A stretch of 64,000 nt of DNA from Nitrospirota bacterium (GTDB lineage: Bacteria > Nitrospirota > UBA9217). Position 1 is the stretch's first letter. Each line of letters opens with the position of its first letter. The notes below the pieces were generated by a model. The model was not told the DNA's origin, searched no databases, and saw nothing but the letters and a program-made list of their open reading frames with translations. The translations under genes and the position numbers were made by a program. Where the stretch lies: NCBI GenBank assembly GCA_963751455.1, contig CAVVUN010000012.1, positions 480,001 through 544,000 of the forward strand. Direction: 5' to 3'. Shown piece by piece: positions 1 to 64,000 of this stretch.

Positions 1-300
1 CTCCTCGCCGAGCGGGGCGCCGGTATAGCGGAGCTGGTATATATCGGGCGCGACAAGAACGGTAGGCGCGCGATGAACGTTCCGTTTTATCGACTGTTCG
101 CTCCCGACTTTATAAAAAGAGACCTTGAGCTTGTCGCTCAGCACGGACAACGCCTTGATGAGCGAAACCGCGGCCTCGCTGAACTGATCGTTTACGCCCG
201 GCTTCACATAGACTTCGATAACAACGTTTTCCTTCAGCTCTTTAAAAAATGTTTCCTGTATGACTTTTTTTACCTCATCGGGCAGTTGTTGTTCGGCCAT
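1..300 (-). CDS. Thioredoxin-fold / AhpF-N-terminal-like oxidoreductase (partial, runs off the window start)
   Basis: Manual translation from ATG at 300: MAEQQLPDEVKKVIQETFLKELKENVVIEVYVKPG...APTVLVAPDIYQLRYTGAPLGEE. RYTGAPLGEE resembles AhpF-N/protein-disulfide oxidoreductase domains. GAGG RBS upstream. Confidence 0.6.
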   Translation of the reverse strand, partial: MAEQQLPDEVKKVIQETFFKELKENVVIEVYVKPGVNDQFSEAAVSLIKALSVLSDKLKVSFYKVGSEQSIKRNVHRAPTVLVAPDIYQLRYTGAPLGEE

Positions 301-426
301 GGTGTCACCTCACTATTGTAACCACGGGCTTCGCTCACGGGGCTTTCGCCACACGGATAAGTTATAAATTTATTGCTCTTTAGGACAGTGATGGCTTTAA
401 CCGTGTTCATCCGTGGTTAATTTCTT

Positions 427-982
427 CTATTTTATTCTTTGCGATATCTTCTTAAACTCCTCGGATCCTGCAACTTTAAGCAGCTGGAAAAGCACGGTCT
501 CGGTGCAGGTTATTGCAGCGCCGGCATCCCGCATGTAATCAAGCCCGGCCCGCCGGTTTTCCTCGGTCCTGGAACAGACCGCATCCTGTACCACGTGCGG
601 CATGAACCCGTCCTGCAGCAACCCGATTGTGGTTTGGAGCACGCAGATATGGGTTTCCATGCCGGCTGACGATCACTTTTTTTCTGTTTATCCTGCTGAT
701 CTCCGCAAGGAATGACGGCTCACCGCAGCAATTAAAGGCAATTTTCTCGACTGGCCGGTAACCCGGCATGACGGCCTGCAGTTCGGGGACTGTCCTCCCG
801 AGCCCCTTCGGGTACTGCTCGGTAACAACCACAGGGATTTTGATCATCTTCGCGAGTTCGATAAGGTGCAGGCAATTCTTTATGACTTGTTCCCTTTCCT
901 TCATGACGACTGCGAGTTTGTCCTGTATGTCGACAATGAGAAGTACCGCATCTTCCCTATCGAGCAAATATTTTTTATCCAA
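427..982 (-). CDS. Isochorismatase-family (YcaC-like) cysteine hydrolase, split by a 1-nt frameshift near 665
   Basis: LLIVDIQDKL, TEQYPKGLG and K(I)AFNC in ORF 539..1165; GMETHICVLQT...DAVCSR in ORF 427..660. TTG start at 982 after AAGGAG. Confidence 0.85.
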
Positions 983-1082
983 TCGATTCTTCTCCTTCGC
1001 GAAAACCAATTTTCTGCTTTTCACTCGGAACTCCGCACGGCTCGACTGAGCTCGCCGAAGTCTCCGAATTCCGAACTTATTA

Positions 1083-1099
1083 GCCGGCACCCTGCCGGT
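1083..1099 (-). promoter_or_regulatory. Candidate bacterial SECIS for the second UGA
   Basis: Minus strand CCGGCA-GGG-TGCCGG hairpin about 11 nt after the UGA. Confidence 0.65.
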
Positions 1100-1100
1100 T

Positions 1101-1316
1101 CTATACCCCTCAGGAACCGCCGTAGCCGACCGACACCTTGCCATCCTCGACGATAACCGGAACATTGCGCTCGCCTTCGGAAAAACGGAGCATCTCTTCG
1201 AGTTTGGCGGCTTCGACTTTCACATCGATATACTCCGCATTTGATCCATAGGCTTCACGAGCCTTTATGGTGTAGGGTCAGCTCTGCTTCCCGTAGATAA
1301 TCACTTTGCTTGCCAT
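1101..1316 (-). CDS. UXX-star family glutaredoxin-like selenoprotein with two in-frame UGA (Sec) codons, 71 aa
   Basis: AAGGAGG RBS, ATG 1316: MASKVIIYGKQS-U-PYTIKAREAYGSNAEYIDVKVEAAKLEEMLRFSEGERNVPVIVEDGKVSVGYGGS-U-GV*. UGA at 1278-1280 and 1110-1112, each followed by a hairpin. Confidence 0.88.
1245..1271 (-). promoter_or_regulatory. Candidate bacterial SECIS for the first UGA
   Basis: Minus strand CCATA-A-AGGCT-CGTGA-AGCCT-ATGG hairpin starting about 8 nt after the UGA, with G in the apical loop. Confidence 0.6.
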
Positions 1317-1523
1317 GGCGCCCTCCTTTTTCGATATATTACTATATTAGCAAACGGAAATGATTTGCGATAGATCGGAAATTATAACTGCGAACAAATT
1401 GAGGCCTATTTTCCTAATAGTACGAATAGGGGATTTAAAAAACCACAAGTGAGCTGGTCTCGGAGCGGGGATATAGCAATGGGAACACTGTAAGGTCCAC
1501 GGGAGCAAAAGCCGTTTCCCGCT

Positions 1524-1838
1524 TCATCCGAACTTCAGTTTTTTCAGCAGCAGCGTGGAGAGAAGGTGGCTCTTTCCCTCTTCCTTTTGGACCAGCAGGT
1601 AAAAATCACAGGACGTACAGCTTATGTGTTTCCTGGCGAATGAGCCCTGCACTTCTCCCCCGCACAGGGTGCCTGCAATCACCCAGCACGCGCGGCCGGC
1701 GTTTTTACCGTCGTGAACGCTGTTAAGCCGGACCTCGCTTGAGACCGGACAGGCGCCGAGCTCTTTCTCGGTGGCCCCTCCCGGCTCCCTGCCGCATTTC
1801 TTGAATTCCCAACAGTTCAGTTTGGTTGTTTCCATGCT
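1524..1838 (-). CDS. Small Cys-rich two-CW-domain protein
   Basis: NCWEFKKCGREPGG...CP...GRACWVIAGTLCGGEVQG...CTSCDFY. Confidence 0.75.
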   Translation of the reverse strand, partial: SMETTKLNCWEFKKCGREPGGATEKELGACPVSSEVRLNSVHDGKNAGRACWVIAGTLCGGEVQGSFARKHISCTSCDFYLLVQKEEGKSHLLSTLLLKKLKFG

Positions 1839-1870
1839 CATTGTCCCCCTCAATGGGCTGATTCTTGAGT

Positions 1871-1899
1871 ATCGTAGCAGAACCTTTTGATTGTGTCAA
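1871..1899 (-). promoter_or_regulatory. sigma70-type promoter for the two-CW gene
   Basis: TTGACA-N17-TACGAT on the minus strand. Confidence 0.55.
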
Positions 1900-1956
1900 T
1901 GACCGGGGGATTAATGTAAAGCCTCAAAAGGCGACGTGAGGATGGAATCCGGATAT

Positions 1957-3021
1957 TCAGAGCCATTTTTTTCGTTTAAAGTACACGATCATGAAACAGA
2001 CAATGCCGGCCATGATGAGCAGAACGGACGGATAGCCGTAGCGCCAGTCGAGCTCCGGCATATGTTTGAAGTTCATGCCGTAGACCCCTACCACAAACGT
2101 GAGCGGCATGAAAATGGTTGTAATGACGGTCAGCACTTTCATAACCTGGTTCAAACGGTTGCTGACGCTCGACAGGTACATATCAAGCATGCCGGAAAGC
2201 ATCTCCCGGTAAATGTCCACGCTGTCGATTACCTGGATCACGTGGTCGTATACATCCCGGAGATAGGGGGCGGTAGCCTCTTTTATGAGAAGGGACTCTT
2301 GTTTGCCGAGAGTGTTCACTACCTCCCGTAACGGCCATACCGCGTTATGCAGAAATATCAATTCCCGCTTGAGCCGATAGATCGCGTGCACGGTCTTTTG
2401 CGTAGGGTTGTCGATCAGCTCGGTTTCGAGCAGCTCGATCTTTTCGCCGATCTTCTCCAAAATCACGAAATAGTTGTCCACGACCGCATCGATGAGCGCA
2501 TAGGCAAGGTAATCAGCTCCCATTTTCCTGATACGGCCCTTTCCGCTCCTCAACCGCTCGCGGATAAGATTGAACACGTCGCCTTCGACGCCTTCCTGGA
2601 ATGAGAGAATATAATTTGGACCGAGAATAATGCTGATCTGTTCGGTAATAATGTCCGCTCCCCTGCCGTTCGAAAGCATTTTCATGACAAGGTAGATGTA
2701 TTCGCCATGATCTTCAATCTTCGGACGCTGGTCAATGTTCATGATGTCTTCCATCACCAGCCGGTGAATGCTGAAGCAATCGCCCAGCTTTTCAAGCAGC
2801 GCAGCGCTATGGACACCGTCCAGGTTGATCCAGGTTATAGTCGGCTTGTTCTTGTAGTCAAGACATTGCTCGACTGATGACGCTTCCGCTTCCAGCAGGT
2901 TCTTTTCATCGAAGTCGATGATATGTATCCCGATTTTTGCATCTTTCCTGTCTCCGGTGTAGATAAGGGTCTCGGACGGGAGTCCTGCTTTTTTCGAGCG
3001 CTTTTTTGTCAGTTTAGGCAT
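1957..3021 (-). CDS. corA: Magnesium/cobalt transporter CorA
   Basis: YGMNF signature, MPEL loop, two C-terminal TM helices, QRPKIED. Confidence 0.95.
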   Translation of the reverse strand: MPKLTKKRSKKAGLPSETLIYTGDRKDAKIGIHIIDFDEKNLLEAEASSVEQCLDYKNKPTITWINLDGVHSAALLEKLGDCFSIHRLVMEDIMNIDQRPKIEDHGEYIYLVMKMLSNGRGADIITEQISIILGPNYILSFQEGVEGDVFNLIRERLRSGKGRIRKMGADYLAYALIDAVVDNYFVILEKIGEKIELLETELIDNPTQKTVHAIYRLKRELIFLHNAVWPLREVVNTLGKQESLLIKEATAPYLRDVYDHVIQVIDSVDIYREMLSGMLDMYLSSVSNRLNQVMKVLTVITTIFMPLTFVVGVYGMNFKHMPELDWRYGYPSVLLIMAGIVCFMIVYFKRKKWL

Positions 3022-3060
3022 GAATTGAGGGAAGGACCTTTCGGGAACGCACGCATAGGA

Positions 3061-3912
3061 TTAATAGAACTCCTTGAGTGTCGTCTGCATTTTATCCGGA
3101 TCGAACCCTTGGTGCACGAGGGGCTTTGCGGAAATAATGGGAATACGATTCTCATAGGTCGGCCGGTGGTTGCGGTAAATGACGCCGATAGGGATGCGGT
3201 CTTCCCACTCCAGCGACTTGGCGAAGGCGGCTGCACGGTCCTCCGGATTGTAGTCCGCTTCAATCCGATAAACACGCTTACGGTACCATTCGTAGGTGTT
3301 CACCTTGTTGAAGGTAACGCAGGGCTGCAGGATGTCTATAAGGGCAAATCCTTCATGCTTCATGGCCTCGACCATGAGCCCCTTGAGATGTTCCGTTTCA
3401 CCGGCAAAGGCCCGTGCAGCAAAGCTGCAATCCAGCGCTACTGCAAACACCAGAGGATTGAACTGTTCCGACGTGACTCCGTACGGCACATTCTTGGCCT
3501 TGGTCCCTTCCGCGGTCGTGGGCGAAGGCTGTCCCTTTGTCAAGGCGTAAATCTGGTTGTCATGAACGAACACCTTGACATTGACGTTCCTCCTGATCGC
3601 TGCCATCAGGTGGTTGCCGCCCTCGCCGTAGCAGTCCCCGTCGCCCGTAGCCACGATTACCGGCATGGAGTTGTTCGCAAGCCTTATGCCTGTCGCGGCC
3701 GGCAGGGCCCTGCCATGAAGGCCATTGAAGGTATTGCAGCGGGTATAGTGCGGAAGTTTTGCCGCCTGGCCGATGCCTGATACGATAGTGAATTGGTGCG
3801 GCTCAAGGCCGAGCGACACTATCGCTTCTTTGAACGTCTTGAGGATCGGGAAATTCCCGCAGCCCGGGCACCAGGCCGGGATTTGACCTCTGTAATCATT
3901 TAGAGTCGGCAT
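3061..3912 (-). CDS. 2-oxoacid:ferredoxin oxidoreductase beta subunit
   Basis: WCPGCG, HGRALP, GDGD TPP motif, ILQPCVTFN. Confidence 0.93.
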   Translation of the reverse strand: MPTLNDYRGQIPAWCPGCGNFPILKTFKEAIVSLGLEPHQFTIVSGIGQAAKLPHYTRCNTFNGLHGRALPAATGIRLANNSMPVIVATGDGDCYGEGGNHLMAAIRRNVNVKVFVHDNQIYALTKGQPSPTTAEGTKAKNVPYGVTSEQFNPLVFAVALDCSFAARAFAGETEHLKGLMVEAMKHEGFALIDILQPCVTFNKVNTYEWYRKRVYRIEADYNPEDRAAAFAKSLEWEDRIPIGVIYRNHRPTYENRIPIISAKPLVHQGFDPDKMQTTLKEFY

Positions 3913-4065
3913 AGAGACCTCAGAGCATATCTAATTGCATACTGCAAAATTGCAGAGTGCAAAATTCGAATCTCTTTGCCACAGAGCGGACCATTAAGCA
4001 TCTATGCGTCGGCCGGGACTTCGCCCGGCAGACATGGCCCTTCGGGCAGTTTGAATTTAACGCTT

Positions 4066-4131
4066 TTGTAGGGCGAGGCTTTAGCCTTGCTGATCACCGG
4101 GAAACCGCAACCCTGAAGGGTTGCCCTACAA
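4066..4131. repeat. GTAG-type REP-like double hairpin
   Basis: TTGTAGGGC...GCCCTACAA ends with internal AGGCTTTAGCCT and GCAACCCTGAAGGGTTGC hairpins. The same unit occurs inside the elements at 9808 and 56589. Confidence 0.8.
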
Positions 4132-4170
4132 ACATCGACAAAAGATTGTCGATGTTATGGGCGTAAGCGC

Positions 4171-5937
4171 CTATGACTTTCTCCGTGTACTCCGTGATCT
4201 CCGTGGCAAAATATTATTTAAGCTTTGTTCGATCTCCCTCACCAGTTCTTCTCGCAAAAACGGTCTTCCATCGAATTTGCGGATATGGCTGCTGAACCGA
4301 TGTCCTGTCTCTGCTTTCAAAAGCCGCTCGAACTGGCCGGTTGCATTGTGCTCGATGCATATCGTCTTTTTCGCTCTTTCGAGAAAACGCACATAATCGA
4401 AACCCTCAGGAGCGGGAAGCGGGAACAGCTCGCTGAAATGGAGCATCGCAACACTGCCGGTTTTCGAAAGTTCGTCAACAGCTTCTTTCAGGACCCCGTA
4501 TGTTGAACCCCATCCTGCCAGTACGACCTCCGGATTGTGATCGCCGTACAAAAAAGGAGCTGCCATCTCTTTCCTGATCTGCGGCTGTTTCCTGAGCAGC
4601 CGCTTCGAGACCATCTTGACCCGGGTCTCCGCATCTTCAACGATGTGCCCCTCTTCATCGTGTTCGTCGCTGTCGGTCACCACAACATGGTTCGCATCCC
4701 CCGGCACAGCAAGAGGCGATATGCCGGTCTCGGTAAACGCATGCCGCTTGTACTCTTTCAGGTTTTTAAACGCATCACCCCGTAACCGATAGTCGGTGTA
4801 TCGGAGCTTGTCGGTAGCGAGACCGTCGAAGGTCCACTGTGAATCGGCGAGATAGGTATCGAACAGCACAAAGACAGGGATCTGGTATTTCTCTGCGAGG
4901 TCAAATGCCTTGTTCGCAAGGTAAAAGGCCTGCCTGGGTGTGCCAGGAGCAAAAATTACACGCGGGAATTCGCCGTGGCCGGCCGAGATCGCGAACTCGA
5001 GCTCGCCTTGCTCGGTGCGTGTGGGAAAACCGGTTGCCGGACCCGGCCGCTGGCCAAGGGCGATCACGATCGGGGTCTCGGTCATGGCCGCAAGCGATAA
5101 CCCTTCCACCATCAGCGCAAACCCGCCTCCCGACGTTCCAGTCATTGAGCGGACGCCGGCGAACGAGGCGCCGAGCGCCATATTGATGGCAGCGATCTCA
5201 TCCTCCGCCTGCTCGACGACAAGGCCGTACTCCTGCTCCTTCGATGCCAGGTAATTCATGATGCCGGTCGAAGGAGTCATGGGGTAGGCCGCATAGAACT
5301 TGCACCCTGATGCCAGGGCGCCGAGAGCAATGGCTTCGACGCCGTTGATCAGCATCCGGCGCTGAGTCGTGATTCCCGCGCTCATTGAGAAGGAGCACCG
5401 TGTGCAGTTCTTCACTGCATAATCGTAGCCTGCCGTGGCCGCGCTCCTGTTCGCCTGCACGATTGCATTCCCTTTTCGCTTGAACATGTCACCGAGGATT
5501 TCGAGCAGGGCCGTCAGATCCAGGCCAAGCATGCCGAGCACCGCCCCGGTCGCGACGGTATTTTCCATGATTCGTTCCCCGCCGCTCTGAACCGCGAGCT
5601 CAGCATAGGGAATATCGAAAAAGGAGGCCCCCTCATGTTTCACTTTCAACGACGACGAGTCGTATACGATCCGGCCGTTCTCTGCCAGTTCGCGCTCGTG
5701 ACGCGGAAAACTTTCTTTGTCCAGCGCGATGAGAATATCAACTTTTTCGCTCGATGACGAGATTGGGCGCTCAGAAACCCGAATCTGGTAGAAATTATGG
5801 CCTCCACGGATCCGCGACTCATAGTCCTGATGACTGAACACATGATACCCGGAACGCGTAAAGACCCGAGCCAGGGTGTCTCCGATCGTCTGTATCCCCT
5901 GGCCGGCCTCGCCGCCGATCTTAATGGTGTAATCCAT
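4171..5937 (-). CDS. 2-oxoacid:acceptor oxidoreductase alpha subunit (gamma-alpha fusion)
   Basis: GGEAGQG, IRGGHN, YPMTP, QAEDEIAA, TSGGGF, QRPGPATG. Confidence 0.93.
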   Translation of the reverse strand: MDYTIKIGGEAGQGIQTIGDTLARVFTRSGYHVFSHQDYESRIRGGHNFYQIRVSERPISSSSEKVDILIALDKESFPRHERELAENGRIVYDSSSLKVKHEGASFFDIPYAELAVQSGGERIMENTVATGAVLGMLGLDLTALLEILGDMFKRKGNAIVQANRSAATAGYDYAVKNCTRCSFSMSAGITTQRRMLINGVEAIALGALASGCKFYAAYPMTPSTGIMNYLASKEQEYGLVVEQAEDEIAAINMALGASFAGVRSMTGTSGGGFALMVEGLSLAAMTETPIVIALGQRPGPATGFPTRTEQGELEFAISAGHGEFPRVIFAPGTPRQAFYLANKAFDLAEKYQIPVFVLFDTYLADSQWTFDGLATDKLRYTDYRLRGDAFKNLKEYKRHAFTETGISPLAVPGDANHVVVTDSDEHDEEGHIVEDAETRVKMVSKRLLRKQPQIRKEMAAPFLYGDHNPEVVLAGWGSTYGVLKEAVDELSKTGSVAMLHFSELFPLPAPEGFDYVRFLERAKKTICIEHNATGQFERLLKAETGHRFSSHIRKFDGRPFLREELVREIEQSLNNILPRRSRSTRRKS

Positions 5938-6046
5938 CGCCGCTCGCCTCTTTATCGGGAACTGAATTCGAAATGATTGCTGAAGATAAACGGTTTAACG
6001 AGGCAATGCCTTCAGGCCCACGAAAAAAATCCCTATAAAAGCATTT

Positions 6047-6136
6047 ATCCGCAGATTTCGCAGATAACGCAGATTTAAAAAATGAAAAAAGTAATTGAGT
6101 TTGGTTTAATCTGTGGTATCTGCGTAATCTGTGGAT
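6047..6136. repeat. Intergenic palindromic repeat (CGCAGAT family)
   Basis: ATCCGCAGATTTCGCAGATAACGCAGATT ... AATCTGTGGTATCTGCGTAATCTGTGGAT inverted arms. Confidence 0.7.
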
Positions 6137-6378
6137 CATTTCTTGACTTTAAGCTGTTGCTTTGACTTCTCAAAAGCTTGACTCAAAATTCAAGATGTTG
6201 GTCTGTAAAGTGCTTGGACAGCATGAATCCGTTCTGGCAGAGTTGATCCGCAGATCGCCGGCAAGACATCGCTTCGGTTTAATGGCATTGACCACTCGTA
6301 ACGGTTCGTTTTTTCAGATGATCCGGCTTTTGGTTGTATTATAACAAAAAAAATCCGGACCGGTGCTATAATATCGTC

Positions 6379-7509
6379 ATGAGTTATCACCTTTCGCGTC
6401 GGTCCGTTCTCAAATGGCTCGAAATTCCGTGTTTATACCACATCGCAAAGGACGAAATCTACGAACTCGACAAGCAATCGTTCCGGTTTCTGAAGGACTG
6501 CATTACGAAGGAAGGCTGCACTGCAAACGACAGCGCTTTCATCGATTACTGCCTTGAACAAGGCGTTCTTACACCGGAAACATCTTCTGCAAAGCACCCG
6601 CGTCTTGTCCCGGCCCCTTCACCTTCGCTCAGGTACCTTGAGCTCCAAATTACGGACGCCTGCAATATGAACTGCCTGCATTGCTCTGCCGCACAGCGGT
6701 CCGGAAGCGAGCTTTCTCCTGAACAGGCACGAAATGCGCTTGGGTCATTTGAGGAAATGCAGGGTCTTTCGGTGATCATCACCGGCGGAGAACCGCTCCT
6801 TCACTCCCGGTTTGAGGAGATCAATGAGATGCTTCCCGACTTTTTGATCCGGAAGGTGCTCTTCACGAACGGACTGCTGATAGGCAAAGAAACGCTCAAG
6901 TCGCTGAAAGTGGATGAGCTGCGGATAAGCATAGACGGATTAGAACAAGCCCACGACGCCATCCGCGGACATGGGTCATTTACCCGGGCACTGCTGACGG
7001 CGCGGCTGGCGCTCGATGCCGGGTACGATGTCTCGATATCGACAATGGTCAATAAGCGCAATCTTTCCGACTTCGACGCGATGGAGAACCTTTTTAAGAA
7101 AATGGGAATCAAGGACTGGATTGTGGATGCCCCGTGTCAGCCGGAGCGATACAAAGATGAGCCTGATTTTTTTGTCGGTCCCGAAGAGGGCGGTAAATTC
7201 CTGGGATACGGCTTCGGCATCGATATCCATTCTGCCGGCACAGGATTCGGCTGCGGCAGACACCTGATGGCTGTCACGGCCGCTGGCAGGCTGGCAAAAT
7301 GCATATTTTATGCGGGCAACCCTGTCGGCTCTCTCGATGAGGGGCTGCCGGCCGCCTGGCGCGCCTTGAACCCTGTTCGCTCTAAGCGAATATCGTGCGA
7401 CTGCGAGTATATCGAAGCATGCCGCGGAGGGTGCCGCTATCGGGCCGAACATATCGCGGGCAAAGGAGGAAAAGACCTGTATCGATGTTACCTGTACCGG
7501 GTCCTCTGA
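6379..7509 (+). CDS. Radical SAM / SPASM-domain protein
   Basis: CNMNCLHC (CxxxCxxC), TGGEPLL, ISIDG, C-terminal CEYIEACRGGCRYRA. Start taken at the MSYHLS ATG. Confidence 0.88.
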   Translation: MSYHLSRRSVLKWLEIPCLYHIAKDEIYELDKQSFRFLKDCITKEGCTANDSAFIDYCLEQGVLTPETSSAKHPRLVPAPSPSLRYLELQITDACNMNCLHCSAAQRSGSELSPEQARNALGSFEEMQGLSVIITGGEPLLHSRFEEINEMLPDFLIRKVLFTNGLLIGKETLKSLKVDELRISIDGLEQAHDAIRGHGSFTRALLTARLALDAGYDVSISTMVNKRNLSDFDAMENLFKKMGIKDWIVDAPCQPERYKDEPDFFVGPEEGGKFLGYGFGIDIHSAGTGFGCGRHLMAVTAAGRLAKCIFYAGNPVGSLDEGLPAAWRALNPVRSKRISCDCEYIEACRGGCRYRAEHIAGKGGKDLYRCYLYRVL

Positions 7510-7532
7510 AATCGGCTCCTTTCAGGATCAGA

Positions 7533-8033
7533 TCAGGCCCACGGTGTTCCGCCGTCGACAATGCTATGCTCCTCCCACATGAACCAGTTCCCTGTGTCCT
7601 GCAGAAATTGGTAGGTATTGGCAAAAATTGTATAATGGTGTTCTTCTTCCTGGATGAGCCTTTCCAGCAATTCCCTTTCCTTCTCTTTTTTCGCTTCGGA
7701 CAGTGTCTTCCTGTAGAATTCGAGACCCTCCTTTTCCATGGCCATCGCCATCTTGAAGGCCTCCAAGTCGTCCGCGGCCACCTCGGCCTTGTGCATCATC
7801 TCGTCCCTCGTCTGCTCAAAAATGGTCTTTACGTCTTTCAGGGGGCTCACGTCCATTGACGTGACGTGCAGTCCCTTGATGATCTGCGTAACCATGTCGA
7901 GATGCCGCTTCTCGTCATCGGAAACGATTTCGAACATTTTTTTGCCGGCCGGGTGCTTTGTTTTTTCGGCAGCTTCCGTATAGAAGCGGATCGCGTCTAT
8001 CTCCATTTTGACCGCAAGTTCAAGCGCGTTCAT
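7533..8033 (-). CDS. Ferritin-like / rubrerythrin-family protein
   Basis: Two E...ExxH motifs (DEKRH, EEEHH). AAGGAGG RBS before ATG 8033. Confidence 0.88.
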   Translation of the reverse strand: MNALELAVKMEIDAIRFYTEAAEKTKHPAGKKMFEIVSDDEKRHLDMVTQIIKGLHVTSMDVSPLKDVKTIFEQTRDEMMHKAEVAADDLEAFKMAMAMEKEGLEFYRKTLSEAKKEKERELLERLIQEEEHHYTIFANTYQFLQDTGNWFMWEEHSIVDGGTPWA

Positions 8034-8149
8034 ATCGCCTCCTTGATTGCATGTTTTTGCACTTGTCGTTAAGTTAAGTATAGCAGATATGCTCAAATCA
8101 ATAACGCATCAACAAAAAGGGAGTGGAGCGGGAAAGAACTAAAAGAGGA

Positions 8150-8767
8150 TTACCATCTCAGACTTACGAGCGCGAATACTCCGGTGCCGGCGATGATAAG
8201 GCCGGCGATTTTATTGAGCCATTGCAATTCATGAACCATGATATGCTTCTTGAATATGCTCACCACCATGATAACCACGAGCCACCACAGGCCTGACCCG
8301 AGAAAAACACCGACAATAAGCAACCCGGCTGAATGCATACTGCTTGCAGTTGCAAGACCGAACCCGGTGAAGACTGCCGCAAACGAAAAAATGGTCATTG
8401 GGTTCGTAAGCGTCATAAAAAATGTGGAGGTATACATCCCCGCAAACCGCTTTGCTGTTTTAGGCACGCCGAGCTCCTCTTTCAATTCTGTCATCAATGT
8501 CCTCACCCCGACGATACACAGGAGTGTTCCGCCTGCCAGTCTCAGCCAGAACAAGTAACCGATCATAAAATCGGAGATGATCGTGATGCCGAAGGCGGCG
8601 ATAAAACCGTAAAAAGAATCGGCCGTCGCCGCGCCCATGCCCGAAAAAAAGCCGGCCCTTCGGCCGATCGTAAGCGTTCGCTTTGCACACAGAACGCCGA
8701 TCGGTCCGACAGGGGCGGCTATTATAAAACCCACTACCAGACCTTTTAAAAAAAATGTCAATTCCAT
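8150..8767 (-). CDS. LysE-family translocator
   Basis: APVGPIG, GAATAD, TLTNPMT; multi-TM protein. Confidence 0.9.
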   Translation of the reverse strand: MELTFFLKGLVVGFIIAAPVGPIGVLCAKRTLTIGRRAGFFSGMGAATADSFYGFIAAFGITIISDFMIGYLFWLRLAGGTLLCIVGVRTLMTELKEELGVPKTAKRFAGMYTSTFFMTLTNPMTIFSFAAVFTGFGLATASSMHSAGLLIVGVFLGSGLWWLVVIMVVSIFKKHIMVHELQWLNKIAGLIIAGTGVFALVSLRW

Positions 8768-8811
8768 GAGGCTCTGTTTTTAAATTCCTGCAACGAACGG
8801 TTGGAGTACCG

Positions 8812-9596
8812 CTATATCGTAGTTTTCGTTTTTGTCCTCACGTAAAACAGCGTCAGCCCCGCGACTGCCATCCCGCCGCTCAGGATCTGTCCCATGGTAA
8901 AAAAGCCGGCGATGAAACCAAGCTGCTGGTCGGGCTCCCGGAAAAATTCCACGAAAAAGCGAAAAATTCCGTAAAAAATAATGAAAAGCGCAACCGGAAT
9001 GCCGGTTACTTTCACCTTGTCCTTGATGTACCACAGAATAATGAAGAGAATGACGCCTTCAAGAAAAAATTCGTATAATTGGGACGGATGCCGCGGAAAC
9101 GGGCCGCCTGCGGGAAAAACCATGGCCCAGGTGACGTTTGTGATCCGGCCGTACAGTTCGCCATTGATGAAGTTGCCGATTCTTCCCATGCCGATGCCGA
9201 TCGGGGCAGTCGCTGCAACGAGGTCTGCGACCAGCCAGGGATCCTTGCGATACCGCCTGCAGCACATTATACCGGCGGCAACGCTTCCGATAAAGCCGCC
9301 GTGAAACGACATGCCCCCTTGCCACACCGAGAAGATTTCCAGCGGATGATGGAGATAGTAGGGACTATTATAAAAAACGACGTATCCGAGGCGGGCTCCT
9401 ATGATGAGCCCGATAATAATGTAAGTGTAGAGCGAATCCAGAAAATCTTTCGTAAGCTCAAGGCCTTTTTTTTCACCTGGTATCGTACCAAAAGATACGA
9501 GGAGGCAAAACCGACAAGATACATCAAACCGTACCAGCGAACTGCAAAAGGGCCGATTCGAAATATCTCAGGACTAATATGAGGATACGGTATCAT
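8812..9596 (-). CDS. lgt: Prolipoprotein diacylglyceryl transferase, frameshifted in a poly-A tract near 9470
   Basis: [41 protein letters not shown] and RHPSQLYE spread over two frames. Confidence 0.92.
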
Positions 9597-9807
9597 GGTT
9601 GCTCCTGACGCACAGACGCATATTTTCAGTATATCGTGATTTTTAAAAAGAAGGGGGTGAATAAAATTCGGTTTTGGGTGTAAATTAATCAACCTTTGTT
9701 AACCGAGGAGGGACTGAACGGGTCTCCAGTGAATTCGCGGCCCACGTCCTGACAACCGAGACTAGATCCGGACCGGCGCATTTGATGATTTTACCGGAGA
9801 TAATCCT

Positions 9808-10021
9808 CCAGTGTAGTGTCTCTTAAATGGACGATGTTATGATGATTTCTCATCGAAAACTTATCTTCGTATAAATATTTGCTGATGAATTTGTAGGGCA
9901 ACCCTTTAGGGTTGCTGCTGTTCCGGCGCTTTCAGCAAGGCTAAAGCCTTGCCCTACAAGTTTGGTTGCGGCCTACTGCCGCGCTATGATAACACCAGTC
10001 GTTTGTGAGACACTACACTAG
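9808..10021. mobile_element. About 215-bp non-autonomous MITE-like element (copy 1) containing a REP unit
   Basis: Terminal inverted repeats C(C/T)AGTGTAGTGTCTC ... GAGACACTACACTAG. Near-identical inverted copy at 56589-56804. Confidence 0.8.
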
Positions 10022-11134
10022 TTACTTTTTCCCCTTCTCTCCGAATATTTCCTTCACCTTGTCGAAAAAACCTCTTGTGATAGGGGTGGAATTCTCGCCG
10101 TTCAACCGCTCGAACTCCTGGAGCAGTTCCTTTTGCCGGGACGTCAGTTTACCGGGCACCTCGACGACGATCCTGCAAACCTCATCGCCGACACTCAAGC
10201 CGCGAACGTGCGGAAAACCCTTTCCCTTGAGTCGAAATGTCTGGCCCGGCTGCGTTCCCGGCGGTATTTTAAGCTTCGCGCTGCCGGCGATGGTCGGCAC
10301 TTCTATCTCGGCTCCGAGCGCCGCCTGGACAAAGCTGATCGGAACCGCGCAAACGATATCATGCCCTTCCCGCTGGAAAAGCGCATGCTCCTCCACCATG
10401 AGGTACACATACAGATCGCCTGGAGGACCGCCGTAATTGCCGAGTTCGCCCTCGCCGGTCAGGCGGATCGTGGTGCCTGTCTCTACGCCCGCCGGGATCC
10501 TGACCGAGAGCGTGCGTTCCCGTTCCACCCGTTTGCGGCCCCGGCACGTGTTGCAGGGATCGGTTATCTCACGTCCCTCGCCCCCGCAGCGCGAACAGGT
10601 TCTGCTTATGCTGAAAAACCCCTGCTGCATTCTGATCTGTCCGCTTCCGCGACACATTGAGCACGTAACGATCTTATCCTTTGACTTTGCGCCGAGCCCG
10701 TCGCAGTCGGGGCACCGCTCCCACCGCGGTACCCTGATCTTCGTGGTAGTTCCGAATGCCGCATCTTCGAAACTGATCTTCAAATTATACCGAAGATCTT
10801 CGCCCGCGACCGCCCTGGCGCCGCCCCGTCCGGTCCCGAAAAACTCGCCGAAAATGTCGCCGAAAATGTCGCCCATGCCCGCGCCAGCGCCGGCGCCGTA
10901 ACCTCCGCCTTGCGCGCCGGGCGCCGTCCCGTACTGGTCGTAGTATGCCCTCTTCTGAGGATCGGACAATACCTCGTACGCCTCATTTATCTCCTTGAAT
11001 TTGTCCTCAGACGCTTTGTCCCCGGGGTTTTTATCGGGGTGAAACTGGTGCGCGAGCCGGCGATATGCGCGTTTTAGCTCGGCATCCGACGCATTGCGGT
11101 GAACGCCGATCAGTTCATAATAATCTTTTGCCAT
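10022..11134 (-). CDS. dnaJ: Chaperone DnaJ
   Basis: HPD J-domain, G/F region, four CxxCxGxG-type zinc repeats. Confidence 0.97.
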
Positions 11135-11343
11135 GGTTGAAGCCGGAAGCGTTCGGGTGATAAGGCGGTCTTCGCCTTCGGCCCTGTCTCGCGTTTCCGG
11201 AGTTTATCCTCCGTTTCCAAACAACAAAAAGAGGACAGCAAGCTGAATTGAATACGGAAGGGAAAGGCTTGACGGTTATTGACCTTTCGCCTTTTGATCT
11301 CCCGTCTTCTATCTCTGCTGTCCTCTTGTCTTATCGATGTTCG

Positions 11344-13269
11344 TTACTTCTTGTCCTTGTCAACTTCTTCGAACTCGGCTTCGACCACCTTCTCCCCGGT
11401 CTTGCCGTCGCCGCCGTTTGCTGCCTCCGAAGCACCCGCTCCGGCTCCGGCCGGCTGCTCTTTATTCATCTTTGAGTAGACTTCCTCGGCCAGCTTGTGC
11501 GAAGCTTTAGAAAGATCCGCGACGGCCTTCTTGATTGCGTCGATGTCCTGGCCGTCCTTCACCCGTTTCGCTTCTTCCAGTGCCTTCTGAATGTCGCCGC
11601 GCTCTGAATCCGAAAGCTTCGAGCCGTAATCAGCGATCGATTTCTCAACCGAGTATATCAATGTGTCCGCCTCGTTCCTGGCATCGGCAACCTCGCGTTT
11701 TCGCTTGTCCTCTGCGGCGTGTGATTCCGCCTCCTTTACCGCCTTGTCGATCTCGTCCTTGCTCATCCCGGAGGAGGCCGTAATCTTGATGGACTGTTCT
11801 TTGCCCGTTCCGAGGTCCTTCGCCATGACATGCACGATCCCGTTCGCGTCGATGTCGAAGGTTACTTCGACCTGCGGTATTCCCCGGGGCGCCGGCGGAA
11901 TGCCGACCAGCTCAAAACGGCCGAGAGTCTTGTTGTCCGCGGCCATTTCACGTTCGCCCTGCACCACGTGGATCGAAACCGCGGTCTGGTTGTCCGAGGC
12001 CGTGGAAAACACCTGGCTTTTCTTGGTGGGAATCGTCGTATTGCGTTCAATGATCCTCGTTGTGACAGCGCCCAGGGTCTCGATGCCCAGTGACAGGGGC
12101 GTCACGTCCAGGAGCAGCACGTCCTTGACCTGGCCGGTCAGCACTGCGCCCTGGATGCCGGCGCCGATCGCCACAACCTCGTCGGGGTTCACGCCTCGGT
12201 GCGGGTCCTTCTTGAAGTACTCTTTCACGGTCTGAATCACCCGGGGCATGCGGGTCATGCCGCCCACCAGGATCATCTCATTTATGTTCTCCACGGTCTT
12301 TCCCGCGTCGGAAAGCGCCTTTTTGACCGGATCTATGGTTTTCTGAACGAGGTCGCCGACCAGTTGTTCCAATTTGGCTCTCGACAGTTTGTACAGCAGG
12401 TGCTTGGGTCCGCTCGCGTCCGCGGTTATGAATGGAAGGTTGATCTCCGTCTCCATGACGTTCGACAGTTCTATCTTGGCTTTTTCCGCCGCCTCTTTCA
12501 ATCGCTGGAGCGCCATTTTGTCCTTGCGCAGGTCGATCCCCTGGTCCTTCATGAATTCATCGGCCAGCCACCTGATGATGCGCTCGTCGAAATCATCGCC
12601 GCCCAGATAGGTGTCGCCGTTCGTCGACTTCACCTCGAACACGCCTTCCCCGAGTTCCAGAACCGAGATATCGAAGGTTCCGCCGCCGAGGTCGTAAACG
12701 CCGACCGTTTCGTCCTTCTTTTTGTCGAGACCGTACGCGAGGGCAGCCGCAGTAGGTTCATTGATGATCCGGAGAACGTTCAACCCGGCAATTCTTCCCG
12801 CGTCCTTCGTTGCCTGGCGCTGACTGTCATTGAAGTATGCCGGCACTGTGATCACGGCATCGCTGACCTTCTCGCCCAGGTAATCTTCGGCGGTTTGCCT
12901 CATTTTCTGGAGTATCATGGCTGAAATCTCCGAAGGACTGTACGTTTTTCCCCGGACGCTGACATGCGCATCGCCGTTCGAAGCCGCCACTATCTTATAC
13001 GGCAAATGCTTCATCGCCTCCTTCACTTCGGGCGAATCATATTTTCTTCCCATCAATCTCTTGATCGAAAATACGGTATTTTCCGGGTTCGTAATGGACT
13101 GCCGCTTTGCAATCTGTCCGACGAGCCGCTCACCGCTCTCCGGAAAACCCACAACGGATGGCGTAGTGCGGCTCCCTTCAGAGTTCGCAATTACGACCGG
13201 TTCTCCTCCCTCCATGATAGCAACGCATGAGTTTGTTGTGCCTAAATCAATCCCGATAACCTTTGCCAT
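11344..13269 (-). CDS. dnaK: Chaperone DnaK
   Basis: [25 protein letters not shown]. Confidence 0.99.
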
Positions 13270-13349
13270 AACAGCCTCCTTATCAAATCCGAATGGATAA
13301 TTACTTTATAGTGTTGAGCCGGTCGCCTTCGTGACCAGTTTGACATTTC

Positions 13350-13961
13350 TTAACCGCTTGACTGCTGACCCTTTTCTTCGCCGTTTTCCGTTTTGAGCGG
13401 TTTTTTCGAAACACTAACCTTGGCGTGCCTGAGCACCTTGTCATGATACATATAGCCTTCCTGGAAAACCTTCAGTACCGTATTATCGGCCGTGTCATCC
13501 GTTATTTCCTGCATGACCGCATCGTGCTTAACCGGATCGAACACTTCCCCATGTGAGCTGAAGGTTGTTATCCCGAATTTCTCGAGAACGCTGAGGAGCT
13601 GCTTGTAGACCAGCTCGACGCCCTCCCGCAGTCCCTGGCTCTGTCCGTCTTCCGCCGCATGTTGGATCGCAAGAGAGAGATTGTCGGCGACGTTCAGGAG
13701 TTCACGCGCCATCTGTTCGTTTGCATATCTCTTGAAATCCGCAACGTCCCGCTGCATGCGTTTGCGATAGTTCTCGAAGTCCGCGTACGTGCGAAGATAA
13801 CGGTTCTGCGCCTCATCGGCCTCCCTGGCCTTTTGCTCGAACGCCTGGGCCATCTTGTCTATGTCGGACGATGTAGCTGTTGAAGCTTCTCCGGTTTCCG
13901 TCTTTTCGGCATCGGCCTTGTTCGCGTCTGCACGTCCTCCGTCATCAACCTTATTCGTCAT
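13350..13961 (-). CDS. grpE: Nucleotide exchange factor GrpE
   Basis: ADFENYRKR, FDPVKHDAV, GYMYHDKVLRHAKV. Confidence 0.96.
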   Translation of the reverse strand: MTNKVDDGGRADANKADAEKTETGEASTATSSDIDKMAQAFEQKAREADEAQNRYLRTYADFENYRKRMQRDVADFKRYANEQMARELLNVADNLSLAIQHAAEDGQSQGLREGVELVYKQLLSVLEKFGITTFSSHGEVFDPVKHDAVMQEITDDTADNTVLKVFQEGYMYHDKVLRHAKVSVSKKPLKTENGEEKGQQSSG

Positions 13962-15003
13962 GATCTAACCCTCTTTGAGAATGTTCTTCCAATAGTTTCG
14001 TAAGCAATTTCGCTGTGTAATCGACCACGTGTATTACCTGCTTGTACTGCATTCTTGTGGGACCGATTACGCCCAATGTTCCGACCACGTTCGTTCCGCC
14101 TTTGTAGGTGCCCACGACAAGGCTGCACCCCTGCATTTCAAAAAAAGGGTTTTCTGAACCGATAAAGACCTTTATGCCGCTGGCAGCCGCGCTCCAGTCG
14201 AGCAGCTTCACCAGTTTATACTTGTCCTCGAACGCCTTAAAGAGGATCTTCATCTTTTCGACATTTGCAAATTCGGGGTTCTCGAAAATCTGCGACGCGC
14301 CCCCGATATACACTTTTTCAGTATCGCGCTCCTGCACTTCCTGGCTCGCCTTGTAGGTTTCATCCATGAGACGCATGAAAACCTGTTTTTCTTCCCTCAT
14401 TTTTTCAACGAGCCGATGCCGGATCTCGGGCAATGTCCATTGCTCCAGCTCTTCATCAAGATACGCGCTGAAGTAATTCAATTCGTGCTGCTGAATGTTT
14501 TCATCCAGCTCGATCAATTTGTTCTGGACGGAGCCATTATTGGTTACAAAGATAATCAGTACTTTTCTGCCCCGCAAGCGTACGAATTCGATGTGTTTAT
14601 ATTGACCTTCCGGCTCCGAAGGCGCTATCACAACGCCTGCGCAGTGAGAAAGCGTCGCAAGAAATTTACTTACTTCGGTCATCAGCGCCTGCAGGTCACC
14701 GCTCTGCAGCGGCGGGGCCTGCCGAAGATGCCCTTCCAGATCTTCGCCTTCGTTCTCTACACTGATGAGACTGTCGATATAGTACCGATATCCCCTGTCG
14801 GTAGGAATTCTCCCGGCCGATGTATGGGGATGTGTAAGATAACCCAATTCCTCCAGTTCGGCCATGATGTTTCTGAGCGTAGCCGAGCTTAAACCAAAAT
14901 CGTAGCGTTTTACCAGAACGGTGGAACCAATAGGAGATCCGCTTGCAATATAGCTGTCTATGACCGCCTGCAAAACTTTTTTATTTCTTTCATCTAAGTC
15001 CAT
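13951..15003 (-). CDS. hrcA: Heat-inducible transcriptional repressor HrcA
   Basis: SSATLRNIMAELE, PHTSAGRIPT, GVIGPTRM; located upstream of grpE-dnaK. Confidence 0.96.
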   Translation of the reverse strand: MDLDERNKKVLQAVIDSYIASGSPIGSTVLVKRYDFGLSSATLRNIMAELEELGYLTHPHTSAGRIPTDRGYRYYIDSLISVENEGEDLEGHLRQAPPLQSGDLQALMTEVSKFLATLSHCAGVVIAPSEPEGQYKHIEFVRLRGRKVLIIFVTNNGSVQNKLIELDENIQQHELNYFSAYLDEELEQWTLPEIRHRLVEKMREEKQVFMRLMDETYKASQEVQERDTEKVYIGGASQIFENPEFANVEKMKILFKAFEDKYKLVKLLDWSAAASGIKVFIGSENPFFEMQGCSLVVGTYKGGTNVVGTLGVIGPTRMQYKQVIHVVDYTAKLLTKLLEEHSQRGLDHDE

Positions 15004-15036
15004 TGACACGGCCTGCAAAAATAAATAATAATACTT

Positions 15037-15063
15037 TTAGCACTCTCGAACATTGAGTGCTAA
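15037..15063. promoter_or_regulatory. CIRCE operator upstream of hrcA
   Basis: Perfect TTAGCACTC-N9-GAGTGCTAA. Confidence 0.96.
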
Positions 15064-15090
15064 TTTAACATACCATATAATAAGTGTCAA
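15062..15090 (-). promoter_or_regulatory. sigma70 promoter of the hrcA-grpE-dnaK-dnaJ operon
   Basis: TTGACA-N17-TAAATT with a TG extension, abutting the CIRCE. Confidence 0.75.
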
Positions 15091-15150
15091 GTTCTCATTT
15101 CTGCTCGGTTTTGCTGTGTGTGCGAGCCCGCTCTTTCGGGCGGTTTCATC

Positions 15151-15199
15151 AAAAAAAAGCATCCCGCAACCAAGCCGAAAATGGATGGCGGCGGGATGC
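15151..15199 (-). terminator. Probable intrinsic terminator after hsp20
   Basis: GCATCCCGC...GCGGGATGC stem followed by a T8 run on the minus strand. Confidence 0.6.
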
Positions 15200-15224
15200 A
15201 GGGAATCCCGTGAAATAATATTCG

Positions 15225-15749
15225 TTATGCTGCCTTCTTGACATGTGTCTCGCCTTCGATTCGTTTGGGGGTCTCTATCTCTATCTTTTTGGCTCCCTTC
15301 GAAATCTGCGGTGCAGGAACAGTGATTTCAAGAATTCCGTTGTTGTATTTTGCCTTCAGTTCATCAGTCTTGACCCCTTCCGGCAGGCTGAACCTTCTCT
15401 CGAAGTTGCCGTAGGAAACCTCCCTGTAGAGGTAGTCTTCTTCCTTGGTGCTCGTTTCCTGTTTCCGTTCACCCTTGATGATAAGCTCATGCATAGTTTC
15501 GTCGAAAGATACATCGACATCTTTCGGATCAACGCCTGGAAGTTCGCACTTGAACACGATATCATTGCCTTTCATGTAGCTTTCAACCAGCGGCATCCAT
15601 CCTACTGCGGATTCCGGCGCGGAGAGGTCCCTTCCCATGACCCGGTTAAACAGTCTGTCCATGTCGCGCTGCATATCACGAAGCTCGCTGAACGGATCCC
15701 ATCTGGTGATGGCCCTGAAAGGGTCCCATCGAATCAATCCTTTTGCCAT
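15225..15749 (-). CDS. Hsp20/alpha-crystallin small heat-shock protein
   Basis: WDPF repeats, ELPGVD, IKGER, YGNFERRFSLP, AKYNNGILEITVP. Confidence 0.93.
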   Translation of the reverse strand: MAKGLIRWDPFRAITRWDPFSELRDMQRDMDRLFNRVMGRDLSAPESAVGWMPLVESYMKGNDIVFKCELPGVDPKDVDVSFDETMHELIIKGERKQETSTKEEDYLYREVSYGNFERRFSLPEGVKTDELKAKYNNGILEITVPAPQISKGAKKIEIETPKRIEGETHVKKAA

Positions 15750-15831
15750 AATAACCCTCCTTTTCTCCGAAATACGGAGATCCCAGAAATTATCGGGCAA
15801 AACCCGTATCTGACATCTATATATCAGATAA

Positions 15832-15858
15832 TTAGCACTCTGTCAAGTAGAGTGCTAA
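15832..15858. promoter_or_regulatory. Second CIRCE operator, overlapping the -35 of the hsp20 promoter
   Basis: Perfect TTAGCACTC-TGTCAAGTA-GAGTGCTAA. The spacer contains TTGACA on the minus strand. Confidence 0.93.
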
Positions 15859-15912
15859 TGAATCAATTATTTGATTTTTCTGGGAAATTAAGCTGATAAT
15901 TCTTGGGAGGAG

Positions 15913-16170
15913 TTATTTTTTTTCTGACCGGCCGCCTTGGATAACAAATCTTTCACGGATTATTTTTCGGAATCTGGGCGTGTAAATCATTTCATAGACA
16001 TGCTCTTTGTCGGGAAAAAGGTTCAAGGCCGCCCTCTTCGTGTCATTCATAATCGTAAAGGCCTCTCGCAGGGTAAGATCAGATTGCTGCATAAGAATTG
16101 CCTGCGCAAGATCAACAATGAAACGAAGCCGTCTCATGTTTTTTTCTTCTTCGATAAGCTTTTCTTTCAC
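15913..16170 (-). CDS. Hypothetical protein (85 aa)
   Basis: Plausible helical protein with GAGG-GTG start, co-oriented with its neighbours. Confidence 0.65.
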   Translation of the reverse strand: MKEKLIEEEKNMRRLRFIVDLAQAILMQQSDLTLREAFTIMNDTKRAALNLFPDKEHVYEMIYTPRFRKIIRERFVIQGGRSEKK

Positions 16171-16272
16171 CTCGAAAACGCGCCTTTCTTCATGGAATCT
16201 CTCATTACAACACGACTGGTTTCTTGCGAGAGCGCCGGCTTGCCCAGTCCAAAATCATATAGTACGACTTCG

Positions 16273-17025
16273 TCAGCGTTTTTTCAATACCCTCCGCTCT
16301 TTCGAAAGCATTTCGAGCAATTCAAGCGCGTTCATCGTCGCATACCCGTATGCGTCATTGTTGAAGTAAATAAAGACATCTTTGCCTTGCTCCCGGTAGC
16401 GGGCAATCCGGGCCGCATCTCCTGCCAACTGCTCCGTGGAATAACGTCCTGCGTATTTCGCTCCATGACCGTGCCTGCGAATATAAACGAAATCTGAGGT
16501 CACAGGAAGCTTATCGAGATAGTCAGGCGAGTCAGCCATGCAGAGCGCCGCATTATGTTTGCGGCAAAGGTCTATAACACCCGGAACGATCCAGCTTTCG
16601 TTCCGGAATTCGAACGCATGACGAAACTGGTAGCCTTGCAGAAAGATGAGAAAGGACGAGAACCTCTCGAGGTTTAATTTATATGCGGGGGGAAACTGCC
16701 AGAGAACAACCTGCAGTTTTTCCTTCAAAAGAGACGCGCCTTGAAAAAATTTTTCGACCGCCTCGGCGGGATCGACAAGCCTTTTCACATGCGTAATGTA
16801 CCTGCTTCCTTTTACGGCAAATTGAAAGCCGGAGGGCGTATCCCGATACCAGGCGTTGAATGCAGCCTCTGTGGGAAGATGGTAAAAAGTGACGTTCAAC
16901 TCTATGGAAGAAAAGACGCTGCTGTAATACTGAAGCCATTTTCGTTCAGGCAGGCCGTGGGGATAAAAAACGTCTTTCCAGTGCTTATAGCTGAATCCGC
17001 TGCATCCGATCCTGATCTCCGGCAT
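16273..17025 (-). CDS. DUF72-domain protein
   Basis: IGCSGFSY, IELNVTFY, KGSRYITH, LWQFPP, FEFRNESW, YFNND. Confidence 0.92.
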   Translation of the reverse strand: MPEIRIGCSGFSYKHWKDVFYPHGLPERKWLQYYSSVFSSIELNVTFYHLPTEAAFNAWYRDTPSGFQFAVKGSRYITHVKRLVDPAEAVEKFFQGASLLKEKLQVVLWQFPPAYKLNLERFSSFLIFLQGYQFRHAFEFRNESWIVPGVIDLCRKHNAALCMADSPDYLDKLPVTSDFVYIRRHGHGAKYAGRYSTEQLAGDAARIARYREQGKDVFIYFNNDAYGYATMNALELLEMLSKERRVLKKR

Positions 17026-17092
17026 GGTTGTTTCTCCGCGGTGCAGGCAATAAATAACTGAGCGGCCACCCGTGGGCATGACGCATCGTGCA

Positions 17093-17620
17093 TCATGGAT
17101 CCTTTCTCTCAAACGTTCCGCTTTTTCCTCCGGTCTTCCTGAGGAGCCGGATGTCGGTCACGGTCATGGCCCGGTCCACGGCCTTGCACATATCATATAT
17201 GGTAAGACCCGCAGCAGCTACCGCGGTAAGCGCCTCCATTTCCACTCCGGTCTTTCCTGTTGTGCTGACGGTTGCTCTGATGTCAACACATGAGGTCTGC
17301 TTGTCCGGGGTGAAGGAAATATCTACTGACGTAAGAGATAAAGGATGACACAGGGGGATGAGGTCCGCCGTCTTCTTCGCGGCCATGATCCCTGCAATCC
17401 GCGCAACGCCGAACACATCTCCTTTTGAAATGGTGCGGCCAAGGATGAGACCGAGCGTTTCAGGCAGCATCGTTACGCGGCCTGCCGCAACAGCCTCACG
17501 TTTCGTTTCTTCCTTGGCTGCGACATCGACCATGCGCGCCGCGCCTTCATCATCAAAATGAGTAAATTTCTTGTTCGCCCCTCTTCCCTCGTCCCTCGTC
17601 ACTCGTCTTTTATCCTCCAA
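17093..17620 (-). CDS. moaC: Cyclic pyranopterin monophosphate synthase MoaC
   Basis: [37 protein letters not shown]. Confidence 0.96.
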
Positions 17621-18605
17621 TCCTTGACATGGTCCGCTGATAGCGGGCCGCGGCAGTGTCCGCGAAAGTTATGTAATGCCGCTCCGGCTTGAGTTCGAGC
17701 GCCAATCGAAGCAGGCGTTCAAGTTCGCGGTCATCGCAGCCTCCTCTGAGCGGAGACTTGATGTCGATTTCGGTGTCGGAAAGCAGGCAGGGTCTGATCC
17801 TGCCGTCTGCAGTAAGGCGGAGACGTCTGCAGGAGGCGCAAAAGTGCTTGCTTATCGGACTGATAAAGCCCACGACTCCTTTTGCTCCGGAAATCTGATA
17901 GTTGTCCGAAGGGCCCGCGGATCTGGCGGACGCGTACGGTTTGAGAACGCCTATCTCCCGTTCAATGATCGACCGTGCCTCGGCGCCCGTCACACATACC
18001 TCGGTCTTCCAGCGGTCGTTTGCGCCGATCGGCATGAATTCGATAAAACGCACATGGACAGCGCGATCAAGAGTCAACCGGGCGAAATCTGAAATCTCGT
18101 TGTCATTAACGCCCTTTACCGGAACCATATTTATCTTGATTGGAGCAAAGCCGACTTCCTCGGCCCTCGTAATCCCGCGCCATACCCTGGTCCAGGCGTC
18201 GCTGCCCGTAATGGAGCGGAATTTCTCCGGGTCAAGCGAATCAAGACTGATATTCAACCTCGAAATGCCGGCTGCGCGCAGCCCCCCGGCCATCTCTTCA
18301 AGAAGGACCCCATTTGTCGTCAGGCTGATGTCTTCAATTCCGTCCAGCCGCTTCAGGCAGGCAACGAAATCCAGGAGGCCGCGTCGTATAAGAGGCTCTC
18401 CTCCCGTCAGCCGGATGTGAGTTATGCCGAGCGAAGCGGCTACAGAGACGGTTCGGATGATCTCTTCATAGCGAAGAACTTCCGGGTGGCGCAGCAGCTT
18501 GAATTTGATTTTAGGTTTGCAGTATATGCAGGAAAGGTTGCAGCGGTCCGTAATTGATACGCGGAGATAGTCGATGCAGCGTTTGTGCGGATCATATACA
18601 GGCAT
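17610..18605 (-). CDS. moaA: GTP 3',8-cyclase MoaA
   Basis: [32 protein letters not shown]-terminal IGG. Confidence 0.96.
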
Positions 18606-18664
18606 GTAAAAAATCTACCATAGACGTCCGGATACTTCAAGCCATAAATGCGGCAATTATAGCC

Positions 18665-18693
18665 TTGACCGGGGAACTTTTTATCAGTATAAT
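18665..18693 (+). promoter_or_regulatory. sigma70 promoter
   Basis: TTGACC-N17-TATAAT upstream of 18762. Confidence 0.65.
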
Positions 18694-18761
18694 TTTTGCA
18701 GTGTCAACGGTGCGCAGACCCGATAACGTTTTTGTTCTATAAACAGAGAATTGAACAGTAT

Positions 18762-19316
18762 ATGTCAAAAACCGTAAAACGATCCTTGCTGGGAAAAGGC
18801 AGGGGATACCTGAATGCAACCGGGACTCAGGCAAGATTCATCATATTTCTTCTTTCAGTACTCATTGTCTTCGGCATTATCCTGCGGGTTTTCCAGAAAC
18901 TTGCCGAAATAGTGCAGTTCCCTGTCTTTCTGCCCGTTTCCCTCCTTTCACTTCTCATTTTCGTCGGCATTGCCGGGACGATTTATTCGCATTCATTCAT
19001 CGGGCCGATGGTCCGGATACGAAAAGCGGTCGAGCTGTTGGCGCAGGGGAATAACGCAATCTCGCTGCACCTCAGGGAATCTGACGATCCCATGCTCCAG
19101 GACCTCGTCAAGGCGATCGGGGACCTTAGCGAACACACACGGAACACGAACACCCTTATCAAAGAAACGGCTGAAGAGCTGTTTGCCGAAATCTCACGCC
19201 TGCAGGAAAAATTCGAACACGCCGCGGACAAACGGGAAATCCAGAGGCAGCTGGAACTGGTGAAAACAAAACAGGAGTTGCTGTATAAAACGCTTCATGC
19301 GGAAGGAAAGATATAG
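18762..19316 (+). CDS. Two-TM HAMP-domain protein
   Basis: Two TM helices, then SHSFIGPMVRIRKAVELLAQG...LRESD (HAMP-like) and a coiled coil. Confidence 0.7.
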   Translation: MSKTVKRSLLGKGRGYLNATGTQARFIIFLLSVLIVFGIILRVFQKLAEIVQFPVFLPVSLLSLLIFVGIAGTIYSHSFIGPMVRIRKAVELLAQGNNAISLHLRESDDPMLQDLVKAIGDLSEHTRNTNTLIKETAEELFAEISRLQEKFEHAADKREIQRQLELVKTKQELLYKTLHAEGKI

Positions 19317-19324
19317 GAGCTGCC

Positions 19325-19606
19325 ATGGCTGAAAGCGGTTTTAGAGGCAAGAGCATGAGGTCGGTTGCGGTAGACGTGGCTGAGGGCTATATCTCGATCA
19401 ATCCGCTTTTTCTCAAGAAATTCGACAAAGACATGCTGAAGGATTTGTACGAGCACCTTAACAAGTCTCTTACCTCTACGAGGAATGAAAAAATAGACCC
19501 GTCAAACCAGGCATCCGTCCGGACGAGAAACATGAAACTCCAGCGCATCCATAACGCGATGATCGTCCTGAGAAACAGCGCCCGCGAAAAAAGAATACCC
19601 CTGTAA
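19325..19606 (+). CDS. Hypothetical protein (93 aa)
   Basis: AGGAG RBS, directly downstream of the HAMP gene. Confidence 0.65.
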   Translation: MAESGFRGKSMRSVAVDVAEGYISINPLFLKKFDKDMLKDLYEHLNKSLTSTRNEKIDPSNQASVRTRNMKLQRIHNAMIVLRNSAREKRIPL

Positions 19607-19610
19607 CAAT

Positions 19611-19723
19611 CCTGAAAAAACAAATTGGGACGCAGAAAAAACGGATAAACGCGGATCGCAACTCGTCTTTTGATTTATCTGCGAAAATCCGCCTTTATCT
19701 GCGTCCAAGCATCCCTTCTTAGG
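19611..19723. repeat. Palindromic element with CCTRAAAA...TTAGG ends (GGACGCAGA family)
   Basis: TTGGGACGCAGAAAAAACGGAT ... ATCCGCCTTTATCTGCGTCCAA between convergent genes. Relatives at 43220-43563 and 44702-44812. Confidence 0.7.
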
Positions 19724-19724
19724 T

Positions 19725-20960
19725 TTATTCGATGCAAACGCAGAACCTCTTCCTGAAATCCTCCGGAGATAATTTTGTGGTTGCTGCAATCTTTTTCAGG
19801 GTCTCCCCCTCCAGGTCACTCTTCTCAAGACGTATCATATAACGCCGTGCCATACGATAATCATCTGCTTTGATGTCCACTGTCCTGATGCGCGTTTTTC
19901 CCGTCTTGGCATCGAGGAGGTCGGCGAATTTAATCGGCAGGCATATCCCGTCCTTCAGCATGATCATCGCACCGGTGCCGCCGGATACCAGAAAATTGAC
20001 TGCGCTGTACCCGAGATAACGGGTGTATTCGCGGTCAAAGGAGATGGGCGGCTGGCAGCGCAGCTCATAGCCGATGTCTTTCGCGATGATCGTCGTCTTC
20101 ACGCCGAAGGTTTCCAGATCCGCGTTTACCCTTTGTTTCAACATATCGCCTATGGGAATCTCCGCCAGGCGGATATTACCGTGGTCGTCGCGCGGGACAT
20201 CCTTGAGGAAGGTGAGCTCTTCAGGATCGAGTCGGGTCGCAACCCCCTCAGCGATCACCGCGACCCCGTGGTTGCTTCCGGATGCAAGGCGCTTGATAAT
20301 GGCGCCCGAGAGAATCGAGAGCACTTTATTGAGGGATATCTTGTTCCCGAGTTCCTCCGGGATCAGCGTGAGCGTGGCGCCGGCGCCCATGCCCATACCG
20401 AGCGCGAGGTGTCCCGCCGAGCGGCCCATTGCGATCACAAAATACCAGCGGCCGGCCGTCCGCGCGTCTTCCATGAGGTTTTCGACAAGCTGCGTCCCGA
20501 GCTGGCGCGCGGTTTCGAAACCAAAAGTCGGAACGCCGTGCGGCAGCGGAAGATCGTTATCGATCGTCTTTGGCACATGGCAAACGGCAATCCTGCCGCC
20601 TGCTTCCTGCTCAACCCGGGTCGCTGTGAAAGCGGTATCGTCGCCGCCGATTGTGACGAGGTATTTGATGCCGAGACCGGTCAGCGCCTTTACTACGTTG
20701 GACATCTTTTCAGGGCTCTTGGTGGGGTTGTCCCGCGAGGTACGGATGATGGAGCCGCCCCGCAGATGAATTCTCGATATTTCTCCGTCGTTGAGCGCAA
20801 CCGTATGGGTCGTGTCCCCCTTGGACAGCCACTTAAACCCGTCATAAATACCTACAACATCGACACCCTGCTTCATAGCCTCGAACGTCACAGCGCTGAT
20901 GACGCCGTTTATTCCCGGCGCCGGGCCTCCGCCGACGACAACCGCAAGTTTATCCGCCAT
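19725..20960 (-). CDS. pfp: PPi-dependent 6-phosphofructokinase
   Basis: GGGPAPGIN, GGDD (Asp at the PPi-specificity position), PKTIDND, MGRSAG, IGYELRC. Confidence 0.9.
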   Translation of the reverse strand: MADKLAVVVGGGPAPGINGVISAVTFEAMKQGVDVVGIYDGFKWLSKGDTTHTVALNDGEISRIHLRGGSIIRTSRDNPTKSPEKMSNVVKALTGLGIKYLVTIGGDDTAFTATRVEQEAGGRIAVCHVPKTIDNDLPLPHGVPTFGFETARQLGTQLVENLMEDARTAGRWYFVIAMGRSAGHLALGMGMGAGATLTLIPEELGNKISLNKVLSILSGAIIKRLASGSNHGVAVIAEGVATRLDPEELTFLKDVPRDDHGNIRLAEIPIGDMLKQRVNADLETFGVKTTIIAKDIGYELRCQPPISFDREYTRYLGYSAVNFLVSGGTGAMIMLKDGICLPIKFADLLDAKTGKTRIRTVDIKADDYRMARRYMIRLEKSDLEGETLKKIAATTKLSPEDFRKRFCVCIE

Positions 20961-21022
20961 TACTGCCTCCTGATTGACGGTGAGCACTGTATGGTGCTCG
21001 ACCATTTTGATTTTACCGCGCA

Positions 21023-21132
21023 ACTCTAGCAAAACAGAATTTGATTGTCAACAGAAACAGTTCAGCATCCTCTTTGTCGCGCGTTTTTGTTTGCTGCCCT
21101 CAGTTGACACTTTGGTATTCAGAAGCTATATT
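21023..21132. promoter_or_regulatory. Divergent sigma70 promoters (pfp and the ferritin-like gene)
   Basis: Minus strand TTGACA-N17-TAGAGT (21051-21023); plus strand TTGACA-N17-TATATT (21104-21132). Confidence 0.6.
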
Positions 21133-21182
21133 TTTTACAGGGTTATCAAGAGCAAAATTACACCGTGAGAGGGAGATCCATT

Positions 21183-21659
21183 ATGAACAAATATTCGATC
21201 GACGAAATTATGGAGATGGCTGTTCAGACGGAAAAACTGGGCTATCAGTTTTATTCGGGCATGGCGGACAAATTCAAGAAGGACGGCAGACTTGTTAATC
21301 TCTTCACCGCGCTCGCGACAAAGGAAAAAAACCATGAGAAGACCTTCACCAACCTGAGAGAAATGATGGCAAAGCACGGGCCTGAGCCGGTGCAGTGGGA
21401 AGAGGTCGAAAGCTATATGAGGGCCTTCGTTGAATCCGAATTTTTCCTCGGCCGGGGGAAATCATTGCCCAATATGGATCATTTGAAGACGGTGCAGGAC
21501 GCGGTCAAATTTGCGTTAGGATTCGAGAAGGAAACCCTGCTCTATTTCATGGAGTTGCGGTCGCTGGTAAAAGAAAAAGAAGTCGTCGACGAGGTAATCA
21601 ATGAAGAGAAAAGCCACATTATGTGGTTGGACTCGTTTAAGCGGGGTATTGCAGGATAA
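21183..21659 (+). CDS. Ferritin-like / rubrerythrin-family protein
   Basis: EKLGYQFY...EKNH and EKETLLYF...EEKSH di-iron motifs. Confidence 0.88.
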   Translation: MNKYSIDEIMEMAVQTEKLGYQFYSGMADKFKKDGRLVNLFTALATKEKNHEKTFTNLREMMAKHGPEPVQWEEVESYMRAFVESEFFLGRGKSLPNMDHLKTVQDAVKFALGFEKETLLYFMELRSLVKEKEVVDEVINEEKSHIMWLDSFKRGIAG

Positions 21660-21707
21660 ACGAGAGGCGAGAAAGAGCAATGCCGGGCTACACTGTCTTC
21701 TGTTCGC

Positions 21708-22505
21708 TTAGAGAGGCAATGCAGGAACCGGGTGCGAAATCTTGACGGCATCGGGGTGAGGTGTAATTGGTTTCTCCGGCAAGCTGCCTTCTGCCTCGGT
21801 GGTCGCTCCCTTGTACTCAACGAGCAATTCACCGACAGTGACCAGCTTGAAGCCGTTTTTTCTCAAACCCTGGATCACGATTGGCAGGGCCTCTGCTGTA
21901 TGCACCCCGTTCCGGTTCATATGGAACACGATGATGCTGCCTCCCTGCGCTTTTTTCAAAACACCGCGTATGAGTGCTCTGGCTGAAAGGTTCGGATCGG
22001 GGTCTCCGGAAGCGATATCATATTGTATGGTAACCAGACCCGCATCCGCCGCAAGCCGTGCCACCCGTTCATCGACTTCACCGAACGGCGGCCGGAAATA
22101 CAACGGGGTTTTGCCGGTGATCTTTTTGATGAGGGTCTGCGTTCGCTTGAATTCGCGCATGTCCCGGTCGTCCGGTTTTTCCGTCATGTGAGGATGGTAA
22201 TAGCTGTGCGCGGCTATCTCGAACTGCGTCTGATTCGCGAGAAATGCCGCCCTCGCCTTATTTTTCTCGACCCATCTGCCGCTTAAAAAAATGGTGGCCG
22301 GGACCTGTTCCCGAAGCAGTATCTCGATGACCTTCTCGTCATATTCGTCCGGTCTGGCCGTGGGACAGGCATCAAAGGTGAGCGCCACCATACCGGAATT
22401 TCTCTCCCCGTGTTCGACAATAATCGCCCGATCAGCCGGCTGCGCGAAAATAAGCGGGACAGAACAGGACAGAAGTAAAATGAGTATAATAGGCCGATAT
22501 GTCAT
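21708..22505 (-). CDS. Polysaccharide deacetylase (NodB-like), exported
   Basis: Signal peptide, ALTFDAC, HSYYH, FRPPFG, IIVFH. Confidence 0.88.
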   Translation of the reverse strand: MTYRPIILILLLSCSVPLIFAQPADRAIIVEHGERNSGMVALTFDACPTARPDEYDEKVIEILLREQVPATIFLSGRWVEKNKARAAFLANQTQFEIAAHSYYHPHMTEKPDDRDMREFKRTQTLIKKITGKTPLYFRPPFGEVDERVARLAADAGLVTIQYDIASGDPDPNLSARALIRGVLKKAQGGSIIVFHMNRNGVHTAEALPIVIQGLRKNGFKLVTVGELLVEYKGATTEAEGSLPEKPITPHPDAVKISHPVPALPL

Positions 22506-22581
22506 TAGAAAGTATTATATCAAAAAGAAGCATAAAAAGGCACAGTTCTTTACTTTTGGTAGCCTTGAACGGAAGAGGGGT

Positions 22582-25500
22582 GCCTAGCATATCACTGAGG
22601 AATATAAGGGCAAGGCGGCTATTGTCCGCAGATTGATGCAGATAGCTTCAATGAGGGCCTCAGCATATCGCTGAGGAATATTATGGACCGAGGCGACCAT
22701 GTCGCCGTGATCTACGGGCTTCAATGAGGCCTCAGCATATCGCTGAGGAATATAAAGCTAAAAAGCTGATAGGTAATCGCACTATTACGCTTCAATGAGG
22801 CCTCAGCATATCGCTGAGGAATATCGGTGTGTCCGTGGATCGCCTGGCTCGTCCAGGTGCTTCAATGAGGCCTCAGCATATCGCTGAGGAATATCGCGCG
22901 GATCGTAGTAGAGGCCGGAGCCGTCGAGGGTGCTTCAATGAGGCCTCAGCATATCGCTGAGGAATATTCGCACACTCACCGAAAAAATACACGATGCTCA
23001 AATTGCTTCAATGAGGCCTCAGCATATCGCTGAGGAATATAGCGCCGACCTCTATAAAGTATTACAGGATAAACCATGCTTCAATGAGGCCTCAGCATAT
23101 CGCTGAGGAATATGTAACACTTCACGCACTTAACTCTATCGCCTAGTGTGCTTCAATGAGGCCTCAGCATATCGCTGAGGAATATGGTGCCGTTCTGATG
23201 GACGAATTTTCAAAGCAGGCATGGCTTCAATGAGGCCTCAGCATATCGCTGAGGAATATGCCTCGAGGATCCTGAACTGGGAAGGCTTCACGCTCGAGCT
23301 TCAATGAGGCCTCAGCATATCGCTGAGGAATATATGTCCTTGTTCCCGCGGATCTTCACCCAGATTTCCCGGCTTCAATGAGGCCTCAGCATATCGCTGA
23401 GGAATATGGACGCTTCGATGAGCTTGTTTCCGGCTACGTCGAATGGCTTCAATGAGGCCTCAGCATATCGCTGAGGAATATCGGGTTTTCGGTTGACCCG
23501 ATAAGATTTTTTAAAAGGCTTCAATGAGGCCTCAGCATATCGCTGAGGAATATCCGCACTGTAAACAGGTAACGCCGCCCGGTTTATGATTGCTTCAATG
23601 AGGCCTCAGCATATCGCTGAGGAATATGAGGCGGCAGTCCTTTTCTGCATGATGATCCCTCACTAGCTTCAATGAGGCCTCAGCATATCGCTGAGGAATA
23701 TGTTTTGTTCCACCAAAGTGAACACCGAGTATCTTCCAGCTTCAATGAGGCCTCAGCATATCGCTGAGGAATATAACCTCGATCATATCTCTTTCCTCTC
23801 TCTCGCCTCGCTTCAATGAGGCCTCAGCATATCGCTGAGGAATATAACTTCGATCATATCTCTTTCCTCTCTCTCGCCTCGCTTCAATGAGGCCTCAGCA
23901 TATCGCTGAGGAATATGAACTTGAGGGTAAGGCTCAAGAGTTTGAACTGCAAGCGCTTCAATGAGGCCTCAGCATATCGCTGAGGAATATAAAAGGCTGT
24001 TGATAGTGATATCGAAAATATAGGCAGCTTCAATGAGGCCTCAGCATATCGCTGAGGAATATGCCAGGTATGGTTCGGATAAAAGAGCATGATGTCCGGG
24101 TGCTTCAATGAGGCCTCAGCATATCGCTGAGGAATATCGATTGAAACAGCTATTGATGCGGCCGTAAGACATTACGCTTCAATGAGGCCTCAGCATATCG
24201 CTGAGGAATATCGTGCTCGACGCCGCGCAGGTCCAGATCGAGTTCCTCAATGCTTCAATGAGGCCTCAGCATATCGCTGAGGAATATTATGAGCGCCAGC
24301 ATGGACATCGGCAGCGCAGCAGGAGCTTCAATGAGGCCTCAGCATATCGCTGAGGAATATTGGGCTGAGGATGAGATGAAGATCCCCTATCCGGAAGCTT
24401 CAATGAGGCCTCAGCATATCGCTGAGGAATATCCACGCCTACGCTGATGTCCGCCGGGATCGAGACAAGGGCTTCAATGAGGCCTCAGCATATCGCTGAG
24501 GAATATGGTTCATGATCTTCGGGGTTGTCTCGACGACATCATGCTTCAATGAGGCCTCAGCATATCGCTGAGGAATATGGGACGGATCGGACGTATGGGA
24601 CGAATGTAAAATCGAAGCTTCAATGAGGCCTCAGCATATCGCTGAGGAATATGACGCCAATGTCTGTTTCTAATGTTATGCGCGGTAAAGCTTCAATGAG
24701 GCCTCAGCATATCGCTGAGGAATATCATGCTGTCCCGGTATCGCTTCCGCTTCACGTCCGAGCTTCAATGAGGCCTCAGCATATCGCTGAGGAATATGTG
24801 CTGGGCTTGAGACCTATCCGGCGCGCTACTTCAGGCTTCAATGAGGCCTCAGCATATCGCTGAGGAATATGGTGGGCCTGAGGACCGTCCCTCCCATCAC
24901 CAAATTTGCTTCAATGAGGCCTCAGCATATCGCTGAGGAATATGTTCCGTTCCACGCAACAGCCCATAGGCTAATATTTTTGCTTCAATGAGGCCTCAGC
25001 ATATCGCTGAGGAATATAAACAGACTATACGATCGTGGCGCAGCAGAACCTGATGCTTCAATGAGGCCTCAGCATATCGCTGAGGAATATAAAGACAGCG
25101 AGGCGGTAAACGGTGGCATTGAGGCGGCTTCAATGAGGCCTCAGCATATCGCTGAGGAATATGTCCATTTACTTTCCTTCACTCACTTGATAATGCTAAA
25201 GCTTCAATGAGGCCTCAGCATATCGCTGAGGAATATGACTGACCAACAGAATGAGACGGTGGCGAATACATAGCTTCAATGAGGCCTCAGCATATCGCTG
25301 AGGAATATCTTGATGAGAAAACCCCGATCATAAAAGATGCACAGGCTTCAATGAGGCCTCAGCATATCGCTGAGGAATATAGGGAAGCTAAGAAATTAGG
25401 AGACGAGGTCGTCGAGCTTCAATGAGGCCTCAGCATATCGCTGAGGAATATGCTTCAGGCCGCTTTGTCCGGCGCAGCCGGCAAGGAGCTTCAATGAGGC

Positions 25501-28500
25501 CTCAGCATATCGCTGAGGAATATTACAACCCGTCGCCTCGCTTCGTCCCTAAACTCTGCGCTTCAATGAGGCCTCAGCATATCGCTGAGGAATATGGCGA
25601 AGCAGCATTACGGCTGGTACACGGGGACGTCGCTTCAATGAGGCCTCAGCATATCGCTGAGGAATATATTGCAATGGCGGCTGATGCCAAATCCCCTACT
25701 TTGCTTCAATGAGGCCTCAGCATATCGCTGAGGAATATGGAGCTGGCAACGATCGAGGAGGCGATCGTAAAAAATGCTTCAATGAGGCCTCAGCATATCG
25801 CTGAGGAATATCGCGCGCAGACAGGCCATGGCAAAGCAGACCAGGCTGTTGCTTCAATGAGGCCTCAGCATATCGCTGAGGAATATCTGTCAGGCACCAG
25901 TTCATAAAGGTGAAAAGGCCGTTCGCTTCAATGAGGCCTCAGCATATCGCTGAGGAATATGGCTGAAAAGATCGCTCGAGTGAACCACGATCTCTTGCTT
26001 CAATGAGGCCTCAGCATATCGCTGAGGAATATCGGAAAAAGCAGAGTCCTGGTCGAAAGAGCGTTTCATGCTTCAATGAGGCCTCAGCATATCGCTGAGG
26101 AATATCGTCAGCTTCAACTACGGAGGCTCTCATGGCAAAGATGCTTCAATGAGGCCTCAGCATATCGCTGAGGAATATGGCGTCTTTCTTCACGGGCTTT
26201 TCCTTCCATTCCTTGCTTCAATGAGGCCTCAGCATATCGCTGAGGAATATCCTAGCTCCGCTTTCTATTCCAACTTCTGACAGAAACTGCTTCAATGAGG
26301 CCTCAGCATATCGCTGAGGAATATAGGGCGGTATGAGTGATGAAACACTTGAAATGCAGGCTTCAATGAGGCCTCAGCATATCGCTGAGGAATATACGCC
26401 GGAGGCGACGTCAAACAATTCCATAGAATTCAGGCTTCAATGAGGCCTCAGCATATCGCTGAGGAATATATCGACTTCGCCGTGGTAAAGACATATCGGT
26501 TTATAGCTTCAATGAGGCCTCAGCATATCGCTGAGGAATATGGAGGGAAGATTTTGTCCGACCTGCCACATAACTTTTAAGCTTCAATGAGGCCTCAGCA
26601 TATCGCTGAGGAATATGGATCTATCGCCTGGCGGGAATTCCTGAAGCGGCCAAAGCTTCAATGAGGCCTCAGCATATCGCTGAGGAATATTTCCTCATTT
26701 CAACCACGTCACATACAGCGGCACTGGCTTCAATGAGGCCTCAGCATATCGCTGAGGAATATGAGCGAAACCGCTTTATCATGGCATCGCAGCCGATGCT
26801 TCAATGAGGCCTCAGCATATCGCTGAGGAATATACTTCGGATATTCTGAACGTCGCTACGATGCAATTTGGGCTTCAATGAGGCCTCAGCATATCGCTGA
26901 GGAATATCTCACAGAAAACAGCGTGTTCGAATACTACACGCCGGCTTCAATGAGGCCTCAGCATATCGCTGAGGAATATAAAACAACTTATACGTCAGCT
27001 GCCGAGACCACAGCGCTTCAATGAGGCCTCAGCATATCGCTGAGGAATATGCGGCGGAAAATAACACATGGAAGGGCGTCACGTATGGGCTTCAATGAGG
27101 CCTCAGCATATCGCTGAGGAATATTCCCTATCACGATAAGCCTCGATATGATATCAGAATGCTTCAATGAGGCCTCAGCATATCGCTGAGGAATATCATT
27201 CCGGATAGGCGAGGTCTTCGCCGGGTGCGCCGCTTCAATGAGGCCTCAGCATATCGCTGAGGAATATAGAACAGCATCCTGGTCGACAATGCCGGCGTCA
27301 CGAAGCTTCAATGAGGCCTCAGCATATCGCTGAGGAATATTGATCGGGCCGGTGCCGACGCCGGTTGTGGATGATGAGCTTCAATGAGGCCTCAGCATAT
27401 CGCTGAGGAATATGCCCGAAAGCGCGGCAACGTTCGCGGGCCGCGCGGGCTTCAATGAGGCCTCAGCATATCGCTGAGGAATATAAATACAATATTGGAT
27501 ATATCTGACATTTCAGTTTTGCTTCAATGAGGCCTCAGCATATCGCTGAGGAATATATGCTCTAAACTTGATCTCTCGCACGGTTCCCTTTCCGCTTCAA
27601 TGAGGCCTCAGCATATCGCTGAGGAATATAATATGCCTGCTGCAAAATTCCGGGGATTCGACAACCAGCTTCAATGAGGCCTCAGCATATCGCTGAGGAA
27701 TATAGAGCGCATAGAGCATGGCGTTGAATGGGAGGACCATGCTTCAATGAGGCCTCAGCATATCGCTGAGGAATATAGCTCCGCTGTCGCCCAATTGTCC
27801 GTGGAATAGTAGACGCTTCAATGAGGCCTCAGCATATCGCTGAGGAATATCCGGGGACTGACGCCGGAGCGGCTCGCCGCGATCCTGCTTCAATGAGGCC
27901 TCAGCATATCGCTGAGGAATATAAACTGCATTACATGCAAACTCAAAACAACCTGCCTGCTTCAATGAGGCCTCAGCATATCGCTGAGGAATATACTCCC
28001 GCTGTCGCAGTCGTAAACGCTGGGCACTGGCGCTTCAATGAGGCCTCAGCATATCGCTGAGGAATATAAAAACCTATGGACGTAATTCTCGCAGACATAC
28101 AAAGCTTCAATGAGGCCTCAGCATATCGCTGAGGAATATGCTGACGTTTGGTTGTGTGATTTGGTGAATCTACGGCTTCAATGAGGCCTCAGCATATCGC
28201 TGAGGAATATGCTGCCGGCGAGTCCGGGCGGCCGCGAAAGCGCCGAGCTTCAATGAGGCCTCAGCATATCGCTGAGGAATATGCCGATATAGAGCTTGCG
28301 CAGACCCGCGGTATTCGGCTTCAATGAGGCCTCAGCATATCGCTGAGGAATATGATATGTTTGCGTTCGGCGAGACAGGCATTGTTGTGCTTCAATGAGG
28401 CCTCAGCATATCGCTGAGGAATATACGCCATGCGCCATGCCCCATGCGCCATGCATCACTTAGCTTCAATGAGGCCTCAGCATATCGCTGAGGAATATCT

Positions 28501-28931
28501 CATAACGCGTCGTTTTCTCCTCTTTGGACCAAGGGCTTCAATGAGGCCTCAGCATATCGCTGAGGAATATATTATAGGCCAGATTGAAGTCGCCGACGAA
28601 TTTTCTCGCTTCAATGAGGCCTCAGCATATCGCTGAGGAATATGTGCACCGGCGCAATCGGGCGGCAGCGCAACATAAGCTTCAATGAGGCCTCAGCATA
28701 TCGCTGAGGAATATACCCGCACAGGAGATAAATATGAAAACCACTACAAGCTTCAATGAGGCCTCAGCATATCGCTGAGGAATATTCCGCACTCTCTTGT
28801 GGGACGTACTGCTCGGGTTTAGTGCTTCAATGAGGCCTCAGCATATCGCTGAGGAATATAAGACGCACAACAATCCTAAATACGGAGGGCCAGATGCTTC
28901 AATGAGGCCTCAGCATATCGCTGAGGAATAT
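22582..28931 (-). CRISPR. Type I-G CRISPR array: 87 full 36-bp repeats plus one degenerate terminal repeat, 87 spacers of about 34-40 nt (manual count)
   Basis: Repeat on + strand GCTTCAATGAGGCCTCAGCATATCGCTGAGGAATAT (minus strand ends ...ATTGAAGC) with a 7-bp CCTCAGC/GCTGAGG stem. The degenerate repeat ends at 22605 and the leader lies next to cas2, so transcription is on the minus strand. Confidence 0.99.
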
Positions 28932-29160
28932 GGCATCTATCGTAACCTTCTGTATCCGGAAGGGTTTTTCTTATTTCTGCGAGTACCTGAAATTTCTAAG
29001 GTCTTTTGCTGCTTTTCGGTCATATGGTCCTTACCTCCTTTTACTAAAAACTCTCAATTGTCAAAGAACTAAGGCGTCGCGAGCGCTATCCGGCAAAATC
29101 ACATCACTGGAGCGCTCGCAACCCATCGGCAAAGAAAATATTTACAAATCTTAAAATTAT
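28932..29160 (-). promoter_or_regulatory. CRISPR leader
   Basis: AT-rich stretch between cas2 and the first repeat, with the inverted repeat GCGAGCGCT...AGCGCTCGC at about 29079-29119. Confidence 0.8.
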
Positions 29161-29161
29161 T

Positions 29162-29452
29162 CTACACGACAACTGCTTCCCGCACAATAGGCTTAAAGCT
29201 TCTCCCGAGACTAGTAATCCGCGGATCGATGCCCTCGGCCGGACCAAGGTCCAGCATGATAACATGGTCCTTGTCGTCCATGATCAGGCCGTCGAGCTGA
29301 CTCATAAGCTGCATGTACCGCTTCTTACTGAGGCGGCATTGAAACACCGAGAGCTGAAGCCATTGGCCGTAACCGTTCATCAGTTTAAACACCCTTCGCC
29401 ATCGTTTTTGATCTTCGATGTCGTACGTAACGATGTAAAGATGCTCTTCCAT
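29162..29452 (-). CDS. cas2: CRISPR-associated endonuclease Cas2
   Basis: YIVTYDI, YGQWLQLSVFQC. Confidence 0.96.
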   Translation of the reverse strand: MEEHLYIVTYDIEDQKRWRRVFKLMNGYGQWLQLSVFQCRLSKKRYMQLMSQLDGLIMDDKDHVIMLDLGPAEGIDPRITSLGRSFKPIVREAVVV

Positions 29453-29456
29453 AGCA

Positions 29457-31172
29457 TCACCTCGTTGTGAAATTCGGATAATCCGGGATGTCGTTCAGCA
29501 GAAACCTTCCAAGCAACCGGGCCTGAATCTCAAACAACCTGCGGTAATTCACCTTGTATCCGAAGATCGGATGGGTTATCTCCTGGGCCAGCCGCCGCTC
29601 AAAGGAAGTGATAAACCGCTTTCTACCATCGTCGGTCAGCGCGACGCTGCCTGCTGCATTGATAAAATCCGATGGCCGCACTTCCCCGTTGTTTATCGCC
29701 TGGATCACGGATGAATCCGCGATGATAGGCCGGAAAGGCTCCATCATATCGAGGCTAAGTGCCGGCCTTCCATAGCGCGGCTGATGATAGAACCCGCGAT
29801 AAGGATCGAAACCCACGGCGGAAAGCGTCACAGTCCATGTCCTCGTCAGAATCGAATAGGCATAGGAAAGCAAGGCATTCACCGGGTCCGTCGGCGGACG
29901 CCGGTTCCGGTTAGTGAACTCGAAACGCAGGCTTTGAGGATCGCCGTCCTTCTTGATAAGATTGTCGAAGCTGCCGAAATACCGCTGTGCAGCCATACCC
30001 TCGATGCCCAGAAGCGAAGACAGGTCTTTGGCCCTCTGACAATCATCGGCATAACGCTTCAACTCGTCCAGCAGGGCCTCCGGCTTTTCCTCGCCGCGCC
30101 AGTTCCTTCTGAGCAGGGTCCGGCTATTCGCGATCTTCGCGCGCACCAGCCCGCGCGCAAGGCGAAGGCAAAGCTTCTCATCGAAGCTCGTCCGGTACTG
30201 GGCCGTGCGGAGTTCCACGTTCTTGTGCCCCACGCCCATGCTGTGCCCCAGAAACCAGCCGCCATAGGAATGCCACGTGATCGGGATCTCACGGCGCATG
30301 AGTTCATGAAGCGTCGGGGTAGTAACATATACATTGCCGAAGATCACAAGCTGCGACACGTCGATAAGCCGTACCGTTGCCTGGTGCTGATCGTTCACGG
30401 TGACTTCCAGCGTCTCTCCGCTCTTGGCGACCTTCCCATGGCTCGCCTGCACATACAGCGGCAGGGCCTCCTCGCGCGCAACCGCGAGGGGCCGCGGCGC
30501 TTCACCCGCATGGCCCAGATAGTTCACCTCGTCCGGAAGGCATATCGCCGCAAGCGAGCAGCGCGGGCACTTCGGACTGTCATTGAGCGGAGGAGGAATC
30601 TGGCCGCCTCCCGCAATGCAGCGGAGGCCGTTCACCGCAGCCAGGGTCTTGGCGCGCAGCTCCTCGTCGAAATCCACCTGCACCCGCTCGCGCGACTCCG
30701 CGAAGTACAGGACTCCGGACTCGCAAGCGTAGCCATGCTCTTCGAGGATCATGCCCTGCACGCAGACCTGGATGCGCTCAGGGTCATAAGCGCCCTTTGC
30801 AGTATGAGGCCGCTTGCCGCGCTTATAATCCACGGGCGTGATTGTGCTGCCCTCGCCCTCCACCAGGTCCATCTTCGCGATCAAACCAAGACGGTTCGAG
30901 GAAAGCGTGATTGACCGCGCATGGATGCGCTCATTCTCTTCGGCTTCGCCTGGCGCGGGTAGATTGCCTTTTTTCTCGTCCACCCTGCGATGCGTGTACT
31001 TGCCCTCGACCGTGTCCGCTGACTCGGCCCACTCTCCCTGGACCCATTCGAGGTACGCCAGGCGCGGACAGTACTCGTACTCGTTCACCATCCGGGCCGG
31101 CAGCATCGGCAGGTCCCCGGACAGCTCCGGAAAAGGAAGCGGCAGATCTCTTTGGACTTCGTCGGTATCCAT
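29457..31172 (-). CDS. cas1: Cas4-Cas1 fusion (type I-G)
   Basis: N-terminal Cas4 (YCPR, DLVE, PVDYKRG, CPRCSLAAIC); C-terminal Cas1 (GIEG, RNRRPPTDPVNALLS, GFYH, LDMMEPFRP). Confidence 0.96.
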   Translation of the reverse strand: MDTDEVQRDLPLPFPELSGDLPMLPARMVNEYEYCPRLAYLEWVQGEWAESADTVEGKYTHRRVDEKKGNLPAPGEAEENERIHARSITLSSNRLGLIAKMDLVEGEGSTITPVDYKRGKRPHTAKGAYDPERIQVCVQGMILEEHGYACESGVLYFAESRERVQVDFDEELRAKTLAAVNGLRCIAGGGQIPPPLNDSPKCPRCSLAAICLPDEVNYLGHAGEAPRPLAVAREEALPLYVQASHGKVAKSGETLEVTVNDQHQATVRLIDVSQLVIFGNVYVTTPTLHELMRREIPITWHSYGGWFLGHSMGVGHKNVELRTAQYRTSFDEKLCLRLARGLVRAKIANSRTLLRRNWRGEEKPEALLDELKRYADDCQRAKDLSSLLGIEGMAAQRYFGSFDNLIKKDGDPQSLRFEFTNRNRRPPTDPVNALLSYAYSILTRTWTVTLSAVGFDPYRGFYHQPRYGRPALSLDMMEPFRPIIADSSVIQAINNGEVRPSDFINAAGSVALTDDGRKRFITSFERRLAQEITHPIFGYKVNYRRLFEIQARLLGRFLLNDIPDYPNFTTR

Positions 31173-31283
31173 AAAAACCTTTAAATTGTCGTAACAGCTG
31201 CGTAAACCGTTAAGCAAACCGTTTAAACCGTTTTTATCGTTTCAAGCCGGTCTGCGGAAGTCTCCCCTTGACCTAGTTCATGC

Positions 31284-32333
31284 TTAATCTTTACGCCGTC
31301 CCTTTCTTCTTTTTTCAATCTGCTTCATATCCTTGACCGCTTCAAGAAACTGCCGTTCAACCTGAGACGGTTCGTTCAGACGTTCCTGGCGGTATCGCTC
31401 ATATTCAGCGTGAGCTTTCTCCAACGCCTTGTCATGACTGATCTTCCCGGCATGGCGCAAAACATCGCGCCCGCTGAGCTTCAGAAAATCATCCAGTTTT
31501 GAGATCCATTCGCGCATGTACATGGGTTTTCGGGAAAGCGCCTGAAGCTCGGCGAATTCCAGGTACATGGTAACAAGCCTGTTCAGCACATCCAGCTCTT
31601 TCTCGTTCAGGTAGTTCTTGGCGATTTCCGCATCGGTCTTTTGCGGTTTGCCGCCTGACCAGGAAGTCATGCCCATGTTCGGCTTGGCCGCGTCCGCCCT
31701 ATTGTGGATGATCTCCGCGGCCGTATGCCCGTGCGCGGCCCAATGCATTTTGTTCTGCACCGCCGCGAAGAACCGTTGCGAAAGATCGACGTGCGGATCA
31801 TAGTCTATGCTGGTGGCGTAGATATCCAAAACCTTCAGCCAAAAGACCTTTTCGGAAGAGCGAATATCCCGGATACGGGCCAGCAACTCATCGAAATAAT
31901 TGCCGCCTCCGGCCTGCTTCAGCCGTTCGTCGTCCATGGCGAAGCCCTTGACAATGTATTCCCGCAGCCGCTGGGTGGCCCAGATGCGGAACTGCGTACC
32001 GCGTATGCTGTTGACCCGATAACCAACCGAGATGATCGCATCCAGATTATAATACTCCAGTTCCCGCCGGACACTGCGAGAACCCTCTTGCTGAACTGTT
32101 GCAAAATTTGCAATAGTTGCCTCAGGTCGAAGTTCCCCTGTCTCATAGATGTTCGCAAGATGCCGGCTGATGCCGGATTTATCGACCTGAAACAGCTCAG
32201 CCATCTGACCAAGGGTCAGCCAGACCGTCTCGCCTTGCAGCCGGACCTCTATCCTGATTTTCCCGTCCTCGGTCCGGTATAGGATCAACTCGTTTTTTGA
32301 TGGAACAGGTTCGTTCTTTTTCTTCATGGACAT
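31284..32333 (-). CDS. Virulence RhuM-family DNA-binding protein
   Basis: ETVWLTLGQMAELF, YNLDAIISVGYRVNS, FRIWATQRLREYIVKGF, IRDIRSSE, AKNYL. Confidence 0.9.
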   Translation of the reverse strand: MSMKKKNEPVPSKNELILYRTEDGKIRIEVRLQGETVWLTLGQMAELFQVDKSGISRHLANIYETGELRPEATIANFATVQQEGSRSVRRELEYYNLDAIISVGYRVNSIRGTQFRIWATQRLREYIVKGFAMDDERLKQAGGGNYFDELLARIRDIRSSEKVFWLKVLDIYATSIDYDPHVDLSQRFFAAVQNKMHWAAHGHTAAEIIHNRADAAKPNMGMTSWSGGKPQKTDAEIAKNYLNEKELDVLNRLVTMYLEFAELQALSRKPMYMREWISKLDDFLKLSGRDVLRHAGKISHDKALEKAHAEYERYRQERLNEPSQVERQFLEAVKDMKQIEKRRKGRRKD

Positions 32334-32369
32334 ACTCCCCGGCAGTGTAAATGCAGGCAAGGTCGAAAA

Positions 32370-33191
32370 TTATCGCTTCAACCTTTTCTTAGATTCCGGC
32401 GTTTGCAGGAAGTTGCCCCGCGAAACCACCCGTTTGCCGGTCTTCTGTTCAAGGTCCTTCCGCGCCTTCCCGGCGACTTCACCGCCCTTGCGCGCTGACT
32501 GTTTGCTCTCGTGGAAGCCCTTCGCGTCATCAACCCGTGTTATTTCCGTCGTCGCCGCTTCGCCCAGCATGGAAAAAATCAATTCAAGGTCATTCATATG
32601 GTCTCGCAGATTTTCGCGCGTCAGGCCCTTTATCTTCTTATGCTTGCCCGGCGTAATTCCGAACGCGGCCTTCGCGATCTCGGCCGTAAGGATCTCAAAT
32701 TCCCGTTTTTCCTTCACGGCCCGCTTCTTCCACTCATCTGTCAGCTCTTCCCTGATGGCAATCCCGCGCATCCGCTTCTCGATCCAATCATCGGAATAGC
32801 CTTTGGCCTTGTACAACGCCCTCGTTCTTTTCGTGGCAAGCTCCGGGTCCTCAATCTCCTGCACCCGTTCATAACCAACTTTTGCGAGCCAACGTTTGAA
32901 GGGCTCGGCCTTGGGAGAAGGGATGGACTGAACGATACGGAAGATACCTTCCGTGTTGGCGCAGTTGACTTGTTGTTTGCCCCCTTCCGTATCAAGCCAA
33001 AGGGGGGTGACAATTTGTCCCCACCCTTTGGACAACTCCTCGTCACGCTTGCGCATTTTTTTGATATAGTCAGTTGCATTTGGCGTCTCGGTCAAAACTT
33101 CCACGACATCCGCGACTGAAAACCACCACGCGTTCTTGTGCAAGGTTCTCCGTATTTCTCTACCCTTGAAAACCGCTATACTCGTGTCCAT
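32370..33191 (-). CDS. Bro-N-domain (phage antirepressor-like) protein
   Basis: WWFSVADVV, IVQSIPSPKAEPFKRWLA, NLRDHMNDLELIF. Confidence 0.88.
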   Translation of the reverse strand: MDTSIAVFKGREIRRTLHKNAWWFSVADVVEVLTETPNATDYIKKMRKRDEELSKGWGQIVTPLWLDTEGGKQQVNCANTEGIFRIVQSIPSPKAEPFKRWLAKVGYERVQEIEDPELATKRTRALYKAKGYSDDWIEKRMRGIAIREELTDEWKKRAVKEKREFEILTAEIAKAAFGITPGKHKKIKGLTRENLRDHMNDLELIFSMLGEAATTEITRVDDAKGFHESKQSARKGGEVAGKARKDLEQKTGKRVVSRGNFLQTPESKKRLKR

Positions 33192-33284
33192 TTATCTACC
33201 CGTCCTTTTCGCAGCTGCCTGCTTTCGCCAAAGATATCATGCCCTTTTTTATCTGACCTCTGTGCTTTTTTCAGTTTCGTGAAT

Positions 33285-34217
33285 TCATACCGGCTGCCCT
33301 GGTGTAAAATTGCTATAGTATTGATTCTGTTGAATACGCTGACTCCTGTAGACTTCTATAATTCCGCGTTTAGATAACTCTGCCCGAGGCGGCTCTGTAC
33401 TATGGAGTTCCTTCAACGCCACCAATGAGCGAACTGTATCCAGTGTTATCGGACGGTCCCAAATGGGCCACGTAAACCAAACCTGATTCGTTGAACTACG
33501 GTGAAAGCCAGTCGTGGTAATCCGACCACCTTGAGGCATGGTTGGATACCACTGGAGTGCCTCAGCCGCTAGGCTGTTCGCGCCCATCATAGTCCCAGGC
33601 CCGTCTTTGAGATTCGATTTACTCGGGTCACGCCAGCGTAATGCGTAGCGTTGGTCATCGATTGGATCCCAACGCAGGCTGAACCCTTTGTCTTGGTAAT
33701 CCCATGGCATAAATAGCGTGCGTTTCAGCGCAGTGCGGTCGGTAGCAGTACGAATCGCGCGAATGTACGCCGGTAACCCTTGACCGGCGCTGTCGCCGCT
33801 GCGTACCATACGGAATCTTGAATCTTGAAATACTTCTTTCTCAGGGTTGACCTCACTGCCGAAGGCTGCTAAGAAATCAGCCATTCGGCGATCCGCGACA
33901 CTGGCTGATCGTTGAGCTTGCTTGAGACTGCTCTCAAACAACTCAACCGAGAAGGGTAGTTTGTTATCAATCTCAAAAGGCGCTATAGACGCAGCTTGCA
34001 ACACATCAAACAACTTGTCGAGAAACATTGCCCTGTCGCTTTCGCAACCACTTAAAGCAGGCCGCCAGGAACTGCCTTCCCTGCACCAGTAGAATTGAAC
34101 ATCAGGGCAATACGATCTCACAATAACGGCAGTACCTAAAGCAGCAAGAAAACCGAGAGGGTTACTACTCTGTATGCCGCTCATAATAAGCGGCTCTGAG
34201 GAATTAACTTTGTTCAC
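33285..34217 (-). CDS. Type I-G large subunit, short Cas8g2 (Csb3-like), about 310 aa
   Basis: GTG start overlapping the cas3 3' end. NPLGFLAALG, LRWDP, GANSLAAEAL, FTWPIW; position downstream of cas3. Confidence 0.75.
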   Translation of the reverse strand: MNKVNSSEPLIMSGIQSSNPLGFLAALGTAVIVRSYCPDVQFYWCREGSSWRPALSGCESDRAMFLDKLFDVLQAASIAPFEIDNKLPFSVELFESSLKQAQRSASVADRRMADFLAAFGSEVNPEKEVFQDSRFRMVRSGDSAGQGLPAYIRAIRTATDRTALKRTLFMPWDYQDKGFSLRWDPIDDQRYALRWRDPSKSNLKDGPGTMMGANSLAAEALQWYPTMPQGGRITTTGFHRSSTNQVWFTWPIWDRPITLDTVRSLVALKELHSTEPPRAELSKRGIIEVYRSQRIQQNQYYSNFTPGQPV

Positions 34218-37191
34218 TGTTTTTATCCTCCGCCTGCAACGCTTCTGCCTCACTTCGACGGTGATCCGCCAATCGCAAAATGGCTTCCAGCCAAGCCAAT
34301 CCCCACCAACCATAGCGCCTGGTAAGACGCCAAAAGCGATCAGACACACCTGAGTCGAGCAGCTCCATACTGGTGTCGCTGGAATGGCTAAGTAGCTGTC
34401 CATTAAATTTCAATTTGACTTCAACCGGCTTATTATCAAACACCACCGGCGCGAAGGGACGGCAGTAACCGTGACTGCTGGCAATGAGATGCAGTATAAG
34501 CTCTCTCGAACTCTTGTCTTCGGGCGTAAGCGTGGACACGCCTTCCAAGAACCGCACCGAAAGGAGTTCGTGTCTTCCACTCTCGGGGTAACCTGACAAT
34601 TTCAAAGCACGATTGTATGCTGCTCGCCCTTCAGGAATATCGTTTGACTTAGCCAATAGTTCACCGCTTACCCACGGAGTGCCGTTTCTTAATAGACATT
34701 GGAAACGCTGGTCAGCTTTGCCTAAATCGTGAAGTAGTCCCGCAAGCTCGACAATATCGGCAAGCGGTTGGGGCATCCCACAGCCCACGGCAAAACGCCT
34801 TGCATAAGCTGCTACACCAGGCAAATGATCCAATAAAGGAATGCGCACTGTTCCGGACGAATCTCCATCATTTTCATCACTGAAATAATCCGTATCATCG
34901 GATTTCTGTTTCAACCGTCGTTTACTTTGGACAACTATGCCAGAAAGCGGGTGCAGCTTGATACCATAGCGGAATCGTCTGTCTGCGATAATGGTTGAAG
35001 CAATTTCACGTAGCCACGTGGGAACACTTACGTCATTTGCCAGCGAGACCAGAGTTTCGTGCAGTTCTTCTGTCAGCGTTGCGGGGTCTTCCTCGTAGCG
35101 CGTGAAAGCTTCATTAGCGAGTTCCAGAATGCGCGATTTCGCGACACATTCGGGCCATTGACTGATCACTGCGGGAGTCAGGCGTAGGAGCGCCTTCGCG
35201 CGGGTCTGACTATGTGCTCGGTCACCCCAATCGAGTACAGGCTGCGTTCCAAGGGCATGAGGGAGATCGCCCAATTGATGCCACCCTTGCGTATCCGCGG
35301 GAATCACTACAACATCACCTGGACGGATCGCGCTCGGATCTTCCACAGCTTCGACTTCTTTGCGTCCGCGCCATCTTACCACTCGATACGCTTTTTCACC
35401 TTCTTCAGTTTGCGTTTCAATTTCGCTGACTGCGCCTTCTACATCTGAGCTGTCATCAGCAAGTTTTTCTCCCGCCATCCAACGACGAAACACGCCTATC
35501 GGAACAGACAAACATTCAGAAGAGGATGGGGGGCAAAGTGTAATCGCGTCGATTGAATCTTCCTCAGTGACAAATGTCGTTAGATTGATATCCGCCCGCC
35601 AGCAAACCTGCACGTCTGCTGCGCCGCGTTTGGGGCCACGAAGAAACAGCGCAACATCCGGCGTCGGATCGGGCTCCGGCTGTGTCTGCGCCCAGCAGTC
35701 CACATGAGCCGGCAACATCACAGGCGCATTAACCGTTGGCGCGTTAAATTCAGCGAGTACTTCGTTCTCAGGGAGAAGGGACTCTAGCGTATTGATACCA
35801 AAATCAACAACGCCGCTCGCTTTCGTTTGTTCGCTGAGCCAAGCCCATGTTTTTGCCAGGGACGATCCGTAGACCGGATCTTCATCGCTATTCTCGGCAT
35901 GATCAGCACGAATCAATATGGCCGCATGCGCTTCGATCGGACGACCCTTTCGATTGAGCCGACCGAAGCGCTGTCGCAAAGCGTCTAGGCTGGCGCACTC
36001 GGTCACCAAAGCATCGAAGTCCAGATTCGCGCCGACTTCCAATGTCTGAGTAGCAACAACGAATATCGGCTGCTTCAGGTTGCGCTCCTCGGAATTTTCA
36101 GCCGACAGCAATTGCAGCCTTTGCAGTATAGTGTCATCTTTATCAATGGGCCGCATACGCCCGGTCAATAGCACAGCAGACTCGCCATATTTTACGGTCA
36201 GCAGCCTGAAGGTTTCGCGGGCAGTGGCAACGCGGTTGACAAAAATAACAACGGCCTTGGCCGCCTCCTTCGTCATATCTTCCGCAACTTCGACTAACGC
36301 CTCTGCCAACGCACGAATTGCGTTTTTTCCATGAGCCTTTTCGACAACTCTTAATACCGCCGGTTTCCGCGCCAATTGCCGCTTACCCAGGGGATGTGTT
36401 GGATCAGTTGATTCTCGCGACTCATCGCGAAAAACATCCTCAAGACCTGCTGGCGGCGTAGCTGACATCACGACCGGATAAAATCTTGTTGGCAACGGAG
36501 CTTCGGCCCAGCCCCGGTATCGGGCAATCGCCTGAAGAGTCTGCAAAAAGGGCTGGGCGCAATGGGCCTCATCGAGCAATATCAGGCTATCGTTAGCAAC
36601 GAGCCCGGCGTAGATAGGCCACATGCCGGGTCCGCGACCGTAGGCACGAAACAATAATCTCGAACCCAATTGATCAACCGTAGAGGCTACAATGATAGGC
36701 TGGAGGGGCGATCGTGCCCAAGCCTCTGAACGATACATGCCGCCACGTAATTCAAAAACGGCCAGCGGATTCTCGGATTCGGCGCCCGCCCTCTCGCCGC
36801 GGGCCAAGAGTCGCAGTCGATCTGCGACTTCTTTAAGAACGCCCTCTTTCGCATCACGAAGCTTTGTAGATATGGCACGAGCGCGAGCATACGCCTCATC
36901 TACAATCACGCGTCGATCTACCACAAAGAAGATGCGACGCACGGCAGTGAGTGTCTTTCCGGCGTCTAGGCGTTCGGCCTGTGATGCCAAAGCATAAACG
37001 GCTATGTCGAGGCAGGCCGTCTTTCCAGCTGCGGTGGGCAGTGCGATGGCATCAGGCCAAGGTTTATCCGCAGTGAGAACACGCTTGGCAAGCCGGTGTT
37101 GCCACTGAAACGGGATCGTCGGCTCTTTCCCAGGCTTGGACCAGAGTTCTCTGAAGAATTCCTGAAAACGGTCTGCCGTGAGTTCAAGCAT
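34204..37191 (-). CDS. cas3: Type I-G Cas3 (helicase with C-terminal HD nuclease)
   Basis: PTAAGKT, DEAH, SAT, TQTLEVG, QRFGRLNR; C-terminal LLDHL, HDLGKAD, RHE, SHG, LADH. Confidence 0.95.
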   Translation of the reverse strand: MLELTADRFQEFFRELWSKPGKEPTIPFQWQHRLAKRVLTADKPWPDAIALPTAAGKTACLDIAVYALASQAERLDAGKTLTAVRRIFFVVDRRVIVDEAYARARAISTKLRDAKEGVLKEVADRLRLLARGERAGAESENPLAVFELRGGMYRSEAWARSPLQPIIVASTVDQLGSRLLFRAYGRGPGMWPIYAGLVANDSLILLDEAHCAQPFLQTLQAIARYRGWAEAPLPTRFYPVVMSATPPAGLEDVFRDESRESTDPTHPLGKRQLARKPAVLRVVEKAHGKNAIRALAEALVEVAEDMTKEAAKAVVIFVNRVATARETFRLLTVKYGESAVLLTGRMRPIDKDDTILQRLQLLSAENSEERNLKQPIFVVATQTLEVGANLDFDALVTECASLDALRQRFGRLNRKGRPIEAHAAILIRADHAENSDEDPVYGSSLAKTWAWLSEQTKASGVVDFGINTLESLLPENEVLAEFNAPTVNAPVMLPAHVDCWAQTQPEPDPTPDVALFLRGPKRGAADVQVCWRADINLTTFVTEEDSIDAITLCPPSSSECLSVPIGVFRRWMAGEKLADDSSDVEGAVSEIETQTEEGEKAYRVVRWRGRKEVEAVEDPSAIRPGDVVVIPADTQGWHQLGDLPHALGTQPVLDWGDRAHSQTRAKALLRLTPAVISQWPECVAKSRILELANEAFTRYEEDPATLTEELHETLVSLANDVSVPTWLREIASTIIADRRFRYGIKLHPLSGIVVQSKRRLKQKSDDTDYFSDENDGDSSGTVRIPLLDHLPGVAAYARRFAVGCGMPQPLADIVELAGLLHDLGKADQRFQCLLRNGTPWVSGELLAKSNDIPEGRAAYNRALKLSGYPESGRHELLSVRFLEGVSTLTPEDKSSRELILHLIASSHGYCRPFAPVVFDNKPVEVKLKFNGQLLSHSSDTSMELLDSGVSDRFWRLTRRYGWWGLAWLEAILRLADHRRSEAEALQAEDKNSEQS

Positions 37192-38893
37192 ATGCAGCCT
37201 CCCGCTTATCCATCGGTCTGCACAAACCATAGCCCCGATAACGTCCGGCTCCGACTAGCACCGGTCCAAGCACTGGTTTTTCAAATACAATCACTGCATG
37301 AGTGTGATGCATCCGCCCGCCGTCTCTCTTGCGGGTAAGGTACGGAAATTCGCGGGAATGAGGAACGCCTTCAACGAGCGAAAGGGGATGAAGCACTACT
37401 TCGTTCGGCCTCGGCAATCCGAGACGCTCACAGGAATCTTTCACCGATTCAGCAGCCTGCTCCCATTTTTCCTTACCGTCAAAATGACGATCCAGTGTAA
37501 CAGGTGTGACGCTTGCCCATATGCGAGACGGCCCTACCCACGCTTCAGAGAGAAGGTTCCTTGGCGGAGATTCGCGCTGCTCCTGCTCTGCTTGACATTC
37601 AAGCCATTGCCCAGCAAAAAGATGAACCTGCGCCGGAGCACCCGTCTCGATATCCCAGAAAAAATGATCGAGACATCGACTCGCCTCGGAAGGGTCAAGA
37701 TCCCTCGGAAGAACTAAGGCGATTCCCATAAGCCTGCCGTCAGCGTGCTCGCTGCCGACAAAAGGAAGCGGAATAAATGCCGTATGAGGCAGCGCGGTAG
37801 GCTTGCCGTCCGTCGTATGGCCGGACAACCATTCGGGAATCGGCTGCGGACAGGTCGCAAACAAAGCACCTCTCATTGTCTCGGTAAGCTTGAGAGTTGC
37901 AGGCAGCGACAGCTTCCTTCCAGACAACGCCAGGACCATTAATCGCGGATCGAAGATTGAACGCGGAGTATCATCTTTCACTTGCTTAACAGGCCGTTCG
38001 TATCCCTTCCATAAACTTGGTTCAGGACGGAGGGTAATTGGTATCCTGCCTTGAAATATTTGCTGCAATTCTTGCTGGCAAGCAGCCATCTTGGTATCAA
38101 TATCTTTGATAGCCTCCACGAACACAGCTTCCGCCGTCTTCTTTTCTGCACCTCTCAATCCTCTTGCCGCCACACGCCGTTGTTCGTTCAGACTTTTGCG
38201 TTTTTCGCTCAACGTCTCGATTTCTCCACGGTCACCAGCAAGGTCGCGATATCGCACAGCGTCATCCTTGTTGCAGCGCACCTTGAGATACTCTAGTCGT
38301 CCAGGGCCGAATACTCGTAGCCGATGCGTAGCTACTCCATCCGTAGACACCCAATTAGGTTCTGGCGAAGAAGCTGTTATCCACATCTGAACTAGTGAGG
38401 CGGAATAGCCAATACAAGTAACTTTTCGTACGATGCTCGATAATGCCACCAGATGCGCTTCAGGATCAGCATCTGCCCACACTAGGTGTACCTCTGGATC
38501 ACTGGGTATGGCGACAGGAAAGTTGCGAGGTTGACGAGATCTATATTCCGGCAAAAGAGAAAGACCTGCATCCTTAAGCTTCGAAAGATCGTTTGCCACA
38601 GGAAGTCTTCCAAGCTTGGCGTCGTTAACCGGAACATAGCTGGTAGTTGGCCCATATCCCCTTATGGCCTGTCTAACCGAGACATCGGAAGCAGCAATCC
38701 CAGGAGGTCCGAGAGTTTCGATCCAACGCAACGCGTCGCCTTCGGAGGCTTCCTCTCCAGTCTCGAACCATGCCGACGCTAATGCCATGAATATGCGATC
38801 AGGGTGAGGTGGCCATTCAGCACGCTCTTTCTTGGCGCCGTCTGATGCCGCCATCGCCCACCCCATAAGGTAGCGTATGCCAAGAGCGAACAT
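37184..38893 (-). CDS. csb2: Type I-G Csb2 (Cas5/Cas6 fusion)
   Basis: EWPPHPDRIFMAL, WASVTPV, C-terminal GPVLVGAGRYRGYGLCRP glycine loop. Confidence 0.93.
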   Translation of the reverse strand: MFALGIRYLMGWAMAASDGAKKERAEWPPHPDRIFMALASAWFETGEEASEGDALRWIETLGPPGIAASDVSVRQAIRGYGPTTSYVPVNDAKLGRLPVANDLSKLKDAGLSLLPEYRSRQPRNFPVAIPSDPEVHLVWADADPEAHLVALSSIVRKVTCIGYSASLVQMWITASSPEPNWVSTDGVATHRLRVFGPGRLEYLKVRCNKDDAVRYRDLAGDRGEIETLSEKRKSLNEQRRVAARGLRGAEKKTAEAVFVEAIKDIDTKMAACQQELQQIFQGRIPITLRPEPSLWKGYERPVKQVKDDTPRSIFDPRLMVLALSGRKLSLPATLKLTETMRGALFATCPQPIPEWLSGHTTDGKPTALPHTAFIPLPFVGSEHADGRLMGIALVLPRDLDPSEASRCLDHFFWDIETGAPAQVHLFAGQWLECQAEQEQRESPPRNLLSEAWVGPSRIWASVTPVTLDRHFDGKEKWEQAAESVKDSCERLGLPRPNEVVLHPLSLVEGVPHSREFPYLTRKRDGGRMHHTHAVIVFEKPVLGPVLVGAGRYRGYGLCRPMDKREAAYA

Positions 38894-40098
38894 TATTCGA
38901 CTCCTTCCCCTGACGCACTTGCGAGATCCTGACTGCGTCGTACCAATTCGACAAGATCAGAATGCGGCGTAAGCGCAATAACGCCCTCCCAAGTCAATCC
39001 CGCCGCCTTAGCCTCTGCGAACGCCTCTGTAAATAGCTGCACAGCCTCGTTGCCGGTAAGTTGATATTTTTTAGGCGCTTCACCCGGTACATCGAGCAAT
39101 TCCCATAAAGGTATATTTTGAGCAATTAGATGACAGCGAGAGCGAAGGTCAGCGCTTTCATCGCGAGTAAGGGCTGCCGCGGTTAAACTCAAGGCCGCTA
39201 ATACAGTGCGTGCAGCAATATCCATTTTATTGTCTGAATCGGCAGATCCGTTCAAAGGAAAGCGCAGGCGACGAAGTGCAGTGAGAGAGAGAACCGTCGT
39301 CTGGATCGCTTTGGAGATGGTATATCCGCCCTCCGAAATACCAGGCGGAATATTACTGTGATTGGCTTCGGAAGGTTTGCCATCCTTGCCCAATTTTTTT
39401 GATCCCTCAGTTTGCTCAATTGCCCAATCTGGCGAACTATCGTTCTTTTTCTTGCGATCATATATCGGGCCTGCAGCCAGCATGATTTGAGCGGGGTCTA
39501 TACGGCTGCTCGTCCTAACTCCACCCTGGGCTTGGTGTCCCACCATTTCCGACACCATTGCCCGCTGGAACTTAGAACCCAGTCCCCCACGCGGTCCGGT
39601 TGAGTCCCACACACCGAAAATTAAAGCAGTCGGGCACAGACGGTACAGACCAGTTGCATTTCGTACATCAGCCGTGTCGAGAAGCTTGCCTTTTTCAGAT
39701 TTCCGAAAAATTACTCCGTCGAGAAGACTATCACGAAATATGGCGTCAGCAACCCGATGCGGCGCTTCAAGGCTAGTAACGGTGAACTTCTTCTTGAGCC
39801 CCTCATGATCGAATCGTGCCTCCAGTAGCGGCAAACTGATTCGTTTGGCCCTATGCGCTTCCAGCAATGCCAATTCCATACGGTTGGCCTGGGACTGAAC
39901 CGAGTCTAACAGCACGCATTGAACCGGCTGACCATCGATCGTCCGTGTTTCTACTGCATACTTTCCGCCCTGATATGTGGCTGGAAATATTTTGTCCCCC
40001 ACCCCGCCTGCGGGCTGATACTCAGTCACACAGCGAAACGCTGCTGCCGTTCCCCCAACTGCTTCTTTCAAATCTTTGAGTGTTAATGAAGTCGTCAT
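38893..40098 (-). CDS. csb1: Type I-G Csb1 (Cas7)
   Basis: IFPATY, LDSVQSQANRME, APHRVADA, PTALIFGVWDS, LRSRC. Confidence 0.94.
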   Translation of the reverse strand: MTTSLTLKDLKEAVGGTAAAFRCVTEYQPAGGVGDKIFPATYQGGKYAVETRTIDGQPVQCVLLDSVQSQANRMELALLEAHRAKRISLPLLEARFDHEGLKKKFTVTSLEAPHRVADAIFRDSLLDGVIFRKSEKGKLLDTADVRNATGLYRLCPTALIFGVWDSTGPRGGLGSKFQRAMVSEMVGHQAQGGVRTSSRIDPAQIMLAAGPIYDRKKKNDSSPDWAIEQTEGSKKLGKDGKPSEANHSNIPPGISEGGYTISKAIQTTVLSLTALRRLRFPLNGSADSDNKMDIAARTVLAALSLTAAALTRDESADLRSRCHLIAQNIPLWELLDVPGEAPKKYQLTGNEAVQLFTEAFAEAKAAGLTWEGVIALTPHSDLVELVRRSQDLASASGEGVE

Positions 40099-40143
40099 AT
40101 CATGCTCCTTTCGGTTGAATTCAACGCAGGCTGAAGCCTGCGG

Positions 40144-40331
40144 CTACCAACTTCTTTCCATAGCCTGCACAACCGCCGCAGTCTTGCCCAGTCCCGTGGG
40201 AACGTCGAGCAATTCCGGAAACGTCTCATCCGTCGCCAGCCGATTTGGTACGGATACGGCCCTTCCTCGATCCCGATCGCTTTTGTAAAAAATTTCTCGT
40301 ACTGTTCCTCGTAATCCCGTTTTGTCGTCAT
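40144..40331 (-). pseudogene. Truncated 5' relic of a different cas3 (copy 1)
   Basis: MTTKRDYEEQYEKFFTKAIGIEEGPYPYQ, then (1-nt shift) [25 protein letters not shown]: Q-motif plus Walker A, followed by a stop. Confidence 0.75.
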
Positions 40332-40341
40332 ACCGCGAACC

Positions 40342-41369
40342 TCATCGCCCTCCACCCAACTCCTTCTCCAACTCTGCTATTGTCGGCAGCTTGCCCTGTA
40401 GTTTCTTCGGGAGTGACCCTGTGAGCTTGTACCCGGAAACTCCGATAGGCTTTCTGGTGTCCCGCAGGGCGTATTCTACGATCACCTTGTTTTTTTCCTT
40501 GCAGAGAATGATGCCGATGCTCGGTTGGTCGTCTTTGTGGCGCAAAAGATCGTCAATCGCGGAAAGATAAAAGTTCATCTTACCGGCGTATTCCGGCTGG
40601 AACTCGCCCATCTTGAGATCGATCACCACGAAGCAACGCAGCCGCGATGGCAGAAAAGCATATCGAGATAGAAATCCTGATCACCTACTTCAAGACGATA
40701 CTGGCTTCCGACAAAGGCAAAGCCCACGCCCAACTCCAGCAGAAATTTTCCGATGTGCTCCATCAGGCCGCGTTCGAAGTCGCGCTCTTCCGCTTCTTCA
40801 CCAAGATTCAGGAAATCGAACAGGTATGGATCCTTCAAGGCCTGGTGGGCAAGTTCGGATTGGGGTTTCGGGAGTGTGCGCTCGAAATTGATGATCGCGC
40901 TCCCTTGCCGGTTATACAGGCCGCTCTCTATCTGATGGACAAGCACGGGCCGGCTCCAGCCATGCTCGATGGTTTTATTGATGTACCACCGGCGCTCGGA
41001 GGGTTCCTTGATCTTCTGGATTATGCGAATAATGTGCCCCCACGGTATTTGTGAAACAAGCTGTTTCACAATTGACTCATCGGAGAACGCCTCCGCAAAA
41101 CTCCTCATGAACAAGAGATTTCTTGATGAAAACCCTTTCATCTCCGGAAATTCCATTCGAAGATCAGCGGCCAGACGCCCAATAACCTTTGCGCCCCATT
41201 TTTCCGCCGCCTGCCGATTCAGAATGTCGCCGCCAATGTGCCAGTAGAGCAGCACCAACTCGCGGTTGGCCGAAAGGGCGGCCCGGACCTGCGCCGCGCG
41301 AATGCGCTCTTTGATGTCTTTGAGAAACTCAGCATAATCGCGTGAAACCTTTACAAGGTCATTTCCCAT
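40342..41369 (-). CDS. YhcG/DUF1016 PD-(D/E)xK nuclease-family protein, frameshifted near 40640
   Basis: LYWHIG, KGFSSRNL, IPWGH, KDPYLFDFL, LELGVGFAFVG; then VIDLKMGEFQPEYAGKMNFYL, IGIILC. Confidence 0.9.
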
Positions 41370-41664
41370 TCAATGGTTCCTGCCTCCCCCGCACCCATAC
41401 CGGTTGTAGCGTAAACGTCTGCTGCGGTCTATTAGGATATCTCAGTTTCTAAGGTCATCAAACTCCGCCATCCTGGTTTTTTCATCCTCTTTCGTAGTTC
41501 TTGCCTGCCGATTATATATATTGCCAAGCTCAAAATACGAGCCTGACTCTATGTTTTTTGTTGCTCGGCGCGCTCGTCCGGACGTTTATGGTTTCTATTT
41601 TTTCCCTGTTCCTTGGCCTTCACCGGCTAAACAGAGAGGGGAGCTATGGGAAGCCTAACGTTTG

Positions 41665-42027
41665 TCACTTCGTTTTACTTCTGACAAATTCCATAAACGC
41701 CCGGAAACCTTCAATTGCAGTGAGGGGGAAAGGCGCAGCTTCGACGGTGTCCTGGGTTCCGTTATGAAAATGGTGGGGATAGGTTGTTACGTATTGCCAG
41801 TTTTTGTCGGGGAAGTTATCGTATTGGTAGATGGTGTTCCCGTCATCCATGCATTCCCAGTGAAAGCCGAGTTTGTCCGGCAGTGTTCTGGAGAGATGCA
41901 CGTCGACGAAACCCTTGGAAGAAAGAATGATCCGCAGCTTATAATCAACTCGATGGGAACTCTTTACAATGTCCGAAAATTCGACCTCCGCAATCCTTTT
42001 GAGATCATCAAGGTCCGGGCTCGGCAT
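41665..42027 (-). CDS. TumE/DUF6516-like putative toxin
   Basis: YQYDNFP...TYPHHFH motif. Start overlaps the stop of the upstream gene. Confidence 0.65.
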   Translation of the reverse strand: MPSPDLDDLKRIAEVEFSDIVKSSHRVDYKLRIILSSKGFVDVHLSRTLPDKLGFHWECMDDGNTIYQYDNFPDKNWQYVTTYPHHFHNGTQDTVEAAPFPLTAIEGFRAFMEFVRSKTK

Positions 42028-42302
42028 CAGAGTTCCTCTAAAAACTTCTTTATTTTTTCGCGTTCCGCTTCCAGATTGTCCAGTGCAAAATAGTCATCGT
42101 ACGCCTCGCGTTCGCCCACGGTGCCGCTCTTTGCCTTCTCGTCCAGCTCGAAGACGTTGCGCACTCCGTGTTTCTTCGCTATGGTAAAGATTTCCGCCTC
42201 AATATTTACGAGGCGCTGTTCCAGGTAGGTTTTGAGGCTTTCCTTGAGCAGTTCGCCGGGCTTCATATGCAATTCTTTTGCGACAATATCGATTGCAGCC
42301 AT
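42027..42302 (-). CDS. Putative antitoxin partner (91 aa)
   Basis: Small helical protein with AAGGAGG RBS, translationally coupled (TGATG) to the TumE-like gene. Confidence 0.6.
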   Translation of the reverse strand: MAAIDIVAKELHMKPGELLKESLKTYLEQRLVNIEAEIFTIAKKHGVRNVFELDEKAKSGTVGEREAYDDYFALDNLEAEREKIKKFLEEL

Positions 42303-42443
42303 TTTTAGACCTCCTTCCGTCGTCCCTGCATTATGCCGTTCTTATGTATTTCTACCTGCATGGAGTTTCCCTGGGACTTCAATAAAGCGATTTGCCTAAA
42401 AACACTCACGGTCACGTCAAAGTCGTCCATAAACTTCTATAAT

Positions 42444-42518
42444 GTCATTCCCGCAAGCGTAGCGCGTCGGGAATCCTTCTGAGAAATATAGGAAAGATTC
42501 CGGACAAGCCGGAATGAC
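42444..42518. repeat. GTCATTCC...GGAATGAC REP-like element
   Basis: GTCATTCCCG..CGGGAATCC and GATTCCGGACAAGCCGGAATGAC. Inverted relative at 59958-60032. Confidence 0.7.
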
Positions 42519-42658
42519 GGCGGTAGAAGCGAGAATGCGTGAAAAGACTTTTGTTATTGCACAGTTGTGTTGAACAATGACACAACCCTAAAAACACTAT
42601 ATCATATTCCGCTGTTTTATCAAAGTCCATCTTGCACCGCTACATCCACGTTTGTTTA

Positions 42659-42994
<336 letters not shown>

Positions 42995-43104
42995 ATCGCG
43001 CACCTCATCGCCCTCCACCCAACTCCTTCTCCAACTCTGCTATGTAAGATGAACTTTTATCTTTCCGCAATTGACTATCTTTTGCGCCACAAAGACGACC
43101 AAAA

Positions 43105-43224
43105 CTTGGATCAGTATGGAGCGGGGCAAGCATTCTGTCTCGCATGAACTCGATATCGCGCTGGGCGGTGCGCGGCGATATCTCGAACTTTTCGGCAAAA
43201 CAGGAGGCATTCGGATAACCCTGA
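43105..43224 (-). pseudogene. Fragment of a WYL-type regulator N-terminal HTH
   Basis: GYPNASCFAEKFEISPRTAQRDIEFMRDRMLAPL. Confidence 0.65.
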
Positions 43225-43563
43225 AAACGGCAGTTGGGCGCAGATGAACGCAGATAACCGCGGATCAAACAAAAGAATTTTTAGAGAAAAAAATTCACCC
43301 GCAGGGTGACTGCTTTTACGATACAAGAACGTTTTTTTATCCGACCTTATCTGCGTTTATCCTAAAAACGGCATTTGAACACGGATGAACACGGAAACAG
43401 CGGATCAAAACAATGTGATAGAGCAAAAAGCCATCTCGCCTTTTGGGTGAATCCATTACTGTTCGTAACTTCCTATAAATCCGTGTTGATCAGATTTTAT
43501 CCGTGTCCAACTGCTTTTTTCAGGTTTATCCGATTTTTCTGCGTCCCAAATGCTTTTTTTAGG
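43220..43563. repeat. Palindromic element with a second related element nested inside
   Basis: Outer CCTGAAAACGGCAGTTGGGCGCAGA...TCTGCGTCCCAAATGCTTTTTTTAGG; inner CCTAAAAACGGCATTTGAACACGGAT...ATCCGTGTCCAACTGCTTTTTTCAGG. Confidence 0.7.
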
Positions 43564-43680
43564 CTAATAGAAAGGGATGAAAAAACGCTGGCACAAGGCG
43601 GGGAAAATAGCAATACCCTGACATACCCTGAAAATACCGACGGCGATTTCGCAATTAAAACGGAGAACAAGCGAGAAGGG

Positions 43681-44691
43681 CTAGAGCGGAAAGTGACAGG
43701 CAACGAGATGTCCTTCGCCGGCGTCCTTTAACTCCGGTTCAGACGCGGCATCGGTACATATGGAAGGTCTGCCCTGGGATGCATACACAGGGCAGCGTGG
43801 TGCAAAACGGCAGCCTGAACCGGGCCGCTCGAAATCAAAAACGCCCCATGTGCCTGTTTGGACGTTTTTTGACGTCATTGAGGCTTCCTTGCTGTGTTTT
43901 TCGGCCAGAGAAGACCACAGGATGTGAGTGTAAGGGTGGCTTGCCTTGCCCGCAATACGGCCGGCGAGACCCATCTCGACTATCTTGCCCAGGTACATTA
44001 CGGCAACGGTATGGCTGATCAGTTCCACGACCCTGAGATCATGTGATATGAACAGAAAGGAAAGGCCGAGCTGCTTTTGCAGGTCCCGAAGAAGGTTGAT
44101 GACCTGCGCCTGGATGGATACATCGAGGGCGCTGGTGGGTTCATCGGCCACGATGAGTCGAGCGCCTACCGAGAGAACCCGGGCCACGCCGACACGCCGC
44201 TTCTCTCCGCCGGATAACTCATGGGGGAAATTCGACAGTTTGCTCTTTTTAAGGTTGACTTGTTCCAGCAAATCGCTGATGCGCTGGTTCACGTCGGCGT
44301 CACTCATTTCATGATGGACCTGGATCGATTCCTTCAGAATGTCCCGTATGCGCATCTTCGGATTGAGAGCTGCGTCCAGGTCTTGAAAAATCATCTGCAT
44401 CTGTCCGCGGAGCAGCCGCAGGTCCTCGGGAGGCATGGCAATGATATCCTTGCCGTCGAAAAGGATTTTGCCCGAGGTGGCCGGCAGGAGCCGAAGAATC
44501 GTCTTGCCGATCGTGGTCTTTCCGCACCCGGATTCCCCTACAAGCCCCAGGGTCTCATTCTCCTTGAGAGAAAAGGTTACTCCATCCACCGCGGGAATAG
44601 ACCGTTTCTTTTCCTTGAACGCCGAGAAGAGGCCCGCGTGCTGGGCAAAGTGCTTTTTAAGGTCTATGACTTCGAGTATGGTTTTTGACAT
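43681..44691 (-). CDS. Oligopeptide/dipeptide ABC transporter ATPase (OppF-like)
   Basis: GESGCGKT, LSGGE, DEPTSALD, GCRFAPRC, VACH. Confidence 0.92.
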   Translation of the reverse strand: MSKTILEVIDLKKHFAQHAGLFSAFKEKKRSIPAVDGVTFSLKENETLGLVGESGCGKTTIGKTILRLLPATSGKILFDGKDIIAMPPEDLRLLRGQMQMIFQDLDAALNPKMRIRDILKESIQVHHEMSDADVNQRISDLLEQVNLKKSKLSNFPHELSGGEKRRVGVARVLSVGARLIVADEPTSALDVSIQAQVINLLRDLQKQLGLSFLFISHDLRVVELISHTVAVMYLGKIVEMGLAGRIAGKASHPYTHILWSSLAEKHSKEASMTSKNVQTGTWGVFDFERPGSGCRFAPRCPVYASQGRPSICTDAASEPELKDAGEGHLVACHFPL

Positions 44692-44701
44692 AATCAAATC
44701 A

Positions 44702-44812
44702 TTGGACGCAGATAAACGCTGAGAGCTGACGCTCGCAGAAAACGCCGACTGCCTCTCTAAGAACCGCTTCCCCGATTTAATCTGCGTTCATCTGCGTAAA
44801 TCCGCGTCCCAA
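44702..44812. repeat. GGACGCAGA-family palindromic element between the two ATPase genes
   Basis: TTGGACGCAGATAAACGC ... ATCTGCGTTCATCTGCGTAAATCCGCGTCCCAA. Confidence 0.65.
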
Positions 44813-44823
44813 CGGCTTTTGTC

Positions 44824-45925
44824 TTAATCAAAATACAACCAGCAGCGCACCGTATGGCCGGGCGTGATCTCTCTCAGGTCCGGCTCCTTATGCTCGCACT
44901 TCTCGCGTATCGCATGGGTCACCCGGTTGCAGCGGCTGTAGAACCGGCACCCTGCCGGAATGTTGATCGTGTCGAGAACATCCCCCTCGATTGCGTGCAG
45001 ATAGCCTTTCTCTTTTATATTCTGCGCGGTAGGGATGGAAGACAGAAGTGCCATCGGTATAAGGGTGCTTCGATGCAAACCCTTTCCCGAGAATGTCCCT
45101 GGCCGGTCCATATTCGAAAACCGTGCCCCCGTACATCACGGCCACGCTGTCCGAGAGACGGGAAATGATGCTGATGTCATGGCTGATCAGCATCGTCGTG
45201 ATCCCGAGTTCCTGTTTGAGCTCCGCAAGAAGGTCAACAATCTTCGATTGTATCGTGGCGTCCAGGCCTGTTGTCGGCTCGTCCGCAATCAAAAGAGACG
45301 GCTCGCAGGCCAGCGCCATGGCGATCATCGCGCGCTGGCACATTCCGCCTGAAAGGCCGTAGGGATAGTTGTCAAACCTGAGCCGCGGCGAGTCTATCCG
45401 AACCCGGTCGAGCCAGAAGTATGCGCGGTCCGCGGCCTCCCGGTTACTCGTGATCGAGGTATGAAGCCGGATCGCCTCGGTTATCTGCTTGCCGACGGTA
45501 GTAAAGGGATTGAGCGAGGACTTCGGGTTCTGGAAGATCATGGCAATCTCTTTGCCGCGCACCCCGCTCATAATACGTTCCGCATTGTCGCTCCCATCCG
45601 ATAACATCCTTGCTTGCCCGCATGATCATGCCGTTCTTCTTCTCGAGCCTTACGTAGTCGCCAAGATCCGGGAGAAGGTCCTTCCGGACCCGCGTTGTTT
45701 TTAATTCGACCTTGCCGGTGATAACGCCAGGGCCGTCGCTGATAAGTCCCATGACCGACAACGCCGTGATGCTTTTGCCGCTCCCGCTCTCGCCCACGAC
45801 CCCGAGAGTCTCACCGGGCGCAATCGCGAGGCTCACCCCATCGACGGACCGGATAAAGGCCCGCTTGCTGCGGGAGTAAAAATACGTGCGAAGATCCTCA
45901 ATTTCAGGAGCGAAGCTGTCGTCAT
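44824..45925 (-). CDS. ABC transporter ATPase (OppD-like), broken by about three 1-nt frameshifts
   Basis: GESGSGKS (ORF 45444..45836), [16 protein letters not shown] (44888..45607), [12 protein letters not shown] (44824..45111). The ATG overlaps the oppC stop. Confidence 0.88.
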
Positions 45926-46818
45926 TTGCCCCTCTTGCCTTCGAAGATATTGTTCAGCCCGTCTCCGAGCAAATGAAACCCGAGGATCGTGAAAAGAATC
46001 GCAAGCGAAGGAACGGTCGACGGCCAGAATTTGCCTTGCATGAAATAATTCGCGCCGGACTGCACCATGTTTCCCCATGAGGGCATTGGCTCCTGAACGC
46101 CGAACCCGAGATAGCTAAGGGACGTTTCCATGAGTATCGCCTCTGCCATGCCGAGCGTGGCCTGGATGATGAGGAGCGAGCGGCAATTATACCAGAGAAT
46201 GTGTTTTAGGATAATTGTTCGGGTAGGCAGGCCGAGTGCGGTATCGGCCTCGATAAAGTTCTTTTGTTTCAGAAACTGGATCTTCCCCTTGATGAGGGAT
46301 GCCACAACCGGGACATTGGTCAGCCCAACGACGAGCATGATGTAATAGATGTCCGGCTTGAAAGACGCGATGACGAGCAGGATGAGCACAAGCCGCGGGA
46401 AGGAATCCACCAGGTTCATAAAATAGGTGATCACCCTGTCCAATCCCGCCCTGGCGGGATATCCGGCGAGCACGCCGAGTATCGTGCCGAAAAAAAGGGC
46501 TATGAAGATAGCGAGCACTCCCGGAAGAAAATATGCCTGGATTCCAACGATGAGCCGGGACAGCATGTCCCGGCCCATGAAGTCCGTACCCAGGAGATGC
46601 CCTTCGGTTCCCGGGGAAGCCATCATGAGCTCGAGGTCGATGTCCTGGGGGTCGCGCGGCAAAAGATCGAATGAGCCAAGGATGTAGGACACGACAACAA
46701 GCGTAACGATGAGCAGGCCATATGCTATATAGGCAAGGTCAACCACGTCCGCTTTTTTCCAGAACGGCAGGTCTGAAAATTCGCCTATTGCGCCGGGCAT
46801 TTGAGTGTAGGTTTTCAT
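45922..46818 (-). CDS. ABC transporter permease (OppC-like)
   Basis: [14 protein letters not shown]-like loop, LSYLGFG...PSWG. Confidence 0.9.
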
Positions 46819-46969
46819 AATGAGTCTTGTCAAGCGGATACGGCAACGATGCCTGTGTCGTCGAGCGTCTATCGGCAACGTATTAAAGACGAACGACGTA
46901 ACACGTGACCGAAACGGGCTTCATTACCGATTCACCCCTTACGCCTCACACCCACTTCTTACGGGTTTC

Positions 46970-47944
46970 TTATTCCTTTGACCCCCTCGGATTCACTGCC
47001 ACATATACGATACTTTGAAGGAGACTGCCCATGCGCACGATGACAGCGGCGAGGATCGAGATGCCCATGATGACAGGGTAATCCCGGTCCTGAGCGGCCT
47101 GCCACGCCATTCTTCCCATGCCCGGCCAGTTGAAAACCTGCTCGACAATGACGGCGCCGCCCAGAATAAAGGGGATCTTGGACGCGACGATCTCGGTAAC
47201 CGGTATCACGAGGCCTTCCTTAAATGAATGCTTCCATACGGAGGCGCCCTTTGCACGGGCTGTGCGGATGTAGTCTTCGGCCATTACCCTGCCCATCTCG
47301 TCACGCAGAAAACGGATCACCTCGCTGATCGTGCCGTTCCCGATGCCCAGCACAAGGATCGGCAGCAGGGCATAAAGCCAGCCGAACCGGTTCGAGGATG
47401 TCGAGTAGCCGAGGGCTATTGGAAAAAGGCCGAGTTTATGCGTAAAGAAATAAATGACGATATAGCCGAGCCAGAAGACGGGTAAAGCGGAAATGATGTA
47501 GGAGAACATGGTAAGCGGCCAGGAAATTTTATCAGTGCCGCGAACGGCGGAATAAAGCGCGATCGGGATGGCGATCAACAGCGTGATGAACAGGGACCCG
47601 AGGGTGAGGGAGAGAGTATTCAGCCCTACTCGAACCACCTCCTTCAGCACCGGTAAGCCGGTCCGCATGGATGTGCCGAAATCGCCGCGCAGCATCCCGG
47701 TCAGCACTGAGAAATACTTGCCGTACCATGATGTGGGTACGCTAACGGCATCCCTGATGCCGGTTTGCGCCTCAAGCGTGGACACCCCGCCCTCGACCAG
47801 GGTGCTGAAAGGATCTCCTGGCGACAGATAGAGAATTATGAATACAACAAAGCTGACCCCGAGAAGCAGGAGCGCTGTCATCAGCAATTCCCTTGACAGT
47901 GCCAGGGCAATTGGACGGATAGCGGATAATTTCAGCGATGCCAT
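46970..47944 (-). CDS. ABC transporter permease (OppB-like)
   Basis: SPGDP, GDFGTS, DYIRTARAKG, VEQVFNWPGMG. Confidence 0.92.
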   Translation of the reverse strand: MASLKLSAIRPIALALSRELLMTALLLLGVSFVVFIILYLSPGDPFSTLVEGGVSTLEAQTGIRDAVSVPTSWYGKYFSVLTGMLRGDFGTSMRTGLPVLKEVVRVGLNTLSLTLGSLFITLLIAIPIALYSAVRGTDKISWPLTMFSYIISALPVFWLGYIVIYFFTHKLGLFPIALGYSTSSNRFGWLYALLPILVLGIGNGTISEVIRFLRDEMGRVMAEDYIRTARAKGASVWKHSFKEGLVIPVTEIVASKIPFILGGAVIVEQVFNWPGMGRMAWQAAQDRDYPVIMGISILAAVIVRMGSLLQSIVYVAVNPRGSKE

Positions 47945-48096
47945 GCGGAAGCTGGATATTTCATCGGTTGCCGAGCCATTGAGCGTTATCCCTTCTTTCT
48001 TAATATTTTAAAAAACCGGTGCCAATACCGTTAAAAACCTTTACTTCGCATTATCTTTAAATTTGAGTCAAGTTTTTGAGAAGCTAAAAAGCATTT

Positions 48097-48201
48097 ACCG
48101 CGAAGGCGCGAGGAGCGCGAAGGAAACCATACGACAAAATCTTATTTCTGGTTTAAACCCGTTTCAATTCCTGCTTTCCTCGCGTCCTGCGCCTTCGCGG
48201 T
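48097..48201. repeat. CGCGAAG/CGCAAAG-family palindromic element
   Basis: ACCGCGAAGGCGCGAGGAGCGCGAAGG ... CCTCGCGTCCTGCGCCTTCGCGGT. Confidence 0.7.
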
Positions 48202-48322
48202 TCCAAGGTATTTTTTTCATCGGTCTGAGGCCTTGCCTCGTTAAAAGTTGCACTAAAAACAAAACAGAAGACGCTGTCTCAGCGTACTTAGATCGATACA
48301 GATTTGTCATTAACTATTGGCC

Positions 48323-49933
48323 TTACTTCTGTTCTTTTTCCTCCATGAACCATTCATCCGCGTACGAGAAGAATTTATAGGGATGAATCGCCACGCGCCG
48401 TATCTTTTTGTGATAGGCCGCGTAATTCGTGAGCGTCCAGAGAAATGTGTAGGGGTTTTCATCTGCGAGAATCGAGTGGAGCTTGCGATTGATCGTGCGG
48501 CGTTTTTCATGGTCCAGGGTGAGTTTGCTCTCGTTGATCAGCCCGTCCACTTCCGGATTGGAATACCCTCCGAAGTTGTTCCTCCAGGGTCCGATCTCGC
48601 CTGAATGGAACAGCGAGGAGATGTCCGCTGAATCGTCAAAAACCCACGAGGCGAAAATGACATCGAAATCGTGCTCGAGGAAGACATCCTCCTTCCAGGA
48701 TTGCCACTCCTTGAACTCCACTTTGATGTCCACACCGATGTTTTTCAGGTAATTCTTAAAGGCGAGCACCACGCGTTTCACCGCCTCGCTTTCCTTTTCA
48801 ATGGGCACCTTGAGCGAGAGCTCCAGCTTTCTGCCCGCCTTCCGCATGAAGCCGTCAGGGCCGCGGCTGAAACCGGCTTCCTCGAGAAGTGCTATCGCCT
48901 TCTGAGGGTTAAAGGGCACCGGCTGTACATCGAGATTATATGCCCAGCTGCCAGGCGCAAAAGGCCCCGAGATGATCGTGCCCTGGCCGTTAAAGAACGA
49001 GTCGAGCATCTCCTGCCTGTTGACGGCGCAGGTAAACGCCTTCCGCACGCGCCTGTCTGCAAGAAACGGGTTCCGGGCATTATAGCCGAAGAAGGAGTAC
49101 GAAAGGGCATTATAGGGCTGGAGGACGAAACGCTTGTCGCCCTGGATCTCGGGGATATCCCGGGGATTCACAAGCACGATCATATCTATTGCGTTGAACA
49201 TCAACGCCTGGGTCATGATATTCTGATCCGCAAAGGGTTTGGCTACGAACTTATCGGGGTGCGGTCTACCCTTGAAATACGCCTCGTTTGCGGTGAGAAC
49301 AATCTCCCGTTCCGCCGTAATATTCTTCAGGATGAAAGGCCCGGTGCCGATCGGATGCTGTACGAAGCCGTCGTCCCGGGTAAGGTAAACCGGGTTGCTC
49401 GGGCCGTGCTTGGGTATCACTTTAAAGCTGAATTTCGCGAGCGCGTTCAGGATCGGCCGCTTCAGCGTAAACTTGACCGTGTAGTCATCGATCTTCTCCG
49501 TGGATTCGATAAACTCATAACGCACCTTGAGCGGCGTGATCGTTTTGGGATGCATCATGATCTTCCAGGTGAAGACCACGTCTTCTGCCGTAAACGGATG
49601 CGGTGCTTCGCCCTCGCGCTGATGCCAGGTCACGTCCTTGCGAAGGTAAAAAGTATAGGTGCGACTGTCAGGGGAACTCTCCCATCGCTCGGCGAGCTCC
49701 GGTACGATCTCCTGCTTTTCGTTGATCCCGACCAGACCGTTGAAAATAAGCTCCGAGAGCCTGAGCGAAATCATTTCATTGCTCGTGATCGGGTCCAGCG
49801 TCGCAGGACGGCCGTATTCGCCGTAGCTCACGGTGCCGCCGTCCGTTCTGCCGTCCTGCTTGCGGCCTGCCCACGTCTCGTTCGCTGCGAGCGTAACTGC
49901 TGTCAGCATCACTGCCATCAAGATCCGTTGCAT
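48323..49933 (-). CDS. ABC transporter substrate-binding protein (family 5, OppA/AppA-like)
   Basis: Signal peptide, TLDP, PELAERWE, FTAEDVVFT, PIGTGPF, YSNPEVD. Confidence 0.92.
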   Translation of the reverse strand: MQRILMAVMLTAVTLAANETWAGRKQDGRTDGGTVSYGEYGRPATLDPITSNEMISLRLSELIFNGLVGINEKQEIVPELAERWESSPDSRTYTFYLRKDVTWHQREGEAPHPFTAEDVVFTWKIMMHPKTITPLKVRYEFIESTEKIDDYTVKFTLKRPILNALAKFSFKVIPKHGPSNPVYLTRDDGFVQHPIGTGPFILKNITAEREIVLTANEAYFKGRPHPDKFVAKPFADQNIMTQALMFNAIDMIVLVNPRDIPEIQGDKRFVLQPYNALSYSFFGYNARNPFLADRRVRKAFTCAVNRQEMLDSFFNGQGTIISGPFAPGSWAYNLDVQPVPFNPQKAIALLEEAGFSRGPDGFMRKAGRKLELSLKVPIEKESEAVKRVVLAFKNYLKNIGVDIKVEFKEWQSWKEDVFLEHDFDVIFASWVFDDSADISSLFHSGEIGPWRNNFGGYSNPEVDGLINESKLTLDHEKRRTINRKLHSILADENPYTFLWTLTNYAAYHKKIRRVAIHPYKFFSYADEWFMEEKEQK

Positions 49934-50055
49934 GAATAACCTCCTCTTTAAGTACGGAATTCACCCTGCACTCGCGCTGCCGCACTGATAAACGCTGGGT
50001 GCAGGCGGAGTGCGGAGTGAGTGTTAAATCCGAACTCCGCAATCCGAAATTATGT

Positions 50056-51543
50056 TCAATTGATCTTCACGTCTCCCGCGCTCTTATGCTCCATTGCATA
50101 AATTCCCTGAAGCGCCTCCTGGATCTGGCGCACCTCGGGGAACTGCCTGCTCATTTCGAAATATATCTCGAGCGCTTCTGAAAACTTCTTCGTCTTTCCG
50201 TATGCCTCGGCAAGGCCGACAAGCATGGCCGTATCGTTGGACTCGATCTTGTTCTTGTTGCCCTTGTCCCGCCCGGCCTCCAGATATGAAAGCGCCCGGC
50301 CATATTCTTTTCTGGACAGGTAATAATCCCCCAGCGCTATATTCAACGGAGAGAATCTTTTTCCCTGCCCCGCCTCGGCGGACGCCTCCGCTTGTTTCGC
50401 GAGCTTCCCGCAATTTATCCGGATGCTCCCGCATGACAACATTATCTCCGCGAGCACATCGACGTCTTGCGACCCCTTCGAAAGCTCGTCCCAGGCTCTA
50501 AGCGATTCTGTTTTACGGCCTTTCCTGTAGTCATTGGCCGCCTGGCGAACCCTGGCCCTGGCCCGGTACCCGGCAGGAACTGCTGATGCGCCGAGGAATA
50601 CGTTCAGCGCTTTTGTGGACAGGTCGATTTTACCGTCCAAAGCATATGCCTCTCCAAGGTAGAAATTCGCAGTTTCCCGGAGTTTGCCTTCTCCCGCGGC
50701 TTTTTCCAGTGCCGCTATCCCCGCCTTCAGGTAAAGCGTCGACAGGTGACGGAGCAGCGAAAGATCGTAAAAATTAATTGTCTTCGATTTCCCGGCCGAT
50801 TCCCTGGTAGGAAAAACCGGCAAGATCGGCTTCTGCGGCCGCGCCGAGTGCTTTGTCGATCATCCCGGCACCGGAATAAACGGAAATCAGGCTGCTGATC
50901 TGGCGCATCGACAAAGTTTTTCCCGCTTTTTTCACCGCACCAAAGCTCTCTTCCGCGAGCGCCACAGGATTCTTGTCCATGATAGCCTGACCTGGTATAT
51001 GCGGCTGCGAGTGCGGACTTGATCTCCGGTTCGGCAAGGTCCAGACCGGCCCAGACATCCTCTGCCGCTTGTCGTTTGTTTTGAAGCGCGTAGCAGAGTC
51101 CCTTATCTACAGCCGCTATCGCTTTGTGAAGAGGGGCCACATCGTCCTCCCGGACGAATATATCGAGATAGCGTATGGCCTGATCGAACCTGCCGTGCTT
51201 CCAGCAGCGTTTCGGCGAGGTACAGATTTGCAAAGCGGCTCCTGTTTTTGCCGTGCCCCGCGGCAATTTTCCTTAAATACTCCAGGTGGACGGCAAGCGA
51301 TTGACGGTATAGTCTTTCGTGAAGATCGGCGTTCCTGAGATAGCTCATGCCGAGCGTCAGCTGGGCCGCTGCCTGCCGGGCCGGGTCGAGTGATGGCAGG
51401 GATGTTCGAAGCATCGATGCGGCCTCGGCAAAATGCCGCTTTTCGTACAGCTTCATGGCGCGGGTCGCGGCGTCCTCACCAGCAGGCGCCTGCGCAGCGG
51501 ACAAGAGGATAAGGAAGGAAATCAGAAATCTCATAGCTTTCAT
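50056..51543 (-). CDS. Exported TPR-repeat protein, split by several frameshifts
   Basis: Signal peptide MKAMRFLISFLILLSAAQA. Overlapping TPR-like ORFs 51103..51543, 50727..51266, 50774..51058 and 50056..50823. Confidence 0.7.
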
Positions 51544-51586
51544 GGCTTTTCCTTTGTTACAAGCATGTACTTCCCGGTCTTTAAGC

Positions 51587-52845
51587 TCACTCCTTCAGCC
51601 TCATTACATATATCTGGTCCCACTGGTTGACCTGTGCACGGAACGCGATGGCTGCCGTCGCGCGAACAAGTCACGTCGTGATTCATCCTGGTTTCCGTCT
51701 TAACGGGGATATTTCTCTTGCCCGCAATATCGGCAATATAAATCGGATTATACTCATGCCGGTCATTCTTCACATATGCGATCCTCGCGCTGTCAGGCAT
51801 CCATGCAGGTCCGACCTCGATGTCCGGGACCACATCGGTCGCGACAATCTTCCCGGCGAGCGTCAGCCCCTCGCTCGGGTCTGAACCGTCCGATGCAATT
51901 ACGACGATGGACCATACCTTTGGGTCTGCCTCCGCGTTATAGTTCGAGTAGAAAGCGATGTTTTTGCCGTCAGGAGACCAGACCGGTCGAAGATCATCAG
52001 GCGCCCACGTGGTCAGTCTCTTCATCGACTGCACCGGGTTCATGACGTCCCCGACGAGCAGGATGTCATGGTTTTCATTGCTGCCCGCCGTCATCACGAT
52101 TTTTTTCCCGTCAGGCGACCACCGGGGATGAAGATACGGCTTCCCGCCCGCGGGTCAAACGGGTCAGCGCGCGAGACGGGAGATCGAGGATATAGATATC
52201 GCCATGGCCTGTACGACCGGATACAAAGGCAACCCGGTCGGCCGTATGCGACCAGTCGGGCTGACCGTCCTTTTCCCGGTGATCGGTAAGCCGGACCGCC
52301 GCCTTCCCGCCCAGTTCCTGAAGATACAGGTCATAATTGCCTTCCCCGCCATTGCTCATGAATATGAACCGGTTGCTGCCGGGAGACCACGTGATGCCGG
52401 CGTTATAGCTGGTCTCGTCGTTGAAGCCCGGAAGAAAAAACTTCGTTTCGTTTCCATCGTCGGATGAACCGATGGACACAGTCTGCATTTCACTTCCGTC
52501 CCGGTAAACAATGCGGATCTCTTTTTTATCGCTGATGCTCCGTTCAAAGGCGACGAGCGCCCCTGGTGGAGACCATTGCGGGTTCGAGTCGTTTCGCCCG
52601 GGTTCTATTTTGGTAAGCGGAATGACGGACACAGGTTCTATTGCCTGTGTCGCTCTCTCTTCCTCTTTTTTTCCGGTATTCTCTCCCGAAGTTGAAAGTA
52701 AATCGAGTACCGGAACGGGAGGCCCGGCCGGCGCCGGCGCCGACGTGTTTGCCGGCAGGGACCTCAATTCCTCGGCGGGGCATTCAAGCCCGATGCATAC
52801 GATTACGAGAGCATAGGCCAGCGCCGCGTTCTTACTCTGCTTCAA
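51587..52845 (-). CDS. TolB-like PD40 beta-propeller protein, frameshifted
   Basis: Repeated P.WSP.G...IAF motifs (NPQWSPPG, ITWSPGS, PDWSHTAD, PVWSPDGKNIAF, PAWMPDS). Inferred true end ...IYVMRLKE*. Confidence 0.8.
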
Positions 52846-52936
52846 ACTGGAATCCTCCCCTTGCCTCTCACCATCTCTTTCCCCGCTCCGAATGTGTTCG
52901 TCTCATCGGGAGTACAGAGAGGAATAAGGCGCATCC

Positions 52937-55516
52937 TTACAGGTCCTTGATCTGGTCCCAGTACTTGCGTGCTGATTCACGGGCTTCAACGAATGGTGCG
53001 TTCGCCTCCAGGTTCTTAGGGAAAAAATCGAAATATTCCCTCCACGCGAGATTGGCGCTGTTCAAAATCGAACTCTTTCTGGTGATGAGGTAGAGCTTGT
53101 GATATGCGAGCGCGGTATAATAATATGTGTCATGGATCGCCTCGTCGTATTGGACATTCGGGAAGAACCGGGTGTTCTGTTTCGCGGTCTGGAGGTTCTG
53201 AATCGCCCGGGCGAAGTTCTGGGCCGCGGAGTCCTTGTCGCTCTGCACCAGTTGATTGCCCTTTTCGTAGTAAGCGTGACCAAGGTTGGTGAAAGCAACC
53301 GCGTACTGTTTATAGACAAGCTGCTTGTTCTCGGGCAGCGACAGCACGTTCTCAAACTCCTGCGCGGCAGAGTCATAGTCATTGAGGTCGTCGAGATAAA
53401 TACGGGCCAGCCTGTGGTGGGCTTCTGCGTAGTCGGGGTGCCCCTTCTCCGCACTCTTGTATGCCTGCACGGCCGCGCCGGTATTCCCATCCTGGAGCGC
53501 CCGCTCGCCGAGCTTGAGGTAGTTCTTATAAAGAAGTATTTTCGCTCCGCCGGTGCGGTTTTCGACCGTCTTATCGAACTCCACGACTTCTTCCCAGTCG
53601 CGGTAGTCCCCGCCGTACGACACTTTTACCGTATGGAATCCCAGGTTCACCAGTTGCCCTTCGAGGATCGGCGTCTTCCCGATCTTATCTCCATCCAGGA
53701 ACACCCGGCAGATGATGGGTCCGATTCTATCTTAAACAATGCATTGTTGACGGCAGAGCACGAATTCTTTCGCGTCCTTATTTTTGTCGATCTTTACGTT
53801 TTGTATTACCTGCTGGTATCCGTGCCGGTAAAGAACGAGGTTGAAGTTTTTGCCGATGCGGACAGGCACCTCCGCTTTTCCATCCGCTGCCGTGCTGCCG
53901 CGCCACTCATCATTCACGTAAATATTCACGCCGGACAGCGGGGACAGATCCGGCGCCAACCCTCCCTTTGCCGAGAGAATGAAATAATTGCGGGCTGTTG
54001 CGTCATCTTCAAGGGAGAGTCGCCTGACCACACGGTCCCCGAGACTGATCTTTTCGCCCTTCTTAAGGTCCTCAACTTCCGTCCATGCCCCCGAGTCCTC
54101 TGATTTTTTGACTTTGAGTCTGCCCGACTCCCGGTACCCGGATATCTTGCCGCTCTCATCGCGTCGCGGAGCCATCAACACCAGTTCAGCGCCCCGGCTT
54201 ATCTTATAGCTCCGGCCGATGTTAACCCGGTATCGCTCCTCTTCGGACCCGATCACGGTGCCCTCGAAGGGAAAACGTTCAAGCACGCTGGAAGCTATTT
54301 CCTTCGCCGCCCTCGTAATATCCCCTTCACCCGGAGCCCGGGTGATCTGGCTCAGGATGAGCCTGCCTCCGGCCGCATAAAACTTGGTTTCGATCAACAG
54401 CCCCTTATCGTCTTTCGCCACGCTGCCGAGTATAATCATGTCCACGGTTCTGAACAGCGGAGTTTCGCGCCATCCCTTCACGATAATTATTTCTATACTC
54501 AGCTTCGCATGCTTGATCTCGGCCTGGAGAGTCTTCGTAGAAACCTCACGGAAGCAGGGATTTTTGAAAAGCTGGGCGGCAACCGAGGATTCCACCTTGC
54601 CGAGGACTTCTTTCATGTCCGCCTTCGGCGCGTTGCTGACGAACCGGTAGATGCCCGCTCGTATCGGCTTCGCGGTTGCCGGATAGAAATAGTGCTGGAC
54701 TGCCGCTTCCCCTTCAAGCACGACTGAGGTCTTCCAGACAGCGGGGACATGGCCGGGCGCTTCGAGCGTTATCTGTGCCTTCCTGCCGGGCTCGCCGTCA
54801 TACCTGTATATGAGAGCGCCCTTTGCGTCGGTCCTGCCGATCTGCTTGTTGTCCAGCCGCACGGACACACCCGCGATGCCGTTGGTCTGTCCATACTCCT
54901 CGGTAAGCGCGGCAACAACGATCGACACTTGTTTGGAAAGCGCTGCTGCAAGCCGCTGACCGGGTTCGACGTCCGCGGTCTTGCGCCATGGGGCGTAGCC
55001 CTGCTTCACAACGGTAAGCTCAAGACCGCCCTTCGGCGAATCCTTATAGTGATAAACAAATTCGCCCTGTGCATCGGTTTTTCCGGCTTCTTTACCTCCG
55101 GCCTTCACAACCGCTTCAGCCACCGGAGAGCCCTGGTCCGTTGCGACAATGGTAATATAGCGGAGGGCGGACAGCTCTGCATTTAAGGAATAGGTATCTA
55201 TGCTGCCCGACTTCGGCAGCTTCATCAGGAAAGTGCTTTTCCACGGTTTAATGCTGTACCCCGGCAGTTCCCGGGCAACCGTCACCTCGACGTCGGCGCC
55301 CGGCTTTTTCCTGATTATTTTCGTAAAGGCCCCGTTCGCGTCGGCGACACCCTCTTCTTTTCCGTCAACCAGGATCTTCGCCTCGGCCGCGGGCTTCCCG
55401 TCCATTCTGGCATTTACCCTGAGCTCAAGTTTTTCACCGCATCCGTACAGCAGCATCGACGCCGAAATTATAAAAACTAAACGTATAGCATGCTTTATCA
55501 TACAATGCCTCCTCAA
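52937..55516 (-). CDS. Large lipoprotein: beta-sandwich/PEGA repeats, CsgG/FlgT-like domain and C-terminal TPRs; one frameshift near 53740
   Basis: LLYGC lipobox; repeated V.DGK..G.TDA.G units; DMIILGSVAK...IETKF; FPFEGTVI..YRVNIG; PEGA VFLDGDKIGKTP; TPRs. Confidence 0.7.
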
Positions 55517-55582
55517 AGCGCTATAACAAAATAGAAGCGTATAATTAAATTAGAATAAAAAAAAACCAGACGCACTGCATCT

Positions 55583-56032
55583 TTACATCGTCGGCGGCTG
55601 AATATTGACCTCGCCGGGGTTCACGATTTTGTCTTCGTCAGACTTCGCCCCCTCGATGCTTTTTCGCCTACCCTCGGGTATTTTTTTGAGTTTAAAATCG
55701 ACTTTTTTGCCGCCATATTTCGTCACCTCAAGGGTTTGTGTATCGGTCATGTAGCCGATCCTGCTTGCTTCCACCTTATAGGTGCCCGGAATAATATAAT
55801 CCTTGGCCGATTCGTATTTTCCATCGACTTGGACCGTCACTGCCTGCGAGGCCCTCTCGAGGCTTGTCGTAATATTGATCATGTTGACCACAGTGCCCTG
55901 GGGGCTTTCCTTCGCGGGCGGGATCGGTTGCAGATTCGCATCCAGCAGTTGAACCGTTCCGTATATTTTCGGCGCGCATGCTTCCAGTGCAAACATCAGA
56001 ACAAACAGCAACAGAATTTTTTCTCGCTTCAT
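55583..56032 (-). CDS. Lipoprotein with a carboxypeptidase-regulatory-like beta-sandwich
   Basis: LEAC lipobox, IYGTV, PGTYKVEASRIGY...VDFKL. Confidence 0.72.
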   Translation of the reverse strand: MKREKILLLFVLMFALEACAPKIYGTVQLLDANLQPIPPAKESPQGTVVNMINITTSLERASQAVTVQVDGKYESAKDYIIPGTYKVEASRIGYMTDTQTLEVTKYGGKKVDFKLKKIPEGRRKSIEGAKSDEDKIVNPGEVNIQPPTM

Positions 56033-56093
56033 GACAATCCTCCCGGGCTTTATCATATTTGGCGGGTACGTGCCGCGCATTGGTCGCTTAAAC

Positions 56094-56133
56094 AAAAAGC
56101 CGCCAAAAAGAAACAATCTGTTCTTTGGCGGCT
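56094..56133 (-). terminator. Intrinsic terminator in the 5' leader of the operon
   Basis: AGCCGCCAAAGAA...TTTTTGGCGGCT followed by TTTTGTTT, about 60 nt upstream of the first ATG. Confidence 0.75.
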
Positions 56134-56164
56134 CGACTAGCATATAAACAGTAGAATCTCTTTC

Positions 56165-56246
56165 TGGTCGGATGAGATATCGGGTTACTGTTTTATTTAG
56201 CTTCGTGGCTCTGCGCCCCGCGGTTTCCCGCGGTTTGCTCTGAGCA
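56165..56246 (-). ncRNA. GEMM-I (c-di-GMP-I class) riboswitch-like aptamer, A20 variant, with a degenerate 3' arm
   Basis: GCUCAGAGCAAA-CCGCGG-GAAA-CCGCGG-GGCGCAGAGCCACG aligns with the GEMM-I 5' half. It sits between a promoter and a terminator. Confidence 0.62.
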
Positions 56247-56274
56247 AAGGGATATTATGTTGGTTGTGGAAATG

Positions 56275-56303
56275 ACTTTATCATGTCATGCAGGGGTTGT
56301 CAA
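56275..56303 (-). promoter_or_regulatory. sigma70 promoter of the riboswitch leader
   Basis: TTGACA-N17-TAAAGT with a TG extension. Confidence 0.7.
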
Positions 56304-56588
56304 GTGTGCAGGATAAATCACGAACCTGCTGATATCTCTGCATTTCCAACCGAAAAAAGGTATCCTTTGCGTCATCTTAAAATAACATTTGCCATCGACA
56401 ATTCGCAGCATTTGCGAGATTGTGAAGCTGTCTGTGCTGATTACCATCCGGGGCTTGTCGAGCGTACCCGGGGAAAATTGGATCGTTTTCAACCCCCTGA
56501 ATATTTATTGTATGAATACTTCGTAACAGCTGCGGAAAGATCTGTTTCTCTTTCCTGGAATTCCGACTTCAGTCACCAGCCTCAGGCA

Positions 56589-56804
56589 CTAGTGTAGTGT
56601 CTCACAAACGACTGGTGTTATCATAGCGCGGCAGTAGGCCGCAGCCAAACTTGTAGGGTAAGGCTTTAGCCTTGCTGAAAGCGCCGGGACAGCAGCAACC
56701 CTAAAGGGTCGCCCTACAAATTCATCAGCAAATATTTATGCGAAGATAAGTTTTCGATGAGAAATCATCATATAACACCGTCCATTTAAGAAACACTACA
56801 CTAG
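56589..56804. mobile_element. MITE-like element (copy 2, inverted relative to 9808-10021)
   Basis: CTAGTGTAGTGTCTC...GAAACACTACACTAG. The terminal CTAG supplies the TAG stop of the adjacent gene. Confidence 0.8.
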
Positions 56805-58168
56805 CCTGCGGGCAGGAAATCAATCGGGTACAGGATGGTCGTCCTGGGAACCTTCGCCTTCGGTCCGAAGTTGAACTTCTTGACACGCTCCACAATCTGC
56901 GCCACCAGCTGCGGCGAGGCGAGATCGTTCGACTGCACCGTACATGCCGAGACTTCGCCACCCGACTCGATGATGATGCGCAGTATAATCTTGCCGCGCA
57001 GGGTCGGCTTCTTGCGCAGTTCTGCATTGTAAATCCGGTAGAGCGTAGCCTTGTATCTATCGAAGACGATCTGTATCTCTTCGTCGGTTCGGGCCGGCCC
57101 GGGTCCGGAACCGACAGGCTTCGCCTTTTCCGCCAGCCCCGCAACCGTACTTTCTACCCTTGTAAAACCCACACCCCCGATCCGATTTCCATTGCCGCTC
57201 CCGACATTACGGCTCACGCCGGCATTGCTGATACCGCCGCTCGAGCCTGCCGTTGATTGCATGGCGAGTATCGATCGACCTGCACGAGCCTGACCTGCCG
57301 CCACTGTCGGCTCTTTACTCAGCCGCGCCTCGGCGCCGAGTCGCGCAGCGGGAGTTTCTTCCATCAGATCTTTAAACGTCTCTTTGAAGGCCAGGACCCC
57401 CGTGCTTTCCGCTTTTTTACGAGCAGCCTGTGTTTCTGCGGGTGTTGCTTTCGGTTTGTCTTCCTTAGCAGCTTTTTCCTGATCTTTCTTTTCTTCTTTT
57501 CGTTCAGGCGCCGGCTCAGGCTTGGGCGGCTCATTTCTCAGCATGGAGACCAGACGTTCCGGAATTACAGGCACGGCCGGGCGCACCGGCGCGGGCAGCT
57601 TCACCAGGGGAATCACAGCGCCGAAAACGAGATAGAACGATAAAACGACAATCAGAGCCTTGTGGAAGCGTTCTTCGCTCGCAGCCTCAAGCATCGGGCG
57701 ATCAGGGACCGGTGAAACCTCCCGCTCTATGACGTACTCTTCCTGGCGCCGTTCTTCACGGGCGTATACATCACGCAGTTCTTCGCGGAAGATGTTCAGT
57801 TCTGCTCCGCAAAGATTGATCTCCTCCCGGAGAGAAGCCTGTTTTTCCAGGACCCCGCTTATCGTCCGCTCAAAGCCGGCAATCCGTCTCCGGGTCCGTT
57901 CGACGTGTCCGGGGACATTCTGAGGCTCCGAGACTCCTGCCCAGAAGAGTTCCTCGGCTTTCAGTTCCCCCAGTTTGTCGAGCGCAGTGCAGACGTCCCG
58001 CAATGCATCGAACCGCTGTCTCTCGGCGGAAAAAGTCTCCAGCTCCACCTCTACAGCGCGCAACTCTTCTTCGAGCACCGCGCCTATTTGCCGGGCATGC
58101 TCGATCTGTGCGTTGAGGCCCGCCAATTCTTCTGCTAAGATGTCCTCTTCCAACAGAAATGTATCCAT
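56801..58168 (-). CDS. GltG/PglI-like protein: coiled coil, TM, Pro/Gly linker and AgmX/PglI (TonB-C-like) domain
   Basis: RTDEEIQIVFDRYKATLYRIYNAELRKKPTLRGKI...FNFG...ILYPIDF. Confidence 0.8.
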   Translation of the reverse strand: MDTFLLEEDILAEELAGLNAQIEHARQIGAVLEEELRAVEVELETFSAERQRFDALRDVCTALDKLGELKAEELFWAGVSEPQNVPGHVERTRRRIAGFERTISGVLEKQASLREEINLCGAELNIFREELRDVYAREERRQEEYVIEREVSPVPDRPMLEAASEERFHKALIVVLSFYLVFGAVIPLVKLPAPVRPAVPVIPERLVSMLRNEPPKPEPAPERKEEKKDQEKAAKEDKPKATPAETQAARKKAESTGVLAFKETFKDLMEETPAARLGAEARLSKEPTVAAGQARAGRSILAMQSTAGSSGGISNAGVSRNVGSGNGNRIGGVGFTRVESTVAGLAEKAKPVGSGPGPARTDEEIQIVFDRYKATLYRIYNAELRKKPTLRGKIILRIIIESGGEVSACTVQSNDLASPQLVAQIVERVKKFNFGPKAKVPRTTILYPIDFLPAG

Positions 58169-58178
58169 GGCAGCCCCA

Positions 58179-58673
58179 CTAGGTTTTTGCGGCCTTCTGA
58201 ATGACGGCAAGGGAAATCCTTCCGTATCCGGAGGCCGTGCAGGTTGACATTATTTTTTTAAGCACTTTGAACGGAATCGTTTTATCGGCAAGGAGCGTGA
58301 CTTCCCTGCTTTCGGCATCCGTCCTCGTGCCTGTCCCCATACTATTGCGTTCAAGTTGTGCCAGTCGGTTTTGTACTTCATAAACCAGCCCGATGCCGTC
58401 GTCGAGAAGCTGAGCGGTTGCAATCACAGCTTCGCCCTGGACCTGTACTGTTTCGGGGCTAACCACGATCGTCAGTGTTTCCCTCGGCCTGGTCTCGACG
58501 ATCGAATCGGGCAGCGCAATCTTCGCGTCCGGAAGATCTCCGTTGAATGAGTGGAAAAGCAGAAAGAACACCAGAACCGTAAGAACATCCATCATCGGTA
58601 TGAGGTTCAGGCCGAGACCGGTCAGCTTCGTGTTGTTGCGTTCCATCCGTTTTATACGTCTGCTGTCTCTCAT
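58179..58673 (-). CDS. ExbD/TolR-family protein (AglS-like)
   Basis: LNLIPMMDVLTVLVFFLL, ADKTIPF...MSTCTASGY. Confidence 0.88.
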   Translation of the reverse strand: MRDSRRIKRMERNNTKLTGLGLNLIPMMDVLTVLVFFLLFHSFNGDLPDAKIALPDSIVETRPRETLTIVVSPETVQVQGEAVIATAQLLDDGIGLVYEVQNRLAQLERNSMGTGTRTDAESREVTLLADKTIPFKVLKKIMSTCTASGYGRISLAVIQKAAKT

Positions 58674-59176
58674 GGCGCGTCTCCTATGGATATCTTCGGA
58701 AAGAGCGCTATTTTTTCGACCTCTGCGCTCCCTTCCGCCCTCACGACAGCTTCACGAACCGCATCCATGACCTGAATCAGGTTGTCGTATTCGATCTTCG
58801 GCTCCATCAAAACCGTCGCGTCTTCCTTCTCCGGATATTGGGCTTTGATGCGAACAAGCGCTTTGGTCAGCAGCTCGATATCGTATTTGCCGTCTTTCTT
58901 CGGAATAGAAGCTTCCACGGACGATCCGTTCGCAATCTGCAGCCCTGAGTCGCGAACGATCACCTCGATCGAGAAGTTCGGCTGGTTCACGCCGGCTTGG
59001 CCGGCGGCCGTCGGAACACTCAATTCCATGATCGTAATCCGCATAAAGACTGCAGTGATGAGCAGAAAGACCACCAGAACGGTAAGAATATCCATCATGG
59101 GTGTCAGGTTCAGAACGTGCATGATATCCGTATCGAATGATACTTCCTTTCCCCTTTTATGATATCGTCTGGTCAT
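58670..59176 (-). CDS. ExbD/TolR-family protein (AglQ-like)
   Basis: LNLTPMMDILTVLVVFLL, IEYDNLIQVMDAVR, LFPKIS. Confidence 0.88.
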   Translation of the reverse strand: MTRRYHKRGKEVSFDTDIMHVLNLTPMMDILTVLVVFLLITAVFMRITIMELSVPTAAGQAGVNQPNFSIEVIVRDSGLQIANGSSVEASIPKKDGKYDIELLTKALVRIKAQYPEKEDATVLMEPKIEYDNLIQVMDAVREAVVRAEGSAEVEKIALFPKISIGDAP

Positions 59177-59855
59177 GGACAGCTCCTGTCAAAGCCGCAT
59201 CTGTTAAAATGGGAGATCTTTCGAATTGGCGCTTGGTAAAATTGGAGATGGTATTGAGCGCTTTTACTGATGCCATCTCCAGGCTGTTCACGATCTTCCC
59301 CGTGGTCGTGGTGAGCTTGGCATGGAGCAGGAGAAGCGGGATCGCCGACATAAGACCGAAGGCAGTGCAGTTCATGGCCTCCGAAATGCTGGCCGCAAGC
59401 AGGGCGGCCTTCTCGGCGGGGCCCGCGGTGGCGACCGCAGTGAAGGCCTGGATAAGACCCATGATGGTGCCGAGCAGTCCGAACAGCGTGGCGATATTCG
59501 AGAGCAGCGCCAGGTACTGCGTGCGCTTTTCCAATTGAGGAATTATCTCCATCAGGCTCTCTTCCATGGCGATTTCTATATCTTCCCGCCGCCTGACCGC
59601 GCCCTGGCGCGCCAGTCCCATCTCCAGCATTTGCGCCATACTGGATTTGTCCTTGTTGGTAATTTCCCGGGCTTTCTCGAACTCTCCCTTGGCCAGCGCC
59701 GGATACAGCAACTTCCAGGTTTTTTGATTTGCGTCCCGAACGCGCTTTAAATGAACCCAGCGTTCAAACGCGATGGCCAGACCGACCGAAAGCACGAGTA
59801 GAATAGGGTACATGAAGAACCCACCCATCTGGAAAAACCTCACTATTGTATGCAT
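59157..59855 (-). CDS. MotA/TolQ/ExbB proton-channel protein (AglR-like)
   Basis: GGFFMYPI, ATLFGLLGTIMGLI, ISEAMNCTAFGL. Confidence 0.92.
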   Translation of the reverse strand: MHTIVRFFQMGGFFMYPILLVLSVGLAIAFERWVHLKRVRDANQKTWKLLYPALAKGEFEKAREITNKDKSSMAQMLEMGLARQGAVRRREDIEIAMEESLMEIIPQLEKRTQYLALLSNIATLFGLLGTIMGLIQAFTAVATAGPAEKAALLAASISEAMNCTAFGLMSAIPLLLLHAKLTTTTGKIVNSLEMASVKALNTISNFTKRQFERSPILTDAALTGAVHDQTIS

Positions 59856-59957
59856 CTTTGTTTCCTCCTTTTTTGTTTATGAGTACGAATTATTTCGTAA
59901 CTACTCAGGTGCGTATTCCCATGTTGCCGCCCTGCTGGATTTGAATCTTTTTTTGAT

Positions 59958-60032
59958 GTCATTCCGGCTTGTCCGGAATCGTATAAAGCAAACAATTGAA
60001 AACAACGACGATTCCCGACAAGCGGGAATGAC
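59958..60032. repeat. GTCATTCC...GGAATGAC REP-like element
   Basis: GTCATTCCGGCTTGTCCGGAATC ... GATTCCCGACAAGCGGGAATGAC. Confidence 0.7.
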
Positions 60033-60057
60033 ACCTAACAGGTAGTGAGCAGTTACA

Positions 60058-60333
60058 TCATTTCTTGGTGCTGATTTCAAAAAAATCCAATTGCCGCATA
60101 AACACATCTCGATCCACTGGCATGGCATTTTCGGTTAACATCATGCTCAAACTTGTCTCCACACCGATTTCAGAGCTTTTCCAGGGTACAATATACAGGG
60201 CTTTCGGGGCTTCATCGTTACCGACGATTGACATGCCCGAAAGTTCTTTGGCTTCGTGGCCCTTGTCCCCGGCCATGGCCGCGCCAACCGGCGCCAGAAG
60301 CACAAGCACCCAAAGCAATAGATTTCGATACAT
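60058..60333 (-). CDS. Small exported protein (GltF-like by position)
   Basis: Signal peptide, LSGMSIVGNDEAPKALYIVPWK. Lies between the TPR genes and exbB. Confidence 0.65.
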   Translation of the reverse strand: MYRNLLLWVLVLLAPVGAAMAGDKGHEAKELSGMSIVGNDEAPKALYIVPWKSSEIGVETSLSMMLTENAMPVDRDVFMRQLDFFEISTKK

Positions 60334-60357
60334 ATTCTCTCCTTTCTTCAAACCTTT

Positions 60358-60512
60358 TGCCACGGATGAACACCGATAAAAATCTCTCTGCCGCAAATTA
60401 GCGCGAATTGACGCGAATAAAAGCATGATAAAGTTTTTTATTAAATCTCATTCGCGATCATTAGCGTTCATTCGCGGCTAACCGATCTCTTTTCTCCTGC
60501 GTTCTCTGTGAC
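60358..60512. repeat. Nested intergenic palindromes (CACGGAT and CGCGAAT families)
   Basis: GCCACGGATGAACAC...; GCCGCAAATTAGCGCGAATTGACGCGAAT...ATTCGCGATCATTAGCGTTCATTCGCGGC. Confidence 0.6.
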
Positions 60513-61312
60513 TAATTTTTTCCCATTCGCATGCGCAGCTCGGCAATCCAGATTTTGACCTGCGCGTCCGCGGGCATCCCCTCGCTGTAAATCTCGAATT
60601 GTTTGAGCGCGCATTCCGGGTCATTGAGATACAGATCACAGAGGATCCCGAGATTTCTGCGGACGGGAAGATAGTCAGGAAAAACCGCAAGCGCCTTCTC
60701 ATAGATCTCCCGGGCCTCCTTAAAACGGCCCCCCTTGCGAAGCAGCAATCCATACTCATTACTGGCCACCGGGTGATTAGGAACCATTCCAAGAGCGGTT
60801 TTGAGGTGCTGCTCCGCCGGCTCGAACTTGCCGGTCCGCATGTAGGCCACCGCAATATTGATATAAGGCGCCGTGACTCCCGGTGAGCGCTCGATCACCT
60901 TTGCCAGAAGTTCGATGGCCTTGTCATTTTTTCCGTCGTTCATCATGGCGACAGCGCGCTCGAATTCTTCGCGCGACTCCGCATCCATGCTCGGGTTTTC
61001 CCTGATGACGAACCCTTGTCGCCCATCCTGGAGTTGTGCCACGGATGGCCCTTGACCTGTAAGGGGCTGGTTGGGGCTGGTGACGCACCCGGAAAAAAGC
61101 GCGAGTACGAACCCAAGACCAAAGACAAAAGCAGTTTTCGCGCAAAGACGCCAAGTCGCAAAGAAAGACAAAACATTTTTGATTTTAAAGACAAGCTCAA
61201 GATTTAATCTTTTCTTTGCGCCTTTGCGGCTCTCGTGCCCGCGTTTTCGAGCACTCGATGCGAGAGCAGGGTATTGCGCGAGACCGCCTTTGATTTTGAC
61301 TTCATGTTTCAT
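60512..61312 (-). CDS. TPR lipoprotein (GltE-like)
   Basis: AAGGAGG RBS, LFSGC lipobox, TPRs, NLGILCDLYL, VKIWIAEL. Confidence 0.8.
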   Translation of the reverse strand: MKHEVKIKGGLAQYPALASSARKRGHESRKGAKKRLNLELVFKIKNVLSFFATWRLCAKTAFVFGLGFVLALFSGCVTSPNQPLTGQGPSVAQLQDGRQGFVIRENPSMDAESREEFERAVAMMNDGKNDKAIELLAKVIERSPGVTAPYINIAVAYMRTGKFEPAEQHLKTALGMVPNHPVASNEYGLLLRKGGRFKEAREIYEKALAVFPDYLPVRRNLGILCDLYLNDPECALKQFEIYSEGMPADAQVKIWIAELRMRMGKN

Positions 61313-61352
61313 CGATCTGAGGCCTCCTTCTTAAACCTATTCGACCGCCGCA

Positions 61353-64000
61353 TCAGGCCGAGGGCTTTGGTTGCCGCTGTCGTCCGCTCCCAGCGCCGGC
61401 TCTTTTGCCTTTGCCGCCTTTCTTGGTCTCAACAGGCTTGGCGGTCTGCGACGGTTCCGCTACGCGCGCGGCTTCTTTCGTCTCGACAGGCTTCACAGCC
61501 TCCTGCGGTTCTTCGGCCGGCGCTGCTTCTTTGGCCGCGGCAGGTTTCTCAGTCTGAGCCGGCTCCGTCGCCTGCACCGCTTCTGTGGTCGCGGGCGGTT
61601 CCGGACGGTCGATGGCGAACAAGTATGAATCCAGCGAAGAGATAACGGCACTCTCCTCTTCCCGCTTGGCGTAACGCGCGGGTACGAACACGGCCAGCTT
61701 CTCCAGGCTCTTGTCGATCCACTCGTTGTAGATGCCGATGGTCATCAGTTCAAGATTCTTTTCGTGCATTTTGATGGCCTTATCCTCAAAGGGATAGGCC
61801 TGCTCTTCGATGGCTAACTCGTACTGCTCCATCTCCAGCGGCGCCAAACCCTTCGGACGTTCGGATTCCAGCAGAGCTTTGCTGAAGTGGGCATTGATCT
61901 CGGCCAGATAGAAAGTGGCCGCTGCCGTAACCTCGCCGACTTCATAGTCCAGAAGTTTGGAAAATTCCTGCGTGGCCGTCTTCATCAGCTGGCGCTTCTT
62001 GCGCAAATTGACATCAAAGGGTTTGACCAGCCTGACTTCGGCGAAACTGGTGAATTTCGGTTGAGTCAGCACCACAGCGGCCTTGCCGCCAAAATAGCGG
62101 GTCCGGTCGGTACGCTCGCGTCCCGCTGCGGCATCAAGTGCGACAACCTCCCGGAGTTCCTTCAAGTAACCTTTCTGGTCATCTTTCTCCTTCAGAATCT
62201 CGCCAATTTTGCTGCGGGTTTCGAGGTTGAGCTCCAGCGGCTGCGGGAAGTAATCCGCGTAGCGCCGATACACGACCAACGTGCGAGCCGGGTTCCCTGC
62301 TTTCTGATGCAAATCCGCCGCGATCAGCAGTGCCTCCCTCCTTGCCTCATTATCCCGGGACTCTCTTTCTATGCGTTCATATTCATCGGCTGCGAGGGAG
62401 AGCTGCCCATCCTCGCGGTAGATGTAGGCGATCTTCTTGGTCACCTCGGTCTGCAGTGCGTGTCCGGGGAACAGGTCCCGGAAGCCCTTCAGCACAGCCG
62501 CCGCCATCTTCCAGTCCTTAAGCTGCATCAGGGCGGCCGCCGCATCGTACTCCGCGGTCACCCTGATTTTGGAAGTCGGGGCCATACGCCCGACGCGGAG
62601 AAAATGCTGCGTGGCTGCCCGATAATCCGCGAGGGCATTCGCCTGTTCACCTTGCTTGTATATCGCTGACGCAAAATTATCGATCAGGGCATCGCGACTT
62701 TTGTCCCCGGCAGGGAGCAGCGCCAGCACATTCGCGTAAGCGGTTTCAGCTTCGCTGTAGCGCAGCAGCTCGTAGGTCGAGTGGCCAACCACCAGCCAGG
62801 CTGCGCGCTTGACATCCTTATCGGCGCCGGGGAAAACCTTGTTGAGTTTGTGCGCGGTAGCCAGCGCCTGCTCATAATCCCGCAAATCGTACAGATCATC
62901 CGCTGCCGCCCCCAGAACAATCGCCGCCTTCTCATGCTCAGGATAGATGTCCGCAAACTTCAGCGAGCTGCGTACGACCTCCCGTCTCACCTGATCTTTT
63001 GCCGCGGGCGCAGCGCCCACGAGGTGTTGGCGATAGGCGTAAATTGCCGCGTAGCCGGCCTGCGGGGACTTTTCGTGGCGCGGGTATTCATAGGCGATTT
63101 TCTCGTATTCCATTGCCGCAAGATCGAACGAGCGGTTTTCCAGAAACAGATCCGCCAACAGATAATGAATAGCCGGCGACTCCGGGTCCATCGGGAAAGA
63201 AGTGAGGAACTCGCGATACCAATGCAGCGCTTCATCGAAGTTTGTCTTTTTTTCCTTGATCTGCTGCGGGCTCTGGTAAAGCGCGTGATAATGCTTTGCC
63301 AGATCAGTGAGGTTCGTTTTGAGCCAGGCCAGCACTTCCGGACGGGCGCTCGGTTCGAAATGCTGCCAGTATTCGGCCTTGAGTCCGTACTTTTCGGCAA
63401 ATTGCTTTTTTGCGTCAATAACGAGGCTGGGGAACGCCCCGGCAAGATCGATTTCGATGACCCGCATGGCGAATTGAGGGGATACTTTGTGAAACAGATT
63501 GCGGCTGACAAAGGCGTTGTAGGCTGCCGCGGCGTCGCTATAGCGGCGTTTGTCGAAGTAAAATTCCCCGAGGTTGCTGTAGACGCTGTCCTCGTAACTG
63601 CGCTTGCCGTGGCGGTTGAAGTACTCGACCACGGAGTCGGCGCCGCCGAGGTTGGAAAAACTCAAACTGATGATCCGGAAGGTGTCATCAATTCGCTTGC
63701 GTTCCGGCTCATCCGCGGTCTGAGAAAAGTCGTAGCCCACCGACACCTTGTAATCCAGCAGAGCAATGAATCGATGCAGAGCCTCGTCATAAAGTTCCTG
63801 CTTGTAAAAGGTCCAGCCCAGCTTGTAGAGCGCGAGCTGAAAATAGGAAGAAGAGACGCCGATGGTCACGATGCTGGCGTAGGCCTCCTCGGCATCCAGG
63901 TAATGCCTGCGGGTGAAGAAATATTCAGCGCGCCGGAACTGCACTTCATCGATATAACGGGACCGTGGGTAGACGCGCACCAACCGGTTCATGACTTCCA
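61353..64000 (-). CDS. Large TPR protein (GltD/AgmU-like), 5' end outside the window
   Basis: EVQFRRAEYFF, ALYKLGW, many TPRs, IEEQAYPFEDKAIKMHEKN, low-complexity C-terminal tail. Confidence 0.82.
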   Translation of the reverse strand, partial: EVMNRLVRVYPRSRYIDEVQFRRAEYFFTRRHYLDAEEAYASIVTIGVSSSYFQLALYKLGWTFYKQELYDEALHRFIALLDYKVSVGYDFSQTADEPERKRIDDTFRIISLSFSNLGGADSVVEYFNRHGKRSYEDSVYSNLGEFYFDKRRYSDAAAAYNAFVSRNLFHKVSPQFAMRVIEIDLAGAFPSLVIDAKKQFAEKYGLKAEYWQHFEPSARPEVLAWLKTNLTDLAKHYHALYQSPQQIKEKKTNFDEALHWYREFLTSFPMDPESPAIHYLLADLFLENRSFDLAAMEYEKIAYEYPRHEKSPQAGYAAIYAYRQHLVGAAPAAKDQVRREVVRSSLKFADIYPEHEKAAIVLGAAADDLYDLRDYEQALATAHKLNKVFPGADKDVKRAAWLVVGHSTYELLRYSEAETAYANVLALLPAGDKSRDALIDNFASAIYKQGEQANALADYRAATQHFLRVGRMAPTSKIRVTAEYDAAAALMQLKDWKMAAAVLKGFRDLFPGHALQTEVTKKIAYIYREDGQLSLAADEYERIERESRDNEARREALLIAADLHQKAGNPARTLVVYRRYADYFPQPLELNLETRSKIGEILKEKDDQKGYLKELREVVALDAAAGRERTDRTRYFGGKAAVVLTQPKFTSFAEVRLVKPFDVNLRKKRQLMKTATQEFSKLLDYEVGEVTAAATFYLAEINAHFSKALLESERPKGLAPLEMEQYELAIEEQAYPFEDKAIKMHEKNLELMTIGIYNEWIDKSLEKLAVFVPARYAKREEESAVISSLDSYLFAIDRPEPPATTEAVQATEPAQTEKPAAAKEAAPAEEPQEAVKPVETKEAARVAEPSQTAKPVETKKGGKGKRAGAGSGRQRQPKPSA

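What the first reader, a model, noticed from the sequence alone, without database searches (positions are those of the whole stretch)
1083..1316. Hidden 71-aa selenoprotein with two UGA-Sec codons, each with its own SECIS-like hairpin
Seen: a strong RBS and ATG, a glutaredoxin-like frame with UGA at the first redox position (U-P-Y-T, compare CPYC) and a second UGA three residues from the end (GGS-U-GV-stop). A G-looped hairpin follows each UGA. It is absent from the ORF track because the UGAs split it. Known: this matches the UXX-star (seleno)protein pattern; dual-Sec bacterial proteins are uncommon and this family's function is unknown. It lies upstream of an isochorismatase and a thioredoxin/AhpF-like gene, suggesting a redox module (inference).
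Basis: partly seen in the sequence, partly recalled or inferred. Interest (0 to 1): 0.7.

Follow-up and report, generated by a model that had tools for sequence, protein, structure and literature searches.

The report
Known two-selenocysteine glutaredoxin-like gene
This is a real, easily missed small gene that likely makes a 71-residue redox protein with two selenocysteines, but it is an ordinary member of an already catalogued, biochemically untested family (UXX-star selenoprotein family 1).

Summary
Observation confirmed, on the minus strand: RBS, ATG 1316, 71 codons with UGA at 13 and 69, TAG 1103-1101. The protein scores 110.6 bits on NCBIfam NF041114 (UXX-star selenoprotein family 1; cut-off 72), which a 2026 review lists as UxxT with 2 Sec, so two Sec is the family norm. 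The genome has selA, selB, selD and two tRNA-Sec. 72 of 301 genomes of the phylum carry the gene; 66 of those 72 have selA. Neither hairpin is beyond chance in this window alone; across homologues both are (51/75 and 71/77 versus about 12 and 7) and the first covaries. Cys homologues exist for both sites. Added here: the sites behave unequally. Site 13 often reverts to Cys and then loses its hairpin (8/62); site 69 stayed UGA in all ~173 genes read as DNA. The isochorismatase/TrxR-fusion neighbours occur only in the window's own family, so the 'redox module' is weakly supported. Likely function: glutathione-independent oxidoreductase cycling a Se-Se/Se-S bond between the two sites (inferred). 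The scan found this family twice before on other DNA.

The parts
1322..1327 (-). Shine-Dalgarno AGGAGG, 5 nt before the ATG
   Evidence: sequence; an SD-like 4-mer precedes 68 of 77 homologues (no chance control)
1101..1316 (-). UXX-star selenoprotein family 1 gene, 71 aa plus TAG
   Evidence: NF041114 110.6 bits vs cut-off 72; Pfam Glutaredoxin 29.5 vs 22.9
1278..1280 (-). UGA codon 13, predicted Sec at the glutaredoxin nucleophile position (U-P-Y-T)
   Evidence: UGA in 75 and TGC in 2 of 77 homologues; 68 distinct Cys-13 genes from metagenomes
1246..1270 (-). predicted SECIS 1, inside the coding region: upper stem 1264-1260/1254-1250, loop CGUGA
   Evidence: 51/75 homologues pass vs 11.9 +/- 3.1 in synonymous recodings; 95.4% of cells paired, 28 double changes vs 7.7; 8/62 in Cys-13 forms
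1110..1112 (-). UGA codon 69, predicted Sec of the C-terminal G-G-S-U-G-V-stop (UXX*) motif
   Evidence: UGA in 77/77, 68/68 and 29/29 genes; next two codons vary mostly synonymously and a stop follows in 75/77; Cys in distant members
1084..1098 (-). predicted SECIS 2, just 3' of the true stop: 6-bp stem, loop GGG
   Evidence: 71/77 vs 6.8 +/- 2.4 in shuffles and 83/1058 ordinary UGA stops of this genome; 62/62 and 29/29 in further sets

Best explanation
The locus is an intact member of UXX-star selenoprotein family 1: both UGA codons are likely read as selenocysteine with the help of the hairpin behind each, giving a 71-residue protein with a predicted glutaredoxin fold that likely works as a glutathione-independent thiol/selenol oxidoreductase. 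Shown: gene anatomy, family membership, Sec genes in the genome, conserved and covarying hairpins, Cys/Sec exchange at both sites. Inferred: U13 is the classical nucleophile (U-x-x-T, no resolving Cys). The last helix of glutaredoxins is replaced by a glycine-rich tail carrying U69, which would fold back and resolve U13, forming a Se-Se bond (Se-S in the Cys-13 forms). The bond would be re-reduced by a thioredoxin-reductase-type flavoprotein, in this lineage plausibly the fusion protein two genes downstream. The substrate is unknown. About 0.95 for the dual-Sec family-1 gene, about 0.55 for this catalytic cycle.
For: NF041114 110.6 bits, cut-off 72. selA 605.8 bits, selB 373.4, selD 234, all over cut-off; two tRNA-Sec over the Rfam gathering score. 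66 of 72 gene-carrying genomes have selA against 150 of 301 overall; families with no selA hit have no above-cut-off member. UGA-69 is followed by synonymously varying Gly-Val codons and a mixed TAA/TAG/TGA stop. Hairpin statistics and covariation; hairpin 1 falls to background when codon 13 is Cys while hairpin 2 stays (8/62 vs 62/62). Both sites are C or U in every gene parsed at DNA level, and C/C in distant members. AlphaFold2 model (U as C), pLDDT 86.7, matches glutaredoxins (TM 0.74 to 3GRX) and has no helix after residue 45. No gshB, gshA-type ligase (PF04262) or bshC found in this genome, 100% complete by markers.
Against: No expression or proteomic evidence. The model output gives no U13-U69 distance, and confidence drops at the C-terminal end (68 for the last block). 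The window's own hairpins are not significant alone. Hairpin 1 passes the strict test in only 9 of 23 Sec-13 genes of a second phylum, against 1 of 6 Cys-13 genes. The reductase neighbour is absent outside one taxonomic family. selD is split by a frameshift in this assembly. 6 of 72 carriers had no selA hit (86-98% complete drafts). The review suggests metal binding instead.
Confidence: 0.6

Rival explanations
1. Same dual-Sec protein, but U13 and U69 act as two soft ligands that bind or hand on a metal or metalloid (Hg, As, Cu, Se) or an Fe-S cluster instead of cycling a diselenide.
For: [quoted passage not shown] NCBIfam has a HUGP/GUXX-star fusion model. Strong retention of Sec at site 69 would fit a ligand role.
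Against: No metal-resistance gene family stood out among the recurring neighbours (clusters judged by eye, short flanks). Glutaredoxin nucleophile position and the Val-Pro motif are invariant.
Confidence: 0.27
2. Only UGA-13 is recoded; UGA-69 is the true stop and the protein is a 68-residue single-Sec glutaredoxin.
For: Databases hold many Cys-13 forms that end at residue 68 (44 of 122; 91 of 150 representatives end at this site). Readthrough of bacterial Sec codons is often partial (recalled), so a 68-mer may be a by-product.
Against: The codon is TGA in every gene read as DNA, whereas the stop three codons later is TGA 31, TAG 22, TAA 22; only 35 of 1059 ordinary UGA stops in this genome have an in-frame stop three codons on; conserved hairpin; Cys at this column in four proteins over the family cut-off. 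The database ends are what gene callers produce at a UGA.
Confidence: 0.04
3. A dedicated three-gene module: the selenoprotein, the isochorismatase-like hydrolase and the PDO-TrxR fusion act in one pathway (for example keeping the hydrolase's catalytic cysteine reduced).
For: Same strand and order in 39/43 and 36/43 loci of the window's family; no terminator-like site found between 900 and 1550.
Against: 0 of 34 loci from other families and phyla and 0 of 109 further loci have either neighbour; related genomes are not independent.
Confidence: 0.2

Closest known systems
UXX-star selenoprotein family 1 (NCBIfam NF041114; 'Distant Grx-like protein 1' in PMC13188914 Table 1 and PMC9312934)
   Same: Over cut-off across the whole model (positions 1-70 of 70); UxxT motif; two Sec; Sec third from the C-terminus.
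   Different: Nothing substantive. 59% identical to a record named UXX-star selenoprotein family 1 from Pelotomaculum propionicicum (P0095).
Other Uxx-star models (NF041212 subfamily; NF041211 family 2; NF047338 family 3; NF045501 fusion)
   Same: Over the cut-off of the umbrella model NF041212 (78.9 vs 66); shared C-terminal UXX* motif.
   Different: Far below the cut-offs of families 2 and 3 and of the fusion (46.2/100, 44.7/97, 48.1/325).
Glutaredoxin 3 / NrdH / YruB-type redoxins
   Same: Fold (TM about 0.7), nucleophile position, Val-Pro motif.
   Different: No second Cys (UxxT), no C-terminal helix, below all their NCBIfam cut-offs; no glutathione synthesis genes found in the genome.
C-terminal Sec tail of mammalian thioredoxin reductase (recalled, not tested)
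   Same: Sec near the end of a short glycine-rich tail.
   Different: Unrelated fold; an analogy only.

Membership tests
[quoted passage not shown] | HMM score over the curated cut-off, full length | tested here: met
   110.6 bits vs 72, model 1-70/70
[quoted passage not shown] | UxxT motif and two Sec (PMC13188914 Table 1) | tested here: met
   U-P-Y-T at 13-16, second UGA at 69
[quoted passage not shown] | Sec followed by two residues and a stop | tested here: met
   U-G-V-TAG; stop at that place in 75/77 homologues
Bacterial selenoprotein gene | selA, selB, selC, selD in the genome | tested here: met
   selD is frameshifted in the assembly
Bacterial selenoprotein gene | bSECIS model as given in PMC13188914: loop 3-9 nt with G in the first two places, stem 4-16 bp, 16-37 nt from UGA, MFE at most -7.5 | tested here: met
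   hairpin 1: 18 nt, CGUGA, 5 bp upper stem, -8.1 with lower stem (-4.9 upper stem alone); hairpin 2: 17 nt, GGG, 6 bp, -8.6. bSECISearch itself was not run
Bacterial selenoprotein gene | Cys homologues aligned to each UGA | tested here: met
   site 13: 68 + 2 + 6 genes with TGC/TGT; site 69: database proteins P0136, P0170, P0182, P0207 over the NF041114 cut-off, their DNA not seen
Bacterial selenoprotein gene | Selenium shown in the protein | not testable with these tools
   needs 75Se labelling or MS
Classical dithiol glutaredoxin (Grx3, NrdH, YruB) | CxxC motif and family cut-off | tested here: not met
   UxxT; 29.8/90, 15.4/85.75, 30.8/88.55 bits
UXX-star families 2 and 3 | HMM cut-off | tested here: not met
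   46.2/100 and 44.7/97

The most novel reading that the evidence does not exclude
The catalytically decisive residue of this family is not the glutaredoxin-position Sec but the C-terminal one: a selenol on a flexible tail that stays Sec almost everywhere while site 13 flips to Cys and drops its SECIS. The 71-residue protein would then be a minimal natural bacterial enzyme cycling an intramolecular diselenide, recharged without glutathione by a dedicated PDO-TrxR fusion, with natural U/U, C/U and C/C variants that make the question 'what does a second Sec buy' directly testable.
Probability: 0.35. Interest if true: 0.5.

Novelty: new member of a known kind. Interest (0 to 1): 0.18.

Why it matters
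For annotation: a widespread gene (72 of 301 genomes in the window's phylum, 36 of 201 in a second phylum) is missed, cut at codon 68 or misread with Trp by standard gene callers. For biology the single gene adds little to a catalogued family. The useful point is the natural series U/U, C/U, C/C with matching gain and loss of the first SECIS, a compact system for testing diselenide chemistry and double Sec insertion in bacteria. My seven paper searches showed no biochemical study of the family, but the paper that defined the UXX-star names (Haft and Tolstoy 2025) was not held, so it may already describe the asymmetry.

Tried and rejected
Plus-strand reading of 1083-1316: first translation tried, not the gene. 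Folding energy as evidence for the hairpins: not significant. Promoter/terminator scan 900-1550: none found. Rfam found nothing on the gene locus L020 at E up to 0.5. No protein-language-model atlas result is available for this protein. Haft and Tolstoy 2025 (mSystems) is not held and was not read. The GOS paper cited by the review for this family (PMC2398784) did not contain 'distant Grx' in its main text (passages; supplements not looked at, they may hold it). BSepDB paper PMC13326102 had none of my five terms. No complex prediction was run: an enzyme with its presumed reductant seen in one lineage was not worth the job. Chance frame, pseudogene or TGA=Trp code rejected: family-wide conservation, and 1059 long ORFs of this genome end in TGA.

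Full report
Observation. The feature lies on the minus strand. AGGAGG (1327-1322) precedes ATG 1316; reading TGA as Sec gives 71 residues with U13 in S-U-P-Y-T and U69 in G-G-S-U-G-V, then TAG 1103-1101. Table-11 ORF calling lists nothing in this frame. A stem-loop follows each UGA: loop CGUGA 18 nt after the first, loop GGG 17 nt after the second. Both fit the bacterial SECIS model as summarised in PMC13188914 (passages read). Taken alone they are not beyond chance: z-scores -0.23 to 0.64, and 229 of 2000 synonymous recodings of the first region pass the same test.

Identity. With U scored as C the protein gives 110.6 bits on NCBIfam NF041114, UXX-star selenoprotein family 1 (cut-off 72), and 78.9 on the umbrella model NF041212 (cut-off 66); it is below the cut-offs of families 2 and 3 and of all classical glutaredoxin models. 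Table 1 of PMC13188914 lists NF041114 as 'Distant Grx-like protein 1', motif UxxT, 2 Sec, among predicted selenoproteins (passages); PMC9312934 lists the same family (passages). The family and its two Sec are therefore catalogued.

Machinery. The genome has selA (605.8 bits), selB (373.4) and selD (234, with its own in-frame TGA), all over cut-off, and two tRNA-Sec genes over Rfam's gathering score. selD is split by a frameshift in this assembly, as is the isochorismatase gene next to the finding; both are probably assembly slips, which I could not check against reads. Three loci from same-family genomes are identical in protein to records titled Nitrospirota, so the window is probably from that phylum (inference).

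Distribution. 72 of 301 genomes of the phylum have a match over the cut-off and 150 of the same 301 have selA; 66 of the 72 have selA, and the 6 without are 86-98% complete drafts in families that otherwise carry it. Families with no selA hit have no above-cut-off member. Related genomes are not independent, so no test statistic is given. In a second phylum (that of an Acidobacteriota record) 36 of 201 genomes are over the cut-off, all with one or two in-frame TGA (this tally includes G327, flagged unpublished).

Both UGAs are under selection as sense codons. Of 81 rows, 4 rows from two frameshifted loci were dropped, leaving 77 distinct genes including the window. Codon 13 is TGA in 75 and TGC in 2; codon 69 is TGA in 77 of 77; the next two codons are Gly (71) and Val (73) with all four third bases used; a stop follows in 75 of 77 and is TGA 31, TAG 22, TAA 22. 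Only 35 of 1059 ordinary UGA stops of long ORFs in this genome have an in-frame stop three codons later. A strict hairpin test (stem of 5 or more pairs, G in the first two loop bases, loop 16-24 nt after UGA) passes behind site 13 in 51 of 75 genes against 11.9 +/- 3.1 (maximum 21) in 200 synonymous recodings, and behind site 69 in 71 of 77 against 6.8 +/- 2.4 in shuffles and 83 of 1058 ordinary UGA stops. The first stem is 95.4% paired over 74 distinct rows with 28 double changes against 7.7 in shuffles (0 of 500); slid registers reach at most 65.9%.

The two sites are unequal. A metagenome scan whose pattern demanded Cys at 13 found 271 relatives, of which 80 were kept, giving 68 distinct genes. 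Site 69, unconstrained by the pattern, is UGA in all 68 (62 parsed by script, 6 read by eye). In the 62 parsed genes the hairpin behind site 13 is at background (8) while that behind site 69 is kept (62). In 29 of the 30 second-phylum loci (the unpublished one left out) 23 are U/U and 6 C/U; hairpin 2 passes in 29 of 29, but hairpin 1 in only 9 of 23 U forms and 1 of 6 C forms, a weaker result. In about 173 genes read as DNA (77 + 68 + 28; overlap checked only for one duplicate) none has Cys at 69, nor do 122 close database proteins. Cys at 69 does exist further out: 14 of the best 150 cluster representatives by script (2 doubtful by eye; 91 end at the site, 15 have Trp, 30 unclear), and 4 of 5 tested pass the family-1 cut-off. 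Their DNA was not seen; they come from ENA, Logan, JGI and NCBI gene calls.

Neighbourhood. Downstream on the same strand lie an isochorismatase-family gene (about 982-427) and a 545-aa fusion of a protein-disulfide-oxidoreductase domain (CPYC) to a thioredoxin-reductase domain, below the cut-off of each named model. These follow the gene in 39 and 36 of 43 loci from the window's own family but in 0 of 34 loci from other families and phyla and 0 of 109 further loci with flanks up to 1.5 kb. This is lineage-restricted gene order; it allows but does not show a shared pathway.

Mechanism. The AlphaFold2 model from a 75-sequence alignment (U as C; pLDDT 86.7, pTM 0.70) has a glutaredoxin fold without the last helix and matches solved glutaredoxins (TM 0.74 to 3GRX; sequence matches). 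Invariant columns include U13, P14, T16, V52, P53, G64 and U69. No gshB, PF04262 gshA or bshC was found in the genome. I infer a glutathione-independent oxidoreductase in which U13 attacks a substrate and U69 on the glycine-rich tail resolves it, with re-reduction by a TrxR-type enzyme (about 0.55). The tools gave no U13-U69 distance, so the bond is untested. The main rival is metal or metalloid binding by the two selenols, suggested for the family in PMC13188914.

Literature seen. PMC13188914, PMC9312934, PMC2398784, PMC13326102 and bioRxiv 10.1101/2022.07.06.499078: term passages only. Seven searches listed no experimental study of the family; 'UXX-star' occurs in one held paper. Haft and Tolstoy 2025 was not held. 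Two earlier findings of this scan reached the same family assignment on other genomes.

Verdict. Real, correctly read by the first stage, and a new member of a known family. Interest 0.18.

Noticed in passing
window 427-982 (-), break near 665: The isochorismatase-family gene is split by a one-base frameshift; same-family homologues are mostly intact at about 185 aa. Probably an assembly error.
   Followed up: partly
G000:C2:129959-130880 (+), L007/L008: selD carries its own in-frame UGA (C-A-G-U-A-S-K) and is split by a frameshift in this assembly.
   Followed up: partly
G000:C13:3951-4041 (-), L183: A second, divergent tRNA-Sec (54.2 bits; first copy 63.2) on a 9.4-kb contig directly after a yedF selenium-metabolism gene and a rhodanese-like gene. 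Could be a second selC, a variant tRNA, or contamination (5.37%).
   Followed up: partly
window 1524-1841 (-): A two-CW domain protein gene (NF045718, 109.6 bits) lies upstream; in 35 homologous loci a divergent sigma-factor-like/anti-sigma-like pair (named by eye from sequence) sits there instead.
   Followed up: no
L022, L078, L083, L085, L099: Five of 77 homologues have an extra Cys four residues before the C-terminal Sec (G-C-G-G-x-U), giving three chalcogen residues.
   Followed up: no
one same-family locus: The downstream PDO-TrxR fusion has UPYC instead of CPYC in 1 of 34 motif matches, a further probable selenoprotein.
   Followed up: no
protein databases: 76 of 122 close database relatives have Trp at both sites, apparently from gene callers switching to a TGA=Trp code on short contigs; 44 are Cys-13 forms cut at residue 68.
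   Followed up: yes

Follow-up and report, generated by a model that had tools for sequence, protein, structure and literature searches.

A riboswitch-led nine-gene operon of Nitrospirota joins four predicted envelope proteins to a peptide-type ABC importer

Introduction

The described systems closest to the locus analysed here are GEMM-I and GEMM-Ib riboswitches (Vc2 of Vibrio cholerae; Gs1761, upstream of pgcA in Geobacter sulfurreducens), peptide importers of the Opp/App/Dpp type, the Tol-Pal system, and the ring-associated periplasmic lipoproteins FlgT, PelC and CsgG, of the TolB-N/PelC/CsgG/FlgT fold. Opp/App/Dpp importers make up the PepT family, and Asp408 of DppA has a role in binding the N-terminus of the peptide. 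In E. coli, MppA-OppBCDF recycles muropeptides. Among the riboswitches, an A at position 20 marks cGAMP-sensing GEMM-Ib, according to one study (PMC6140456).

The window is a 64,000-nt stretch of a Nitrospirota genome (assembly GCA_963751455.1, contig CAVVUN010000012.1). Its minus strand carries, from 56303 to 43681, a promoter-like site, a GEMM-I aptamer, a terminator and nine co-oriented genes (Table 1). An initial annotation had described these genes as an envelope operon joined to an Opp importer and had recognised no described system with this architecture; our literature search likewise found no equivalent. We consider it somewhat more probable than an even chance that the locus is a self-contained operon, switched by a cyclic dinucleotide, in which four envelope proteins work with a dedicated peptide-type importer.

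Results

Layout of the operon

All nine envelope and Opp genes proposed earlier are present on the minus strand where they had been placed. Pfam searches confirmed their domain content: a beta-sandwich lipoprotein (g1), a lipoprotein of about 850 aa (g2), a PD40 propeller (g3), an exported TPR protein (g4) and OppA-B-C-D-F. The g1 match to PF13620 lies below the cut-off (E 2.5e-5); the protein has a signal peptide with a Cys, read from the sequence, and is 66-83% identical to its relatives within the family and 50% identical in a second family. Across relatives, g1 and g2 have predicted lipoboxes and g3 and g4 predicted signal peptides, suggesting that g1 and g2 are lipid-anchored and that g3 and g4 are soluble in the periplasm. 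The nine-gene unit encodes neither an outer-membrane barrel nor a TonB-dependent receptor.

The stop codon of OppC overlaps the start of OppD (ATGA), which in its intact form, seen in the relative L018, has 366 aa. The gap between OppA and OppB measures 380 nt here and 43-200 nt in relatives. Together with the hairpin that follows OppA, this gap could uncouple the membrane genes.

Table 1. Features of the riboswitch-led operon, in window coordinates.
Feature	Position	Strand	Description
Sigma-70-like promoter	56275..56303	-	TTGACA, 17 nt, TAAAGT, with TG; consensus scan, 10/12 matches
GEMM-I (c-di-GMP-I) aptamer	56124..56249	-	Rfam RF01051, 55.5 bits (gathering score 35), model positions 1-87
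Intrinsic terminator	56094..56134	-	GAGCCGCCAAAGA ... UUUUUGGCGGC and U run; 5' arm is the 3' strand of aptamer P1
g1	55583..56032	-	149-aa lipoprotein, one CarboxypepD_reg-like beta-sandwich
g2	52937..55501	-	~855-aa lipoprotein; Pfam PEGA, CarboxypepD_reg, TPR
g3	51587..52845	-	Exported TolB-like PD40 beta-propeller; Pfam PD40 repeats; here in three frames
g4	50056..51543	-	Exported ~495-aa all-TPR protein; Pfam TPR
OppA homologue	48323..49933	-	Family-5 solute-binding protein; SBP_bac_5 PF00496, E 2.8e-86; intact
Terminator-like hairpin	48271..48285	-	Just 3' of OppA; pattern scan and sequence; putative
OppB homologue	46970..47944	-	Permease; PF00528 and NCBIfam; intact
OppC homologue	45922..46878	-	Permease; PF00528; intact
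OppD homologue	44824..45925	-	ATPase, oligo_HPY tail; Pfam on pieces; here in three frames
OppF homologue	43681..44697	-	ATPase, oligo_HPY tail; PF00005 and PF08352; intact

The riboswitch leader

The cyclic-dinucleotide riboswitch expected directly upstream of g1 scores above the Rfam gathering threshold. Its second hairpin carries an insertion of ~42 nt, within the 40-60 nt range given for this insertion, and the position equivalent to the ligand-specifying G20 of Vc2 is an A. We take model position 11 to be Vc2 position 20, by our own count from the tetraloop. The sigma-70-like site, which precedes the aptamer by ~25 nt, was recognised only by pattern matching.

GEMM-I aptamers reach the gathering score upstream of g1 in 8/8 loci. 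A motif search extended the A-type aptamer to further loci; counting the window, 16 distinct genomes have it, all with A at the ligand-specifying position. L023 also has an aptamer, but with a G at position 20 and with about 450 nt separating its two parts. In 10 aligned leaders the first stem shows covariation, one pair being changed on both sides in six of them, and the remaining stems are mostly invariant. The terminator is invariant in all ten and forms in the minimum-free-energy fold of the leader (z = -5.15). Its overlap with the aptamer is predicted to be an ON-switch architecture.

Riboswitch control does not extend to all relatives. Sigma-54-type boxes (TGGCAT-N5-TTGC) take the place of the aptamer in L021, L024 and L025, and no aptamer was found at E up to 1 in L027, a second-family locus with an extra lipoprotein gene. 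The A-type aptamer is not confined to this leader: elsewhere on the contig of the window, tandem copies precede an OmpA-like lipoprotein and two giant surface-type proteins.

Since position 20 is an A, as in GEMM-Ib, in the window and the 15 relatives, the ligand is expected to be c-di-GMP or 3'3'-cGAMP, and the aptamer may be of the cGAMP or the bispecific type. A regex scan of the genome for GGDEF-signature domains returned 41, with Asp at the specificity position in 39, Asn in one and Ser in one. The sole Ser-type domain carries GGEEF, a combination reported to be inactive by another study (PMC6456294). No Ser/GGDEF Hypr cyclase was recognised among the 41 domains, and the ligand may therefore be c-di-GMP, cGAMP or both. 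The genome also has one SMODS-domain gene.

Conservation of the nine-gene unit

The scaffold and ABC halves, read as one operon by the earlier annotation, behave as one conserved unit, with strict synteny and co-occurrence in relatives. The order g1-g2-g3-g4-OppABCDF is found in all 15 public-genome loci as far as the contigs reach, and is complete in eight. Four further loci follow the same order as far as their contigs extend, two of them from the second family, where g2 is 39% identical. Judged from gene order, the arrangement is far beyond chance.

Among 40 relatives, 24 carry g2, and exactly these 24 have an OppA orthologue (71-87% identity), on the same contig. The 16 without g2 either lack OppA paralogues or have ones that do not exceed 37% identity. 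The unit is limited to three families of Nitrospirota (52/301 genomes); in the main family it is patchy (45/63 genomes) and thus dispensable. Its upstream neighbours vary among relatives and include ABC-F, an aminotransferase, leuA/leuCD and pyruvate kinase. Between families, OppA is the best conserved of the importer proteins compared (68-72% identity, against 65% for OppF, 57% for OppC and 54% for OppB), and in g2 the PEGA-TPR end (60%) exceeds the N-terminal part (39-40%).

These patterns bear on whether the two halves cooperate. They could be independent modules that are co-transcribed and otherwise uncoupled, with g1-g4 remodelling or decorating the envelope for attachment at high levels of the second messenger and OppABCDF serving as an ordinary nutrient-peptide importer induced simultaneously. 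The constant pairing of the OppA orthologue with g2, invariably its neighbour, in exactly 24/40 relatives speaks against such independence, as do the ordinary OppA paralogues that exist besides, the gene order kept across two families while the flanks change, and the fact that OppA shows higher conservation than the ATPases and permeases it works with. Independent modules would nevertheless fit the generic character of all scaffold domains, the hairpin and long gap between OppA and OppB, and the surface proteins controlled by the genome's other A-type riboswitches. On balance we regard this explanation as unlikely, though it carries some weight.

Single-base indels in this genome

Compared with eight relatives, the copy in the window departs by ten 1-nt indels, spread over four genes. 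A base gained at about 53754 in g2 and another lost at about 53705 shift the intervening 49 nt out of frame, giving rise to a TAA stop. There are insertions at about 52150 and 51654 in g3 and at about 51195, 50983 and 50805 in g4; OppD has a deletion at about 45903 and insertions at about 45587 and 45054. As assembled, four of the nine genes are untranslatable, while those of the relatives are intact. The frameshifts reported earlier are therefore real in the assembly, except that g2 is not frameshifted overall: its two indels form a +1/-1 pair, and tblastn follows the protein in one frame from 55501 to 52940.

The indels most probably reflect errors in the assembly consensus. It is rather doubtful that they are real mutations in a decaying pseudogene cluster. 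Their density fits decay, with ten in about 11.4 kb of operon coding sequence, one frameshift (in lgt) in about 36 kb of other window coding sequence and none found across about 12 kb of neighbouring giant genes; they also lie outside homopolymers, and the unit is often missing in the family. However, nonsense substitutions and larger deletions are absent, every frame retains a normal level of protein identity to relatives, and eight of the ten indels are insertions. Private 1-nt insertions also occur in relatives whose assemblies look long-read and whose contigs are named contig_N (three in L014, one in L022, three in L024), whereas five other relatives have none, and the essential gene lgt is likewise frameshifted, at a poly-A run.

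The importer and its predicted substrate

The ABC half has the Pfam composition of an Opp/Dpp-type importer: a family-5 binding protein, two BPD_transp_1 permeases and two ATPases with oligo_HPY tails. When the OppA homologue was compared with named orthologue systems (OppA, DppA, NikA, SapA, GsiB, CntA), none exceeded its NCBIfam equivalog cut-off; the best score was 218 bits against 650, for Opp4A, with DppA at 173 against 1005 and NikA at 161 against 393. Its nearest solved relatives are 8efz, AppA (1xoc) and DppA. MppA is also among them (E 2e-30), with AppA and DppA much closer.

An Asp occupies the position equivalent to DppA Asp408 in 16/16 OppA orthologues, and DppA Arg355 aligns with a Val. 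The ligand would thus be a peptide with a free N-terminus, as far as the alignment indicates.

Domain architecture of g2

The structure of g2 was examined on AlphaFold models of the intact L018 protein. The models predict three Ig-like beta-sandwiches, an alpha/beta domain with a small beta-barrel, a further beta-sandwich, PEGA and TPR. The alpha/beta domain is modelled with a TolB-N/PelC/CsgG/FlgT-type fold, which bears out the CsgG/FlgT-like domain assigned from sequence: Foldseek matched it to FlgT (3w1e, E 3.6e-11). In VIA-align comparisons, this middle domain resembles the TolB N-domain (Z 11.7, rmsd 2.5, 112 aligned), PelC (Z 10.5, rmsd 2.8, 110 aligned), CsgG (Z 10.3, rmsd 4.2, 118 aligned) and LpoB (Z 8.6). 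Extended by the following beta domain, it aligns with the FlgT chain of the LPHT ring (8z5n_5; Z 10.4, 203 aligned) at an rmsd of 9.9. No FlgT family appears among the Pfam matches at E up to 0.05. The TPR part gives Z 14.2 against YbgF (2xev), and the fold-search tool's own note describes a Z near 14 as common background for helical repeats.

Generic domains such as TPR, PD40 and Ig-like are compatible with many roles.

The resemblances to TolB and YbgF raise the question of a Tol-Pal-like cell-wall module, in which g3, g4 and the g2 domain would have a role in peptidoglycan synthesis or turnover and the ABC genes would recycle muropeptides. The g3 propeller scores 141 bits against the NCBIfam TolB propeller family (TIGR02800) and g4 has weak matches to YbgF (29.8 bits) and LIC12587; yet the family scores are all far below their curated cut-offs, 343 bits in the case of TIGR02800. 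The fold of the g2 domain, close to both the TolB N-domain and LpoB, and the presence of MppA among the OppA relatives point the same way as the propeller, but the operon has no TolQ, TolR, TolA, Pal or peptidoglycan enzyme, the greater closeness of AppA and DppA tells against MppA, and the YbgF alignment of the g2 TPR is at background level. We consider a module of this kind improbable.

The adjacent ExbB/ExbD/TonB-like genes

ExbB/ExbD/ExbD/TonB-like genes (56801-59855) lie directly upstream of the operon on the same strand. The initial annotation had proposed a dedicated trans-envelope machine for capture and import, or for signal sensing, possibly driven by this motor. The proposal does not hold up in relatives. 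In none of the relatives' loci do the 10 kb upstream contain a homologue of ExbB, ExbD or the 469-aa protein of this cluster. Of four relatives searched for the 469-aa protein, just one has a homologue, at a distance of about 390 kb from the operon. In the window, the promoter-like site, the riboswitch and the terminator stand between the two clusters. Conserved motor-gene linkage, as in Agl-Glt or ExbBD-TonB-coupled machines, was not found, and with neither an outer-membrane barrel nor a TonB-dependent receptor in the unit, and all four scaffold proteins predicted to be lipoproteins or soluble in the periplasm, a motor-energised trans-envelope machine is unsupported and in our view very improbable.

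Discussion

The operon is likely a device for second-messenger-induced, scaffold-assisted periplasmic peptide uptake or sensing. From the anatomy of the leader RNA, we predict that the terminator forms without ligand and transcription stops ahead of g1, while in the bound state the P1 helix would hold the GAGCCGCCAAAG strand, block the terminator and allow the operon to be read. The operon would then be active in a second-messenger-high, probably surface-attached, state. g2 would contribute a long Ig-like stalk, a TolB-N/PelC/CsgG/FlgT-type module and a highly conserved PEGA-TPR end, and g1-g4 could together build a scaffold in the periplasm by which OppA, itself unusually conserved, is positioned or fed. 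OppA would deliver a peptide whose N-terminus is free to OppBCDF, and once imported this peptide may serve as a nutrient, as recycled envelope material or as a signal.

Several parts of this arrangement have described counterparts. The leader resembles GEMM-I/GEMM-Ib riboswitches in its covariance-model match, its GAAA tetraloop hairpin and the predicted ON-switch, in which the 3' strand of the aptamer is common to the terminator; it shares the A at position 20 with cGAMP-sensing GEMM-Ib as described in PMC6140456. It differs in its Nitrospirota host, in the 40-60-nt insertion in the second hairpin and in the genes downstream.

Like Tol-Pal with TolB and CpoB (YbgF), the operon combines a PD40 propeller (g3), a TolB-N-like fold (g2) and weak YbgF-like TPR matches. 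Here, however, propeller and N-domain sit on separate proteins, g3 falls short of TIGR02800 (141 vs 343 bits), and TolQRA and Pal are missing from the operon. The modelled fold of the g2 alpha/beta domain is that of FlgT of the Vibrio H ring, although the sequence family and the flagellar context are not shared and the neighbours are ABC genes. With PelC and CsgG, g2 has in common the modelled fold and a predicted lipid anchor (lipobox). In contrast to FlgT, PelC and CsgG, it matches none of the corresponding Pfam families and embeds the domain in an 855-aa multidomain protein; Pfam searches of the operon and of the relatives' loci found no flagellar, pel or csg genes in or near the unit.

The importer half follows B. 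subtilis AppA and E. coli DppA in its five-gene layout and in the conserved equivalent of Asp408. It departs from the Opp/App/Dpp importers in scoring below every NCBIfam equivalog cut-off and in the replacement of DppA Arg355 by Val. It is also joined in one conserved operon with four envelope proteins, and its binding protein is more conserved than its ATPases.

A conserved nine-gene unit

The window (contig 12, 480001-544000) belongs to a genome of 5.72 Mb in 15 contigs. Open reading frames and Pfam matches define nine genes running from 56032 down to 43681 on the minus strand, preceded by an aptamer recognized by Rfam and an intrinsic terminator. The initial annotation had described nine co-oriented genes and a riboswitch; gene list, aptamer and terminator together confirm this observation, riboswitch included. 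In L018, a relative with a short-read assembly, all nine genes are intact and encode proteins of 149, 857, ~405, ~495, 538, 321, ~300, 366 and 336 aa.

Features of the operon, its leader and upstream flank (window coordinates), of the indels in the window's copy, and of the L018 g2 model (residues)
Feature	Position	Strand	Description
g1	55583-56032	-	149-aa lipoprotein, weak CarboxypepD_reg match (Pfam)
g2	52937-55501	-	PEGA, CarboxypepD_reg, TPR (Pfam)
g3	51587-52845	-	PD40 repeats (Pfam)
g4	50056-51543	-	TPR (Pfam)
OppA	48323-49933	-	SBP_bac_5, E 2.8e-86 (Pfam)
OppB	46970-47944	-	
OppC	45922-46878	-	
OppD	44824-45925	-	split across three frames
OppF	43681-44697	-	
Sigma-70-like promoter site	56303-56275	-	TTGACA-17-TAAAGT (sequence pattern)
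c-di-GMP-I aptamer	56124-56249	-	55.5 bits, gathering score 35 (Rfam)
Intrinsic terminator	about 56134-56094	-	GAGCCGCCAAAGA ... UUUUUGGCGGC + U run; 5' arm doubles as 3' strand of aptamer closing helix
Motor cluster, upstream of operon	56801-63992	-	ExbB, ExbD, ExbD, 469-aa protein without Pfam hit, TPR proteins of 266 and 879 aa
g2 indels	about 53754, about 53705		insertion, deletion; 49 nt out of frame, TAA created
g3 indels	about 52150, 51654		insertions
g4 indels	about 51195, 50983, 50805		insertions
OppD indels	about 45903; about 45587, 45054		deletion; insertions
L018 g2 model	24-275		three beta-sandwiches
L018 g2 model	281-410		alpha/beta domain
L018 g2 model	414-495		small beta domain
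L018 g2 model	509-585		further beta-sandwich
L018 g2 model	about 590-661		PEGA
L018 g2 model	664-857		helical repeat

The order g1-g2-g3-g4-OppA-B-C-D-F is held in all 15 loci from public genomes, within the reach of contig or flank. The set is complete in eight of them, and one locus has a gap of ~1 kb separating OppB from OppC. The genes are arranged alike in four additional loci, including two from a second family in which g2 is only 39-40% identical. The upstream flanks vary by locus and carry an ABC-F ATPase, an aminotransferase, leuA/leuCD, pyruvate kinase or glycosyltransferases. The conserved order next to varying upstream neighbors indicates that the nine genes travel as a self-contained unit. 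The second-family locus L027 has an extra small beta-sandwich lipoprotein gene between g1 and g2 (1129-1821), and its g1 starts 12 nt past a PQQ-like propeller gene.

A search of 40 relatives with the N-terminal 594 aa of g2 gave matches in 24. These comprise 22 of the 24 genomes in the same family and both genomes of the second family, but none of the 14 that represent nine other families. Phylum-wide, a profile of the g2 middle domain detected the protein in 52 of 301 genomes, the window's own included (45/63, 5/6 and 1/5 by family, 0/226 in the remaining families). Its presence is patchy within the main family, with two genera at 2/9 and 6/15 genomes. Public records with g2 relatives are mostly titled as Nitrospirota MAGs, a few being labeled delta- or betaproteobacterium. 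The ESM Atlas returned four PEGA/CarbopepD_reg/TPR clusters for g2, some labeled Pseudomonadota or Thermodesulfobacteriota, which we take as a lead on taxonomic range and nothing more, and generic TPR clusters only for g4.

An OppA orthologue (71-87% identity) occurs in exactly the 24 g2-holding relatives, on the same contig as g2; the 16 relatives without g2 either have OppA paralogues that are no more than 37% identical or lack them altogether. The grouping of scaffold and ABC genes into one syntenic unit is thus upheld by both gene order and exact co-occurrence. Between the families, OppA is 68-72% identical, above OppF (65%), OppC (57%) and OppB (54%), and within g2 the PEGA-TPR end (60%) is better conserved than the N-terminal part (39-40%). 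A scaffold working with OppA would explain why OppA is strongly constrained and never found without g1-g4. The alternative, that g1-g4 and the importer are independent, co-regulated modules, has to be weighed against the same pattern, and we consider it rather unlikely.

The leader is a predicted ON switch

Homologous aptamers lie immediately 5' of g1 in 8/8 loci of a first batch at gathering score, and in 0/5 of a second batch. Inspection of the sequence reveals the aptamer with a longer insert in L022. In L023 (8844-9400), its 5' half is located about 480 nt ahead of the 3' half with the terminator, the two halves being separated by about 450 nt; either the second hairpin contains an insertion or the switch may be disrupted. 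Three loci (L021, L024 and L025) have no aptamer and bear TGGCAT-N5-TTGC(A/T) boxes, typical of sigma-54 promoters, 5' of g1. Judging from these motifs, the same operon appears to have swapped its riboswitch for a sigma-54-type promoter box. A second-family locus gave no aptamer at E values up to 1. The proposed riboswitch control therefore fits the window and the relatives with an aptamer, but not L021, L024, L025 and this second-family locus.

Among ten aligned leaders, the terminator is invariant and the first stem covaries. Two alternative pairing partners are available to the strand GAGCCGCCAAAG, the aptamer 5' segment CUUUGCUC and the downstream UUUGGCGGC, so ligand binding should block termination. 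The leader is thus a predicted ON switch, in which a cyclic dinucleotide would allow read-through past the terminator.

Immediately 5' of GCAAAC, the window and 15 distinct relatives have A (counted from 19 loci, four of them from genomes already represented), and L023 has G. We take this base to be position 20 of the Vibrio Vc2 aptamer, based on our own count from the GAAA tetraloop. The operon's genome contains 41 GGDEF-signature domains (regex scan), with Asp at the base-specifying position in 39, Asn in one and Ser in one; the lone Ser-type domain carries GGEEF. The accessible portion of PMC6140456 states that G20 of Vc2 touches one guanine of c-di-GMP, and that GEMM-Ib riboswitches, which sense cGAMP and are in some cases bispecific, have A at this position and are reported from Geobacter and Clostridium beijerinckii. 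According to the available text of PMC6456294, Hypr cGAMP synthases have Ser at the base-specifying position, natural Ser/Thr enzymes have GGDE[F/Y], and Ser combined with GGEEF is inactive. The genome's only SMODS-domain (CD-NTase-like) gene, in a 412-aa frame (contig 6, 271632-272027), is a possible alternative source of cyclic dinucleotide. Given A20, the GGDEF tally and this single SMODS gene, the ligand may be c-di-GMP, cGAMP or both.

Tandem A20-type GEMM-I aptamers (55.5 and 51.6 bits) are located outside the window on contig 12, at about 559690-560725 (L030 14688-15726). The genes 3' of them encode an OmpA-like lipoprotein of 183 aa, a DUF11 protein of 2247 aa and an OmpA-family protein of 1702 aa, which suggests a surface-related regulon. 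On the same contig, an 862-aa ORF is preceded by a c-di-GMP-I-GGC variant aptamer (RF03167, 63.9 bits; about 152283-152366; L031 484-567) that has G at position 20, so this genome contains both the A-type and the G-type. We rejected the idea that the OmpA-like lipoprotein under riboswitch control is linked to the TolB-like g3: the lipoprotein family is multi-copy, present in 39/41 genomes and without a co-occurrence signal.

Candidate scaffold proteins and the importer

Across relatives, g1 and g2 have lipoboxes, and g3 and g4 ordinary signal peptides. For the intact g2 of L018, AlphaFold gave a model with a mean pLDDT of 76.9. Since the whole model gave TPR matches only in VIA-align, the middle domain was folded alone (pLDDT 84.9). 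Foldseek matched it to FlgT (3w1e, E 3.6e-11), to the FlgT chain of the LPHT ring, and to TolB (1e-7), PelC (1e-4) and CsgG (2.7e-4). In a VIA-align comparison with 48,161 chains, it aligned with the TolB N-domain (Z 11.7, rmsd 2.5, 112 aligned), PelC (Z 10.5), the LPHT-ring chain (Z 10.4, 203 aligned, rmsd 9.9), CsgG (Z 10.3) and LpoB (Z 8.6). The CsgG/FlgT-like call made in the initial annotation is thus right at the level of the predicted fold. By sequence, the domain matched no Pfam family of the CsgG/FlgT-like clan.

With the TolB propeller model, the g3 protein reaches 141 bits (cut-off 343), and g4 has weak YbgF and LIC12587 matches. A Tol-Pal-like role of the operon in cell-wall recycling seems to us improbable.

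The ABC genes missed every named equivalog cut-off. The closest solved relatives of OppA are 8efz, AppA and DppA. An Asp aligned to DppA Asp408 is invariant in 16/16 OppA orthologues, and the position of DppA Arg355 is Val. In view of the roles of these residues in DppA, the two positions hint at a ligand that exceeds a dipeptide in length and has a free peptide N-terminus.

Genes surrounding the operon

The motor cluster upstream of the operon is intact and resembles a Tol/Agl-type motor core. None of its genes has a homologue within the relatives' 10-kb upstream flanks; the 469-aa protein has one in 1/4 relatives searched, ~390 kb away from the operon. The promoter-like site, aptamer and terminator stand between cluster and operon. 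Energization by an ExbB/ExbD/TonB-like motor, suggested earlier, is not borne out by this arrangement, and the term trans-envelope machine lacks support, the nine genes including no outer-membrane barrel gene.

Elsewhere in the window is a large CRISPR array, in which the 36-nt repeat GCTTCAATGAGGCCTCAGCATATCGCTGAGGAATAT occurs at least 71 times (22500-29400 and 29457-40098 region, with cas genes). It adjoins cas4-cas1, Cas3 and GSU0054 and GSU0053 family genes, a set that we take to be type I-U, and RhuM and Bro-N genes are inserted amid the cas genes (31284-33191). The stretch 40623-43268 (-) holds a DUF1016/YhcG nuclease gene with a truncated nuclease domain (40623-41369, -), a gene for a TumE-family toxin preceded by a small partner (41665-42302) and, at 43005-43268 (-), a small HTH gene.

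Indels in the window's copy

Alignment with eight relatives reveals ten single-base indels in the operon coding sequence, none of them in homopolymers. The rest of the window has one frameshift, in lgt, across about 36 kb of otherwise full-length genes, and ~12 kb of nearby giant genes are unbroken; the clustering in the operon is therefore real for this assembly. The essential gene lgt (8812-9698, -) is in two frames, split near 9440 at a poly-A run, indicating that the assembly carries indel errors.

The operon indels are probably assembly errors. True decay in this genome appears considerably less likely: the operon has no nonsense substitutions and no larger deletions, and insertions make up 8/10 of the indels. 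When a strict criterion is applied, the operons of L014 (3), L022 (1) and L024 (3), all from records named contig_N, also have private 1-nt insertions, and those of L018, L013, L015, L021 and L028 have none. A methylation-motif-like cause was rejected: 4/10 indels adjoin CGGCAG/CTGCCG, but most of the 88 copies of this hexamer in the window have no indel beside them, and no motif is common to the private insertions of L014, L022 and L024.

Discussion

The operon is a conserved unit whose parts are exactly co-inherited: an aptamer and a terminator precede the genes, g1-g4 carry predicted export signals, and the remaining genes encode a peptide-type importer. The two lipoproteins, the g3 propeller and the g4 TPR protein probably form a periplasmic scaffold that cooperates with OppA, so that a peptide would be imported or sensed at high second messenger. 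The operon would thereby tie cyclic-dinucleotide signaling to peptide uptake or sensing, and A20-type GEMM-I riboswitches are now placed in uncultured Nitrospirota. The aptamer, the highly conserved binding protein and the conserved PEGA-TPR module offer concrete parts for further work.

We also put forward, as a speculative and on balance unlikely proposal, a joint reading of these elements. Here, g1-g4, induced by a cyclic dinucleotide, would assemble into a ring or cage in the periplasm. The PelC/CsgG/FlgT-type domain of g2 would anchor it, the conserved PEGA-TPR end of g2 would dock OppA, and attached cells would use it to take up a specific peptide signal or a peptide derived from the matrix. 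In Nitrospirota, the A20 riboswitches would then reveal a second-messenger regulon of the cGAMP type (or a dual one), beyond Geobacter and Clostridium beijerinckii, the groups with GEMM-Ib named in the accessible portion of PMC6140456.

Searches of the open-access literature yielded no described system with this architecture, in line with the initial annotation, which had recognized none; PMC8835794 mentions neither ABC transporter, PEGA, lipoprotein, TPR nor peptide. For binding-protein-dependent ABC importers, a freely diffusing binding protein is usually thought sufficient. The importer described here is strictly co-inherited with the g1 and g2 lipoproteins, the TolB-like propeller g3 and the TPR protein g4, which suggests that some importers have a dedicated periplasmic scaffold. 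If the ring or cage reading is true, no ABC importer before this one would have had a periplasmic capture scaffold built in.
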